This document shows positions 1-64,000 of a stretch of DNA of 64,000 bases, piece by piece (the first letter of the stretch is position 1; each line of letters starts with the position of its first letter). The stretch lies in contig CM114271.1 of assembly GCA_050084515.1 (NCBI GenBank), positions 12,896,001-12,960,000 on the forward strand, read 5' to 3'. This stretch comes from Blasia pusilla. Taxonomy: Eukaryota. The notes under the pieces are model-generated. The model was not told the origin of the DNA. It ran no database searches and saw only the letters and a list, made by a program, of their open reading frames with translations. The position numbers were made by a program, and so were the translations under genes.

Positions 1-487
1 TAGCGCTTGCTCCGGTCAGCACTCCCATGAGCCGCTGAATGGGGAACACGGTCCCCAACCCGCACCAAAAATGAGTAACCAGCGAGCTCCTCCATTGAAA
101 CTCTCTCCCGCTCTCATTCTCTATTTGTAAAATAAGGTCAAATCTCTCTCACAACACCATAGCTCTCATATGTGTGCACTCTCACATGTCTCTCTCAATG
201 TCAAACCAAACCCACTCTCCTAATGAGAAGCTTGGGTTACGCTCCCAAGGCAAGGGACCATAGCTCTTCTGCCTCGTGCCAAGAGGTTCAATAAAGAGAG
301 AATGAGCTCTCAAGCTTTCTCTCTTGGAGGTATACCCCCTTCCCTCTCCCAAGCTCTTTCCTCGATGACCTGCTCTCTCAGGTTACCCGTGGCCTCAACA
401 AATGATCCTCAACCTCCTAAGGCTGCCCTCCAATATCTCCAAATGCGCTCTACTAGATCTCGCCAATCTATCCTAAAAGACATGACA
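1..487 (-). repeat. Partial inverted copy of the 5' region (A block and downstream) of the DNMT-carrying retrotransposon family; runs off the window start
   Basis: Reverse complement matches 36982-~37630 (e.g. GTCTTTTAGGATAGAT, GAGAGAGCTTGAGAGCTCATTCTCTCTTT, GGGGACCGTGTTCCCCATTCA). It begins TGTCATGTC at 487, the same point where the 36982 copy begins TGTCAGGTC. Confidence 0.85.
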
Positions 488-699
488 TTGTGGTGGCAGC
501 GATGGGCATGGCCAAAGAAGAGGACAAGCCCCGTAAGGGTAGGAAGGCCCTATCTTGGGGAAGGTTTGAGGGATGTGGAGAATAAGCCTATTGGGCCCAA
601 TCTCCTTAGTAACTTCAAGGATATAGGTGAATTCAACAAGTTACCCGATCAAGATGAGGGTTTGGGGGACGAAATGGCCATCGGCAACAACTGTATGCC

Positions 700-1369
700 C
701 TAGACTTTACGCTCTAGTATGCAAATGGAGGGTGGAAAAGTGGAACTTTCTTTAGTAAGTACAACCATCCCAAAACTAGTCATAATTTGGTGGAGTTGGC
801 TAGACGAAAAGACATTGTTGTGATCCATTTTTCTTTGCACTAGAAGGTTTGAAATGGACATTCTGCTTTCATACTAAAATTTTAGGATGTTGATTTTAAG
901 GTAACCAAGCCTAAGAAAGTTCCTCAACGTTCTAGTGTGCAAATATTCTTTTCACACTCATAGTTTAGGGGGGTAAATATAAGTCAACTCAACTCAAAAA
1001 AATAGTTGCAAAAAATGTTTTAGGGTGTAGATTTTTTGTACTTTGTTTGAATGAATGTGCTTATTATTTGGGGGAATGGGTTCATTAGGGCTAGAATTGC
1101 TAAGATTAACCATGAGTTATTTCCCATCATATGAATTTTTTCTTGAAATGTTGCTATATTCTTTTTGGTACAAAGAATCATTGAAGATGCCAAGTATCTC
1201 GAGCATATTAGGGATGGGAGGGCATAAGAAAATATTCTGTAAGGAGGAAAAATTTTCAACGTCATACTATGTCCACTCGAGAGATATTAAGCCGAATCAA
1301 AACTACCACCTTTTGTGCTAAACTCAAACCTAAATCCCAAGGACCACCACACCCTATTCCATCATTGTT

Positions 1370-1412
<43 letters not shown>

Positions 1413-2450
1413 CTTATTTTATGTTAGAACTTTATTTCCATGAAAAAATGCTCTTAAATGGAGTGAGATATTTTGAATCTATAAGGAAGGATTTTATCCT
1501 TTTTCAAATGTGATCTAGGAGACTATAATATACCCAAAAAAATTTAATTCTTTAGTTATCTTAATTCATTAAAATTCATTTTGCTTCTAGTCTTTTACGA
1601 AGAAAGCTCATTTTGGGAGAGAAGATATATTTTCACAATTCACTTCAAGCGTGATATTTTGTCCTTCTCCACTTATCATGGGTATCTCTAGATACATGGG
1701 TCATATAATCCAAGTTTTCTGGATTAAGTGTTTATGGCTCTTCAATACAACTAAGAGCCAACTTCCTTCCTCTCTTTGATAGAAAATCCAATTTTTTATA
1801 AAAAAAAAATCAAAAGACAAGGAAAGGAATTTATGGAAAGAATATCCAAAGAAGGGAAAAAGTCGAGAAATACAAGGAAAATGGCAACAAGAAAACACAA
1901 AAACCAACTCAACAAGCTATGCAAGTAATAGTTTCAAAGAAATCCAATGCAAAACACTAATGGTTTGTTCACATAACAAGGTCAACTCGTTCATGAGAGG
2001 TTTTTTTTATAGTAAAAGGCAGGATAATCAAATTTAATTTGGTTCAGATTCTTAAAGATAAGCTCTTGAAGCTGATCAAGCCCTTTTATAATCAATCGAT
2101 TGCGAGGGGCTAGAACCACTTGTGTGCCAAGTAGTCAAAGATAGATCTGATGTGTACTTGTTGGAATAATAGACCTCCCTCTTCTACATGAGCCATATTA
2201 TCCTCCAAGATAGATGTATCTACTTAGAGAAACCTTGAAGTCATGATGGGGGCGATCACATTCCAATCCCCAAAAAAAATGTGATACATATGTGATTATG
2301 GAAGAAATCCCCACACCTCCAAAATAAAAGGGCAATTAGCTTTTCATGAAGCCATGACACAATTATTCTTATCAAAAGTATTAGAACCAAGAAGTGAATT
2401 GAATATTATCATGATAGATTTTGAAGATGTCATTGTAGATGAGAGGTAGG
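700..2450 (-). pseudogene. Possible highly decayed LINE remnant (endonuclease/RT fragments)
   Basis: Minus-strand fragments GDWNVI and TW...SQSIDY (~2090-2270) resemble APE endonuclease GDFN and TW..SRIDR motifs. There are many stops and the boundaries are approximate. Confidence 0.3.
1374..1409. repeat. (TC)n microsatellite
   Basis: About 18 consecutive TC units are directly visible. Confidence 0.95.
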
Positions 2451-3149
2451 GCAATATAGTATCAAGGCCTTAGAGGGGTCTTATACTTCCCTATTTTGAG
2501 AGGTCATATGTGACCTACTCTTAGGACTCAGGTGACCTGCGAGTGTAGGTCATCCTTCTTTTATGAGGATTGGCAACCTTGGAGATTTTGATCCTCCCAT
2601 CCTTGTCTGGAGCCAATTGGGCCTATAGGCTTGAGGGTTAGTTGGTAGTTGGTCTCATGAGAGGACTACATGTGTAGTTGTTAAAGAGTTAATTAGTGTC
2701 AATTGTGACCCTGTTGAGTGTGGGCAAGTCAGCAAGTGCGTGGGCCCTTTGTTGCTGATTTTGAGTGAGACTCGCTTGATTCTGGAGCAAACTCGGCTAG
2801 GAGGATAATCAAGCAAGGAACGAAAATAAGGAGGGGAAAATTATGTTGTATTGTGGAGGCTTTTATGAAATATTAGTTTTCCATTGGAAAAAGTGAAAAA
2901 AATTGAGTGTGACAATGAGAATGGGACAAAAAACGGAGCTCGTTTGAGAAATATTCCAAAAAGATTTCCTGCAACCACATAGATTCCTTGAGAAGAGGGG
3001 GTTACTCGTATAGAAAGGCCAAGAGAGCAGCGTTGGAACTGCTATGCAAGGCATGAGAACTTAAGTTTTGATAGTCCTTGTTTGGAAAAGTTAGAAGAAA
3101 TAATCGAGGAGAAGAGCTTCTCTAAGCCTTCTCACCTCGCTTCTCATTT

Positions 3150-4215
3150 TATCGGAACTCAGGTTTCGATGCCCCTTTCTAGTAAATGTGGTTCAGGAAA
3201 AGCAAGGAAGACGCAACGTGGTGTAGCTTTCCCGATGTGAGAGGTTGAAGAGGTTGGGGTTCTGGTAGTGTGGAGGAACTAGTGCCACTATTTTGGAGTC
3301 GTTACTGGAACATAGCTCAGACTACCATCCACGGAGTTAGTGGAGTGGAGGAGAGGCATAGGAACTAAAGTTCCAATTCATGAGAGCCTTCCCATCAAGC
3401 AGTTCGGAGCAGAGCGGCGAAGAGGGAATGGAACTAAAATTCTGATTTAGTAGCAAGGGTCATCTCGACGCAACGTGGCAGGGCGCCACCTGGCAAGGGT
3501 GACAAAGAGGTGAAAAAGGGATTTGGAACTCAAGTTCCAATGCTAGCATAGTCGAGCCTAGGCGTGGTTCAACTGCATGGTGGTCATCTTGACGGCGTCA
3601 CAAAGGGACATAGAGTAGTCCGACGGGAATGACAAGGAGGCAAGGAGGAGGTTGAAACTCAAGTTCCAATTTTGTCAAAATGGAGCCTTAGAGTGTCTCT
3701 ACTATGGTGGTGATTTCTACGACGTGGCACGGTGCGGCGGCGTAAAGGAAAGTGAAGTAAAGTGAGGAGGAAATTGGAACTTTAGCTCCAATTGCTTACT
3801 CCTCCCTCGATATGTCGTGCTACAATTGTAGAGTGTCGCTGGCCTTACCTCGTAGGTCTGCACCAAAGGGGATTGGAACTTGAGTTCCAATTTCCCTCAC
3901 TATCCTCTCCACGTTCTCTTGTAGAGTGAACTAACACAACTACAAGCCAAATTGGAACTCAAGCTCCAATCCCCTTTGGCGCAGATCTACGACGTAAGGT
4001 CAACGACACTCTACAGTTGCAACACGACGCATAGAGGGAGGAGTAAGCAATTGGAGCTGAAGTTCCACTTCCGTCATTCTTCAATGAGGTGAGAAAGGAA
4101 GGAATAAGTCAAGGGCATTTGAAACTCAAGTTCCAATTGGGTGCGCCCATCATCCCTTATTTTCCCAGGGTGGTCTCTTGTGGTGCGGTGAGGAGTCAAA
4201 ACTCAAGGTCCAATT
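3150..4215. repeat. Array of ~11 palindromic GGAACT-NN-AGTTCC motifs containing a ~120-bp inverted repeat
   Basis: Motif variants near 3154, 3361, 3430, 3524, 3653, 3775, 3874, 3952, 4052, 4120 and 4199. Segment ~3772-3893 is the imperfect reverse complement of ~3948-4070. Confidence 0.85.
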
Positions 4216-4899
4216 TCCCCATCTTCATCTCTTGTGAGTCCTGCGTAGCGAATCATGGCAGAAAAATGAGCATGAGGTCAAGCTTCGAGATGGGAGAGGC
4301 GTCAAAGGTGCGAGTGGGCATGAGAGGCATCAGCAAGCCAGCTTGTTGGTGGGGGTAAGGAACTGGAAAGTTTTTGGTGAGCCAAATCAACGTTACCTCC
4401 AAGCCACCTATGCCACTTCTATTCCTCCAAAGTGTGTTTAACTGGAGAGTTCTTATGCATGTTGTATTACCAACACACCCACAAGGAACTAATGCCTAGC
4501 TATTGCACACAAGGGAATTTACTCACTTACCTTGATGCTTGTACATGTGGAGATGCTTGAGGGGTGATTTTTTGAGGGACACACATTATTATTAGTAGTG
4601 CATTGGTAAGTGCACAACACTATTGTGGCTATGTTAGAGAACTTTGGTGGGATGGATGTATATCCCACTAGTTGAGGGTGACTAAGTGTGCAGGCTATTT
4701 GCTCAGTGTTGGTCTCAAGTAAGAAAAGTGGAGGCATGTCCATTGTTTTGGCATTTTCTAGTGCAAAGTTAGTGGCTTGGGAGTGAGTCACCTAAGTTTG
4801 CATGTTTCGCCAGTTGTATTTGCTCCAAAGGTGACGTTAACAGATTCTAAGTTACTTGAGAGGCTACTGAGTGTCGTGAGTATTGCACACCATTGTTAT

Positions 4900-7690
4900 G
4901 GAACATGGATGATTGCAATACCTATGGGTCCATGAGGGGATCCCGAGGGTTCTCAAGCATGGTGGGAACCGTCGAGTTGGATGATTTTATGAAGGAGTTC
5001 AACACTTGGTGTGATGCACAGAGGATGCGGAACCAATAGAGATTTGACCCCTTCATGGCATTGAAGGGGCTTTTTCAAAATCTGTATGGCCCTCCCATGG
5101 ATGATTATCACGAGTTTTGGATTCTCCATGAGGCGGAGATCGAGACATAAAGACTATTTTGGTCTCCAAGGTATGTGTCTCTCACAGGGCGTGCAATGTA
5201 TGATGTGACTGCTGCAATAGCATCTACTACCCGCACGGAGTAGACGATTGGATGAGTTGTCTTACAATTGGGACTAGTCGAGTACCACCAATGTTCAACC
5301 CGTTGGTTAAGATCTTCCGAGAGTTGGGGAGGAACTATCAAAGAGTGAGGGCCTACAAGCTGAAATCGATTCATGAGTTTCAACGGAGAGCGGGGGAGAG
5401 TCTACGAGAGGCCTATGCACGGCTTTGATGCTTGATCACAGTGACTCATGATGTGATAGAGGCACTGCCAGTTTTGGTATGCTACGCTAAACCACGAGCT
5501 ACGGAAGAGAGTGCGGGATGCAACTCTCTTACATGTTGGTTCTCCTACTCTCAAGTATGTATTTTGTTGGCGGAGCCTATTGAGCTCAAGATACTTGAGG
5601 AGAGTGTTGATGACAAGGGCAGCATACTCAAGGGAGACGAAACAAGTAACAATGTCTCCATCAACATCGGAGTGCACTACTCAAGATCGAGTCATGGGAC
5701 CGAGGGCTATGGGAGGATACCGAGGGCCACCACCACGACTAATAAAATCTTACGCTGGGCAATAAGGCTCAAGTATTTCTTGTTGGACATGTGAAGGTTC
5801 ACATCGTCAATGAGATTGTCAAGAGTAGAATGGAGTGCATGCAACACCTCCAGTTGTATATGAGACGGCGAGGGGAGGCCACCCTTACCTTAATGTGATC
5901 ATTTCCAGAGATATAGTCACACATGTGAGAGATGTTTCAAGCTCCACCCTGAGCTACGCCTAGATGGAGGTCAAGGACTTGGAGGTGGAAGAGGACGAGG
6001 CGTAGGAGGTTGATAGTGTGGTGGAGGTAGGGCCCCACCACTTTCCAGATCGAGTGGAGGACTTGCATCAGAGGCAACTATGGCAATGATTGCTCAGTTG
6101 GAGCAACTCCTTCAAGCTATGAGGGCCTAGCAGGCATCTACATCAAGTGCACGGGGCATGTTGACTTTTGGATTTTCCCAGGCCCAAGATATGGTGTGAT
6201 ATCTAGAAGGTATGGGATTTCTTTGCAACACGGCATAGATGGATGTAGTGGTTACAAGAGGTGAGAGCTTCTAAGCCACTAGGATCTGATGTGGAGTTGG
6301 ATCCCCAAAGGGAAGAAGCTGGCAGGCAGGGTAGACTCCCTCAGTCATTTACATTGCCTGAGGCTCTTCGGACCCCATCAAAGGTCCCTAGACACCCCTT
6401 AAAGAGTGATGTTGTTGCAGGTGCCGATGCAATTAGTGGAGTGGATGAGGCAAGTAGGTCTATCATGTCTATACACCATTCAACACGGCCTAGCACTTGC
6501 ACATTGCGAGAGATTGCAATGGATTTGTGCAGAGTCCCCTATTTATGTGTGGGGACTTGATAACATATGAAGGTCAAGTAGTTGAGGTTTTCCAATTGGC
6601 AACGACACTCTATGAGAGTGATGATTTTGGTTCTTCTAGTATTGAGACTCGCCTAGGAGATGTGGCGGACGTACCCTAGGAACAGGTGCTTGGGACGAGA
6701 TCCACAGAGAGTTGGCATGTAGGAGTGGATAGAGTGGTGGAGTTTCCAGCTAGACCAGCGATAGAGCGCACAACCGTTTCACCAAGATTTTTTGTCTTGG
6801 ACAATGAAGATGGAGTATTCCAATTGGTTGGTCTGTCTGGAGTCATGATTGATCGAAGCGTGTTCTTCTTGATTTAGGAGCACAATCCATTATGTTGGGG
6901 AGGCGGTATGTGTAGCAATGGGATTGCGGAAGTGTGAGATCACTCCATGTCCCCTCCAAATTCAAACTTTACTAGGAGACAGATACCCAACATAGTATAT
7001 GACTCGCGATGAGATTGCAATGAGGATTCAGCTCGATCATCCTATTGGTATTGCGATGGTGCGGACACGAGCGGTGATGACGTCGGACTTGTGCTATGAT
7101 ATTTTGGTAGGGGCAATTGTATTGTATCCTCTAGGGTTCACACTTAACTTTTGGGAGGAGACAGCCTCCTATCAAAAATTTTGGTATTCAAATGAGGGAC
7201 AATCCAATTATCTACCTATACGGTATGAAGAGAGACTTGATGGTTCACTCTGAGGATTGACCACAACAATTACGTTACAACTATTTATGGCACGTTATGT
7301 TGGCCTGGAGACTTACTAGAGAGGAACGCCAATGTAGAGGATATTCCTATAGAGGATAGTCTTGAGGAGTCACAAATGATGACGAGCGTGACTACCGCAA
7401 TTGGTGACAATTCTTTAGTTTTGTGGGGAATCAGCATCGATTTGAGGAGGAGTACAAATGAGCTCGTGAGGCAGGAGTGGAGCTGAGACTATGCTCTAGA
7501 GCGAGACGGAGTCAAAGTTACCACATCCTCTAGGAGTGGAGACGTTGACACCCTTGGACATCACATCAATTGTGCGGCAGTATCCCGAGGAGAGTGTACG
7601 TATACTAGATTTCTTTGGAGGGATTAGTACGCCTTTGGTTGTATTGTAGGCCGAAGTAAAAATATAGCAGTACTTGCATGTTGAGAGGTT
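4900..7690 (+). mobile_element. Degenerate Ty3/gypsy gag-protease-(DNMT start) fragment related to the 37-46.6 kb element
   Basis: Protease RVLLDLGAQ (~6860) and YDILVGAIVLYPLGFTLNFWEETASY (~7090-7170) match LDVLVGGAMLYPMGFFLDSWEESAS at ~40900-40980. It is followed by LTPLDITSIVRQYPEESVRILDFFGGIST...QYLHVE (~7545-7688), which matches the DNMT motif I/II region at ~41335-41475. Truncated thereafter, with many stops. Confidence 0.8.
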
Positions 7691-10600
7691 TAGATATATT
7701 AATGTGATCTTTAAGGCACATTAAATTGAGGTTTTTTATCCTTAATTAGGGGGTGTGAGCAGGATGTCTTGTTCAAACTAAACAAGAGATCCCAAAGGAT
7801 TTCTAGATGACTCAGATTGACTCCTATATGATATTATACAAGTTTCACAAGGTCACTTCTAGGTTGTTTTTTTTATACCTTACAACTTCTTGTCATAAAA
7901 AACTCACTCTGTCCTATGTTCAAAACGAGACTATGAACTCCTTTCTACCTTCCTCAACCAACACCTTGAGAGATACGTAGCATATGACTACAAATGGGCT
8001 TCGCCCAGTCCATTCCCTCATCGGATCATTAGAGTGGTCCCAAAGGGCCCTTATTAAAGTTTCTTAATTATGATAATCCTCTAATAATACAACATATAAA
8101 TTTTATTATTAACAAATTTAGATTCTGCAATTTACACTTTCTTGGGTTAGCCCAAAATAAGTTAAATTTGGTAATCATAGATACATTTATAGATCAAAAA
8201 GTGCACTTATAAAGTTTCAAATAAGAAATTTCCTAGGGGGAGGTTTTTTCACTACAATCTTTTATGTGACCTAAATTCTTAAATGTTCTTTGTCTTCCAA
8301 TAAGAATCTTTCTGTGTGATGCACTAGCATAAGACTTAGTACGTACCCTCAATGTTTTTCCGCATTACAACACCATTAAATAAGATCCTAAGTCACTGCA
8401 CAAAACTTATGTGTGCACATCTCCTCAAAACTTCAACATCTCTAAACTCTACTTTATGTCTCTTCTAACCGTCAACTATATTATTGAATTTTATGAGAGA
8501 ATTGTTAGACGGTGTTGACACTCCAATGTTGGTAGAAATTTTTGTGGATGTTTGATGAAGTGATTGGAGGTCTAATCTTTTAGAAACAAGCGCATGTGTA
8601 GGTATTGAATCCACTACAAACGAGTGTGAACCTACTATTTTCAAAATGACATTTCTTTCCTAAATATATCCACTTCTTTGGGAGTAAAGATACCAAAAAG
8701 AGTATTATTATTTAGATATTAAAAAATTTTGATTACATTTTAATTCTAAAATCCGGATACAAATAAATTTTCAAATCTCCAAAAAAAAATTCAATTCTAA
8801 TACTTTTTCTTGGGCCTTTCTTTTCACATGTTGAATATCCCATCTCTTAAAGAAAAATGGAATTGAAAAGGGACTTTCTCCGTTTTTTTTCAGTCCTTTT
8901 TAATTAATTTTTAAATTTTTAAATGGAAAAAAAGACAATAATAAAAATAGAATAGAATAGAAGAGTTGTACGCTGGAGGGTAATATCCAAAAGGCGGCGC
9001 AGATGACATGGCGCATTTTCATAAGTCGAAGGAACTACAGTACATCACGGCGGACGGTCCGGCGAAAGTACGCATTCTCAGCTGCAGCCGGTGATGGAGA
9101 CGTGCGCACTATTACGAATCGTACAAGGTACTCCTGAGTCCTCACTTTCGAGCGGCGGTCAGGTTACCTCTATGAAACGATCTGATGACGAGGGCCATGA
9201 GGCACGTTGGGAATAGCTTCTGAAATTCTCAACACCGAACGTCGGTTATATTGAGTCAATTCACGGCAAGGAATTTCCTGAGCAGCAACAGTGTACAAAA
9301 TGAGTATTCAACTCAGATATTTCATTGGACAGAAATATTCTACGTAAGTAGTATTTTCATGAAAATATCTTCGCAATAAATTTAGTTTGAAGCGCGAAAA
9401 ACAAATAGGCCTTCGAAAAGCAAGAAATAAAAAAATTTCGTCCGACATGAGGGGAGACTATTTATTCTCCTCGGTCCCACTTTTGAGATGGGATTTTTTT
9501 ATCATTGTAATTTTTATTGAATAAATTTGATTATAATTTCTTAAAATAATCTATTTTATTTTAATATTTTAATTAAAAAAATCATATCAATAACTTTGGA
9601 TTTCCAAAAGAGAGTGATTTAAATATTTTCTCAGACGATTAACATTAAATCCCTCATTCATTTCATTGCCACATTAGTTCACAGGAATGTTAGATATTTT
9701 GTGAATGTTATGTGTTTGCCTTTTCCGGGAAATTTTTTTAAAGAATTTCCCAAAAAATAATTTAATTTTATAATACTATTTAAATTTTCTTTGAACATAA
9801 TAGATGAAATATAATAACAATTCTTTCATTATTTTGTCTGAGGGTTAAGGATTGTTAAGTGCTCTTTGGATGCAATTGTCCTTTTTATTTCAAATGCCAT
9901 ATTTTGTCGAGTTAGTTTTTATGGCCAATAATTTGGTGTCCATGCAATGGACTAGGCCTCATGGATGGAAATGAAAAAGGTGACTTAAAGACCTATTAGT
10001 ATGAAATTCTAACAATGGAAAATCATTATGGTTAACTATTTCCTATGAAATATTTCTGGTTGCAGAAATGAAATTTGGAAAATTAACTTGTCTAATGGTT
10101 TCGAAAATGAAAATTTGACCTACAAATATTTTTGGAAACTTCTAGGGAGAAAATTTGAAGAATTTCAGTGTAAAACCTTTGGATATATTCACAATTATTG
10201 AATTTAAAGCTAACCAAAAAAAAACCCCATTATTTTTTATAAAAACAGAATTTCTTACCCTCTTATTTCAAAACAAATCATGTCCTAATCCTTCTTGATT
10301 TGGGCAAAAGGGAATGGCCTTTCACTTTTCCAAACACTCTGATTATTTGGAGAAAAAAATTTCTCATCATTCTCCTTTTCCCTCTCCTTATCTTTGAAAA
10401 AAATCTGAAATCCCCACCAATTTCTTTAACTAATATTGTTTAAATATGGGAGAAAAGAATGATCAAGAGGGGGACAAAGCAAATTTGAAAAGAGAGGAAA
10501 TATCATAGAAATAATATTCAAATGGTCTTCAAATGGAAATTTTTTCCTTTGTTTCATTAGGTTTACACCTTGATCCTACGCTAACATACAAAACCAATAG

Positions 10601-10869
10601 CATAAGGAACATGAATTAAAGCTTTTTATGGCAATGACTTGACGAAGGCCATAGTTCGTCCCGGAAAGGCATTCAATGCCGGTAGGGTAGGGCCTACCCC
10701 GAGCTGGGTCGGACCACGATTCAGGTTCGGGAGCCCCGGGATGGAGAGGTCGCGACGGACCCCTTCTAGAGACGGACGGGACGGAAAGGCAGGGAGGACA
10801 GGGAGGGATGGACGACGTCCGTTCTTGACGGCGTTAGGGCGGTCGTTTGCTCGTGGCTTTAGGGCGGTC

Positions 10870-11345
10870 GTTCTCGACTCGCGCGGCTCTCGCTCGACTC
10901 GCTCCTCGCTCGGCTCGGCTCGCTCGACTCGCTCCTTGTCGTTCGCTCCTGGCACTTGACTCGCTCGTTCGCTCTTGGCGCTCGACTCGCTCCTGGTCGT
11001 TCACTCCTGGCGCTCGACTTGCTCCTGGTTGTTCGCTCCTGGCTTGGCTCGCTCGACTCGCTCCCGTTCTCGACCCTGCTCTCGTTCTCGACTCGCAAGG
11101 CTCTTGCTCTCGACCTGGCTCTCGCTATCGACTCGGCTCTCAGGATCGACTCGGCTCTTGCTCTTGACTCCTAGCGCTCTCGTTCTTGACGGTGTTCTCG
11201 TTCTTCCGGATCTTGATCTCGTTCTCGCGGTGTTCTCGTTCTTCCGGATCTTGATCGGAGCTAATGCTCGTCTGCTCGGCTGTATTCCTGATCAGGCTCG
11301 TGTGCTCGGCTGCTCGGCTGTATTCCTGATGCTCGGCTGCTCGGC
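10870..11345. repeat. Degenerate short tandem repeats (CTCGACTCG/GCTCGGCT-type) subterminal to the left MULE TIR
   Basis: Many CTCGAC, CTCGCTC and GCTCCTGG units are visible; they generate spurious low-complexity ORFs. Confidence 0.8.
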
Positions 11346-11600
11346 TCTCCTTCGTTCACTTACCTCTGGTGGTGAGTGCTCTCTCCGTTGTCGTTCGCCC
11401 ACCTATGCATTGAATTCCTCTCTCTCTGCTCTTGTTTATGTCTCGTGATGTTCTCGTGCTCATCCCCGAGAAGAGTGTATATCCTCATTCGGCCCTCCCG
11501 AATCAAGAGAGTGTATATCCTGATTCACCTTAAATCCTGTCCTCGGCCTGTCCCCGAGAAGAGTGTATATCCTGATTCACCTTAAAATCTGGCATGCACA

Positions 11601-12158
11601 TGCACATGACACCTTGGGTTTTGAAACTCGCCCGTCTGCCCCTGAAAGCCACAGATAGCCGCGGACCCCCATCACCGTATCAGCCAGGAGATTTAGACTG
11701 TCAATACCGGGAGTGTCCTATGGTGCGAAAATGATGTTCTATGGGTGTAATTTCCCACAAATGAATGAATCATTTTGCAGAACCCACGCCCGGAGGAGTG
11801 TGCACTTCCGAGTAAGAGAGAAGAAAGAGAGAAGAAAGAAAGAAAGAGAAGAGGACATTGCCCGCTGTTCACTGCAACATACTATTTAAGAATTAGCAAA
11901 CCAAAAAACGAACTGAACTTGTCCTCAAGGGCACGGATATTCTCGCGTCTTCTTGCGGGAAGAGGTCTAACATCTATCGTCTCTCAAAACCCTAGGTATC
12001 ATGCACATGATACCTTGGGTTTTGAAACTCGCCCGTCTTCCCCTGAAAGCCACAGATAGCCGCGGACCCCCATCACCGTGTCAGCCAAGAGATTTAGATT
12101 GTCAATACCGGGAGTGTCCTATGGTGCAAAAACGATGTTCCATGGGTGTAATTTCCCA
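11601..12158. repeat. ~157-bp direct duplication (11601-11757 and 12002-12158) inside the MULE
   Basis: Near-identical TGCACATGAYACCTTGGGTTTTGAAACTCGCCCG...GGGTGTAATTTCCCA copies. Confidence 0.9.
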
Positions 12159-13639
12159 ATGGATAACTTGTGTTGCAGATTGAGTATATGCAAATTGAAG
12201 TTTCCGAAGCAGAAAAAAACACTTCATCCATCTCGTTGTCAATCACAAACTACATATTGGATGGATTAACTAGAAGTGCCAGGAAGTGTGAAGATTAAAA
12301 GCATGATAACTAGCAGTTTTTCAAGCATGTTCCTAAAAGCATGGAGTTGATGAGGAATGAATCTAGAAGTGGTGAGACCAGGGGGGTGGCTATAACAGTA
12401 AAAGTGATGTATTTTGATAGAATCTGTCGGGCAGTGACTAACTTCAGGATTCAAAGAAGATGGTGAGTAAACTCTGAAGATTTTTGCTAAGGGCTGAGAT
12501 ACATAGAATAGGAAGTGTTTGTGAAGGAGAGTGTTATGAGAGAAAAGCTCGGCTGCTCGGCTCTCCTTCGTTCACTTACCTCTGGTGAGTGCTCTCTCCG
12601 GTGTCGTTCGCCCACCTCTGCTCGGCTTCCTCTCTCTCTGCTCCCGTTTGTGCTTACATGTGGGCAGTTGATTCAAAGCTTATATATATTTAGGCATGCT
12701 GCATCCTTTGTATCTGTGGAAGTCACTTGCTTAGTCATTTTGATTTGCTAAATCACTCTGAATTACTAGCAAGTAAATTCGTGCAGAAGCATTTAGGGTC
12801 CTAAAGTGAGGGATAAGTCAGAAATGTAGAATTAGTTGTTTAGGGTCAAAAGTGTATTGAGGCAGACAGTCTACAGTAAACCCCTGTTCCGGCCGAAGGC
12901 CATAGACAATCTACAGAGTAATGGTGGTACTTCCGCCCCACCTCAATTGATAGCTTGTACCATGAAATCGTACAGTAATTGTGCTCAGCCTTTTTATATT
13001 TAGACAGGATATAGACATCATCTTGTGATGGCAAGTGTCATCATAAAATGTTAAAACTCAATCAGGACTCGTTTGGAAGATAGTGTGGGGTAAAGGCATA
13101 GGCTGCTATTAACTTCAAGTCCTTTCTCACACGTGCTTATGTGTGCGCAGTTGATTAATTCAACCTCTAAATCCAACTGTGTCTGGAGCGAGGTATAGCT
13201 ACCACCTTTTGTTGTTTTCAATCCAAATGTGGTTGGAATTGCTATGTGCCTGATTATTTTTGGTTGTGGATATGTTTGAGTGTGCTGGGATTCTACAGGC
13301 TTCTGCTCAGAATAAAGGCAATCAAAATTTTCCTAGACATTCTTGTCAATCATTCTGATGTGCTTGCAGATCAATTATCCTACCATTCTAGCATTAAAGT
13401 CACTCTGATTTGCTAGCAGGTAAACGAATTCGGCGGGTAAATGATGCTACCCTTCCTTCCTTCCATCCATCAACACGATTTGCTTTGCTTATGCTCGAGC
13501 ATCGAGACTTGAGAAACGATGGATCGATTCCATGAAACATCATCTCTGGGCAGTAATTTTTTGACATGATTCTTCTTGAATTTCGTCTTATTTCGAGGAT
13601 TCTCAGAAGCTTGTTGAATTCTGCTTGTTTTTGGTGTTG

Positions 13640-16600
13640 TGTAGGGTTGAAGGTCATCAGTAACATTGCAAGTCCACCATCAACAGTTACATTTTTTGAG
13701 GCAGTAGGGGCGGTAGGTTTAAAGCCACCAAGGATCAACACATTAGGGCCATGTCGGGTCAGCCGATGTTTTTAGATGTCAAGGGGTTGCGGTTGTTGGG
13801 AATTCACGTTAACAAACCTGAAAACGTGACTGGTCTTCTATCAGGGAACCAGGGCAATCTTCAGACATGGATCAACCCCATAGTACATAGCAGTTCTAGT
13901 TCAGATTTTTTTCTAGCTGATATTGTGTGCAAGCGCTTGCATCCTCACTCCAGAATGTATTTGGATGAGTGGATTGTCTTAAGGTTTCCGTTGGAAACTT
14001 ATAAGCGTCTAGAACAGGCAGCGATACATGCTGGATTTAATGTTGCATTTTCACCCAAGGCCCGGTTGGTGGGGGACCATGTATGGTTAGACTCTTACTT
14101 CCAGAAGAAGGGACAGACTGAATTTCTAGTGGTGGAAAACCAGGGAGGTAAGATTAATGTTGTCCGAATTAAGGACATAAAACATTTGATGGGGGCATCC
14201 AAACAGAACATGCTTGCCAAGATTGTTTGTACAATCCGGTTAAAGAGGAGAGTGTCCACCTCTGAGGAGAAGGAACCTATTCCTTGGGTTATCGGAGTTA
14301 CTCCTAAAATTATCTACCTTATTGACCAGACTGATGTGGATGACAAAGCACCGATTGGGAATGAGCACATTTCAGATTTTTCCGAAGTACTGAGTTCCAT
14401 GGCCCTTCTGAATTTAGCCCGGGGTATTTCTCGGCACCTTGTTTCCTTCTGGAATTTTTTGTTTTACGGAGTTTAGCGTGATTACATTTACGATATTTAC
14501 ATGGTACACCTGAATTCCTCATGCATGTATGTTGTTCCCCGTTGGCACGGCTAACCAATTCGAGTCCTTGTCGTCTTGTGTTTCGCAGGTAGTGGGGGCT
14601 CCTCAAAGACCTTGACCACGTGGGCCATGTTAGGTTGAGGGTAGAAGTAGGTTTTCTTATGTTTGTGGCCTTGACATATTTACATATTTCGGATTGCTGG
14701 GATGTTCATACAGATTCTTAGTGTGTCTGTATGAAGTAGACATTCTGTCAACTTTTCAGATATAGTATACCTGGTGATAAAACCAGGAATTCCTGCTTTT
14801 GGCTATAGTATTATAGCCAAAACCTAGAATTTTCTAGGGATGGAATTTGAGGATATGTATCCTACAAATTTTGGTAGGAGCTTCGGGGTATGGATGCGAG
14901 AGGAATTCTGAATCTACATTCTAGATACTGAATTCTATTTTACATTTTTTGCTTATATTTTTAGAAGTATGTTTTTAAATTCCAGCTTTAAATTCCAGCT
15001 ATGCTTGTATATGTTGGTGCGTAGGCATGTGAGTGAGAACTCGTTGTGGATACACTCCAGGTTGAAGCCCAACCAGCAAACATGTTTGTTGCATTTAGGG
15101 GCAAGAGTGTAGGTTCTCCAGAGAAACCAGCCGCACAAACCTCTCTTTGGCGAGACCCGGTCGAGTGGGTTCATTGTTGCTACTCAGAGGAGCATAAGCA
15201 ATTCGTGTGCCTGTGCTCCAAGTGCATCAAGTACTTTCGTGGGCCAGAAACTTTTAACTCACACATTGCATCACATTGGTTGAGGCCGGTGCCTGGAACA
15301 CCAAGGGCGAGTGGTAAGAAGAAGGTGGAAGCAGACAACGATCAAGACGACATGGAGGATGAAGATGATGGTAAGGGTGTAGGAAGTGAACTTTCATACG
15401 CAGTTAGTGAGATGGTAGCAACGCTTGGTGTATGTGCTTTATGATAGCCAAACTTCATTCATTTATGTTCCGCCTTGTGCAGGGAACCAGGCTACCCCAT
15501 CTGCAGCCAACTTGCGTCTACGAGGCACCGTGCAGCAACGCGGAGCTCATCGCAGAAAACAGAAGAAGGCTGCTCTCTTCAGTAAAGCGAAGGAGCATTC
15601 CAAATGGGCAGCGGGCCCGTTTGTACCTATGCCCATTTTGCCAAATCTTTTGATTGCTTTTGAGGGCTATAGGACAGAAGAACACGGTCATACCTCATGG
15701 GCAGGTTTAGCTAGGATACATGAGTATGAGAAGGTCCGAGAGGAGTTAGAGGATGCCCTTGTGTGCCCTACCACCACTGTGAGGGGATGGATTGAGTCGG
15801 GCCGTAGGCTTCTCCCTTCTACTATCCCTATAGATAGAGTTCAGCGTTCCACCTACTGGAGATGCATGGACGCTTTCCATCATCTAGCCGCGGTGTGGAT
15901 CATGGACAGACAAGAACCGTATCGATGGGATGTTGGACCCGAAACCAGGCAGCATCAAGTTGAACATTCCCTGCTTGTTCTAGATGAAATGCGCCGAGCA
16001 CAAAGGCATGCATGGTACATCAATGAGGAGTACTACCTCCCACGCTTCAAGTTTAACTACAAGATTTGGAAAGAGAAGAGTAAACCTAGCATTCTTGCCA
16101 AGTTCAGGGACAAAGTCTCTTGCATGTATGTGGATGGAGTCGGCTGCTCCCTTGCTGATGCGGTTGTCCGGGTATAGTGCTGCTTCATTTCATGCAAATT
16201 TCTCAGTATGAATTGTTGAAGAGTTGTGAGTTCATGATTTCCCATTGTATCCCTTGTAATTCCGCATTGTCTCTAACAACTTCTAGATGTGCAGGGTGGC
16301 CTGGATGTGGAAATCATAGATTCCAGTGACTCTGACTATAGTGATACACATCTCCCAAGTCCCCAACCCACCACGCATAGTACCGGGCGCCATGTGATAC
16401 AGGAAGAGCAGGCGCCAAGTGAGGGTGGTGAGGAGGGTATTGCGGGAGATCATGTCGAGCAGAGTGAGGAGGATACTATTTTGATTCAGATGCGGAGGAG
16501 ACCAGTGACGCTTTGGACACGTAACGTGCGTGGTGAAAAGCTGTAGAAGCAAGGTAAGGGTGCGGTAGGATCTCAGAAATCCCGCCGACTGAACCCGGAA

Positions 16601-17100
16601 GTTGACGTCAAACGGGGTGAATCTAGCCCGGTCATGGATAGTCATGGGCCAGGTGATGAAGGCCCAATTGAAGACTCGCATACCCCTGATGAAGTGGGCT
16701 TGCAGGCGGATCCACAAATCATGGAAAGAGCACCCAAGGGCATGACTAAAGAAGAAAAAGCCCGAAGGAGCAGGATGATGATGGCTTCACAACAGGTGTC
16801 TTGCATTCTACTCAATTCTGTCGATGACATTTTTTTATTGTATGTCCTCGGACCATCTCCAGTAATTGTGCTTGTGTGGATATGTTGTAATGTGTTCAAA
16901 ACCCTGCAGATGGGACTCTGAAGGACCGGGGCACAAGCCGTGAAGACCCTTTGGTCTTACCTTCGCAGGAAGGTATTGAAGGGATTAGTGCCGACAAATT
17001 TCAGGCCACACCTTTACCCGAGTTCTGCACTCCAACATTACGGCCTCTGGATGGCATGTCTCCAAGTCCTTGACTACCACGGGGGATGACATTTTGGTGA
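13640..17100 (+). pseudogene. Multi-exon MULE cargo/accessory gene of unknown function with a C2H2 zinc finger, convergent with the transposase
   Basis: Plus-strand ORF blocks 13751-14476, 15046-15428, 15483-~16110 and 16294-16795 are separated by GT...AG intron-like segments (e.g. TTG|GTATG 15429 to GTGCAG|G 15482). CSKCIKYFRGPETFNSHIASH at 15214-15276 fits C-x2-C-x3-F-x5-hydrophobic-x2-H-x3-H. Acidic and basic stretches are present, with a few stops and frameshifts. The exon model is approximate. Confidence 0.6.
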
Positions 17101-18209
17101 GTGTGTAGATGTATCATGCGATTATACTGTTATGATTATCCTTTCATCTGGTGATTCGCATTTAATCTCTCAGATCTGTGTGTGGGGTGCCATTGGAGAG
17201 GTTGCTGTATATTTTGCGCCCTTGTCATACTTTTTGATGTGTTTCCTTGGCGATTATGACGACATACCTTTGGACCACTCGCAAGTAATGTGTCACTTTT
17301 CTCTTTGGTCTTACTTTCCCTAGTGTCAATTCTTTACAAATGTGTTGTGTATATGACGGTTACTACTATCTGAACATGCTTCTGTAGCGTATGTGTGTGC
17401 AGGTGACTTTGTGCAGAAAGTTTCAAGCATTTTGGCGGGACTTCATATCATCATATTTTGCGGATGTTTAGGACTTAGTTCATGATCAGGGCGATTCCTT
17501 AGAATAAGTATAGGAGAGTTCCTACGTGGCACGTAGGTTGTGAAGTTCTGTCTTGCTGCTTTGGACGAACCAGAAACGGGCAGATTTCTGTTCTTAATGT
17601 CTCTACTTATGGTTCTTCTATTTTGTTCAGGTGCAATGCATGCCGTTTGGTGTATCGCTTCTAGGGCACATTTTCCCTTTCCATTTTGTGTGTTATGAAG
17701 GTCTATCCAAGAAGGTCATGTTACCTTAGGTGGGCTATAGGTCATGGTCTGCTGAACTATTGTGGACGAAATGGTATGGACCAAAAGGATACCATTTTCA
17801 ATCAAATTAAACATACAACTTGCAGAGCTATTCTTGATTTTTGTCCCTAAGATTGTACTCTTGAATGATACCTAAACAAATTCCTCCTTACCTTATTCTG
17901 ATGTGTCTTACATGTTATGAATGATTACATGTGCTTCCACTTGTAATTGGTGGTAAACTTTGTAATCCACAATGGATCGATGTATGAACACCAGGCTTGT
18001 CGATTCCTGAATTTCCAAGAAAGTAAAGCACTCATGTGTAATCAGCTCATGAATAGATAGAGTCCATGACACCCTGTTCAAAAATAAAAGATAAGTGTTC
18101 GAAACACTCCGAGCAAATACAAGTTTAGTGGTCATAAATGCAGTGACACGAAAAATGTATGAACAGCGAAATGTAGGTGTTCATTCATGAACACCTCAAA
18201 GGCTGTGTT

Positions 18210-19733
18210 TCAAGGGCATTCGCTTCTTGTCAACCGCACCTGTAACCGTTTGCCTTTTAGCAAGACGCTCAACCTCAATGGTCGGCGTCTTAACTCCACC
18301 TCATACGCATCTAGGAATGTATTCCCCAAAACTCCGTCAATGCCGTCCATTTCGCATACAGTGAAATTCTCCTTCAACTCGAATACCCCGCATCCTACTG
18401 TCAAACCCAAGACCATATCAGAAGTCCGATGAGACTTGCCTCCTGCAAATCCCACTCGAATGGGCTCGTCTGCCTTAGAGGTAGACAGCCCCAGTTCCTT
18501 CACGATTCTCGGGCTTAGGAAGGAGTGCGAAGCACCTGTATCCACGAGCAACAACACATCGCGATCAGCAATCTTGGATCTTAGGTACACCAAATTGTGC
18601 GTCCTCTTGGTGACTTGAAGGGACGCCTCGATATCGCCCGCCAACAGATGCTTAGCAGCAAACGCAATCATACTCCCATTACTAACCTTCGGTTTCGAAC
18701 ACCCTTTCGACAGGTGCCCCGGTTCACCACACTTGTAGCATACGACCTTGCCGTTTCCTGTCTTTGAGTGTTGTCCTCCTTTCGGCTTCGCATGAAGTTC
18801 CACTCGTTTTGCTGCCGAGGCAGACGACTCTCCTGGTTCGTGCTGGCCCCCACTCCAGCCTCTTTTGAACACCTCCTTATTTTTTGACTTCTTCGAAAAA
18901 ACTTTTGACTCGAAGGGTTTCTGGGTTTGGACCTCATCGTCCCCAATCCGCTCCGCTAGCTTCAGAAGGTCCGCGCAGGTCTCTGGCAACGTCGGCATTC
19001 GGTAAAGGGCCTTTTCAGCGCTTGGCTTGAGTCCACTAATGAAGATAGCCTTCTTCGCGTGCTCATCCATCTTCGGACTCGAAGTCAGTTTCGCACTAAA
19101 CTCCCTCACATACGCGCTTAAGGAACCACTCTGCCGCATCCGCACACATTCCATCGTGTCACGCAACCCTTGATACTCCGGAGTGAACCGATCCCCAATC
19201 AACTCCTTGAACTCCTCCCAACTCAAAGGTGACTCGCCGCCCAGATATTCCTCTCGTTGAGCTGTCCACCATTGTAGAGCATGATCCTTCAGGAAAGTAA
19301 CGGCTACCGTCACCTTGTTCTCCTCAGTAGCCCTCTGCGCCTCGAAGTACAGTTCCAGTTCCGTAAGGAAATCCTTCACTTTTCGCTAGCGCCCCACTCT
19401 CGTGAATGGCGTGGGCAGGTTCGTCTTGCAGAGCTTTTTGCCCGCACCCGGGTTTCGAGTGGCCTCTAACTCTGCAATCCGCTTTCTTTGCTGGGACATC
19501 TGCTCCACCAACACCTTCAACAAGTCCAACGTCTGGCTCGACTCCGTCCTTTCCTATGAGTTTGGGCCCACCGGCCCCGCGGAAGGAGTCGCCTCTGGAA
19601 CGTCCTCACGACTGGCGTTCAGCTCTTCGGGAGTCTCCGTCTCCACCATAGCTTCACGGTCCGGCATTGGTTCCTCTCTTTGTTCACGTTGCTTGATTCG
19701 GCGCTTCTTGGGTTGTTCTCCCTCGATCGCCAT
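18210..19733 (-). pseudogene. Retrotransposon gag + aspartic protease
   Basis: Gag FLKDHALQWW and VRMRQSGSLSAYVREF; zinc knuckle CYKCGEPGHLSKGC; protease LVDTGASHSF...DGVLGNTFL. In-frame TAG stops near 19554 and 19386 interrupt the N-terminal part. Confidence 0.9.
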
Positions 19734-20883
19734 TTCCAAGCCAACTCACTCAGATCTCCTCCTCGTTTCTTGCGTCCCTCCTCGAGCGTCCGAGTCTAGC
19801 CGCTACCTTGAAATTTCCCAAGCGTCCGGATGATCCCACGACCCCAAGTTCTCGCTCACCAACGATTAGCTCTGATACCACTTGTCGCGCCCCTACTCTC
19901 ATTGAACGTCAATCTTTAGTGTTGCGGAAGCGTACGTTCAGTAGGTCACGAACTCATCGCCGATCTGCACCCAAACATGCACTCGTTAGTCGGGTGCAGG
20001 CCAACGGCGTTCCAACCCACGAGTCCTCGACTCGGCGTCTCATCAAGCTCAACCTTCCTTAGTTCCTAGCTTCCAAAACATGGTAAGTCCTTCAAGACTT
20101 GGAACAGACTTTCTGGTTAGTCAAGGATCTGAAAACGGCACTTGCTGGCGCCTAGCGATCCCAAGCATTCAACGGTCCTCGGGTGAGTTCCGAACCGAGA
20201 CCCAAGTAATTGAGTCGCGGGGTGGAATCCAAGAGGGATGTCTAAAATCGCCTCACTGGACTTGGTGCAGGTTTTCCAACCCAACCCCCAAACTCGCGTT
20301 CCGTTCCATGCCCTTGAGCCGCCCCGCGGCGCCCAAAGTGGGGTTTGGGTTCCAAGCACTCTCGGAGATCTTCCCCCTTACTAGTACTTCTGGGGTTCTC
20401 CAATAACCCCTCCCCTTTGGGAAAAGAGGGTCGGGCCCTTCATTGTGGCCCTCAACCCGACTCCACTTACAGTCGTTTTTGGGTTGTATCTCGGCCGCTG
20501 CTTATGCGTTTGCAGCGATCTTTAGTGCGTTTGGACCAGCTCTCTATAAGCTTTCCAACGGACCCTTATTTGCTCCAAACGCATCTTGGCGCTAAAAGTT
20601 ATGGCCATAAATACAGTCGGAAACTCTCAAAGGCTAGTGGCGTTCCTAATCCGGATCTTCCTTTTGGCAACCCACTTCCTAGACTCGACTTCTTTCAAGT
20701 CTCATTCCGCGTTTGGTCCATGTTTCTCAGTCGCGACCATAACACCTGAAACGCGACTCCTCGTTCGCATCTCGTATCTTGTCTCCTCTTTGAGACAACT
20801 CCAACGCGCAAACCATCTTAGCGTGAGCCCGCTAATGTTCCGATGTTCCGCTTGGCACTTGTTTGGTCATGAGGGTCGCGACA
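18210..20883 (-). mobile_element. 3'-truncated Ty3/gypsy LTR retrotransposon nested in the MULE transposase (5' LTR, PBS, gag, protease)
   Basis: LTR at 19883-20883 with TGTCGCG...CGCGACA termini. tRNA-iMet PBS TGGTATCAGAGC immediately internal (minus strand, 19869-19880). No RT/integrase or second LTR is seen. Confidence 0.88.
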
Positions 20884-23606
20884 CTAAAGGGTTCAGGGAA
20901 GTGTTGTCCAATGTTCATTAAATTTTCTGGAAGTTCTGTGTTCATCTCTATCCACGCCTTCAGGTTCAGAAGTGAGTCCATATCCTTCTGCAAAAGTACA
21001 TACAAATGTTCAAGAAGAACATTGCAGAATGGGACTCCAATGGTTGTGGCCAAGCATTTTTCCACCATCTCTCGAACATCTTCCTGAGTTGTTGCTTGTG
21101 ATACAACTGTAGGAGTAGTAGCTTGCACCTCTTCTGGATAACCAACACCGTAAGACAAGTCGATTCCTTTGGGTGTGTCTCCATGTTGCTCCTGTGCATG
21201 CCTTTGCACCATGTTTTCCAACCCACCAGCTTTGCTACCAAAACGTGTGCCAAGGAAAGACAACAACTTTACTTCAGAGTGCCCACTCAATAGTAAGCAC
21301 TTCACCTGATACAATTAAAAAAGTCTCAGAAAGCTGCATGTAAAATCCTCGTACATCTAGTGCAGGAATAAGACATACTTAATATATAGGATTGTTTGAT
21401 TTCAGGTGGGACTATAGCTTGGTCACCAAATCCGGGGTGCAAAAAACACACCTGATGTTTGCACGTGAATCCTTCATTGGCACGAGAGCATGTACAAGCA
21501 ACATCTTTCTTTTCGTAGTCAACCACATCATGCCAATAGTCGGGCTTGGAGCAACTCTTCACCATTGCGCATTTCCTCCCATCTACCAATTGAAATGTGA
21601 CATGGCTCTCTGGGATATCATTTTCCCTTCTAATAGCCATGAGAATGACTTTCTGGATTGCCTTGTTCCTCACCATTCCCTCTCGTTTCAAAAATCCCAA
21701 GTACCAAAAGAAATCTTCTATTTCCCCGCATAAGATCTGCACAAGCCATATGAGCTTCTTGGTGGGTTTTGTAGGCATGCTAGAAGTGAGATGCATCTTC
21801 AGAGTGTGGTGCCACCTTTCTATCGCAGCATTTGTATCTTGGTTGGATCTTGCATGCTTACGATAGCCCTTTGCCCAAGTAACAATCTTAGGATGCCAAT
21901 AGTTTAAATAGTATTTCACAAAGTGACGTTCAGTTGCAGCCCACTTGCGCATGAAACGATACGAGACATCCAGAGGATCTGGGACAAAAAACCATTGCTT
22001 AATTAATATGAACCCTACTCCCACAACAGACAAAGATGAGAAACAATGAAACAAACTTCAATAATTGACTCGCATAGAACATACCTTCTTCACGTGAGTA
22101 CATGATACCACCCAAGTCCCTGTTCATGTCTGCTTTTGTAATTGGACAGCGGACTCGTTGGTGCAATTGCTTTAACCAATTCTTCCTTACATGCCATAGA
22201 CACAAGTCTATGGGAACATCAGGGAAGACTTCTCTGATTGCAGATTGTTCCTCTTTGGAGTCGTCAACTATGAAGCATGACGGTTTCCAACCGGGGCTAC
22301 CAATCGACGCAAAATCTCTTGTCATATATGTATCTACCCAATCCTTGATATGGGCCAATGCATCCACTAGATCCCGATGTTGATGCCTTTGTAAAATGGC
22401 CCATACTAGAGGTAATCCGTTCTGAAACTTGTCAAAACCCAGCAACGTGAATAGTTGATACTGTGAACATAGAAAAGAGTGTGTTCAGGAATCCGATTGT
22501 TCATGTACATATCTATTAAAGTGAACACAACGTTCCAAATGATACCATTTTTGCCAGATCGTGTAGCAACTGTCAAATGATACCACAGAAGTAATGTAGC
22601 CTATAAACTCCTCTAAGAGAATGACATTACAGTTCTAAGGCCCTGAAATTATCTCATATGTGTTTGTGCCATGAGTAGCATCCATGGAGATGGCTCCACC
22701 GTTACCAAGATGCAAAAGATTCTGAAGCATCCAAGATGTAGAAATGACCAAGATGAAAGGTTGGCCTAAACTTGAAATGGCCTCCCTGTAGTGTATGACA
22801 TTTTCAGGATGAGCTGCAACCCAATGTTGGATTGCAGTGGCGTCATCGGTTCCATCATACCCCCCTTCACGTCTTCGCATTGAATGCTTGATATTAAGGA
22901 TATCTTTTGGTTTTAACATAGCGTCCTTGCCCTAAGCTTGTGCCTGATTAGGATTATCGTGAATGTGTTCACGAATCCATCTCCTATGCTCTTTCATGAT
23001 ATTTAAGGGGCTCACATTCACTCGCAATAACCGTTCAACAAAATCCCTACAATGAGAACTCAACTTCGGGGCAACAATTGCATTCGCAATGTCCGCAGTC
23101 TTGTCTAAGTCCCCATGGCATATACAGCCCGCCTTATCGACATGCTTGGAATGCATATGCCTCAACATAGAACACCCAGGGCGGTCCTTTGAGGTTACAA
23201 CGGCAAAGTAAAATTGGCATCCATGTCCCTGAGACAGCCCAAGCCTTGTACTTTGGCTTTCTGGCCTACTACCCTTACCTCCCTTGCAGCGTAGGTTTGA
23301 ATCAAAAACCTCACTTGGCAGAGAGATCCACACGGTATTCCTATGATCCTGGGGTCCATATGAACACCCGTATCGAACTGTAACATGTATGTTCCCTGAT
23401 TTGTCGGTATTCCTTTTCCTAAATGTGGTCTGGAAATATGGTCTTTGTTCTTCACCATGAATGAAGTCTTCAACCCTATTTGAGGGAATCCATGCCTCTT
23501 TTCTATTGCCATACCAAATCAAATGCTCGCTCAAAAAAGGACCAGGGAGAGGGTTTTGGATAACATCGCATTCAAATGCAGCTGAATATTTCTTGAATTT
23601 CACCAT
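20884..23606 (-). pseudogene. MULE (MuDR-like) DDE transposase with SWIM zinc finger, ~4 exons, disrupted
   Basis: ISMDATHGTN (D1), FIVDDSKEE (D2), LCLWHVRKNW (CxxH), DTNAAIERWH (E) and SWIM CTCSRANEGFTCKH. Introns ~22655-22462, ~22085-21982 and ~21451-21306. Premature TAG at 22932. The last exon is cut by the LTR at 20883. Confidence 0.9.
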
Positions 23607-24541
23607 GGCTATAATATGTTCAGGGATTCAAGTGCAGGCTCCAATTAAAGTGCAGGCTTCAAGTGTGAATTCTGTCCATTCGACCTGGGCAAGACCGGAC
23701 AGTACATAAATGGAACCGAACACGAAAATTATAGTGCACATAATAATAGACATGTTTTCTTGGATTACGATCTAAGCTTTTATCTATCACCATGGCCGAA
23801 TGTGGCACCAATAGCTACTTACATGCAAATTGGCAAATGATACTCACGGACGCAAATAATCTCTTACATGAAAAAATTACGGAGTGGACCCCATCCGCCT
23901 AATCCGGCTTGAAATCCGCGGTCCGCAGCTCGTAATCAATCAAGTTAGAAGCGTTCGAGTTAGAAGTAATCAAGCTCGTAATGAAATGCTAATCCGCTCT
24001 TAATCAGCTAATCACGGTCTCCCCATACAAAGCGCTCTTCCTCGTTCCGTGTTTCTCCCCGCGCGCTCTTTGTCCGGCCACGTTCCGTCACGTAGCCCGG
24101 TCGTAATCAAATGCTAATCCGCTCGTAAGGAAATGCTAATCCCTCCGTGTTCGGTTTCTACCGCTCTTCTCCGTTCGTTCCAAAATGATCGAATCCCCTA
24201 ATTCCCGCCCTAATACCCGTCGGCAAATTCCGTCATTTCAACTAGACCGAATGTAGTCCGTTCCACGCCGTCCGTTTAGCGTCGTCCGTCTCCGGACGCT
24301 GTCCTCCCTATCCTCCGTCTCGACCTCTCCATCCGGGGCTCGAACCTAAAACATGGGCCCGACCCAGCTCGAGGTAGGCGCTACCCAACGCGCATTGATT
24401 GCCTTTCCGGGACAAACTATGGCCTTCGTGACTTGATAGGATCGATGATAGACCCATTGGGCCCTCCAACCATCCGTGCTAAGATCTTAATGCGAGAGTA
24501 TTCCACTTGTACAAACTTTACACTCTTAAGCTTATTAGGGA

Positions 24542-24573
24542 CTAGTAATTTTTTGCCCATGCGAGGCACTGGG
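24542..24573 (-). mobile_element. Putative Helitron 3' terminus
   Basis: The minus strand reads CCCAGTGCCTCGCATGGG (GC-rich hairpin), then 10 nt, then CTAG|T, which is the canonical Helitron 3' end. The 5' end was not located. Confidence 0.55.
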
Positions 24574-27500
24574 AGACTCAAGGTGAGATAATTGGGAATG
24601 AAAAAAATTCACATATGGAGGATGATAATGTGAAATTACAGGACACACGATGAATAGAGTTTAAATTTTAAAAAATGACAAAAATAAGAAATTCTGATTT
24701 TTTTTATAATTCATCTAACTTGGCTCAAATTTTTTTTCCTAAATTCTCCTTTAGTAATTAAAAAAAAATTGTCCCTTTTCCAATCCTCGTCTTTCAATGA
24801 AAATCATTTATTTTGATGATTTTTTCCCCCAATCTAACTTGAAAGTTAAAAATAACATAGAAATAATATGTCCTCCTTAATTTTCAAGAATAATTCTCGT
24901 CCCATTAGTTTCCTATTATCCTTTTCATTATTTCCCAAACTAAAAATTCATTTTCCCTATAAACTAAACTTTAAATTTTGTTTGCATGAACCTTGAAAAA
25001 ATAATTTTAAATTTTCAAATGAGGAGAGATTAAAACAAAATGACTCTCGAAGATATTTTTTGGGAAGACGTTTGAATTTGGGTTAATTATAAATAATTAT
25101 GAAAATCTTACCCATTCTTGTTTTCTGCTTAGTATAAGATAAAATTTAAAAATTCATGAATTCATGGAAAATTTTGATAGGGGTTTTCAAAATTTCTCAA
25201 ACTAGTAAAAAAATTCACTCATTTTGATCCAAAGTTTGTCTCAAAGTATCTTAAAACCCTCACAGTTAAAGTTTGAAAAGGAGATTAAATGACATATTTC
25301 TAAAGTAATATGTAATTTCCCTTCCAAAATTAAATTGAAATTAAAAGTTTTAGTTTTTTTCTTACATTTTGAAACAATAATTTTAATTTCAAAGATGAAA
25401 AAATAAACTCATAATGCAAAAGAGGTAAAAAAAAAAAAGGATTCGATTTAAATTTATCTTTTAAAAAATAATAATAGTTTAAAAACCTTTTTTCTATTAA
25501 AAAATCAACTTACTATAGGGAAAATTAAACCATAATTCAATATGTGAGAGGCTTCACACATGGCGTTCGCGGGGAGCTTCTTAGCTAGGGCTAAAGCCCT
25601 TAATAATATGAGTGTAAATACCCTATAGACATTGTGGAACCTTTTAAAAAATAAAGTTGAGTTGTGTTAGTTTTTGTTATTTGGACTTATTTATGAGTTG
25701 TCTTAATGGCATCTTTAATCATGAAGACATCTTATATTTCTTTTCTTATTTGAGTTCTATTTTAATTATATTTTTGGATGAAAAAAAGTTCATGCATGGT
25801 GGAGGTCATAGCATTAGCTATATATTGTTGCAAATGGGGCTACAACATTTAGTATTCTCCAAAATTCTGCATAATTTTTATCACAACAATGGAAATACTT
25901 ACTGAGACTAAAGAAATTATATTCTTTATAATATAAGCACATGCAATTACCATGTGGTTTCCTAAGAGTTCAAAATCAGGAAAAATGTCCACCACCCAAA
26001 TTATAAGGTCTTGGTTAAGGGCCCAAATTTGGAGATCAATTCTAGGATTTTCATGAAAATCCTTATATCGGGGGAAATATCCATACTACAATTGGATTGA
26101 TGCTCTCATCTAGAAATGAATTTTTTGTTCTTCACTTCATTGCCAAATCTTGAATTGTTATAATATCACATGTTTGAAGACGAAGAGAGCGGTTCTCATA
26201 ATCATGAATTAAACTAGAAACAATGGAGTCTTGCATTTTCCTTTTTGCTTCATTCTCTGCTTTTGACAAATTTATGAGATAAATCTTCTTCACAATCTTG
26301 CAAAAGGGAGAAAATTTCCTTTACTAAGTAATAATTCTCTTTTGCACTTTTGCTACAAACTCATTATATTCCATTTTTCATCCCTCACATATATTCTTCA
26401 CTAATTGCTAAACTGTGCTTTCATGTTTTATCTCCTTCAAAAATAAACATAATTGAAAAAAAATCACCACCTCATGAAATTTGGGCCAAAATCATCGCAC
26501 TCTTAAGCGAGAACCCTTTCTTGAATTATCTTCTGATTTATTGAGTTGAAGGGCAACTCAATTAGGAGTTATGACAAGGATTTTACCTAGGAACACAATA
26601 CCTCCTAAAGTATCCTATTTTAAGGTTAAGTTTCTTACTTGTGGAAAGAGACATCGTCCTATTTTCATTAAAAAATTTAAATAAAAACCATATCCTCCAT
26701 GCATTCTTATAATAGGAGAAAATAAATTTGACATCCAAGTGCTAATCTTAGTCATCCGAGTAGGATGCATCAAGTCCAATTGGTCATATAGTCAAATTTT
26801 TCAAAAGAATTAGAGGAAGCTTTGTGAAACAATTTCAAGAAGTCTTATGGAGATTAGTAGTGATTCCGTAAAAGCCCTTACCCTTTTAATTCAAAAAATT
26901 GTAGGTTTTCATGAAAACAAAAATATTTTTTACCTCTTTCTAATGGTATAATTTTCTACAAGTTAAGAAAAGCATAAACTTAATTTAAATACACATAGAT
27001 GGTTGTCATGGCTAAATCTCTTTGAAGTAAGAATATGTTTGAGAGGTCCTTGTCCCTTGATACAACCATGAAAATTTTATGGCCTTCACACCGTAAGCAT
27101 TGTTTGTTATTTGTGTTGGAGTACACTATATAAGACTAAAGGGTCTTCACAAGACTAAATTGAAACCTTTCAATTAGCCCTAGTAAGGCAAATAAGACCA
27201 ATGAAAATGGAAAATTTATTCATAGCAAATTTTGAAATGGTTATGAGTAAAGTGTTCTCAAGGATCACCAAGACTAGTACTCTCATCTATTTCATAATGT
27301 TCTTTCCTTCATATAAATCTCACATAAACCATGGAAAAGAAAAGGTGTCCCAAGAACTTGTTACAACTTTGGCACTCAATAATTTCATTAAATTTTCATT
27401 TATTTGTATGTGAAATTGAAAAAAAAACTATTTGAACCTATTAATGAGTCATACATGCCCTAAAAATCTCGTTAAATTCAGTTTTACAAATATGACGCAC

Positions 27501-29729
27501 AATAATCCAATGCCTACATATTCTTTGGGTTTTTTCTAAAGGATTTTCCTACCCTAGACTCAACCATGATGACAATGGAGCTCATGACGTGGTCATATTT
27601 GCACAAAAGTAGACAAGTCTCTCCATATCACAAACATGGATGGACATTAACCCAAAGTTTCATTTCCCACCTCCATAGACTTTTCCACCCTTATCATATA
27701 TTTAAGTAATTGAAATGTACTTTTACTCCGATACATCAATATCTAAACTCTCATGGACTAAAGCATGCAAAAGCAAATGCCTAGGTTCCCATTATATCAT
27801 TCAAACTTCTATTAGGGCTACCCGAAGCCCTTTCCCTCTTCACCACTACACAACAAATCCCCTTGTATGTTGATTTGGGAGGACTCTATAGAATGAGGAA
27901 GGGTCCTCCAATAATCAACAAGAAGCATCCCCATCACCATAACACGATAGACCCAAAACTAGTGGCTACGTAGAGAAAACTCTACTTGAAACATGGATGT
28001 CAAGAGGAGCAAGGTTGATGGAGCAAGAAAGGCCTCAAGAAGGTTCATGAGGTCATCAGGAGTAACAATTTTTGAAAGGATAGAGTTGGCGTGCACTATC
28101 CAAGCTGATGTGCAAACTCACGAAGATTGTTTTGCAACTTCAAATGTGCAATAGGCTTTATTTGGCAATAAATTTGCTAAGGTTGGTCCATAGGGTGACA
28201 TACCAACTTCAAGGCCATTTTCCATTGTCATCTCACAATCACATCAAGAAAAATACCTTCCGTATCTCTTAATAGATTCAACTTCATTGTCTTCATATGC
28301 AACAACATGGCTAGTGGTTGCATTGCCATAGATGATCCCTATGCTTCATATTTTAATTTCGTGCTTACTACTAATCATCTAGCTATAGCTACTGATGAGG
28401 AAGAAGCAAAAATGAGAGGGGGCTCACATTGAGAGGGCATCCAGAGGATTGCAAGCAAGATGGACTATAGAAGAAAAAATATGTGTTAACTTTGGGACTA
28501 GGATTTTTTTCAAATAACCATGCACTATTATATCATCTTGCATATATAACCTGATTTTTAAAGATGAATGCCTCAATGGAGACCTCACCCAAAACTAAAA
28601 CCCCAAACTCTAAACCCAAAACTACCTCTTTGATGATGTGAGATTACCACCATTGAAAAGAACCTCATTTTTTGAACTCATGAAAGAGCCTCCTATATTG
28701 AGAATTTTACCACTCATATCAAACTCATGCATGATTTGGGGGAGCATCTTTGGTCAAGCAAGGGCGATACTTGAGGCACAAAACCATGGTTAAGTTAATG
28801 AAATATTGTTGTAGTGTTTAGGATGAAAAATAAAATAAGGAATCCATACTCTAGTACTCATCAAGAAATCAGGGAAATGAGAGAAATTCATTTCTACTTT
28901 ATGCATTGCATTGAAATTTGTGCCGAAGTCGACTTTGGTTGCACATATTCTGATCTAAATGTTTAAAGCTTACACACCTAAATGGGCATGGCAAGTGACA
29001 ATGTTGTGATTTGGCTTGATATAAAGAGTAAATCTTCCTACATTATATGCATTTGATATCATCAACCAATACCCATACAAGATCCATTCAGACAAGATGC
29101 TCAATGTGAGTGAAAGGTTGCATCAATTATAAGAGAGCATGAAAGAATTGAGATTTGTTTTCTGAAACTATAGGCTTACAAGGATTTGAAAAAACTCATC
29201 CACATGTCCACGTACTCTTATATGTTGCAATATAACACTACTAATTTTGGCTTGACTATGGATTGATACCCTGAGACATTCGATCAAAAGTTGTAGAGTG
29301 TGAATTGACACATGAGGCTGCAAAATTACACTGGTGGGCTATGAATTGACATCATGGCTTACTACCATCATGGTATTCAAAGTAACCAAATTTTAAAGAA
29401 GGACCTTCACACACCCAAAAAATACATGGAATCTATCCACGAAAGGCAAAATTACTTCTATTTTGCGCTCATGAAGCGCAACCCATGCATTTCTCCCGAT
29501 GAAAGGCTACTAAATCATGGAATTCATATCCTATGGAAACCCACATATGCATTTGCATAAAATTTATGCTCGCTATCACAAATTGAAGAGTGTCTCACAT
29601 TCCAACAAGGTTGAAAATCATAAGGATCTTAACAACATTCTACTTCACACAATTTTAGGTTGGAACCTCTATGATACCTTTGGGCTAATTAGATGGGATG
29701 GATTTCTATATATATAGTGTACCCACACG

Positions 29730-30735
29730 TCTGTCATCAACGGCGGACAACGGCCGAACGCGGCTCCGAATGGTAGCAGGCAGCAGCGGCAGTCGAAGGT
29801 CGACAGTGTACGGCAACGGTGGACCTTTGACGGTGACGCGGGACCATTGTAGGCGACAGCTGCCGCCGGCGCGGCGGCTAGTTTAGGGTTTGAACAATTT
29901 TACCCTAAAAATTGCCTTACAATGGTAATTTTTCAAAATTGGTCATAACTTTCCGCTCGAGCTCCAAATCATGCATTGTCTATTGCACAGGGTGCACAAC
30001 TTCACGATCTATGATGGCGTCAAAAAATCTTTGAACTGGACCTTCCCATTGAAACTAACGAGGACTGTCGTAAATCCCAATGTCTCTTCTCCTACAGAAA
30101 TTTTGGCAGCGCTTCAACGCTGATTTCTCCCAACGAAAATGTAAACCTGTGAAAATAAAAAATCAGCAAGCTTCATGGTGCTCCCAAGAGCACCGGCATG
30201 GGGCAACCCGCCCGCATACTCAATCCTTATCAGGAAAGAGTTTGGGAGAGGGGAGGGGTATACCTCAAGGAGAGAGAGCTTGAGAGCTCATTCTCTCTTT
30301 GACAGGTTATCTCTCCATAGTAATCTATGCTCCCAAGTCAACTCCTTGGCTCTTGACCTAATGTAGGAGATCAAGGGCCACTTTCCAAAATAGAAATTCG
30401 ATTATATACTCAAAATGGTACGTACCTAAAATAGTAAGTTTCTCAATATGGCTCCAAATGAGTCGAAACGAAGGGGAAACCTGCTCTCTCAGGTTTCCCG
30501 GGGCCTCAACAGATCATCTATGACCTCCTGAGCCTATCCTCCATTACTCGGGGAGGCGGTCTACTATATTCCACCGATCTATCCTAAAAGACGTGATAGT
30601 TGTCGTGCGCATACACATCGCTACACAACATACATCGCTATCACCAAACACACACACAAAATATCTCATTGCGTATATTTTTGTGTGTCCGGTGACAGCG
30701 AAGTATGTTTTGTAGTGATGTGTATACGCACGATA
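29730..30735 (-). mobile_element. Rearranged non-coding fragment of the DNMT-retrotransposon family (B-A-C blocks with internal inversions)
   Basis: 29730-30235 is the reverse complement of ~37690-38230. 30310-30598 is the reverse complement of the A block. 30238-30300 is an A-block piece in the opposite orientation. 30601-30735 is a fold-back of the B block (TGTCGTGCGCATACACATCG...TGATGTGTATACGCACGATA). Confidence 0.85.
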
Positions 30736-30738
30736 AAT

Positions 30739-31720
30739 GGTTCGGGTCCTAAAAGGAGTTAGTCATTTTTGAGCTTTTGCACATATCTCCATTTTGCATG
30801 AAAATTTGCAAAACTGCTAGATGCACCTTGGAGACCATGTGGGCCAAATTGCACCTCAAGATGAAATTTTTTAGGGTAGATTGAAAATGAAAAAACCTTA
30901 TTTTGATGGAAGGTCTAATGGTCCGGGTCCAAAAAGGACTTGCCAAATTTTGAGCTTGTGATCCCAACTCCATTTTGCTTGAAAATTGGGAAGATTGCTA
31001 GATGCACCTTGGAGACCATGTGGTCCAAATTTCACATCAAGATGAGAAATGTGGACAAGGTGAAAAATCATAAGACCTCCTTATCATTCAAGGTTTAATG
31101 GTTCGGGTCCAAAAAGGAGTTAGTAATTTTTGAGTTTTTTCTCACAACTCCATTTTGACTTAAACTTGGCAAGAGTGTCACATGCACCTTGGGGACCATG
31201 TTGTGCAAATTTCAGCTTAAGATGAGAAAGTTGGACAACATGGAAAATGAAAAAAACCATTTTTTCATAGAAGGTCTAATGCTTCAAGTCCAAAAAGGAG
31301 TCAGTAATTTTTGGGCTTTTGCTCATAACTCCATTTTGCATGAAACTTTACTAGATTTTAACATGCATCTTGGGGAACACGTGGGACAAATTTCATTTCA
31401 AAATGTGAAAGTTGGATAAGATGAAGAATGAAAAAACCTTATTTTGATAGAAGGTTTGATGGTTCGGGTCCAAAATGGACTTGCTATTTTTTGAGCTTAT
31501 GGTCCCAACTCCATTTTTCTTTAAACTCGGCAAGAGTGCTAGATGCACCTTGGAGACCACGTAGGATAAATTTTAACGCAAGATGGAAACGTTGGACAAG
31601 ATGTCCGGTTAAAGATATTTAAAAAAAATTAAGGTTATCTGCTTCGGGTCCAAAAGCTCACTTTAAACTTAATTTGGGACGAGACTTTGCCAAAGTGATA
31701 GATGTTACTTGGAGACCATC
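30739..31720. repeat. Tandem array of ~180-bp units (5 full + 1 partial)
   Basis: A GGTTCGGGTCCAAAA-like anchor recurs at 30739, 30920, 31100, 31281, 31461 and 31641, with shared CTCCATTTT and GATGCACCTTGGAGACCA motifs. Confidence 0.92.
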
Positions 31721-32505
31721 TGTTCTATTATATAGAATGTTAGAAGAGTTATTACATTTCACTCTTGTAAGTAATTACACTCTTGCAATGAAATGTAAAT
31801 GATATCCTACTCCCTAGAGTAAATTCATCCTTCCATAAAATTCAAACCAAATCTATTCATTCTCCATTAAAATTAAATTTCCCTTTCCATTACTTATGAA
31901 TCAAGGCACCTATGAATTTATTTATCTAATATTTTAAAATCTATATAAAATTAGTAATATTTATATTCACCTATTATAGTATTAAATAAAAATTAATAAG
32001 TAAATTTGGTTTTCTATTCCATCCAAGTCCCTTTCAAATTCTACCCCATGCAATATTGGTCACTAAAAGAAATTCATACATTATTTTCCTTTACAATTAA
32101 ATTCAAACATATATTTTCCTTCATTAATTTTGGAAAAAATTCACCCCGTTTCCAATCCCCATCTTTCAACAAATAAAAGAAAATTGCTTATTTTGACGAG
32201 TTAGTAATTTTTTAGGATTTAGTAATAAAAAAAATTCTATTTTTATCAAACAAATCATTCAATTATGGTACCTTCCACCTTATCCAAGGATTTCTATCCC
32301 AAGAGAAAAATTTCATCCATTTCATGAACTCACATCATGGAAAATATTTGTGATCGGCTCACATTCACAAGTTTCCTTCGTGAAATATTTTAAATTTTTT
32401 TGAAAATGTTTTACAACAAATAAGGAGAACCCCACAAAACTTTTGGATTGAGAGGAACCTAATACTTATGTATATTACAAAGATAGAAATATCAACTCAT
32501 TCTCT

Positions 32506-34743
32506 CTAATCTGATTCATCGTCCGATATATGTAACACCGGTGCCGACGTCTCGCCATTTCTTCCTCCTCTTCCCCTAGCTCCAGTCACGCGCGTCCCAC
32601 CTCCACAAGGAATAGTCCTTTCCAACTCAACATCAGCTTCACCATCACTTTCTTGTGTTGGCTATGTCGGAAAAATCTCCCACTGTCTCTCGAGGAATCC
32701 AAAGAGTTCCTCCTGCATTCGACGAGGGTTATAGTATGTTCGAGGATATCCGCCTTCAGTCCGCTGAGGAATATCTTGTCATAAGAAAGGTGGCAAGATC
32801 AATTCGAGTCTCCTCAAAACAAGCTCATCCATCAATGGATTTTGATGATGGTTTAGCACCAGTTGTCGAGTTGTGTTGAGGACATCTCGAACTTCTTGTG
32901 AATTCAATCCTTGAGCAAAGAAGAAGTTTTCCGCCTCTTGATTTTGGAGATCAATGGTTGTTCCATGGATGAGCTCTCCTCAATCGTACATGTTAATGAA
33001 GCGGATCAACCACACTTGCATTGCCCAATCAATCCTCCGTTGGCGAGGGATTTCTACTTGAATCACCCCGTCTATGTTCACTTCGGGGTTATAGTTCAAT
33101 TGGTGGCTACGATGTCCCAAATTGAAAGTGAAATTTTCTTGCTCTTGGGTTAATTTGCGATAAGTGGGTGGAGCATTGCCAACAAGAGCGCAGAAAGATA
33201 TGCCGAAAAGGTGATAGAGTCTTCCTGATCAAGCTTGTCTACAAGTTGGACACTTGTGAGATAGTAGCATGGACTTTTGAAGACAATATGGATGCCAATA
33301 ACAAGCTTTACATGTTTCTGTCACGTAGCAACCTTCTACAGGAATGGGGTTGAAGCAGATCATGCATTTGGGCCAATTGTTTGGCGTGAGGGCCCCTCCT
33401 TCACATACGGCGATTGCCTTCATCCAATCCGGAAGATCTTGCACTTGTATGTTCGGATTAAGAGGCGTTGGTTCCAACATTATAGAGGCATAGTTTACAG
33501 CGTTTGGATCTACCACATTGTCCCATGTTGCGCATAGAGCTGGAGGCCGCAACTGCTTGATAGGTTGAAATAAGATCATATCAACCTCCTTTACGAGACG
33601 AACCTCAAGTAGGGTTGTCTCGGGGGTGAGTTCTCCAACGTTACCTCTTGCTCTCCATTGCAACAATTCATCCATCTCTTGTTGTCGTCTTCCCATGATA
33701 TTCTCGTATGCTCTCCTCCACTGCTCTGTGTGGTCAACCATTACATCTCTTTGCCTTCTATGGAAGTCATCTCTGGCAATAGATTTGTTCAAAAGCCTCT
33801 CCATCTCTTTCTTCAATATGATGTGCTCCTCAGATAGTTCTTCATACTTTCGCTTCAAAACGTTGAATTCCGTGGCCAAATCAAAATTGCGTTGGGAAAT
33901 TTTTGTTAAACTCTCCAATTGTGATAGATGAGACATTACCTCGCTATTATCCGGAGCAATCTTCCCACGAAAGGTTTGGGGAGGAGCACCGCTATGTATA
34001 GGGCGATCAGAACTCTCCCCGGGCTCATCAAAGCTCGTACTATGACCTCCATAGAGGTCATTCAAAACATCTCGTCTATCCTCCGCCCCCATCTGTACTC
34101 ACCCTTCATCTCCACTCTCGTCTTGTATATATTCTTCAGCATGACGATTTCTTCTTTGACCATCCAAGGAAGATAGTATGGCTCTAAGGCTCTTTAACAA
34201 TCCACCTTGCTCATAATGGGGTGACAACGCTCGTGGTGATGAAGCTTCCACTCTTGCTCATTTAAAGTATTTCTGTGGGGTTCTACTGTCTTCTTCTCTT
34301 GGTCTCTTATCTCTTCTCAAAGACCCCTCATCCACATCGGCATACTGTACCTCCATATCCTTCATCAACTCCGCGACTTTGAACTGAACAAATACCTTGC
34401 TCACTAACTTCCTCTTCCTCTTGGGGAGGTCTTCGTACTTTTGGACGCCATTGAATAAAGCCCAATCCTTTGTCTAGACATTCTCTTCCACTTTCCTTGT
34501 AAATTCTCCAATCGCACGCTCCAACCACTTTATCAGCGACTTCTTGAACTCTCCTTTCAAAGCTTGTGGGTCAATAGCGCTATCCAAGTGCGCCTTCAAC
34601 TCATCTTCCGTGATGAATTGCAAGACCGTCTTCTTGTTCACCTTCAGAGGAATCTCTAGTGTCGGTGTATCGAGGGATTCTTCCCCTCTTCCGTCATCCT
34701 GATTGTTGTGAGGGCTATGGTCTTCATGAGGTGACAATTCCAT
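32506..34743 (-). pseudogene. Intronless coiled-coil + RING-finger protein pseudogene (putative E3 ligase)
   Basis: RING-like CMICFNPI...CYVTETCKACYWHPYCLQKSMLLSHKCPTC in ORF 33229-34092, with a heptad-like segment upstream. The same frame continues past in-frame TGA/TAG stops to ...ISDDESD* at 32506. Upstream pieces 34328-34743 look like the N-terminus. Confidence 0.7.
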
Positions 34744-34937
34744 CTTGTCTTTTACCGAAATACAAAAAGAAAGGTGATTTAGAAATGATTCCAATAATAG
34801 TGATACGATGGCACACGATACATCCGCACATCAATCAAGATTCATCATTCCAAAAATTTCGTAGTAACACATTCATCTTTTTGAACCAAGTATTTCACTT
34901 TTCATGAAAAATATCCAATCCTCAAACGGGTTTACAA

Positions 34938-36321
34938 TCATACTACCACTATTATTGGCCTTAATCCCGAATCTACATCATCTACACCTAATACTTTCGC
35001 ATTTGCTGTGATATATGCAATAAGAAACTCTAAGCTTTTGCGATCAAAGGGATTCGGACCTAATGCCCACTTTTGAATCCTTTCCAAATAAGTAAATCTC
35101 ACGTACGCTTGGGCATTCCCGACAGAGACCTTGTATGTCACATAGTTCAAATTCTTCACAATCATTCCGAGGGCATAGATTTCAATAGCCTTGCTAAAAG
35201 GGAGATTGTGAGGCCCTGCTGTCAACTCCGGTGCTATATGCCCAACATGATTTTTTTGTTCATGCTGCCACCATCTATGAGAAGACCCTAAGACTTCATC
35301 AGTCCACATGGCATTCTCCCAATCTCCAACGCTGATGTATGGGCTAGAGTTCGATCGAAAATAGATGAATATGTTTCTAGCATGGAGGTCGTTATGAAAA
35401 CCCCTACGCTTGTGGACAGTCTCCATGGTACCAAGAAGGGCAACCACTAGCTGGATAACATTTGATGATATTGCGAGACATCTCATCTTTTCCAACTCTC
35501 CTAGATTACTCCCGCTGTTCTTCAAGTTATGGCATGCTCGCAACCAATTTTCGAGGTGTCCATCATTCAAATATGGAAAAATGACATGCAGTGGATCCTT
35601 GATCCACCTTCCTACCATGCAAACAACACCGCGATGTAAAATACTCGCAAACAACTCCTCTCGCATCATCAATTTTCTAGATCCTGATGGAGATGATTCC
35701 TTATACACCTTCATGCAATAGTACATTCTTCCCTAAAGCCATGGGTTCAATTTATTTTATGACAGGACACAATTCCGTGTAAATCGGTTCCCACAATATC
35801 GCTCTAGTCATGTCCTATTACTACATTTTTATCAGAAATCAAAGTTATTGCACATGGAACGGTCAATGTCAACCCCTAGAGAAGTACTACATCCCTTGAA
35901 AAGATGTTGAGCACTTCTTAACTCTATACAAAATCTTTCTAGGAGAGCCAACTCTGTAGCATTCTGCTTCTCATCCTTATATGTCTTAAGATCGACATAC
36001 GCTCTCTCCAAGTTAAAACCTTGTTGGGTCACAAAATTTAGTCCACCTCTCAGCCTCCGCGGCATCCACTTCCCAATCAAATGCCTTTGCCACTCTATTG
36101 GAAAATCTCTGCAATTCCAAGGTGTAGTTATGTAAACCATCCATATCCCTTAAAATGTAGGATAGTCTCTTGTCTAAAGAAAGCTGGAAAAATGAGTCCA
36201 ACCATGCCTCTCTTATGGCCATGTTGAAATCATTCCTCAGAGTTGTTCTTTGCCTCTTGACACCGACGTTGGACTTATTTCGGTTCTCTTCCACACTCGA
36301 TGGCCCAGCCCCACTAGACAT
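34938..36321 (-). pseudogene. Intronless protein kinase-like pseudogene
   Basis: YCMKVYK (beta3 Lys), FHNDLHARNIFI (catalytic loop), VGDWENA (DFG position), HIAPEL (APE) and EIYALGMI in 34938-35726. The N-terminal part (35832-36321) is frameshifted. Confidence 0.72.
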
Positions 36322-38549
36322 TTCCCTCGGATGAAGAAGATAATCATATCTTAAACAATATAAGGGAAAGAAATATACGGGTTGAGATAAGAAAATACCG
36401 AAAAGAGAATGACGTGAGATGCTAAAACAATGGCTCAGAATGTACCAGCGCGTGAATGATGGAAGTTTAGGGTTGGGCTCTCAAAGGGAATAGGTAGATA
36501 TGAGCGTGTTTAGACAAGGTTCCTTGATCACCTCCACATCCCCGTTGTGCTAAGGAGAACCAATGAAACAAGTCAAAACAAAGCACGCGAGCGGGATGTA
36601 CGCGGGCCCTAGAGCCACATGCGGGCTAGGCCCAAAGCGACGAAGTAGAGGATGCGACGTGGCCCAATTTGTCCGTGACGTGAGCCAGACAAAAAAATGG
36701 GGGTCGAGCATGATGCGCACTGGCCGAGAAAGGGCGGATTGCTCGGTGTGCGCGGACATGGGTACCGGCCGTGGTTAGCGCGGGCTCATGGAGCCCGCAC
36801 CTGGGCCCGCACGGACATGTCCCTCTTCGAGACGAACAAGTCAGCAGACAGGGACTTTTTTCACGTGAAATCTTAGCCGCAGGTACTTGGGCCGACACGG
36901 ACATTGTCCGTGTGCAACCTTGGTGGCTACATTAGTATTGTTTAGGAAGAGATATTGTAGAAGAGCCTACATTGAGAAGGGTGTCAGGTCTTTTAGGATA
37001 GATCGGTGGGATCTAATAGAGCGCCTTCATGAGTAGTGGGGGACACGCCTAGTAGGTCGAGGGTGACCTGCTGAGGCCCTTGGAAACCTGAGATAGCAGG
37101 TTTCCCCTTCGTTTCGGCTCATTTGGAGCCATATTGAGGAACTTGCTATTTTAGGTAAATACCATTTTGAGTATATGATCAACTTACTATTTTTGGTAAG
37201 TGGCCCTTGACCTCCTACATCAGGTCAAGAGCCAAGGAGGTGACTTGGGAGAATAGGTTACCATGGAGAGAGCTTGGGAGAGGAGAGGGGTATACCTCAA
37301 GGAGAGAGAGCTTGAGAGCTCATTCTCTCTTTGTTGAACCTCTTGGCATGAGGCAGCGGAGCTATGGTACCTTGCCTTGTGAGTGTAACCCAAGCCTCTC
37401 ATTAGGAGAATGGGTTTGGTTTGACATGAGAGAGAGTGCACACCTTTGAGAGCTATGGTGTGAGATGGTGGAGAGAGAGATTGGATCTTACTTTACAAAG
37501 AGAGAATGAGAGAATGAGAGAGTGAGAGAGCTTCATGGGGGAGCTCGCTGGTCACTCGCTGTTTTTGCAAGTTGGGGACCGTGTTCCCCATTCAACGGCT
37601 CATGGGAGTGCTCACCGGAGCAAGGGCTGCTTTCATTACTCTTTGCATTTGCCGATTTTTCGTGTGGAAGAGTGGCGCGCGGAAGCGCTGCCCAATTTCT
37701 GATAGGGATTGAGTATGGGGACGGGTTGCCCCATGCTGGTGCTCTCGAGAGCACCATGTAGTTTTCTGATATGTATTTTTACAGATGTTACATTTTCATT
37801 GGGAGAAATCAGCGCGGGAGTGCTGCCAAATTTTGTGTAGGAGAAAGAGACATTGGGCTTTACGACAATCCCCGTCAGTTTTTACTGAAATTTCTGATTC
37901 TAAATATTTTTGATGGTAGCGTAGATCGTGAAGCTGTGCACGCTGTGCAACAAAGAGTGCACAATTTGGAGTTGTGAGCAAAAAGTTATGGGCAATCTTG
38001 TAAAGCTGCCATTGCTAGGCGATTTTTAGGGTTAAATCGTGCAAACCCTAAATCAGCCGCCACACCGGCGGCGGCCGTCGCCATCATAGTCACCGTCAAC
38101 GGTCGACGGTCAACCATCACCGTTGACAGTCAACCGTCACCGTCATCGGTCGGCCGTCACCATCAGCGGTCAACCGTCATTGTCAAGGGTCCACCGTCCA
38201 TTGTCCACCCTTTGGATGCCATTGCCGCCATTACGGAGTGGAGGGTCTTCCATGACGTTCGTTGATTCCTTGACTTGCGTCGCCACCACGTACTTTGTTT
38301 TGGCCGCCACCGTCATCGCAGTTTCTTCATCAACCAGTGAAGGCAGATGACCTCCGGTTATGGTGTTTGAGTTTTGATTTCATCTTTGCTATGTTGTGAT
38401 TGGTAGCCGCTCGGCGCGATCGAGTATTGTGCCGTGAAGCTGTAGCCGCAAGCGCCGCCGATTGCCGCGCCGTGCCGTGCTCGTGGCCGCACCGCACCAT
38501 CTCGTCAGCGAGCCGCACCGTCATTATGGAGCGAGTGTGGGATTATTAT

Positions 38550-41050
38550 TGATTGAGGAGGGTATGCCGCCGAGTGCGCATCCACCATCGAGGGCCGTGC
38601 CGTTAAAGCCGTTCCGTGCGCTGCAGCGCCGCACCGTTCGCTGGGACCGCATGACTTGTCTATCGAGGAGTTTTGAGCAGACATCAGTATGGGAGGAGTA
38701 TGACTTGCTGATTGGAGGAGTTGTCTCCACGATCGAGTTGGGGTCGAGATTTGCGATTCTTTGAGGAGCGACATCGACATGTGTTGAGTTACCCATTCGG
38801 TCCTTTACCCTGCGTGTGAGGATTCGGGATTTATTTAGGGATATTGGGTGTGTGGATCTTTGAGAGCATCATTTATGTATGTGGTTTAGGGACATAGACC
38901 TGTGTGGGATGTCGGAGTTGAGGTAGGTTGTCGATGAGATGATAGCCTGGTCGATTTGCCGCACCACGCCGCGTGTTGCCGCGCGTTACACGTCTCGGGG
39001 AGAGAGTGTAGATCGAGTGCCGCATGTTTGGGATGAGTGATTGAGGATTCCTCACGAGGGGCCACTCGCCACGGGAGCGATTGCACCGTCTAGTCGGGTT
39101 AGTCGAGGTTCAACCCTGTGGTTGAGTTCTTTGTTGAGTTGAGGGCGAGCTACCGGGAAGTACGGACGGAGAGTTGCGAGCATACACGACTTCGAGGCGC
39201 TCGGGTGAGAGTTTGCGTGAGGCTTACACTCGCTTGCGCCGGTTGATCAACGCGTCACTCGGGGTGACAGAGGCTCGAGCTATCCGGTCATGGTATGCGA
39301 TGTTGGACCGGACCCTGCGGACGGCAGTGCGGGGGGTGCTTCTTATGAACACCTCCCCTACGTTGAAGATGTTTTTAGGACCGCCGAGAACATTGGCGCA
39401 ACATGGCGGAGGAGAGCGTAGCCACCATGGGTTACAAGGCGAGAGCGATCCACGATTATCGCACCCTGTGCAAAGACGTGGACTCGAGATAGGTCGATCG
39501 TGGCACCACGAGCTCGGGGAGAATACCGAGAGGCCGTGCCCACGAGACCTGCGCCTTCATATGCGGCTCGGCAACGACCGCCTACTATTACTTGTTGGTC
39601 ATGTGGTGGAGCCCATCATGAGCGCGATTGCACTCGTCGGGTCATGGGCGTGTGCCTCGGCATGGAGGAGGAGATGGTCTTTGCACCAGGAGGTTATCGG
39701 TTTGACTATTGTCGAGGTATGGTCATACACGCGCCCGGTGTTTTAGTTTACATCCTGAGTTATGTCGGACCGAGGGCGAGAGGGCACCGAGCGAGTAGCG
39801 GTCGGGTGGGCCTAGAGATCGTGCTCGGTGGTCCCGTTGGGGGCGAGGCTCGAGTTGCCCGGCAGGGTGGTGGAGTTGCCCGTGGAGGAGGTAGAGTACC
39901 ACCACCTAGCGCCGAGGAAGATGCCGGACGTGAGGCTGGGATGGCTTTCGGATACAAAAGCTACAGGAGCGGTGCGCTATGGCATTGAGGTTACCCGATG
40001 CGGATCCGTGGCATCGACATCATATGGAGCGGCCAGGAGATCCGGAGGATCTGGATGGATGTCTTGGGTTGCCGGATGGAGGCCGCCCGATTGTGGCGTG
40101 GAGCGCCGCAAAGTTGGATCCACGAGGGGAAGCGGTGAGGCGAGGACTAGGCTTCCTAAATCTTTCACGTTGTCGGCGATGAGGACCCCATCGATGGGTC
40201 CTCATCAAAGTTCTGGAGAGTTGGTAATGTTGTTGGTGTGCAAGCACGGAGGGCGATGGGGGAAGCGAGTGCAACGACTCCTTGTTGATGCTCGGGAGGG
40301 CATGTGTCGAGCACATTGTTGGGGCGGCCACCGTTGTGTACCGCACTCCTTTATTTTCTGCCGATGTTGTGACGTTGGGAGGTACGCCCGCCGAGGCTTT
40401 TCGGCTGGCCGCTTCACTATGTGAGCGCGGAGTTGGAGTTCCTGCATCACATTCACAGGTGATTGCAGAGGAGGTGATGGACCTGCCCTTGGAGGGATGC
40501 TCGGGCCGTCCACGTCAGATTCATGGCAGGCTGCGGCTGCTAGGATGGCGGAGATGCCCGCTAGACCCGCGATAGAGCGTGCCATGGCTTCTCCTGGTGT
40601 TGTGTTCTTTGGATAACCAAGGAGAGGTCTTCGTTGGTGAGTCCTGGAGGTAGAGCTTTTAGTCCGCAGCGCGTCTTGTTGGATTCAAAAGCGCAACCCT
40701 TGATGTTGGGGAAAGCGTCATTCAGAGGATTGGGCTTGACGAGAGCCGATGTGGAGTGTTGTCCATATCGGATAAAGACATCCTTGGGTGGAGCGAGTAC
40801 CCACGATATATCACCCGATAGGAGGTCGTGGTGAGGATTCGCCGGGACATCCTGAGATGAGTCCGTGGTGTGCGCCAAGGCGATAGTGGCGATCTTTGAG
40901 TCCCTCGACGTCTTGGTTGGTGGAGCAATGTTATACCCGATGGGGTTTTTCCTGGATTCTTGGGAGGAGTCGGCGTCCTCTGAGACCAGGATGGCGGTCG
41001 GTGATGGGCGCCTTAGCTCATTACCCGTTCGATTCACAGTGCGATGATCG
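38550..41050 (+). pseudogene. gag (zinc knuckle) and aspartic protease of the DNMT retrotransposon, frameshifted
   Basis: GESLREAYTRLRRLI (gag core, ~39200), CWSCGGAHHERDC knuckle (~39590-39632), RVLLDSKAQPLMLG (~40670) and LDVLVGG (~40905). Confidence 0.78.
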
Positions 41051-41334
41051 AGCAGCGGCCGGAGAGATGGCGACCTTAGCGGCATTTAGCGGTGCCATCA
41101 CTTAGCCTAGTGATTTGATTGAGGACATGTCCATGCGAGAGGATACTCCCGTTCTTGACATTTGTATGGAGAGGAGTGTTATGGTATTTGCATCATTCCG
41201 TGGAGGAGAGGTGCCCCTGTGGGGCTCGGCGAGGAGCTTCAACGATTAGCGGATCTTGCGTGCGGCCGCGTGGAGCGAGGCGTTTGCACGAGCGTGGCGG
41301 TTTGAGGAACCGAGGTAGCGGGAGTGCTACGATG

Positions 41335-42290
41335 ACACCCTTGGATACTACACCCATTGTGTGGTGTACCGGAGGAGGGTATTCGAGTGTTAGATCTCTT
41401 TGGAGGGATTAGCACCGGGTTAGGCTGCTTTTTTGGCGAGGAGTCGAAAATCTGGAAGTACTTGTATGTGGAGTGTGATGATGTTGCGGCGCGTCTCACT
41501 ACAACATGTGGCGCAATTACGCCTACGTTTTCCCGACTTATTATGCTGCGTCCAGCGTCTGGGTACCGAGTTCCCTACCGAGGGATATTTTGTTGTTGGG
41601 GGCGCAGGACTTAGAGCAGGTAGGGACCATTGATTTGGCCATTGCCGGTTGGCCATGTCAGGGCCAATCGAGTGCTGGACGAGGCAGCGGGTTGGCTGAC
41701 ACTCGGTCTAGGTTGTTTTGGGAGATGTTGAGGGTCTTACGGCAGTTGCAGGAGCACTAGTCTCGTTCTCCAGCCTACATTCTGGAGAATGTGCCGATCT
41801 TAGGAGACTCCAGGTCACGGGTCGTGACGAGTGCTCATCAAGTGCGTGCCTGGATCGGCCCAGCAGTGTTCTTGGATGGGGCGAGTGTAGGTTCTAGAGC
41901 CCATCGCCCGCGTCTATGGTGGACCAACTTGGTGCCCCATGCGGTGTTATGGAGGGCGTATCGAGAGTGAGCGCCCCCCCCTTTGTTAGTGGATTCCATT
42001 CGGATCCATATCGTCGATCCTGAGCGGTGAGGCACGATGATCGACCACCGCCGCGTGGTCGCGGGGTAAGGCAAAGCGGGCGGCAGCTTGCCCACGTTTG
42101 TGAGTTTTCCGCTTCCTATGCATACAAGGAGGCCGATCCTAGCTTGGTTTGGGATGACCAGGTTCAGCGGTTGGTGGAGCCCAACGCCGAGCGAGAGAGA
42201 GCGGCGATGGGATTTCCCCGGGGAGGACGGCGGTACCATCGGTGTCGAGAGGCATCACGACGCCATGTCTTGGGTCAGCGATGGACTGAA
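41335..42290 (+). pseudogene. C5-cytosine DNA methyltransferase domain (DNMT3-like motif order) within pol
   Basis: Motif I IRVLDLFGGISTGL (41381); II YLYVECDDVA; IV IDLAIAGWPCQGQSSAG (PCQ at 41653-41661); VI YILENVP (ENV at 41785-41793); VIII AHRPRLWWTNL (~41900-41932); IX/X LVEPNAERERAAMGFP...RRHVLGQ (~42170-42280). One in-frame TAG at 41758 and several frameshifts. Confidence 0.92.
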
Positions 42291-42899
42291 GCGCTTGACA
42301 TGGATCCTCGGCTGGGAGTGGGCGAGAAGCGTCGTATGAGATCGCGACAGATCACGGCCGGTTGCGTTCTTTGAGCCCCATGCCTACCGAGACGGTGGAG
42401 CGTGGTTGGGCGAGACCGAGGAGATCTCGCACCATGGGAGATCGGGAGAGACACCCTTGGACTTCTTGGGATGTTTTGAAGGTACGCAAGGAGATGATAG
42501 CCACAAACATCGGCGTGGTTTCGGCACCTTTGCACGTGGAGGAGATCGAGTTTGCGGTTGGTTGCAGGAGAGCGGCGAGTGTTGTTGTTCGAGACGGGGT
42601 TGCACCATAGAAACCACCGGTACCAGCGCCGGAGAGTCCTACCGTAGTCACGATGGAGACTTGGGAGCGGATATGGGCCCTAAGTTGGGGAGGAGAGCGG
42701 CGCCGAATACATCGATTCTGAGGAGTTATAGGAGCCGCTTTATGTTAGCATGGAGGATTTGGAGTGCGCTGAAGGGTCGGGGATCCGCATTGAGTTGTCG
42801 AGTGATATGCCGATCTTCCGCGACCCTCTGTACAGTCTGATGATATGGAGAGGGCTCTGATTGAGTAGGAGCCAAGACTTGGTCGGAGCGAGGACTAGT

Positions 42900-44070
42900 G
42901 GAGATGTCGCATGGGGAGTATGCATACGCCCTTTGTCATGCCCGCCAGAGAAGGATGTACATGGCAACTGGACGGATAGGCGGATGTGTGGGGATTACCG
43001 ACCTATCAATCGACAGACGAAGTCCGATAGGTATGCCATGCCCACCCCTGAGGAGATCTTTGATACGATTGGTCACGCAAAGGTCTTTAGTTCATTGGAT
43101 TTGTGAGCTGGATACCATCAGCTGCCTATCAGATTGGAGGACAGCGAAAGACGGCATTTTGGGGCATCGATCCTCACGGGAAGGATTGTTTGTACGGTGG
43201 CGGTTCTTACCATTTGGGTTAAAGAACGCCCCGGCTGAGTTTCAGAGGATCTTGGCTCGTCTGGATTTTGCTAGGTGTTATATTGATGACATCGTAGTCT
43301 TTAGCACCACGGTTGAGGAGCATGAGCAACATCTAGAGGAGGTGTTGCGACGATTGCAATTACATGGGATGAAGCTACATCCAGGCAAGTGCAAGTTCTT
43401 CTCGACCAGATTGAGTACTTGGGTCATACGATATACCCGGGGCCTAGGTGTTGGTGGCGAAGGTAGAGGCTATCTCACGCATTCCCGCCCTCTGAGATGT
43501 GAGCCGTGTTCGGCGCATTCATGGGATTGGCGAACTTCTATCGGCGATACGTCAAGGGATTGATTCGATTATGAAGCCGTGACCTTGCTCACCAAGGTGG
43601 ATCACGAGTGGCACTTTGGGGGGATAAGCGAGGAGGCGAGCATTTCAGTTGCTCAGGAAAGGTTGGCGTCGCACCCATCTTGAGGAGACCGATCGGGCGT
43701 CCTTTTGAGTTGCATCTGATTGGAGCATGTTGGGGCTTGGGCGGTGCTCACCCAAAGCATGATGATGAGGGTAGAGAGTTTGTGGTGGCTTACGCTAGCC
43801 GCTCGAACAACGCTTCTGAGGTAATCTGGCTCGTATGAGGGTGAGTGCTTGGTGCGGTATGGGGTCGTCGCATTTTAGGTGTTACTTATTCCTCAACCCC
43901 TTTACCATCATCACTGATCATCAACCACTGAAGTGGTTGATGGAGTCCGACAAGCTTACAGGGAAGCTTGCAAGATGGGCTCTGTTGTTGCAGGAGTATG
44001 ATTTTGAGGTGGTACATAGACCTAGAACGCTCAACCAGGATGCAGATGGGTTGAGTCGTATCCCATGCTC
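42900..44070 (+). pseudogene. Reverse transcriptase and RNase H
   Basis: RMCGDYRPIN, FSSLDL, LPFGLKNAPAEFQR and CYIDDIVVFS; RNase H VVAYASR, TDHQPLKWL, ARWALLLQEYDFEV and DADGLSR. Confidence 0.95.
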
Positions 44071-44439
44071 GAGTGAGCGAGATGCGGCCCAGAGCTTCGA
44101 TGGCATGGAGAGAGTGATGAGGAGTGGGTGCCAGGATGGCACGCGCGTCGACCTATTTAGGCATGTTGGCTATGGAGAGCAGTGTGGAGACTTTGATGGC
44201 GAGGTCTAGTGGAGAGTCTTTGGATCCCGAGGGCAGTGAGGACACGACAAGTGGCCGAGATATTCATGATGATGGAGTAGTCTTAGAGTACCTTCGTACT
44301 GGCAGCCTTGCAAGCACCATGGATGCTAGAGAGCGGGATCGGATCCTCTGGCCCGGGCGAGGCCAGTTCCGTTGGGAGGGGACACATGTTTTGAGGGTTT
44401 GGGAGGATGGCGAGTGCGCGTAGTGCGCATCCTTTGCAG

Positions 44440-45330
44440 CATGTACGACTAGTGCAAAGCATGCCCACGAGGAGTTGGGTCACTTTGGGGTGAAGCGGAC
44501 GTATAGCTTGCTCAGATTCGAGTATTGGTGGCGAGGCATGAGAGGCGGCGTTCGGCGATTTGTTGCCAGGTGCATGGTGTGTGATCGGGTCGAGCATCGT
44601 TCAATGCTCCGACTCCACGATTGCATCCATTACCGATCATGGGCTTAGGGTATAGATGGAGTTTGGATTTTGCGGGACCTTTGCCCTTGACGGAGCATCA
44701 CAATCGTTATGTGTTGGTGATGGTGAGCACTTCTCGAAGTGGATCGAGTTGGTTGCTTTGCACGACAAAGCAAGTGAGGGAGTAAGCTTATGCCTTCCTT
44801 GACAGAGTCTTTGAGTGATTATGGCGCACCGGTGAGGTGTTGAGACAGGTACCGAAGTTTTGCGGTGAGTTCCAGGCCTTGTGTGATCGGCCGATCGACC
44901 ACCGCCGCGACCGTGAGATCATCCTGAGGCGGATGGATTAGCGGAGAGAGTTATGCGAGGCGGTGAAGAGGGTTTACGCAAGTATGGCTTGAAGAGGTCA
45001 CCTAGGAGATTGGGACCTCCGGTTGCCATGGTTGGCGATGGGATACAGATTCAGCGACGAGCATCCTTAGCGTCTTTTTCACCGTACTTGCTACTTTATG
45101 GCGAGAGCCGATTTACTGCGGCCATTCGTCGAGATGTTGGTGAGGTGTCTGAACCTTGATGACCCGGATGTATGGGTACGAGCATGTTCGAGAGGGCTGA
45201 GTTATTCGGAGAGTGATGCCCATGGCGTTCGAGAACTTAGCGATTGCATCGGGATACGATGAGGTATCGACTATTCGAGGTGGTGGTTATCGACCAACTA
45301 TCCGGAGGTTTCATCAGGAGATTATGTCTA
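44440..45330 (+). pseudogene. DDE integrase
   Basis: HHCC zinc finger HEELGHFGVKRTY...YWWRGM...CMVC, core WSLDFAGPLP...RYVLVMV..FSKWIE, and HPEADGLAER. Confidence 0.9.
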
Positions 45331-45540
45331 TTTGCAGCAGAGCGGCACCGGCGGCGTTGGATGTGCTGCAGGCGCACTATCCGAGAGTGCGTGACATTTT
45401 GCCATCGGGTGTTCTCTTCTGGAGGGACGCGATGGTATGGTATGGAAGGACCATGTGCGTAATTGTGCGCCATGTCACCTTCCTAACATTGATGGTACAG
45501 AGTAGATCCGAGCTTAGTAGTAGTTTCTGCAGGCTTGCGT

Positions 45541-45677
45541 TGTATGTTGTGTGGTTACGCCGTAGTGCGTACGATGCTAGTCTGTGATGGGTGTTGAGAG
45601 GATGGCATATGGCATGTTTGGCGCCACCTCTCACTAGGGTTCCTCAGGGGCGATGGATGTGTCCCAGATGTACATAG
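45541..45677 (+). pseudogene. PHD finger at the integrase C-terminus
   Basis: CMLCG...MLVCDGC(frameshift)RGWHMACLAPPLTRVPQGRWMCPRCT* fits the C4HC3 PHD pattern with the conserved Trp. Confidence 0.9.
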
Positions 45678-48600
45678 AGAAGGTAGTTCTACATTCCGAC
45701 TTGTGTCTATGACATCAATGACAAGGAGGCGACTCACGATGGGGCCACATGAGCACCCGGCCTTCTTGCTCTTAGCGTCCGAGAGATGTATGTCATGGTA
45801 GGTAGGGATAGATGGCTATCTGGAGTTAGAGGGACCTAACCACCAGCTAGGGGGGCGATTGGAGATATTTTGGTTCTTCTTGTCTCGTTGTTTGGATGCC
45901 ATGAGTTAGCATGGGATCATGCGTGTTTGTGTGTGTGTTCGGTGACAGCGATGTATGTTGTGTAGCGATGTGTATGCGCCATACGGACTTGGTATCACGT
46001 CTTTTAGGATAGATCGGTGGGATCTAATAGAGCGCCTTCATGAGTAGTGGAGGACACGCCCAGTAGGTTGAGGGTGACCTGCTGAGGCCCTTAGCAGGTT
46101 TCCCCTTCGTTTCGGCTCATTTGGAGCCATATTGAGGAACTTGCTATTTTAGATAAGTACCATTTGAGTATATGATCGACTTACTATTTTTGGTAAGTGG
46201 CCCTTGACCTCCTTCATCAGGTCAAGAGCCAAGGAGGTTACTTGGGAGAATAGGTTACCATGGAGAGAGCTTGGGAGAGGAGAGGGGTATACCTCAAAGA
46301 GAGAGAGCTTGAGAGCTCATTCTCTCTTTGTTGAACCTCTTGGCATGAGGCGGCGGAGCTATGGTACCTTGCCTTGTGAGTGTAACCCAAGCCTCTCATT
46401 AGGAGAGTGGGTTTGGTTTGACATGAGAGAGAGTGCACACCTTTGAGAGCTATGGTGTGAGATGGTGGAGAGAGAGATTGTATCTTATTTTATTGGAGAT
46501 ATTTTGGTTCTTCTTGTCTCGTTGTTTGGATGCCATGAGTTAGCATGGGATCATGCGTGTTTGTGTGTGTGTTCGGTGACAGCGATGTATGTTGTGTAGC
46601 GATGTGTATGCGCACGACAAGGGAGAAAGAAAGTTTTTGTTGTAGATTTGGAAGAAAAACATGCTTCTTTACATAAAAGATGATGAATTTTCTCTGTACT
46701 GTCTTGCTTTATCTTGTCACGCTACATCCACTTCCTCGATCAATTGCACCTTTCAACTACTCCTAACTTCTCATCCTAGCAAAAATCGCTAAAAGCTTCT
46801 TAGCTAGCCAACTCGGTGAAGGGTTTCTTAGTTTCTCTTCATCCTCCTTTTTTCTTCAAGTAAGTTTTCCACATTATGTGCTCCCATCTTTCTTTCTAGT
46901 TCACTAATCCTAGTTACCGAGTGTGCTAACTCAAATGCCATATAATTTCCAGCAGTCTGTCCTTGCTTCACGACTACTCTCAAGTCTCTACCCTTTGAAC
47001 TAAGGCTTGATGAATATCTAGCACTCAACCATGATCCTCTACCAGGTCCTCTACATCGCCCATTTTTACAAAGTTTGGGGGCTGAATTCTCCAGCATGCT
47101 ATCTTAATTTACCGGTATTGTAGTGCGATCGGGTCAACTAAATGAGCTCCATCCAATAAGATACAAGGAGGACCCCCTTTTGTGTGGAGCAATGGGAACA
47201 CTCTTAGATGTGGGTTATGAAAATTTTCCTTAATCCCAAACGGAATAATTGAATGAGAACCCCACTCACAATTGTAGTGAAAACCCCCCATTGTGTGAAA
47301 TTAGAACCAAAAGAAAAGCTCTTGAATTAAATATAATAATGAAACTCATAAAAAATCTTAATTCTACTTAATTTAAACACGAGTGGATTTCAGAACTAAA
47401 AGCTGCTCGGCAATACTTCTTCCTACAACAAGAGAAGTTAGTGTAGTCATACCATTAGAGTAGGATTGTGTAATGTACCCTTTCATAGTAATATAAATTT
47501 TAGACTATTAAAAATCAAGACGTATGTGTGCGATTGCAACAAAGAACGCAAGAGCAGCGTGCAAAGATGAAGAAATGGGAGAAGGTTTTGTGATGATATT
47601 CTATTAAACATTAAAATAAAACCTAGAAAATGTTATAAATATAGCCTTAAAAAAAGTCTCAAAATCGACTTCCAATAAGGACTTGACAAGTGTTGAGAAA
47701 AGGAGAGATGAAAATCATGAGAAATTACTTCAAAAACAACATTGCTGGAAAGTTAAAAAGAAAATTTTGAATCGATACGTTACGAGAAAATAGAGGGTGA
47801 AAAGAAATATACGTAGGAGAAGTTATAGCAATAAAAACATGGCTGGAAAGTGAAAAAGAAAATTTTAAAGTTTCATATCAAAATTGAACTCCAGTAACGC
47901 CTCGACAAGTGTTGCCTACTATGGACACACGCTCCCTAAAGCAGTTGACCATCAAGAAATGCTAATCCACATTCTAATTCAGTTTTTAAAAAAATTCTTT
48001 AAGATTTCATTTAGTAGATGTTGAGTTTTGAAGCTGATCAAAAGAAAAATACTATGGTGCCAAACTTTTTCAATTTTACTTAAAAGTTGGAGAGAAAATA
48101 ACAGGAACCTTATAATTTTGGAGGACAAATTAACCATTCGTTTCATAATCTGAAAGGATTCCAATGAGCTTTAGTCAGGTTTTGTTCCACGTTTCATAGG
48201 TTTCATAGCAATCAGATCGCCGATAGCAGGTACCAAATCTCCCTCGAGCACGGTCTTAGCTTCGAAGAGAAAGGTGCCGGTCGGACCGTAGGGTTCTCAT
48301 TTCTCGGTGAATATCAGGCGCCATAAGTGTGCCAGAATCATGCGCGTACTCAAAGATTCGAGAAGTGAAGCTGGATTCAAGTCCCCAGCTAGGGCCTTAA
48401 GAGCGACTTCATCGTACCTGATCATTTGGGAAGCTTTTCTCTTCCATCGTTCCTGCACCGCTCGCTTTTGCTGCATAGCACGGGGACACTTTCCCAACCA
48501 CATTCTACACCAACTCTTGTAGGAGATTGGATACACTAACACAATGTTGTCGGCTTTTCAGTTTTCTTTTTCTTCATTGGTGGTCCTTTCAGCTCACCTC

Positions 48601-49649
48601 ATTTAGTTTCTTAAGGATTTGAGTTTTTCTTTTCTTTCATTTCAGTTTTCCCAACAAAAATGTAGTAATCAACCTCCCCCGTTTTTGGAAATATGTCTCT
48701 TGGTGATAACCCGCAAATGAGATTGGCACTCACAATCGGCTTTTAATTTTCTTTTCAATCAATCCAGAGCTCTCTCTATATCTAACTTGAGCATAGTTTT
48801 GTAACTTGTATAAATGCAAAGCGCAAATGGTTATATCTTGTGGATTTTTTTTCTAAGGTTGCACTAAATTTCATGTTCAAATCGTGTAAGAATTCTAAAT
48901 TTAACTGGCCAACCAAAAGTTACCCCATTGAAACAATTGTTGTCATAAGGAAATTTATGGTAAATCGAAAGGGGACAGATAGAAATCTAACTATTTGTGT
49001 TCATAACTTGAAGAAAATAGGTAATACATCACATGAATAGAAGGAAGTATAATATTAAGTGGGACTCCTAGGGTAGGGGACCTCCAAGGCCACATCAACT
49101 TGAGCACAAGAAAAGATGTTCACACCCTCCCCATGAAAAAAAAGATATTGGTTTTTTCTATTAAATTATTACAAAGATAATTTATTTTTATTAAAAATAT
49201 GGGTTAAAACTTAAAAGCCATACGTGTGGAGAAATCAAGATGTCTCATTATCATTTTTAAGAGAAGTTCTTCATCCATCAATTTATAGTATGGTGAATTT
49301 GGTAAGGTTATGAATTTTCTACTTGTCTCATACCCAATATTGGTATAGTTTCTCTGAAAATTCATTTTACTCCACTCAAGATTCTCAACCCACCTATGGA
49401 AAATTTATACAACTGTTACAAGTTCAAGTCTATGTTTGGGGAAAGAGCTCTTATGGCTCTTTCCACAAGTATAAAAGTGAGAGAAATGGTTTTCATAAGC
49501 CATTTTTCTCATGTTGAGTTTTCGGAGCACTTACCTAAGGGTAGGGGGAATTCATCTTGTGCATGTGGGCATCTTAGTTGTCTCATTGGGAAGCCATTGG
49601 AAAAATTATGTTTAAGAATTATCAATTTTTTGTTTAAGAGATTGTGCAT

Positions 49650-52050
49650 AGAAATGATGCCCATTTTTTCTCAGATTCTTGCTGGTAGCAAAGTGACGTA
49701 GGGCAACATGTAGAGCAGAATATCAAGGAGCAGTATATACATAGCATTGTTGAGAGAGTGGCGAATGTCGCAAATAGAAAAGGAGAGGAAGAGAGCATTC
49801 TAGGTAAAAAAACATAGGCTTCATGGGGGGTTTTCAAGTAAGAGCAGCTAGGTTTAGGGTGCATAGTAATGTATGTGTGTAGGCGCATGAACCTATCGAG
49901 GTGACGAGGTAGTCAAGGCTAGTTGGATAGAAACATGGATAAGTGCAAGGAATCTGCATATGGACCATAAGGGTATGCATGGACAACCACAAGTATTGGG
50001 TTCCACCTAGCCAAGTGAGTTATGTAGGAGCAAAAGAGGTTGATTGGGGCAAAGTTTGCAACTAATGTGTATGCTTCTTTGAACGGGGCGTGGAGATGTA
50101 AATAATGACGTATAGAGAGATGCAATGAGATCAATTGAGGAGGTTGTTGTTGCCATGAAAGATAATTTTTGGGATAGGACGGAGTTAGTTGTAATAAAGT
50201 GGAGGCATGGTTGCATATGAAAGTACTTGGCCGCAAGCAAGGTAGTGAGGTGAGTGGTGAGTGAAGTAGTTGTGCACAACAGTCACTCCACCATGCATAT
50301 GGTAGCCATAGTAAAATGTGGTAGGATGAACAATGTGGTCAATGTAGATAAATTATTGGCTCTTAACCACATAAGCTCCAAGGTGATATAGAAAGTTGGT
50401 TAGAGAGTTTTTAGAGATTTTGCAACTTGGCACTTATGATTTGATTTTGTGATTTTGCAGATATTTTCCATGCACAAAAAGTTGAAGAAAAAGTTCTAAC
50501 TTGTTAGCATTATGCTAATGTGCATTGAGTGATTCACATTGGTGGTACGTGAATGGAAAGAATGCAAGAGGTGGTGAACTTGAGATTCTTTTCAAGTTGT
50601 GAGACCTAAATCAATTGAGCAATTTTATTTACTTGATTTGTGTTCTCAAAATTTGAGGACACAATTTTGCGCTTAAAATCTCAAAAATAAGTGATAAAAT
50701 TATATTTATGTTGCCTAAGCTACATACTAGAAAATTTTCCCTAGGAGTGATCTCAGCTTCCACTTTTGGAATCACCATCTTAATGTTTAGTGCCTTGGTT
50801 GAGGTAGTTCCCAAGTGTCCCTCCCCACAGATGGCAATGTGGGGTTGCTTCATGTCAATTGTTGGCACTCCCAGCCTCTCCACCGCCTCTGGATGTAGGA
50901 AGCTGTAGGTTTCCTTTGTGTCAATATATCAAAGCAACCACAAATTTTCTCATCACCTTCCCTCAACTTTTTCCTTATCAAACATGCTAAATATCAAGGT
51001 GTTAGTCCCCTAACCAAGTCAACATCCTCCTGCTTATTGATGCTCTTGCTTGATTCGACAACGGTCTGGCCTTCCATGCATTGGCCCCTTTAATTTGCCT
51101 TGGGGCACTCCCGATTGAAATGACCAAGATCACCCCACATACAATATCCTCTAGTACTAGGTTCACTCAAGGTTGCCCCTTGCTTGGAACTTGGTGATTA
51201 TTGAGGTTTAAACCTTTTGGGTAATGATCCTATGTGCGTGGCTCTCTCATTGGATTTCCTTTGTTCGCCTTTCCAAACGATGCCCCTACCTTTGTAACAA
51301 GCACCATCTTGTCTTACTTCTTAAGACTTGGATGACCCGCCACTAGTTTAGTAGCCATATCAATTGCCACTTTAGCTTCCCAAACTTGGTTGCCAGCATA
51401 GCACTTTTCTCCCTTATTTTCCGTTTCAACTTGGGCGGTATTGCCTCCAAAAAGGTGAAGATTTGATCAGCGTATCACATATCATCAACCATCGCCAACA
51501 TATCTTGGAAGTGAGTATTGAAACTCACAATCAAGGCTCCCAGCTGCATTTTTTGCAAGAAAATTTTTGGCTTGGGTGGCTTGACCATGAGGTGCCAAAA
51601 ACCTCCTCAATTCTGAGGTAAGCATCCCTCAATCCGGCTCCATGGTATTTTGGTCCTTAAGAAAATCCCATACCACATGAGTGCATGTGCCACTAATTTC
51701 AAAGAAGTCTCGACTCTCCATCTAGCTCTTAGAAGTTGGTAAGTCCTTTTCTCTACCTTTGTCACCCATATGCATTGGTTGAGTCACTTGATATCCATCT
51801 CGCCCCTTTGTATGGGAACTCCTTCCTCATGTCTCCAAATTGATACCCTGGAGATAAGATTAAATTTGAGCTATATGCCTTCATGGTTTCCCCAATCACA
51901 TAGTCCATCTTGGCTTGCCTTTGTTCCTTCAACTCTTGGGAGATGGCACGCTGAACCTCATTGAGATTCTCGGATGGTTGAGCCCCCACAACCTTCCTCT
52001 AAGCATCCTTGCTTACCTTCCAGTTAATAGGAGATAAATCCTTGGGTTCA
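49650..52050 (-). mobile_element. Old degenerate LTR-retrotransposon remnant (gag/protease-like)
   Basis: Minus-strand ENFLVCSLGNINIIL (ORF 50629-50883) resembles the protease C-terminal motif (compare ENFTVCEMDGIDGVLG at 18.3 kb). Gag-like fragments lie at 51.3-52.0 kb. Heavily mutated. Confidence 0.45.
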
Positions 52051-53784
52051 CCTATTTGTGTGTCGCCCCCTCCCCCCCTCTCTCCCCCCCTAAGGTCTAG
52101 TTCCTCCAATGAGTCGGTTAGTTGTGTTTGAAAATGTTCAAGAGAGAGGAAACCAAGTAGATTTCAAAATTTTGGAGAAGAAAAGGGCGGAAGTTACATG
52201 TCACTTTACTCATGTGGGTTTGTTGAATCGGGTTTTTTTCACTTGAACTAGTGTCCCGAACTAGTATTCCGTGCCTATGCAGGGGACCAATTATGGTTAA
52301 AAATTCATTTCGTTTCTTGTAGCCCATGTTTTAAAAAATTATATTGCTATTCATATTACCAAAATACTTTCTTGTTGCCCCACTTCCATGTGCGAATCAA
52401 AGAGATTTTTACAAATCAAGAAGTTGTTCTCGAATAATAACATAGACTACCGAGTTGCTTGTACTAGACTAAATGTTAAAAAAATTCTATCCTTTCTTCC
52501 TCCCCTCCTCTTCCTTCCCACACTCAAGTGTATTCTTGAGTGTGGGGATTTTGATTCTTTCTTACTTCCCTTTTTTAAATGTCATCAAGAGAGGAGCCCT
52601 CAAATGATTCAAGTGCTAGAAGGGGAGGAGGGATTCCCGAAACCCATAATGTGTTAATAATATGGACAATAGGGCAACCAAGAGAAAGACAACCTCCAAC
52701 GTCATCCAATTTTTAACCAAGAAATTAAAAAAATCTGGAATTCTTTTTAACACAAGAATTAAAAAAGAAATCAACTCTAATTGGTTAGTTGCCATTTTCT
52801 TTTTTCATTTTTTATGTATTTGTTGACTTTTTTTGAAATGTTATTACCTTTCTTTGTCCAATTTTGGAATTTATTTTAAAATAAATAAACTTGAAATCTT
52901 CTCTCTTGAAAATGAATTACTTGATTTGATATCATAACGGCCCTTTGAATAATCCCAACACTTAACACATTCACTTTCATTAATTGATTTAGTTGCGGGA
53001 ACGATCTTGTGTCCGCAACTTCAGGGCCTCTCATATATAATTAGGCACACCTCACCGTTCCTCGATAGTGTCAGTGGTCGGGATCGGATGGAGGAATCAT
53101 ATAGTTCAGGGAATCGCTCCGGGGGAATCATAACGTCTACAGACCGCAAGTTGCCGACATGGAAGTTACACGCTGAGTTAAAATATACATCTGCTGGCCG
53201 GTTGCCGCAAATGCTATGTAGAATCCGAAGACTCGAAGTCTCGAACTGCCGTCCGGTTTTTGACTTCTACATCCACGAGCGGTTGAGGTTTCCGTAGGCT
53301 GGCAGTTATCTGGTTAGTAATCCTGAAGTTACTTTCATCCATCCGCAGTGAAAGTGCTGTCCCACGAGCTAGCACTGCGGTGGAAGGAATAATAATGCTA
53401 CACGACACTTGGCAAAGTGTCGAAAGTTGCGGCGGTAAGGAATTCCCTCGATAAAATAGGCATCTTATACAAGAACGATTTGAACAAAAATAGTGCGTCA
53501 ACGATGAGACCGCCGAGCAAGGTTCTGATAATGCGTAGAGTACTTGTTCTTGTAAGGAGCGGAGAAGGATGCGCCGGGATGGAGGGTGTAAACCACTTGA
53601 GCCGATGATCATGGATGACTACTAGGACTGTAGTGGCTAGACTCATCTGGTGACTAATGCAATGCGGCCGGAGTTGGTGATGCTGATTTCTGAGGAATGA
53701 AAATTTAATTTACTGACGCAGGTAGATTCTGAGAATCCATGAAAAGCTTCACAGATGCATGGGAGTTATGGCCTCTAAGCTCGT

Positions 53785-54658
53785 TATAAAAGCCCCCGAT
53801 TCCTCCCAATTTTCACTCAGATCTGTCATTTGACTCGCATTTTTCCTCCGCGCAACTGGTGCCAGTCAGAGACGAGAGGAGTGAAAGGGACATACAACAT
53901 TTTTGTACTCAGATCACTCTCACTCTCTTTTGACATTACTGCTGCCATTGCATAGCACGGCAATCTGCAGTCGTCGGACGTCTGGGTCTGGGTGCCTCAG
54001 CAGCCGATCTCTGGCCATCCGAAATTCTGCTAGGAAGGTACCAGAGTTCGAAAGAAATGAATGAATCTCCTGCCACCTCACTCACATTCGATCGGATTTT
54101 TTTTGCAAGTCCTGTATGCAGCGTGTAATTCTCAAGATTTATAGTTGTGTTTTCCAGCTGGCAGCTGCCATGCTGGAGACGGAGTGGAGAGTTTGTTCAA
54201 ACTAGGGAGGGATCGAGGTGAAGGGTCAAGTCTGCAACAGTGTCAGTCGATTGTTATAGAATATGGATCTTGTCAGTCTCTATTTCAGCCCACTGAGATA
54301 GCAGCGAAACCATGGCGTCGAGTTCATGTGCCGATTGATAGGACCGGGTTTCCGGCGCATTCGTCATGCGATCTATGTGTCAAGAAGGTCTCGCAGAGAA
54401 TATAGAACATAGTAGATATTTTCTTTCTATAACATGTCTACCGAGTGCTCCGATAGCGCCATGACGTTATTCATCTATCTGGCAGAAAATGCTACATCTG
54501 AGCAGAGAGTGAGAGACAGAGAAATTTGAATTCTGGACTGCCGGTTGGTGAGGGTGGAATGGAACTTCTTAGTCGAGCTGTTCGTGAAACGGACGGCGCT
54601 CACGAGAAAGTTGTTATTTCTATTTGATTGTTGACGTCCGTATCCGTCAACTGCGCAG
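53785..54658 (+). promoter_or_regulatory. Putative TATA box, 5'UTR exon and 5'UTR intron of the expansin
   Basis: TATAAAA at 53785-53791 with a pyrimidine-rich initiator ~30 nt downstream. Donor AAG|GTACC at 54038 and acceptor CGCAG| at 54658, 27 nt before the ATG. Confidence 0.5.
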
Positions 54659-54685
54659 ATACATACGGTTCCTGCGCTCTCGACA

Positions 54686-55714
54686 ATGGTGGCATTCATG
54701 GAATATCTACTGGTTGCCCTGACCATCCTCCTGTCTTATGGAGGAGTAAGTGTAGTTGACGGCTGGAGCCCGGCCCATGCCACTTACTACGGAGGAAGTG
54801 ACGCTTCGGGCACAAATAGTAAGATCTTGCTCTTGATCATAATACAGAGAGATAAGCTGGAGCACATTGTTTTCTGTCTTTTGCGCTCCAAATTAGACGT
54901 CTCATTCCCTACAGGCAAGAGTGAGATGCAACCTTCTGATTGTTTCAGTTTATTGTGTAACTTTAAGTTTGCTAGTAATTTGAATAGAAGAGTCGTTCGA
55001 ATACAGAAGTCTTATCTGCAGACGGCAAGTCTAAATCTGGCCGCGTTCACAGGAATTCGAAGTGCCATTCCAATCGCAAAATATTCTCTAAACATAGATT
55101 TTCTCGTCGCTGCAGATGGAGCTTGTGGGTACAGCAATGTTTTCTCGTTAGGCTACGGCTCCATGACCGCCGCCCTCAGCGCTCCTCTATTCAATAATGG
55201 GATATCATGTGGAGCGTGCTACCAGATTCGATGTGCCGGAGACAGTGCTTGTTACTCCAACACAATTACGGTCACTGCTACGAACTTGTGCCCACAAGGC
55301 AGCTATGGTGGCTGGTGTGACTACCCCAACGCTCACTTTGACCTGTCCCAGCCCGCCTTTTCACAGATTGCGCAGACCATAGCCGGACATGTGTCATTGG
55401 AGTACCAGAAGGTGAGCTGTGTCAGGAGCGGTGGCATCAAATTCAACATCAACGGACACACTTACTTCATGCAAGTACTCGTCTATAATGTCGGAGGTGC
55501 CGGAGACGTCACTTCAGTTCAAGTAAAGGGATCCAACTCCGGATGGATTTCGATGCTCCGAGGTTGGGGCCAGATCTGGCAAACGGGTCAAGTTCTTGAC
55601 GGTCAAGCGCTCTCCTTCATCGTCACCACTAGCGATGGCAGAAGCGTCACCAGCAACAATGTCGCGGGTAATGGATGGTCTTATGGACAAACATTTCAAG
55701 GATCTCAGTTCTGA
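54686..55714 (+). CDS. EXPA: Alpha-expansin, 2 coding exons (54686-54818, 55116-55714), ~243 aa
   Basis: Hydrophobic signal peptide, [21 protein letters not shown] after splicing (A|GTAAG...TGCAG|AT), [49 protein letters not shown]-terminal Trp residues and GQTFQGSQF*. No disablements. Confidence 0.96.
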
Positions 55715-57257
55715 TCCATCGCGGTCAGCGTATCACCATAAATGCCGCAAGACCATGGTCGCACGTAATAATTTGCAGCTTGCATGTACCGGTGGTTCTC
55801 GATGTCATAGAGGTCTGGGCCCAGCAAATGCCACCCATGTCAGCGAGACCATGGAAGGACGATTAATGTATAGTAACCTGGTTTTTTGTAGGAGATATGA
55901 CATATCTATATATCTAGATATGAATTGGCACAACTTGCACGAGTTCTAGTCGGTTTCAATTCTCGATTGAGTAAGTGCAATTGGCCTACGTTTCATAGTA
56001 GTAATAGCTGTCACTCCAAAATTGTCTGTTATAGAAGTGAGCAATCCGGCTGGATTGTCACCCAAATCCTGTTGCATATTGCAGAGGTGTGCAGAATGTC
56101 ACCCGCAAATCTTAAAATCAGTTGGCTTGATGGCTGGCAAGCCAAATATGTCTGTTGCCGAGGTGTGTAGTACTGAGTACTGTAGCCACCCGCAACCTTA
56201 TAATCATCAAAACATTCAGATTATTTGTGTACTTTTAGGTGCACTATCGGAAATTACGGTTTTATCCAGTGATTCGCAGCAAATGACTCAATCCGTGTGC
56301 GACTGCCAGAATCTCTAAAGCTGGTCCTTTTTGCGTTAGATCAAGCTCATTCGAAGCTGGTCCTCTGACAGTTAAATCACAATTCCCACACCATCGAAAC
56401 TGTTGCGCGGAATTCTACTTCTACCCCAATTGGATTGTTGGAACAAAAGCTGAATAATTTCCACTTCCAGACCATCCCTTCCTTTATCCTCCATCAGATA
56501 GATGCAAAATGTCTGTAACGGTCGAATGGATGGTTCTATTCTGTCGCTCTGTCCAATTGAACCATCTCTTGGCGATATCCCTTCCCCTGGTTTGGTTTCA
56601 ATCGCTGTAACTTGCGGATGTCGCTGAGCGTCTTTGCCCGATGAAGCATGGGTTGGCTACGGCTGGTTGGCAACGATTTTCGCGCCAACCAGCCGAACGA
56701 TTTTCGTTATGAAGAGAAACGATGGATCTTTCAAGTGTCTGATGAGGCTACTTTCCCCAACTCTGCCTCCGAGAACCTGCCCACCTGATCCGCACGAGGC
56801 AGAATGGAGCAATGAAGGAGTGCAAACTCTGCGAAAATCGTAGTATCTCTGACCGTTGTTCTGAGTCAGCATTGGCCAAAGTGTCTCAGTCTCGTTTGCC
56901 AAACGTGATCGTACTTGTGTGCTCCGTGTGAGTGGAAGCCTTGAGCATACTCAGTCTAGTCTTGCATACTCGAGGCGACTATTCACATGGCTCGACCAGA
57001 ATCTCCACATGTTGTGGGCCGTATATGATACAGAGATTTCGATTGCTATCCCTGGAACGAGTCCAAGTCTAGTTCGTCCAGCGGTGCACGTGCTAGTGCG
57101 ACACCTATCTACAAAACTTTAGATTTTGGGGGCCCATCTGCCTGCAAGAGGATTCCGGCCTTTCATATGGCTTATGTAAATGTGTCGTCACTGGGAACCT
57201 AACAGGGTTACTAACCTCCTCCTGCTCACATACTAGCTGGAGCCCAAGTATTGTTAG

Positions 57258-57302
57258 TTAGACTCCATTACTTCGCATATCAGGCGAAGTAATGGAGTCT
57301 AA
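57258..57302. repeat. Perfect 19-bp-stem hairpin
   Basis: TTAGACTCCATTACTTCGC-atatcag-GCGAAGTAATGGAGTCTAA. Confidence 0.9.
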
Positions 57303-57578
57303 AGTCTTCTTACTTCAGTCGGTATACTGTACCGACAAGTGCGCTACCGTAACGCGGGCCCAGTTTATGTCTAGGAATTTCACCGACGATATGTAACATC
57401 ACCTCAGAAGAGAGTAGGATTTCGTCTATCCCGTGATAGATATCACCCCTTCGACTGGAGGGCTATCTGTTTTGGCAATCCACGAACCAAACTCTCCTAC
57501 TAGAATCTCGGTTCACTGTCTGTCGAGGCTGTGGACTTGAGGCACATTTATGAAGCGATGACCATAGCTAGTGAAAAG

Positions 57579-60500
57579 CAATGTTCGGACAGATCCGGGG
57601 TTGCGAGTAACCCCGGCCAGCAGTTTTGTGAAATTTCCGACCAGCAGAAGAACTTCCGGGCAGCAGTTCCGGGTGAAATTGGCAACTGGATACCGGCAAC
57701 TGTCAGGCCAGCCGACCAGGCACCGGAATTTGACTGTTTCCCGGCAGGAAGTCGTCGGAAAGTGGTGCCGTCCGGGTAGGGAAGCCGGTTACTGGCTGGA
57801 GTGCTATTACCGGCAGACGGTTTTTTGCCGCCTGGGGTGCCGGCTGCCGGAAAAGTATGAGTGATGCAGCGACGCTCAGGATTCGCTAAGGGAGAGACGG
57901 CTGGATCCAGACCGTCCACTCATTTAGGGCACACTAACACAGCCGTCCAATCTGAGTCGGACGGTTGGATGTAGAAGTGGCATACCCCTTGGGGGCCTGC
58001 AATGGGGTGGAGACCTCACTGCGGGACCCTGGGGGCCTCATTCGCATGTTCTCCACTTGTGGAGTCTCCGCTCCCGACCGTCCGTCTCGCTGCTCTCGCC
58101 GCTCGCGTTTCTGCCATTTGCCTTGCCCGAGTGGCCATCTCTCCCCGAGTTTCGTGTTGCTATTCCACTGCTCCGTATCACTGCTGTTGCTGCTGGATCC
58201 TGCAAGCTCGCTGCTCACGTTTCTGCCCTTCACAGACGTCATTCGCTTTGCTGCTCCATTGCTCGTCTCTCGCCGAGTCTCGTGTTGTTGCTCCAGTGCT
58301 TGTCTCTCACGTCCAGTTCTCCTTTTGCGAAATCTTTGGTAGCTCCGCTCCTGGTGCTCCATCTCGCTGCTATTGTGCTACCCAATCCTGCAAGCTTGCT
58401 GCTCGCATTACTGCTTGGCAGCCTTGGCTTGGTCATTTTCGGTGGGCTTGGTAGCGTTGCTGCTAGGGATCGGGGTGGGGGCCGCTCAATGTGTGGCAAG
58501 TCCGTGACTCGTGGAAAGGCTGCTGCCCTCCATTGTTCCCGGACTGTGTTCTCTCAGGCAGCCGAGATGTATTTCTTAATTTTGTTTCCTTAGCAAGTCT
58601 GCATCGGTTTGCTCTGCTGCTCCGCAAACAGCCTACATTAACGGGGGCCTTTCCAAGGGGCGCAGCCGCCGTAACTTCTCCTCGAGAAGTTCTCGAGCTC
58701 ATTGCAGCTCCTGTGCTCTAGCTTATTCCCGTGGGGTAGCCCTTCTTCCGTTCTCAGATTTGTAGTCCAGATAGTTGCCCATTGCCTAGTAGTGCACATG
58801 GCCAAGAGACAAAAGACAATGACTTCCTTCCTAGGTAAGGAACGAATCAATGACGAGCCTGACATTATCTCATTGTTTGGCCCATCTGATGATAGAGATG
58901 AGCCGCCTCCGTCAGGAAGCAGTGCGGATGTACGTGGAAAAGTTTGTGTAGCATGGAAGGATGTATGGTATTCGATGTATGATTGGATTGAGTGGGATTC
59001 AACCCTTGGTAGAATCTTTTGTAAAGTTTGTAAGAAGGGGAAAGGGAAGAGTGTGTTTGCCAAAGATGGAGCAATAAACTGTAAGGTTTCAGCATTCACT
59101 GATCATGCCAAGTCCAACGAGCACATCAAGTTTGCATGGGCTGCACATGGGGGTAAGAAGTCAATGGCCAAGGCCATTGCCACCACCAACCGCACTTGTG
59201 AAATCGCGCTGTTGACATTGATTAAGTGCGCATACTTCCTTGCAAAGGAGGCTATGCCATTTTTTAAATTTCCTAGCCTTTGTAAGTTAATGTTATCGAT
59301 CAATGCCCCTATTACCAGAGACTTATATCAAAATGAAAAGAGTTCTAGTGAGATGTGTTACTTCATTAGCCAAGTTCTGTTTAGAAGAACTCTTGTGAGA
59401 GTTCAAGCCTCTCCTTTCTTTGGCATTATGATTGATAAGTCAACTGACATATCTGTAACAAGGCATTTGGTTGTGTTTGCCACCTTCATTGAAGAGGGCC
59501 AAGTAGAATGTTATTTTCTAGGACTACTTTGTTGCGAATCAAAATGTTCCAATGCTATTACTGAAGGTTTGTTGCAACTAATCAAAGATGAAGGGTTAGA
59601 ATTCTCCAAAATGGTAGCATTTGGTTCAGATGGAGCTTCTACAATGGTAGGTAGCCAGACAGGGGTGGCCTCCCAAATGAAGCAGAAGCTAAATCCCTAT
59701 ATTCTTTCAGTTCATTGTGTAGCCCATAGAACAAATTTGGCGGCTTTGTCAACTGTGAAAGCTCATGATTGCAAGTCAATATCCTCTGAAGTCGATTCAA
59801 TTCTCAATGCAGTAGCTGGTTACTTTAGAAGGTCGTCAAAGAGGAAAACAATTCTAGCATCATTGCAGGAAAATTTCAATGACTCCCAACGAGTTATGAA
59901 GAGATATCACAAAATTAGATGGTTATCCCGTTGGCAAGCTGTGACCACCTTGTATGATTCTCTAGAATCAGTATTGACATATTTTAGAGATATTTCCCCT
60001 TCAGAGGACGATGGGAATGCTGCAAATTTATTTAACAGGTTGAGATCATTCCAAATGATCTATCAACTATACTTTTTGGCTGACATACTTTCCATGCTTA
60101 CAAATCTGAGTAAGATATTTCAATACAAGTTTGTGGATGTTAGCACTATAGGGAGCATTGTGAATTCGGGGATAGCTAGGATTACCATGAATTTTTTCAT
60201 GGAAACTCATGACTTGAATGCCTCCACCTTCTCTGAAGATACAAGTTACCATATACTTCATGATTTTGGGCCACCTGGTGGTTATCTTCGTCGTTTACAA
60301 TCCAAGATGAGGGGAAACAAGTTTCATAGTATTGTTATGTCTGGAGATCGGACCGGAAGGGATTTAGAGGCTGCATTATTCTTTCAGAAAAGGTTTGCTA
60401 AAAGTGTGTGTACATCTTTACAAGAGCGATTTCGAGATAATAACCTGATTGGATCTATGAGAATACTCAATCCTTTGCACATGCCTTCTCAGAAAATGGG

Positions 60501-61547
60501 ATTGAATAGTTGGGGGTGTAAAGATTTAGATGAATTGTATGGTTTTTTTGGAAATCAATTGCCATTATGGGGTGTGTTGCAACCGGCTATCATTAATTCT
60601 TCGATTGTTAAGCAAGAGTTCAAATCTTTCAAATTGATGGCTACGACTGAGTGGAAGGATTGCAACTTCAGAAACTTGTGGGCGATGGTAAGTTGGAGTC
60701 CCTCATTGCAATTTAAGTTTTCTAATTTTTTGATTTTGGAAAATATAGCTAGAGTCCAATGTGCTAGTACTGCCATATGTGAGAGAGCCTTTTCCATTCA
60801 AAACATGATCAAGACTAAATCTCGTAATAGGTTGACCACAAAGTATTTAAATGTAGTCTTGAGGATTGCCTTAGAAGGACCTGCCTCTAATTATGAGGAG
60901 ATGTTGACTGAGTCTGTGATATTGTGGAAGAATTCTGCTCATTTTAGGTACTTGTTTGAAAATCCTAATAGATACATCTCCCCAAATGAGGAAGTTGAAG
61001 TTACTGAAACCCCTGTAGATTAGATCATTTAGGTTTTAGGAAGTAGGACCCTTCTTGAATACCTGGAGCCACGAGGCTCCAAGTATTCAAGAGGGGTAGG
61101 ATCCTTGGCTCCCAACTGGTGGGAGTTCTGTCAAGTTCAACTCCTGCCAAGGATGATTTTTTTTTTTTTTATTGTATTAGAAGATTGCATGTCTACTTCA
61201 GAGAAAGAATTTGATATCAGGAATGAGATTTTGAGCATTGCGGGGTTGTGGAGAATATAAGGAGTGTGGAGAAATTTTTTTTCCGGCTGAGTTAGGAACA
61301 ACCGGTTTTTGGCCAGCTTCACAAAGTTCGGTCAGAAATTGGCAGAGAAAAAAAATTCAGCCCCGAAAATAAGAAGAAAAGAAAAAAAGAAATTTTGGAT
61401 TTTAACCGACGAGAAAAATATTTTCCAAAAAATAATTGGAAAGCTGCAAATCTCCCAGCTACGATCGGCATGTAAAAATAATATCCAAGAAAATATCAAT
61501 GATACCAGTAATAGTCCGAAAATTCCCAAAAAACTCCCCAAACCATG
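57579..61547 (+). mobile_element. hAT DNA transposon (~4.0 kb) with 8-bp TSD
   Basis: GTGAAAAG is duplicated at 57571-57578 and 61548-61555. Imperfect short TIRs CAATGTTCGG / CATGGTTTGG (reverse complement). CCGG-rich subterminal repeats. A transposase ORF lies inside. Confidence 0.82.
58798..61023 (+). CDS. hAT-family transposase (TTF-type zinc finger, DDE core, hATC dimerisation domain), intact 741-aa ORF
   Basis: WYSMYDWIEWD...IFCKVC...DHAKSNEH; IMIDKSTDIS; FGSDGASTMVG; HCVAHRTNLA; RWLSR; STAICERAFS...KTKSRNRL. ATG at 58798. Confidence 0.92.
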   Translation: MAKRQKTMTSFLGKERINDEPDIISLFGPSDDRDEPPPSGSSADVRGKVCVAWKDVWYSMYDWIEWDSTLGRIFCKVCKKGKGKSVFAKDGAINCKVSAFTDHAKSNEHIKFAWAAHGGKKSMAKAIATTNRTCEIALLTLIKCAYFLAKEAMPFFKFPSLCKLMLSINAPITRDLYQNEKSSSEMCYFISQVLFRRTLVRVQASPFFGIMIDKSTDISVTRHLVVFATFIEEGQVECYFLGLLCCESKCSNAITEGLLQLIKDEGLEFSKMVAFGSDGASTMVGSQTGVASQMKQKLNPYILSVHCVAHRTNLAALSTVKAHDCKSISSEVDSILNAVAGYFRRSSKRKTILASLQENFNDSQRVMKRYHKIRWLSRWQAVTTLYDSLESVLTYFRDISPSEDDGNAANLFNRLRSFQMIYQLYFLADILSMLTNLSKIFQYKFVDVSTIGSIVNSGIARITMNFFMETHDLNASTFSEDTSYHILHDFGPPGGYLRRLQSKMRGNKFHSIVMSGDRTGRDLEAALFFQKRFAKSVCTSLQERFRDNNLIGSMRILNPLHMPSQKMGLNSWGCKDLDELYGFFGNQLPLWGVLQPAIINSSIVKQEFKSFKLMATTEWKDCNFRNLWAMVSWSPSLQFKFSNFLILENIARVQCASTAICERAFSIQNMIKTKSRNRLTTKYLNVVLRIALEGPASNYEEMLTESVILWKNSAHFRYLFENPNRYISPNEEVEVTETPVD

Positions 61548-62061
61548 GTGAAAAGACCCGGGACACTCTCCGGTCAAAGCAGGCCAAATAGAAACAGAGA
61601 ACTATTGTTTAATTTCACTCTATTTTCTTCACAGGCAAGCGTTGCAGGTAGATGTGACAGTTTCTTTCTATCTGATAAGATTACGCAGGTACACATACAA
61701 CTCGCGGGCCCATGTACTCTATCTCAAATAAGAGTCGTCTGGCTCTTATTTGAGACAGCCTTACAAGTGCACATAATGAAGAACAATGGATACTCGAGAC
61801 AAGAATCAAGATAAGGGAGCTAAACAAAGAAGAGTTTCAGATGTTTGACTCGAGATAAAGGGGCCATAAGACCAACGGCCTAATTAGATTATGGGAATAA
61901 CATCAATATCATGGAATTGATATAGATGATATTCATAAATGATAATAATAAGATGGCACATCTTATTACTTTTTGTAACCATTCATGATAATAATTATGT
62001 AAATTCATTTCCCAAACAAGGGTACAAAGGTACGTGATCCTCTCCCACCTCTAATAACAAA

Positions 62062-63600
62062 TTAGCAAAAGTTTGTTGCTATGCACATAAATGAACTTCT
62101 AACCTTTGTACACGTATGTTTGTCGTTAACTTCATCATATTTACATTGAGACCGTAGAGATGACCTCTTTATAATGGTTTGGATGATTTGTGGATGATCC
62201 CCATGACAAACAATAAGCAATATTTGACGAATTCGAAAGTCACCACCAAATATCATGAGTTTTCTACCAAATGATACTTGTCGTAATCCAAGAGAGATCA
62301 ACATCATATTATCTTGTAAAATACAATTCATTGCCTCAATTGCGTAGGGATGACTCCTTATCCCACACAAGGTTGCAGATGGATAAACTTTGTGTTTGTG
62401 TGTAAGGATGCATTGCATCCTTACATCTTGATATAATTTAACCCTAAACTCCTTTTGATTTAGCTGCATCCGTGATAATCGTTCTATCTCTAGATCTATA
62501 GTGGTATAGAGGTCAACCACATACTTTTGAGTAAGTCGACCAGACCAAACCCTAATAGATGATTTTTATCTTTGACACTAACCCGCATTTAGAGTCGAAA
62601 ACATGCAAATTGCAAGGCCGTCACACTCTTTCTCCTTGTCTCTTGAATAATATCACTGTCAACTTTGTCCTTGATCATCCATGCAATCATCCAAAATTTC
62701 ATCATGTCTCTTTCCTGACTACGTAGTGATACAATGTTTACGGTGCTCCGGAGACTTCTGAAAGGTATTCCAAGATGCTACATGCTTCACTACACACAAA
62801 TAACAAAACAAAGTGTAATGGAATGTATGCTTCATTTAGGTCAAAAATATGACTTACTCCTCCTCCATGAAGTTGTACAACTATATCACGATGGTGAACT
62901 TGTTCACTTCCATCATCTGATAAAATAACCGCTACCTTGGAAGCCATTCGAAAGTTATAATGCTTTGCATCAAGACCTCTCTTAATGGCCTTTAGGATCA
63001 TCCGCATACTTAGGTCACTTGCTTTGTATGCCATCGAGGAGAACATTTGCACATATGGATTATATTGGTGTAACATATCTTGAAGCCTTTTCAAGATCTC
63101 TAAATTAAGATTAGAAGATCTTGACATAACTCTTTTACGATTTTGTAATTCATTTATTGTATCATGATTGTAGAGTTGAGCAAATTGGGGCTCATCCCCA
63201 AGATCTAGATAGAAGGGACCAATAGAATGATATATCCTACTTGAATCCTAAAGTGCATAGTGCCACAAACTTGCTCATTCATATGCACTCCACAGGATGC
63301 TATTAATTGAAGTGTAGAATTGTAAGCTCGAGCATGAGTAAGAAAAGGAAGGCTTCTAGGACCAATACCATCAATCAATGATTTCAAGAAAGAAAGGGAC
63401 GATTTCAAGAGGGGAAGATTGATGCTTCTATGCCCACAACACATACCATATGGTGAGTCACAAAACTTTGTACCTCGCACTATTTCACATTTCCAATATA
63501 AAGCTCTACATGATGGGCATATTTCTATCATACAACCCAATGTAAGACGATCACTGCTAATATCACTTTCTTGGAAGTTTGGTCTCCTTGCAAGATTGAG
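62062..63600 (-). pseudogene. Helitron Rep/helicase remnant with deletions
   Basis: CPSCRALYWKCE...MCCGHRSINLP...ARAYNS; LQDMLHQYNPYVQMF; RDIVVQ...YIPLHFVLLF; NQKEFRVKLY; PIF1-like FGRKLMIFGGDFR. Confidence 0.85.
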
Positions 63601-64000
63601 TAATGTATTAACTTTTTCAACTCTATGAATATTTGGAGAAGGACATTTTGTTGAAGTATTTGGAATTTTTGAACTTTGTACTGGTAACACAACTCCATGA
63701 TCTATAGAAGGCATAGGATGTACTATTGAGGTTACTTCATCCTCAAGATTATAAAAAGTGGAAGTATTCTCTCCGAATTCAAGGGCAAGTACAACCACTT
63801 CATCTTGAGGGGGGGGTAGTTATTGTATCAGGTAACTCAACTCTTGGTGTTACATAAATAGTTGGTTTAGTCATAGAAGCAATCTCGAAACATCCATGAA
63901 GTGAAATGTCGGGTTATTAAACTCTTGGCGATACATAAGTAAAAACTTGTTGCACCTAAAGTATAGAATCAACTTGAATAAATTCATCTTCTCCAACTCC

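What the first reader, a model, noticed from the sequence alone, without database searches (positions are those of the whole stretch)
41335..45677. Ty3/gypsy retrotransposon carrying its own DNMT3-like cytosine methyltransferase between protease and RT, plus an integrase-linked PHD finger
Seen: six conserved C5-MTase motif regions (I LDLFGG, II VE, IV GWPCQ with the catalytic Cys, VI ENV, VIII HRPRLWWTNL, IX/X MGFP..RRHVLGQ). They lie in unpermuted order (DNMT3-like, unlike circularly permuted DRM), inside pol between protease and RT. A C4HC3 PHD finger ends pol. Established: DNMT-bearing retrotransposons were reported in dinoflagellates and charophyte algae (de Mendoza et al. 2018), and PHD fingers read histone H3 tails. 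Inference: this appears to be a land-plant lineage that pairs a methylation writer with a chromatin reader in one polyprotein. It could methylate its own cDNA in the particle and target integration by histone state. I cannot tell whether this family is already described in this taxon.
Basis: partly seen in the sequence, partly recalled or inferred. Interest (0 to 1): 0.92.

Follow-up and report, generated by a model that had tools for sequence, protein, structure and literature searches.

The report
Dead DNMT-carrying gypsy retrotransposon copy
This is a decayed copy of a plant jumping-gene family that carries its own DNA-methylating enzyme and a histone-reading finger; the kind was described in one green alga, and here it turns up in many copies in bryophyte land plants.

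Summary
Window 41335-45677 lies inside a 9.6 kb retroelement (36982-46619). It carries C5-methyltransferase motifs I, IV, VI, VIII and IX/X in unpermuted order (Pfam PF00145, 46 bits), then RT, RNase H, integrase zinc domain and a terminal C4HC3 PHD finger (PF00628, 26.2 bits). This copy is dead: many frame changes and stops.

It is not a one-off. A second diverged copy in the window has the same gag-PR-DNMT start. Relatives 48-73% identical occur in Marchantia, Calypogeia and Sphagnum, and in 80 fetched metagenome loci. The nearest solved structures are DNMT3A/B for the methylase and Ty3 for RT/IN.

- The DNMT ends ORF1 (gag-PR-DNMT). A conserved in-frame stop (44 of 45 loci, and the window) separates it from RT-RH-IN-PHD.
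- The termini are split direct repeats (A1-internal-B1-A2-B2), not two plain LTRs, with a 4 bp target duplication.
- The DNMTs of named bryophytes and the window form one clade (100/99 support).

The kind is already published as KnitGypsy-Dnmt3 in Klebsormidium (de Mendoza 2018). My searches found no paper on bryophyte members. Verdict: new member of a known kind. Enzyme activity and PHD targeting remain inferred.

The parts
36978..36981 (+). 5' copy of a 4 bp target-site duplication (AGGG)
   Evidence: Read. The same four bases follow the element at 46620-46623. The relative L066 has AAGG on both sides; L041 has none clear.
36982..37495 (+). A1, the 5' terminal repeat; begins TGTCA
   Evidence: 36980-37495 matches 45991-46492 at 94.4% over 516 columns (98% in the ungapped 300 nt). 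No B repeat lies upstream of it.
39109..41100 (+). gag remnants (CCHC knuckle about 39560-39610) and aspartic protease remnants (LLDSKA about 40640-40660), in several frames
   Evidence: tblastn of Marchantia Mp_4g09160 (P0171) residues 135-760, broken over all three + frames with stops; translation.
41335..42464 (+). DNMT3-like C5 cytosine methyltransferase domain, motifs I-X in unpermuted order; two frame changes, an in-frame TAG (41759-41761) and a TGA (41968-41970)
   Evidence: Pfam PF00145, 46 bits. Aligns to P0171 residues 859-1247. 71% identical to the intact relative P0162 in alignment A1. P0162 hits DNMT3A structures best.
42608..42610 (+). In-frame TAG that ends ORF1 (gag-PR-DNMT); the RT reading frame follows in the same frame
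   Evidence: At the equivalent place, 44 of 45 related loci have TAG or TAA, and 11 of 11 loci read in detail continue in frame.
42747..44209 (+). Reverse transcriptase and RNase H remnants
   Evidence: Pfam RVT_1 61.2 bits and RT_RNaseH 48.3 bits; tblastn of P0236 residues 51-523.
44424..45499 (+). Integrase: H2C2 zinc domain (44424-44645) and DDE core remnants
   Evidence: Integrase_H2C2 55.8 bits. The core pieces gave no Pfam hit in the window but align to P0236 residues 670-979, where Pfam finds rve.
45493..45674 (+). C4HC3 PHD finger at the end of ORF2, split by a frame change near 45595; stop at 45675-45677
   Evidence: PF00628 26.2 bits on 45588-45674. The same finger lies 2-14 residues from the C-terminus in 8 of 10 relatives checked.
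45836..45855 (+). Conserved purine-run motif just 5' of B1 (polypurine-tract-like)
   Evidence: The motif is found at 20 sites in 19 loci plus the window, always after the coding region.
45858..45979 (+). B1, internal copy of the short repeat
   Evidence: 122 of 122 nt identical to 46492-46613.
45991..46492 (+). A2, second copy of repeat A
46492..46619 (+). B2, the 3' terminal repeat; the element ends ...GACA
   Evidence: The A-to-B joint is also seen in contigs of three runs from two coded organisms (table 5).
4923..7721 (+). Second, more diverged copy of the same family: gag-PR-DNMT motif I (RILDFFGGIS), cut off just after motif I
   Evidence: tblastx collinear with 39100-41420; translation; tblastn of P0171 residues 5-923 with many stops.
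29795..30736 (-). Rearranged fragment of the family (B end, A, start of the internal region, with small inversions)
   Evidence: blastn.
2..487 (-). Fragment of the family: A repeat starting at its TGTCA end and running into internal sequence; runs off the window
   Evidence: blastn; sequence.

Best explanation
**What it is.** The finding is the coding 3' two-thirds of a dead 9.6 kb copy (window 36982-46619) of a high-copy Ty3/gypsy-type retrotransposon family of bryophytes. I read it as a land-plant branch of the 'Gypsy-DNMT3' elements described in the charophyte Klebsormidium.

**Shown**
- Intact relatives encode ORF1 = Gag (CCHC) - aspartic protease - DNMT3-like C5 methyltransferase.
- A conserved in-frame stop follows ORF1.
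- ORF2 follows in the same frame = RT - RNase H - DDE integrase - C-terminal PHD finger.
- The DNA ends are split direct repeats (A1-internal-B1-A2-B2).
- The element begins TGTC and ends GACA, and has a 4 bp target duplication.
- The internal B1/A2 junction is a palindrome of the two ends.

**Inferred**
- ORF2 is made at a lower level than ORF1, by stop read-through or by restart at a nearby AUG. The methylase would then be produced with Gag and protease rather than with RT/IN.
- The methylase acts on the element's own new DNA, or on DNA near it.
- The PHD finger is most like readers of unmethylated H3K4 (that reading specificity is recalled, not tested here). It would steer the integrase away from active promoters, as chromodomains do for chromoviruses.
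- Integration uses the DDE integrase on ends that are templated by, or cut from, a joined-ends (circle-type) junction.
For: **Domains in the window.** Pfam, and tblastn to P0171 and P0236.

**The family exists.**
- A second copy in the window carries the DNMT start.
- 31 proteins match at E<=1e-8 and 48-73% identity: 10 named Marchantia polymorpha, 3 Calypogeia fissa, 2 Sphagnum troendelagicum, 16 unnamed. More Marchantia models and Sphagnum fallax appear.
- 91 of 195 pattern matches in metagenome contigs encode a relative; 80 were kept.
- Contigs of 4 of 4 runs cover all 30 bins of the element. 289,493 contigs of run X1 were laid at 85% likeness or more.

**Architecture.**
- P0171 (Marchantia) shows gag, protease and DNMT motifs in its sequence, though Pfam found only PF00145 in it.
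- P0321 has zf-CCHC / Asp_protease / DNA_methylase. P0236 has RVT / RNaseH / H2C2 / rve / PHD. Their clusters share contig lengths.
- 18 of 33 loci of 9 kb or more carry the DNMT together with an ORF2 alignment that reaches the PHD.

**Stop between the ORFs.** 11 of 11 loci read in detail. Of 45 loci: TAG 31, TAA 13, TAC 1. The window has TAG at 42608.

**DNMT3-like.** All 16 best solved matches are DNMT3A (E 6e-12). DNMT3B and 3C follow, then tobacco DRM at 1e-8, then bacterial enzymes at 3e-4 or weaker.

**Catalytic residues.** W-P-C of motif IV, N-V of motif VI and PRLWW of motif VIII are invariant in 14 sequences. Among 41 loci, ENVP is kept in 38 and GWPCQ in 25.

**Selection.** dN/dS is 0.18 for the 40 deepest pairs.

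**Ty3 type.** Ty3 Gag-Pol is the best solved match of ORF2, at E 1e-105.

**PHD class.** The best solved matches are CHD4, DPF3, PHF12, ATXR5, KDM5 PHD1, PHF21A and AIRE.

**Repeats.**
- Window.
- B1..B2 is present at 5 of 15 testable sites.
- A1 without an adjacent B is found in the 3 of those 5 whose 5' end is in the locus.
- The junction is a palindrome in 4 of 4 relatives, and a 4 bp duplication is present in 2 of 3 complete elements.

**Clade.** 16 rows including the window, support 100/99.

**Published parallel.** KnitGypsy-Dnmt3 is described with DIRS-like repeats and Gypsy domains (section 9 and the Fig. 4 legend).
Against: - This copy cannot work: it has frame changes and stops throughout.
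- Most relatives are decayed too. Only 2 of 41 loci with a full-length DNMT match have no stop in it.
- dN/dS among close copies is 0.54-0.79, which is as expected if most divergence is post-insertion decay.
- No methyltransferase activity has been shown for any Gypsy-DNMT3. The K. nitens domain gave no methylation in yeast, which the authors call inconclusive.
- 10 of 15 testable sites show no B2 repeat, and L041 has no clear target duplication. The split-repeat layout therefore rests on 5 elements.
- No K. nitens sequence was retrieved, so kinship with the published family rests on shared architecture, not on a tree.
- No PHD was seen in any named Marchantia model.
- The 80 loci were found through the DNMT, so they cannot reveal DNMT-less family members.
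Confidence: 0.85

Rival explanations
1. The family is real, but its methylase is no longer a DNA methyltransferase. It would be a decayed or structural leftover, or serve some other role such as binding DNA or RNA in the particle.
For: - The only assay of a Gypsy-DNMT3 domain found no methylation.
- Only 2 of 41 copies are stop-free in the domain.
- Motif IV departs from GWPCQ in 16 of 41 copies.
- The main window copy is not CpG-depleted (observed/expected 0.93-0.97).
Against: - The catalytic Cys-bearing PC, ENV and PRLWW are invariant or nearly so across named bryophyte genera and metagenome copies.
- Deep-pair dN/dS is 0.18.
- The domain has been kept at one position across liverworts and Sphagnum.
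- The yeast result was inconclusive, because the human DNMT3B control also failed.
Confidence: 0.12
2. The bryophyte elements captured a DNMT3 independently of the Klebsormidium elements. They would be convergent, not one old streptophyte lineage.
For: - de Mendoza 2018 shows that such captures recur (abstract and section 9).
- Relatives place the methylase at different positions: PR-DNMT-RT in P0028, RT-RH-DNMT-IN in P0034 and P0054.
- No K. nitens protein appeared among the named hits.
Against: - Both share an unusual pairing: Gypsy domains with DIRS-like repeats (legend).
- DNMT-RT polyproteins also occur in Closterium and Mesostigma, and an RT-RH-IN-PHD ORF2 relative occurs in the Coleochaete transcriptome.
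- Closterium copies sit next to the bryophyte clade in the tree (weak support).
Confidence: 0.25
3. It is a tyrosine-recombinase (DIRS/PAT/Ngaro-type) element rather than a gypsy element, as the split direct repeats would suggest.
For: The A1-internal-B1-A2-B2 layout defines the PAT and Ngaro groups (passages of PMC4157794).
Against: - The window has an integrase H2C2 domain.
- Intact relatives have an rve core and show no recombinase family.
- ORF2 matches Ty3 best.
- A 4 bp target duplication is present in 2 of 3 complete elements.
Confidence: 0.03
4. The methylase is a host gene fragment, or an independent insertion peculiar to this copy or to this assembly.
For: None found.
Against: - The same junction of protease to DNMT is present in the second window copy.
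- It is also present in Marchantia gene models and in dozens of loci in one continuous frame.
Confidence: 0.01

Closest known systems
KnitGypsy-Dnmt3 of Klebsormidium nitens (de Mendoza et al. 2018, PMC5890265; sections 9-10 and the Fig. 4 legend read)
   Same: - An intron-less, unpermuted DNMT3-type methylase inside the coding region of a Gypsy-type element.
- Repeats described as DIRS-like despite the Gypsy domains.
- Many copies per genome.
   Different: - The host here is a land plant (bryophyte clade).
- The DNMT closes ORF1, ahead of an in-frame stop.
- A PHD finger ends the integrase. The word PHD occurs 0 times in that paper's main text; its figures and supplements could not be seen.
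- Sequence kinship was not tested here.
SymbioDIRS-Dnmt3 of Symbiodinium (same paper)
   Same: A DNMT3-type domain carried by a retroelement. Activity on CG was shown for these elements.
   Different: They are tyrosine-recombinase DIRS elements in dinoflagellates, with an unrelated RT lineage according to the paper.
Chromoviruses (Ty3/gypsy with a chromodomain at the integrase C-terminus)
   Same: A chromatin-reader module is fused to the integrase C-terminus. This is the model for reader-guided integration (recalled; introduction of the 2026 preprint).
   Different: Chromoviruses carry no methylase.
EpiLTRs of Cymbomonas and Euglena (bioRxiv 10.64898/2026.05.21.726589; passages read)
   Same: LTR elements that combine a DNA methyltransferase with a chromatin reader.
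   Different: They carry an adenine methylase plus a DNMT4-related cytosine methylase and a chromodomain. That preprint states their DNMT acquisition is distinct from Gypsy-DNMT3.
PAT / Ngaro split-direct-repeat retroelements (PMC4157794; passages read)
   Same: The A1...B1-A2-B2 repeat layout, with the internal repeats after the last enzyme domain.
   Different: Those use a tyrosine recombinase. This family has a DDE integrase and target duplications.

Membership tests
Ty3/gypsy (Metaviridae-type) LTR retrotransposon | Domain order PR-RT-RNase H-IN | tested here: met
   Window order. The intact relatives P0321 and P0236 show the same order.
Ty3/gypsy (Metaviridae-type) LTR retrotransposon | RT/IN sequences nearest to Ty3-type enzymes | tested here: met
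   P0236 hits Ty3 Gag-Pol 7q5b at E 1e-105 and Ty3 RT 4ol8 at 7.5e-80, ahead of caulimovirus and retroviral RTs. The window aligns to P0236 residues 51-1038. No RT tree against named plant lineages was made.
Ty3/gypsy (Metaviridae-type) LTR retrotransposon | DDE integrase with H2C2 zinc domain | tested here: met
   H2C2 scores 55.8 bits in the window. The rve core is not detected by Pfam in the broken window pieces but is detected in P0236, P0228 and P0269.
Ty3/gypsy (Metaviridae-type) LTR retrotransposon | Two complete long terminal repeats at the ends | tested here: not met
   The layout is A1-internal-B1-A2-B2 in the window, L041 and L066. The 3' part of that layout is present in L013 and L075. 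The remaining 10 of 15 testable sites show no B2.
Ty3/gypsy (Metaviridae-type) LTR retrotransposon | Short target-site duplication | tested here: met
   AGGG in the window and AAGG in L066; none clear in L041.
Gypsy-DNMT3 (KnitGypsy-Dnmt3) | Unpermuted DNMT3-type domain inside the element's coding region, without introns | tested here: met
Gypsy-DNMT3 (KnitGypsy-Dnmt3) | DIRS-like repeat structure together with Gypsy domains (Fig. 4 legend) | tested here: met
   The figure itself was not seen.
Gypsy-DNMT3 (KnitGypsy-Dnmt3) | Sequence relationship to the K. nitens copies (RT and DNMT trees) | not tested
   No K. nitens protein was returned among the named hits.
Gypsy-DNMT3 (KnitGypsy-Dnmt3) | Purifying selection on the DNMT (the paper reports Ka/Ks < 0.2) | tested here: inconclusive
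   dN/dS is 0.18 for 40 pairs with dS > 0.8, but 0.54-0.79 for the 774 pairs with dS 0.02-0.5 among decayed copies.
DNMT3 subfamily of C5 methyltransferases | Motifs I-X in the standard order with catalytic PC and ENV | tested here: met
DNMT3 subfamily of C5 methyltransferases | Closest characterised relatives are DNMT3 enzymes | tested here: met
   DNMT3A, 3B and 3C rank above DRM and the bacterial enzymes. This is a sequence search of solved structures only, not a phylogeny.
DNMT3 subfamily of C5 methyltransferases | PWWP and ADD regulatory domains N-terminal to the catalytic domain | tested here: not met
   Pfam finds no such domain in P0171, P0165, P0174 or P0321. Gag and protease stand there instead.
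PHD finger (PF00628) | C4HC3 zinc-ligand pattern and a profile match | tested here: met
   The window's C-terminal half scores 26.2 bits against a cut-off of 24. The full pattern is present in 10 of 10 relatives. P0236 scores 39.7 bits.
PHD finger (PF00628) | Binding of a histone H3 tail | not testable with these tools
   There is only likeness to solved H3-tail readers.
DIRS/PAT/Ngaro tyrosine-recombinase retroelements | Tyrosine recombinase in place of an integrase | tested here: not met
   Searches find integrase domains and list no recombinase family.

The most novel reading that the evidence does not exclude
An old streptophyte lineage of DDE-integrase retroelements has been inherited vertically in bryophytes since before mosses and liverworts split, and is still very abundant in at least one of them. 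It carries a complete 'epigenetic kit':
- a DNMT3-type writer, made with Gag;
- an H3K4me0-type PHD reader on the integrase;
- a replication and integration cycle that runs through a joined-ends junction (split direct repeats), unlike textbook LTR elements.

If natural Marchantia copies are intact, the long-open question of what a transposon-encoded DNA methylase is for would become testable in a tractable land-plant model.
Probability: 0.35. Interest if true: 0.7.

Novelty: new member of a known kind. Interest (0 to 1): 0.5.

Why it matters
**Why the question is open.** Transposon-encoded cytosine methyltransferases invert the usual picture, in which methylation is the host's weapon. Their function is unknown. 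Activity has been shown only for dinoflagellate DIRS elements.

**What this finding adds.**
- The Gypsy-DNMT3 kind is abundant in land plants, with gene models already annotated as 'hypothetical protein' in the model liverwort Marchantia polymorpha. That gives a system with genetics, methylomes and chromatin maps.
- The methylase is made with Gag and protease, ahead of a stop.
- A PHD reader sits on the integrase.
- The split-repeat ends with target duplications hint at an integration route not expected for a gypsy element.

**Practical point.** Such copies inflate DNMT gene counts and can be mistaken for host DNMT3 genes in bryophyte annotations.

Tried and rejected
- **Own genome.** None is held for this window, so copy counts and a genome-wide census were not possible.
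- **Pfam on small broken pieces.** The motif I piece, the motif IX/X piece, the rve core pieces and the PHD N-terminal half gave no hits.
- **Structure prediction.** The intact relative P0162 was predicted with the 14-row alignment A1. Mean pLDDT was 39 and pTM 0.40. That is too poor to search folds with, so no fold search was run.
- **Sequencing runs.** No RNA holder was listed. Run X14 is only guessed to be RNA, so the contigs laid from it say nothing about expression. Depth figures from contigs were not used as copy numbers.
- **dN/dS on stop-free copies.** Only one pair was usable. It was replaced by all 41 copies with stop codons skipped.
- **First scan for B repeats.** It missed L041 and L066 because of BLAST's low-complexity filter. 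It was repeated with the filter off.
- **K. nitens sequences.** I looked for them among named hits and found none. This is weak evidence, because the word-based searches have limited reach.
- **Literature on bryophyte DNMT-retrotransposons or PHD-integrase elements.** Searches returned none. Passages of PMC6453930, PMC11982613, PMC5784723 and PMC12344493 gave none either. Supplements were closed. Those of PMC5890265 and PMC12344493 may list land-plant copies or show the PHD.
- **Ordinary LTR = B+A with a truncated 5' LTR.** I considered this for the window and rejected it as the sole explanation. Two other complete elements (L041, L066) and a window fragment also begin exactly at A.

Full report
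**1. The observation**

- motif I: RVLDLFGGIS
- motif II: YLYVECDD
- motif IV: IAGWPCQG
- motif VI: ILENVP
- motif VIII: AHRPRLWWTNL
- motifs IX/X: AMGFP...RRHVLGQ

The motifs lie in three frames. The frame changes near 41560-41590 and near 41970-42030. There is an in-frame TAG at 41759-41761.

Pfam results:
- PF00145 scores 37.9 bits on 41482-41760.
- PF00145 scores 46 bits (cut-off 22) on 41578-41967 read with X at the TAG.
- Downstream: RVT_1 61.2 bits, RT_RNaseH 48.3 bits, Integrase_H2C2 55.8 bits.
- On 45588-45674: PHD PF00628 26.2 bits (cut-off 24).

The PHD finger is split by a frame change near 45595. Its first half has the Cys pattern but gave no Pfam hit. The motif I and motif IX/X pieces alone also gave no hit. 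The copy is a pseudogene.

**2. The element around it**

Repeats:
- Repeat A: 36980-37495 matches 45991-46492 at 94.4%.
- Repeat B: 122 nt at 45858-45979 matches 46492-46613 at 100%.
- The order is therefore A1-internal-B1-A2-B2.

The element runs from TGTCA at 36982 to GACA at 46619. It is flanked by AGGG on both sides.

tblastn with the Marchantia protein Mp_4g09160 (P0171) and with an intact ORF2 relative (P0236) maps the coding regions:
- gag-PR-DNMT to 39109-42464
- RT-RH-IN-PHD to 42747-45674

The matches are broken over all three frames and contain many stops.

The host is a plant. The window holds an expansin gene (Expansin_C 89.8 bits, DPBB_1 71.3 bits). It also holds other plant-type transposons.

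**3. It is a family, and the methylase belongs to it**

*In the window.* A second, more diverged copy at 4923-7721 is collinear from gag through protease into DNMT motif I (RILDFFGGIS). It stops just after that motif. Two further fragments lie at 2-487 and 29795-30736.

*In protein databases.*
- HMMER against 1.84 billion representatives gave 2713 hits at E<=1e-3.
- Long hits are polyproteins. P0028 has CCHC-PR-DNMT-RT-RH-IN. P0034 and P0054 have RT-RH-DNMT-IN, and P0034 also has a PHD. P0019 has DNMT-RT-RH-IN.
- The word-based search gave 31 proteins at 48-73% identity: 10 named Marchantia polymorpha, 3 Calypogeia fissa, 2 Sphagnum troendelagicum, 16 unnamed.
- A second search added further Marchantia models and Sphagnum fallax.
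- More distant DNMT-carrying polyproteins carry names from Closterium, Mesostigma and Scenedesmus.
- An RT-RH-IN-PHD relative is a complete ORF in the Coleochaete scutata transcriptome set.

*In metagenome contigs.* 91 of 195 pattern matches encode a relative, and 80 loci were kept. These were found through the DNMT, so they cannot show DNMT-less members.

*In sequencing runs.* Contigs of four runs from two coded organisms cover all 30 bins of the element. 289,493 contigs of run X1 were laid at 85% likeness or more. At a number of places most other copies differ from the window's copy by 1-2 base indels. The family is highly repeated, and at least some of this copy's breaks are private to it. 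Contig depth was not used as copy number.

**4. Coding layout**

- In 11 of 11 loci read in detail, the DNMT frame ends at one stop and the RT frame continues directly in the same frame.
- Over all loci where the flanking peptide is recognisable, the codon is TAG in 31, TAA in 13 and TAC in 1 of 45.
- The window has TAG at 42608-42610 at the equivalent place. It lies 51 residues after HPWTSWD; L006 has 45.
- Marchantia Mp_4g09160 (1278 aa) shows gag, protease and DNMT motifs in its sequence and ends there. Pfam found only PF00145 in it.
- P0321 (CCHC / protease / DNMT, 1451 aa) and P0236 (RT / RH / H2C2 / rve / PHD, 1039 aa) have clusters that share contig lengths.

So writer and reader lie in two consecutive ORFs. 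How ORF2 is translated is not shown. An AUG lies a few codons from the stop in several lineages but not in the window. Read-through and restart both remain possible.

More distant relatives do have everything in one ORF: P0269 (1516 aa; DNMT, RT, RH, IN and PHD confirmed) and P0305 (1966 aa; the same families in its precomputed Pfam list).

Co-occurrence of DNMT and PHD:
- 18 of the 33 loci of 9 kb or more have a DNMT together with an ORF2 alignment that reaches the PHD.
- The PHD pattern sits 2-14 residues from the C-terminus in 8 of 10 relatives checked.
- 20 of the 111 relatives found with the RNase H piece list PF00628. None of those 20 is a named Marchantia model.

**5. What kind of methylase and finger**

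*Methylase.*
- The intact relative P0162 is 71% identical to the window piece in alignment A1.
- It matches 49 solved sequences. DNMT3A fills the first 16 rows (E 6e-12).
- DNMT3B and 3C follow, then tobacco DRM (1e-8), Arabidopsis DRM2 (1.6e-4) and bacterial enzymes (3e-4 or weaker).
- There is no PWWP or ADD domain. Gag and protease stand N-terminal to the catalytic domain.

*Conservation.*
- Across 14 sequences, W-P-C (motif IV), N-V (motif VI) and PRLWW (motif VIII) are invariant.
- Among 41 loci with a full-length match, DLFGG is kept in 39, ENVP in 38, GWPCQ in 25 and RPRLWW in 22.
- Only 2 of the 41 have no stop in the domain.
- dN/dS is 0.54-0.79 for pairs with dS 0.02-0.5 and 0.18 for the 40 pairs with dS > 0.8. 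This fits selection along the lineage followed by neutral decay after insertion.

*PHD.* The best solved matches are CHD4, DPF3, PHF12, DPF2, ATXR5, KDM5 PHD1, PHF21A and AIRE. From memory, most of these read unmethylated H3K4 or the unmodified H3 tail. That is a lead, not a test.

*Element type.* ORF2 of P0236 matches Ty3 Gag-Pol best (E 1e-105).

**6. Ends of the element**

- A conserved purine-run motif precedes B1 at 20 sites (19 loci and the window).
- 15 of those sites have enough downstream sequence to test. 5 show B1...B2: the window, L013, L041, L066 and L075.
- In the three whose 5' end is available (window, L041, L066), repeat A2 recurs upstream as A1 with no B beside it. In L013 and L075 the contig ends inside the coding region.
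- The other 10 testable sites show no B2.
- In 4 of 4 relatives the B1/A2 junction reads GACA-NN-TGTC. That is the element's two ends joined head to tail as a palindrome.
- A 4 bp duplication flanks the window copy (AGGG) and L066 (AAGG), but not clearly L041.
- The A-end to B-start joint is also seen in contigs of runs X1, X4 and X7.

This is the split-direct-repeat layout of PAT and Ngaro elements, here combined with a DDE integrase. It agrees with the Fig. 4 legend of de Mendoza 2018, which says the K. nitens element has DIRS-like repeats with Gypsy domains.

One reading that produces exactly this order is integration of a form in which two B-A units are joined and the palindrome in one of them is opened. 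This is inference only.

**7. Placement**

I built a maximum-likelihood tree of the motif IV-VIII core from 30 rows. They were chosen from several hundred hits for names or architecture; the rest were left out.
- One clade holds the window, 6 Marchantia, 3 Calypogeia, 3 Sphagnum and 3 metagenome rows, with support 100/99.
- Each genus is monophyletic. The window sits on its own branch.
- Closterium and other algal or metagenome copies lie outside.

No host DNMT3, DRM or K. nitens sequence was available, so membership in DNMT3 by phylogeny and kinship with KnitGypsy-Dnmt3 remain untested.

**8. Literature**

- de Mendoza et al. 2018 (abstract, sections 9 and 10, and passages read) describe Gypsy-DNMT3 only in K. 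nitens. They found no activity for its domain in yeast, which they call inconclusive.
- A 2026 preprint (passages read) refers to 'streptophytes (Gypsy-DNMT3)'.
- Searches, and passages of four further papers, gave no description of bryophyte members, of a PHD on such an integrase, or of the ORF1 stop.
- Supplements were closed and may hold such data.

**9. Verdict**

The finding is real and correctly recognised in kind. It is a dead member of a large bryophyte family of the known Gypsy-DNMT3 type. The land-plant distribution, the two-ORF layout, the terminal PHD and the split repeats with target duplications are worthwhile additions. Methylase activity and PHD-guided integration are still hypotheses.

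Noticed in passing
window 36982-46619 versus the rest of the window and L006, L025, L041, L047, L066: The main copy is not CpG-depleted (observed/expected 0.93-0.97, GC 0.54-0.55). The rest of the window is at 0.65, and related copies in metagenome loci are at 0.53-0.59. The sense strand is strongly G-rich over C (0.33 against 0.21).
   Followed up: partly
window 18213-19385 (-): An open 391-residue gag-protease ORF of a different gypsy-type element (Retrotrans_gag, Ty3_capsid, zf-CCHC, Asp_protease_2).
   Followed up: partly
window 21329-23627 (-): MULE-type transposase remnants (MULE domain 42.3 bits on 22002-22484). The neighbouring ORFs gave no Pfam hit.
   Followed up: partly
window 54635-55714 (+): An expansin gene (DPBB_1 and Expansin_C). 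A stretch between the N-terminal part and the DPBB domain looks like an intron.
   Followed up: partly
window 58675-61023 (+): An open 782-residue ORF with a zf-C17orf113 domain and a weak, sub-threshold DUF4371 match, as in hAT-related transposase-like proteins.
   Followed up: partly
window 33232-34098 (-) and 34941-35732 (-): Two open ORFs just upstream of the element. One has a weak C-terminal RING finger (20.4 bits, below cut-off). The other has a partial protein kinase domain (36.4 bits).
   Followed up: no
window 29795-30736 (-): This family fragment carries an inverted duplicate of the B end next to the direct B end, and a small inverted piece of A. The cause is unexplained.
   Followed up: no
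proteins P0028, P0034, P0054, P0019: Among more distant relatives the methylase sits at different places in the polyprotein: after PR, or between RNase H and IN. This suggests domain shuffling or repeated capture.
   Followed up: partly
cluster of P0227: One member of this RT-RH-IN-PHD cluster is filed in public records under an uncultured cyanobacterium, and a related short protein under a betaproteobacterial MAG. Both are probably eukaryotic contigs binned into bacterial genomes.
   Followed up: no
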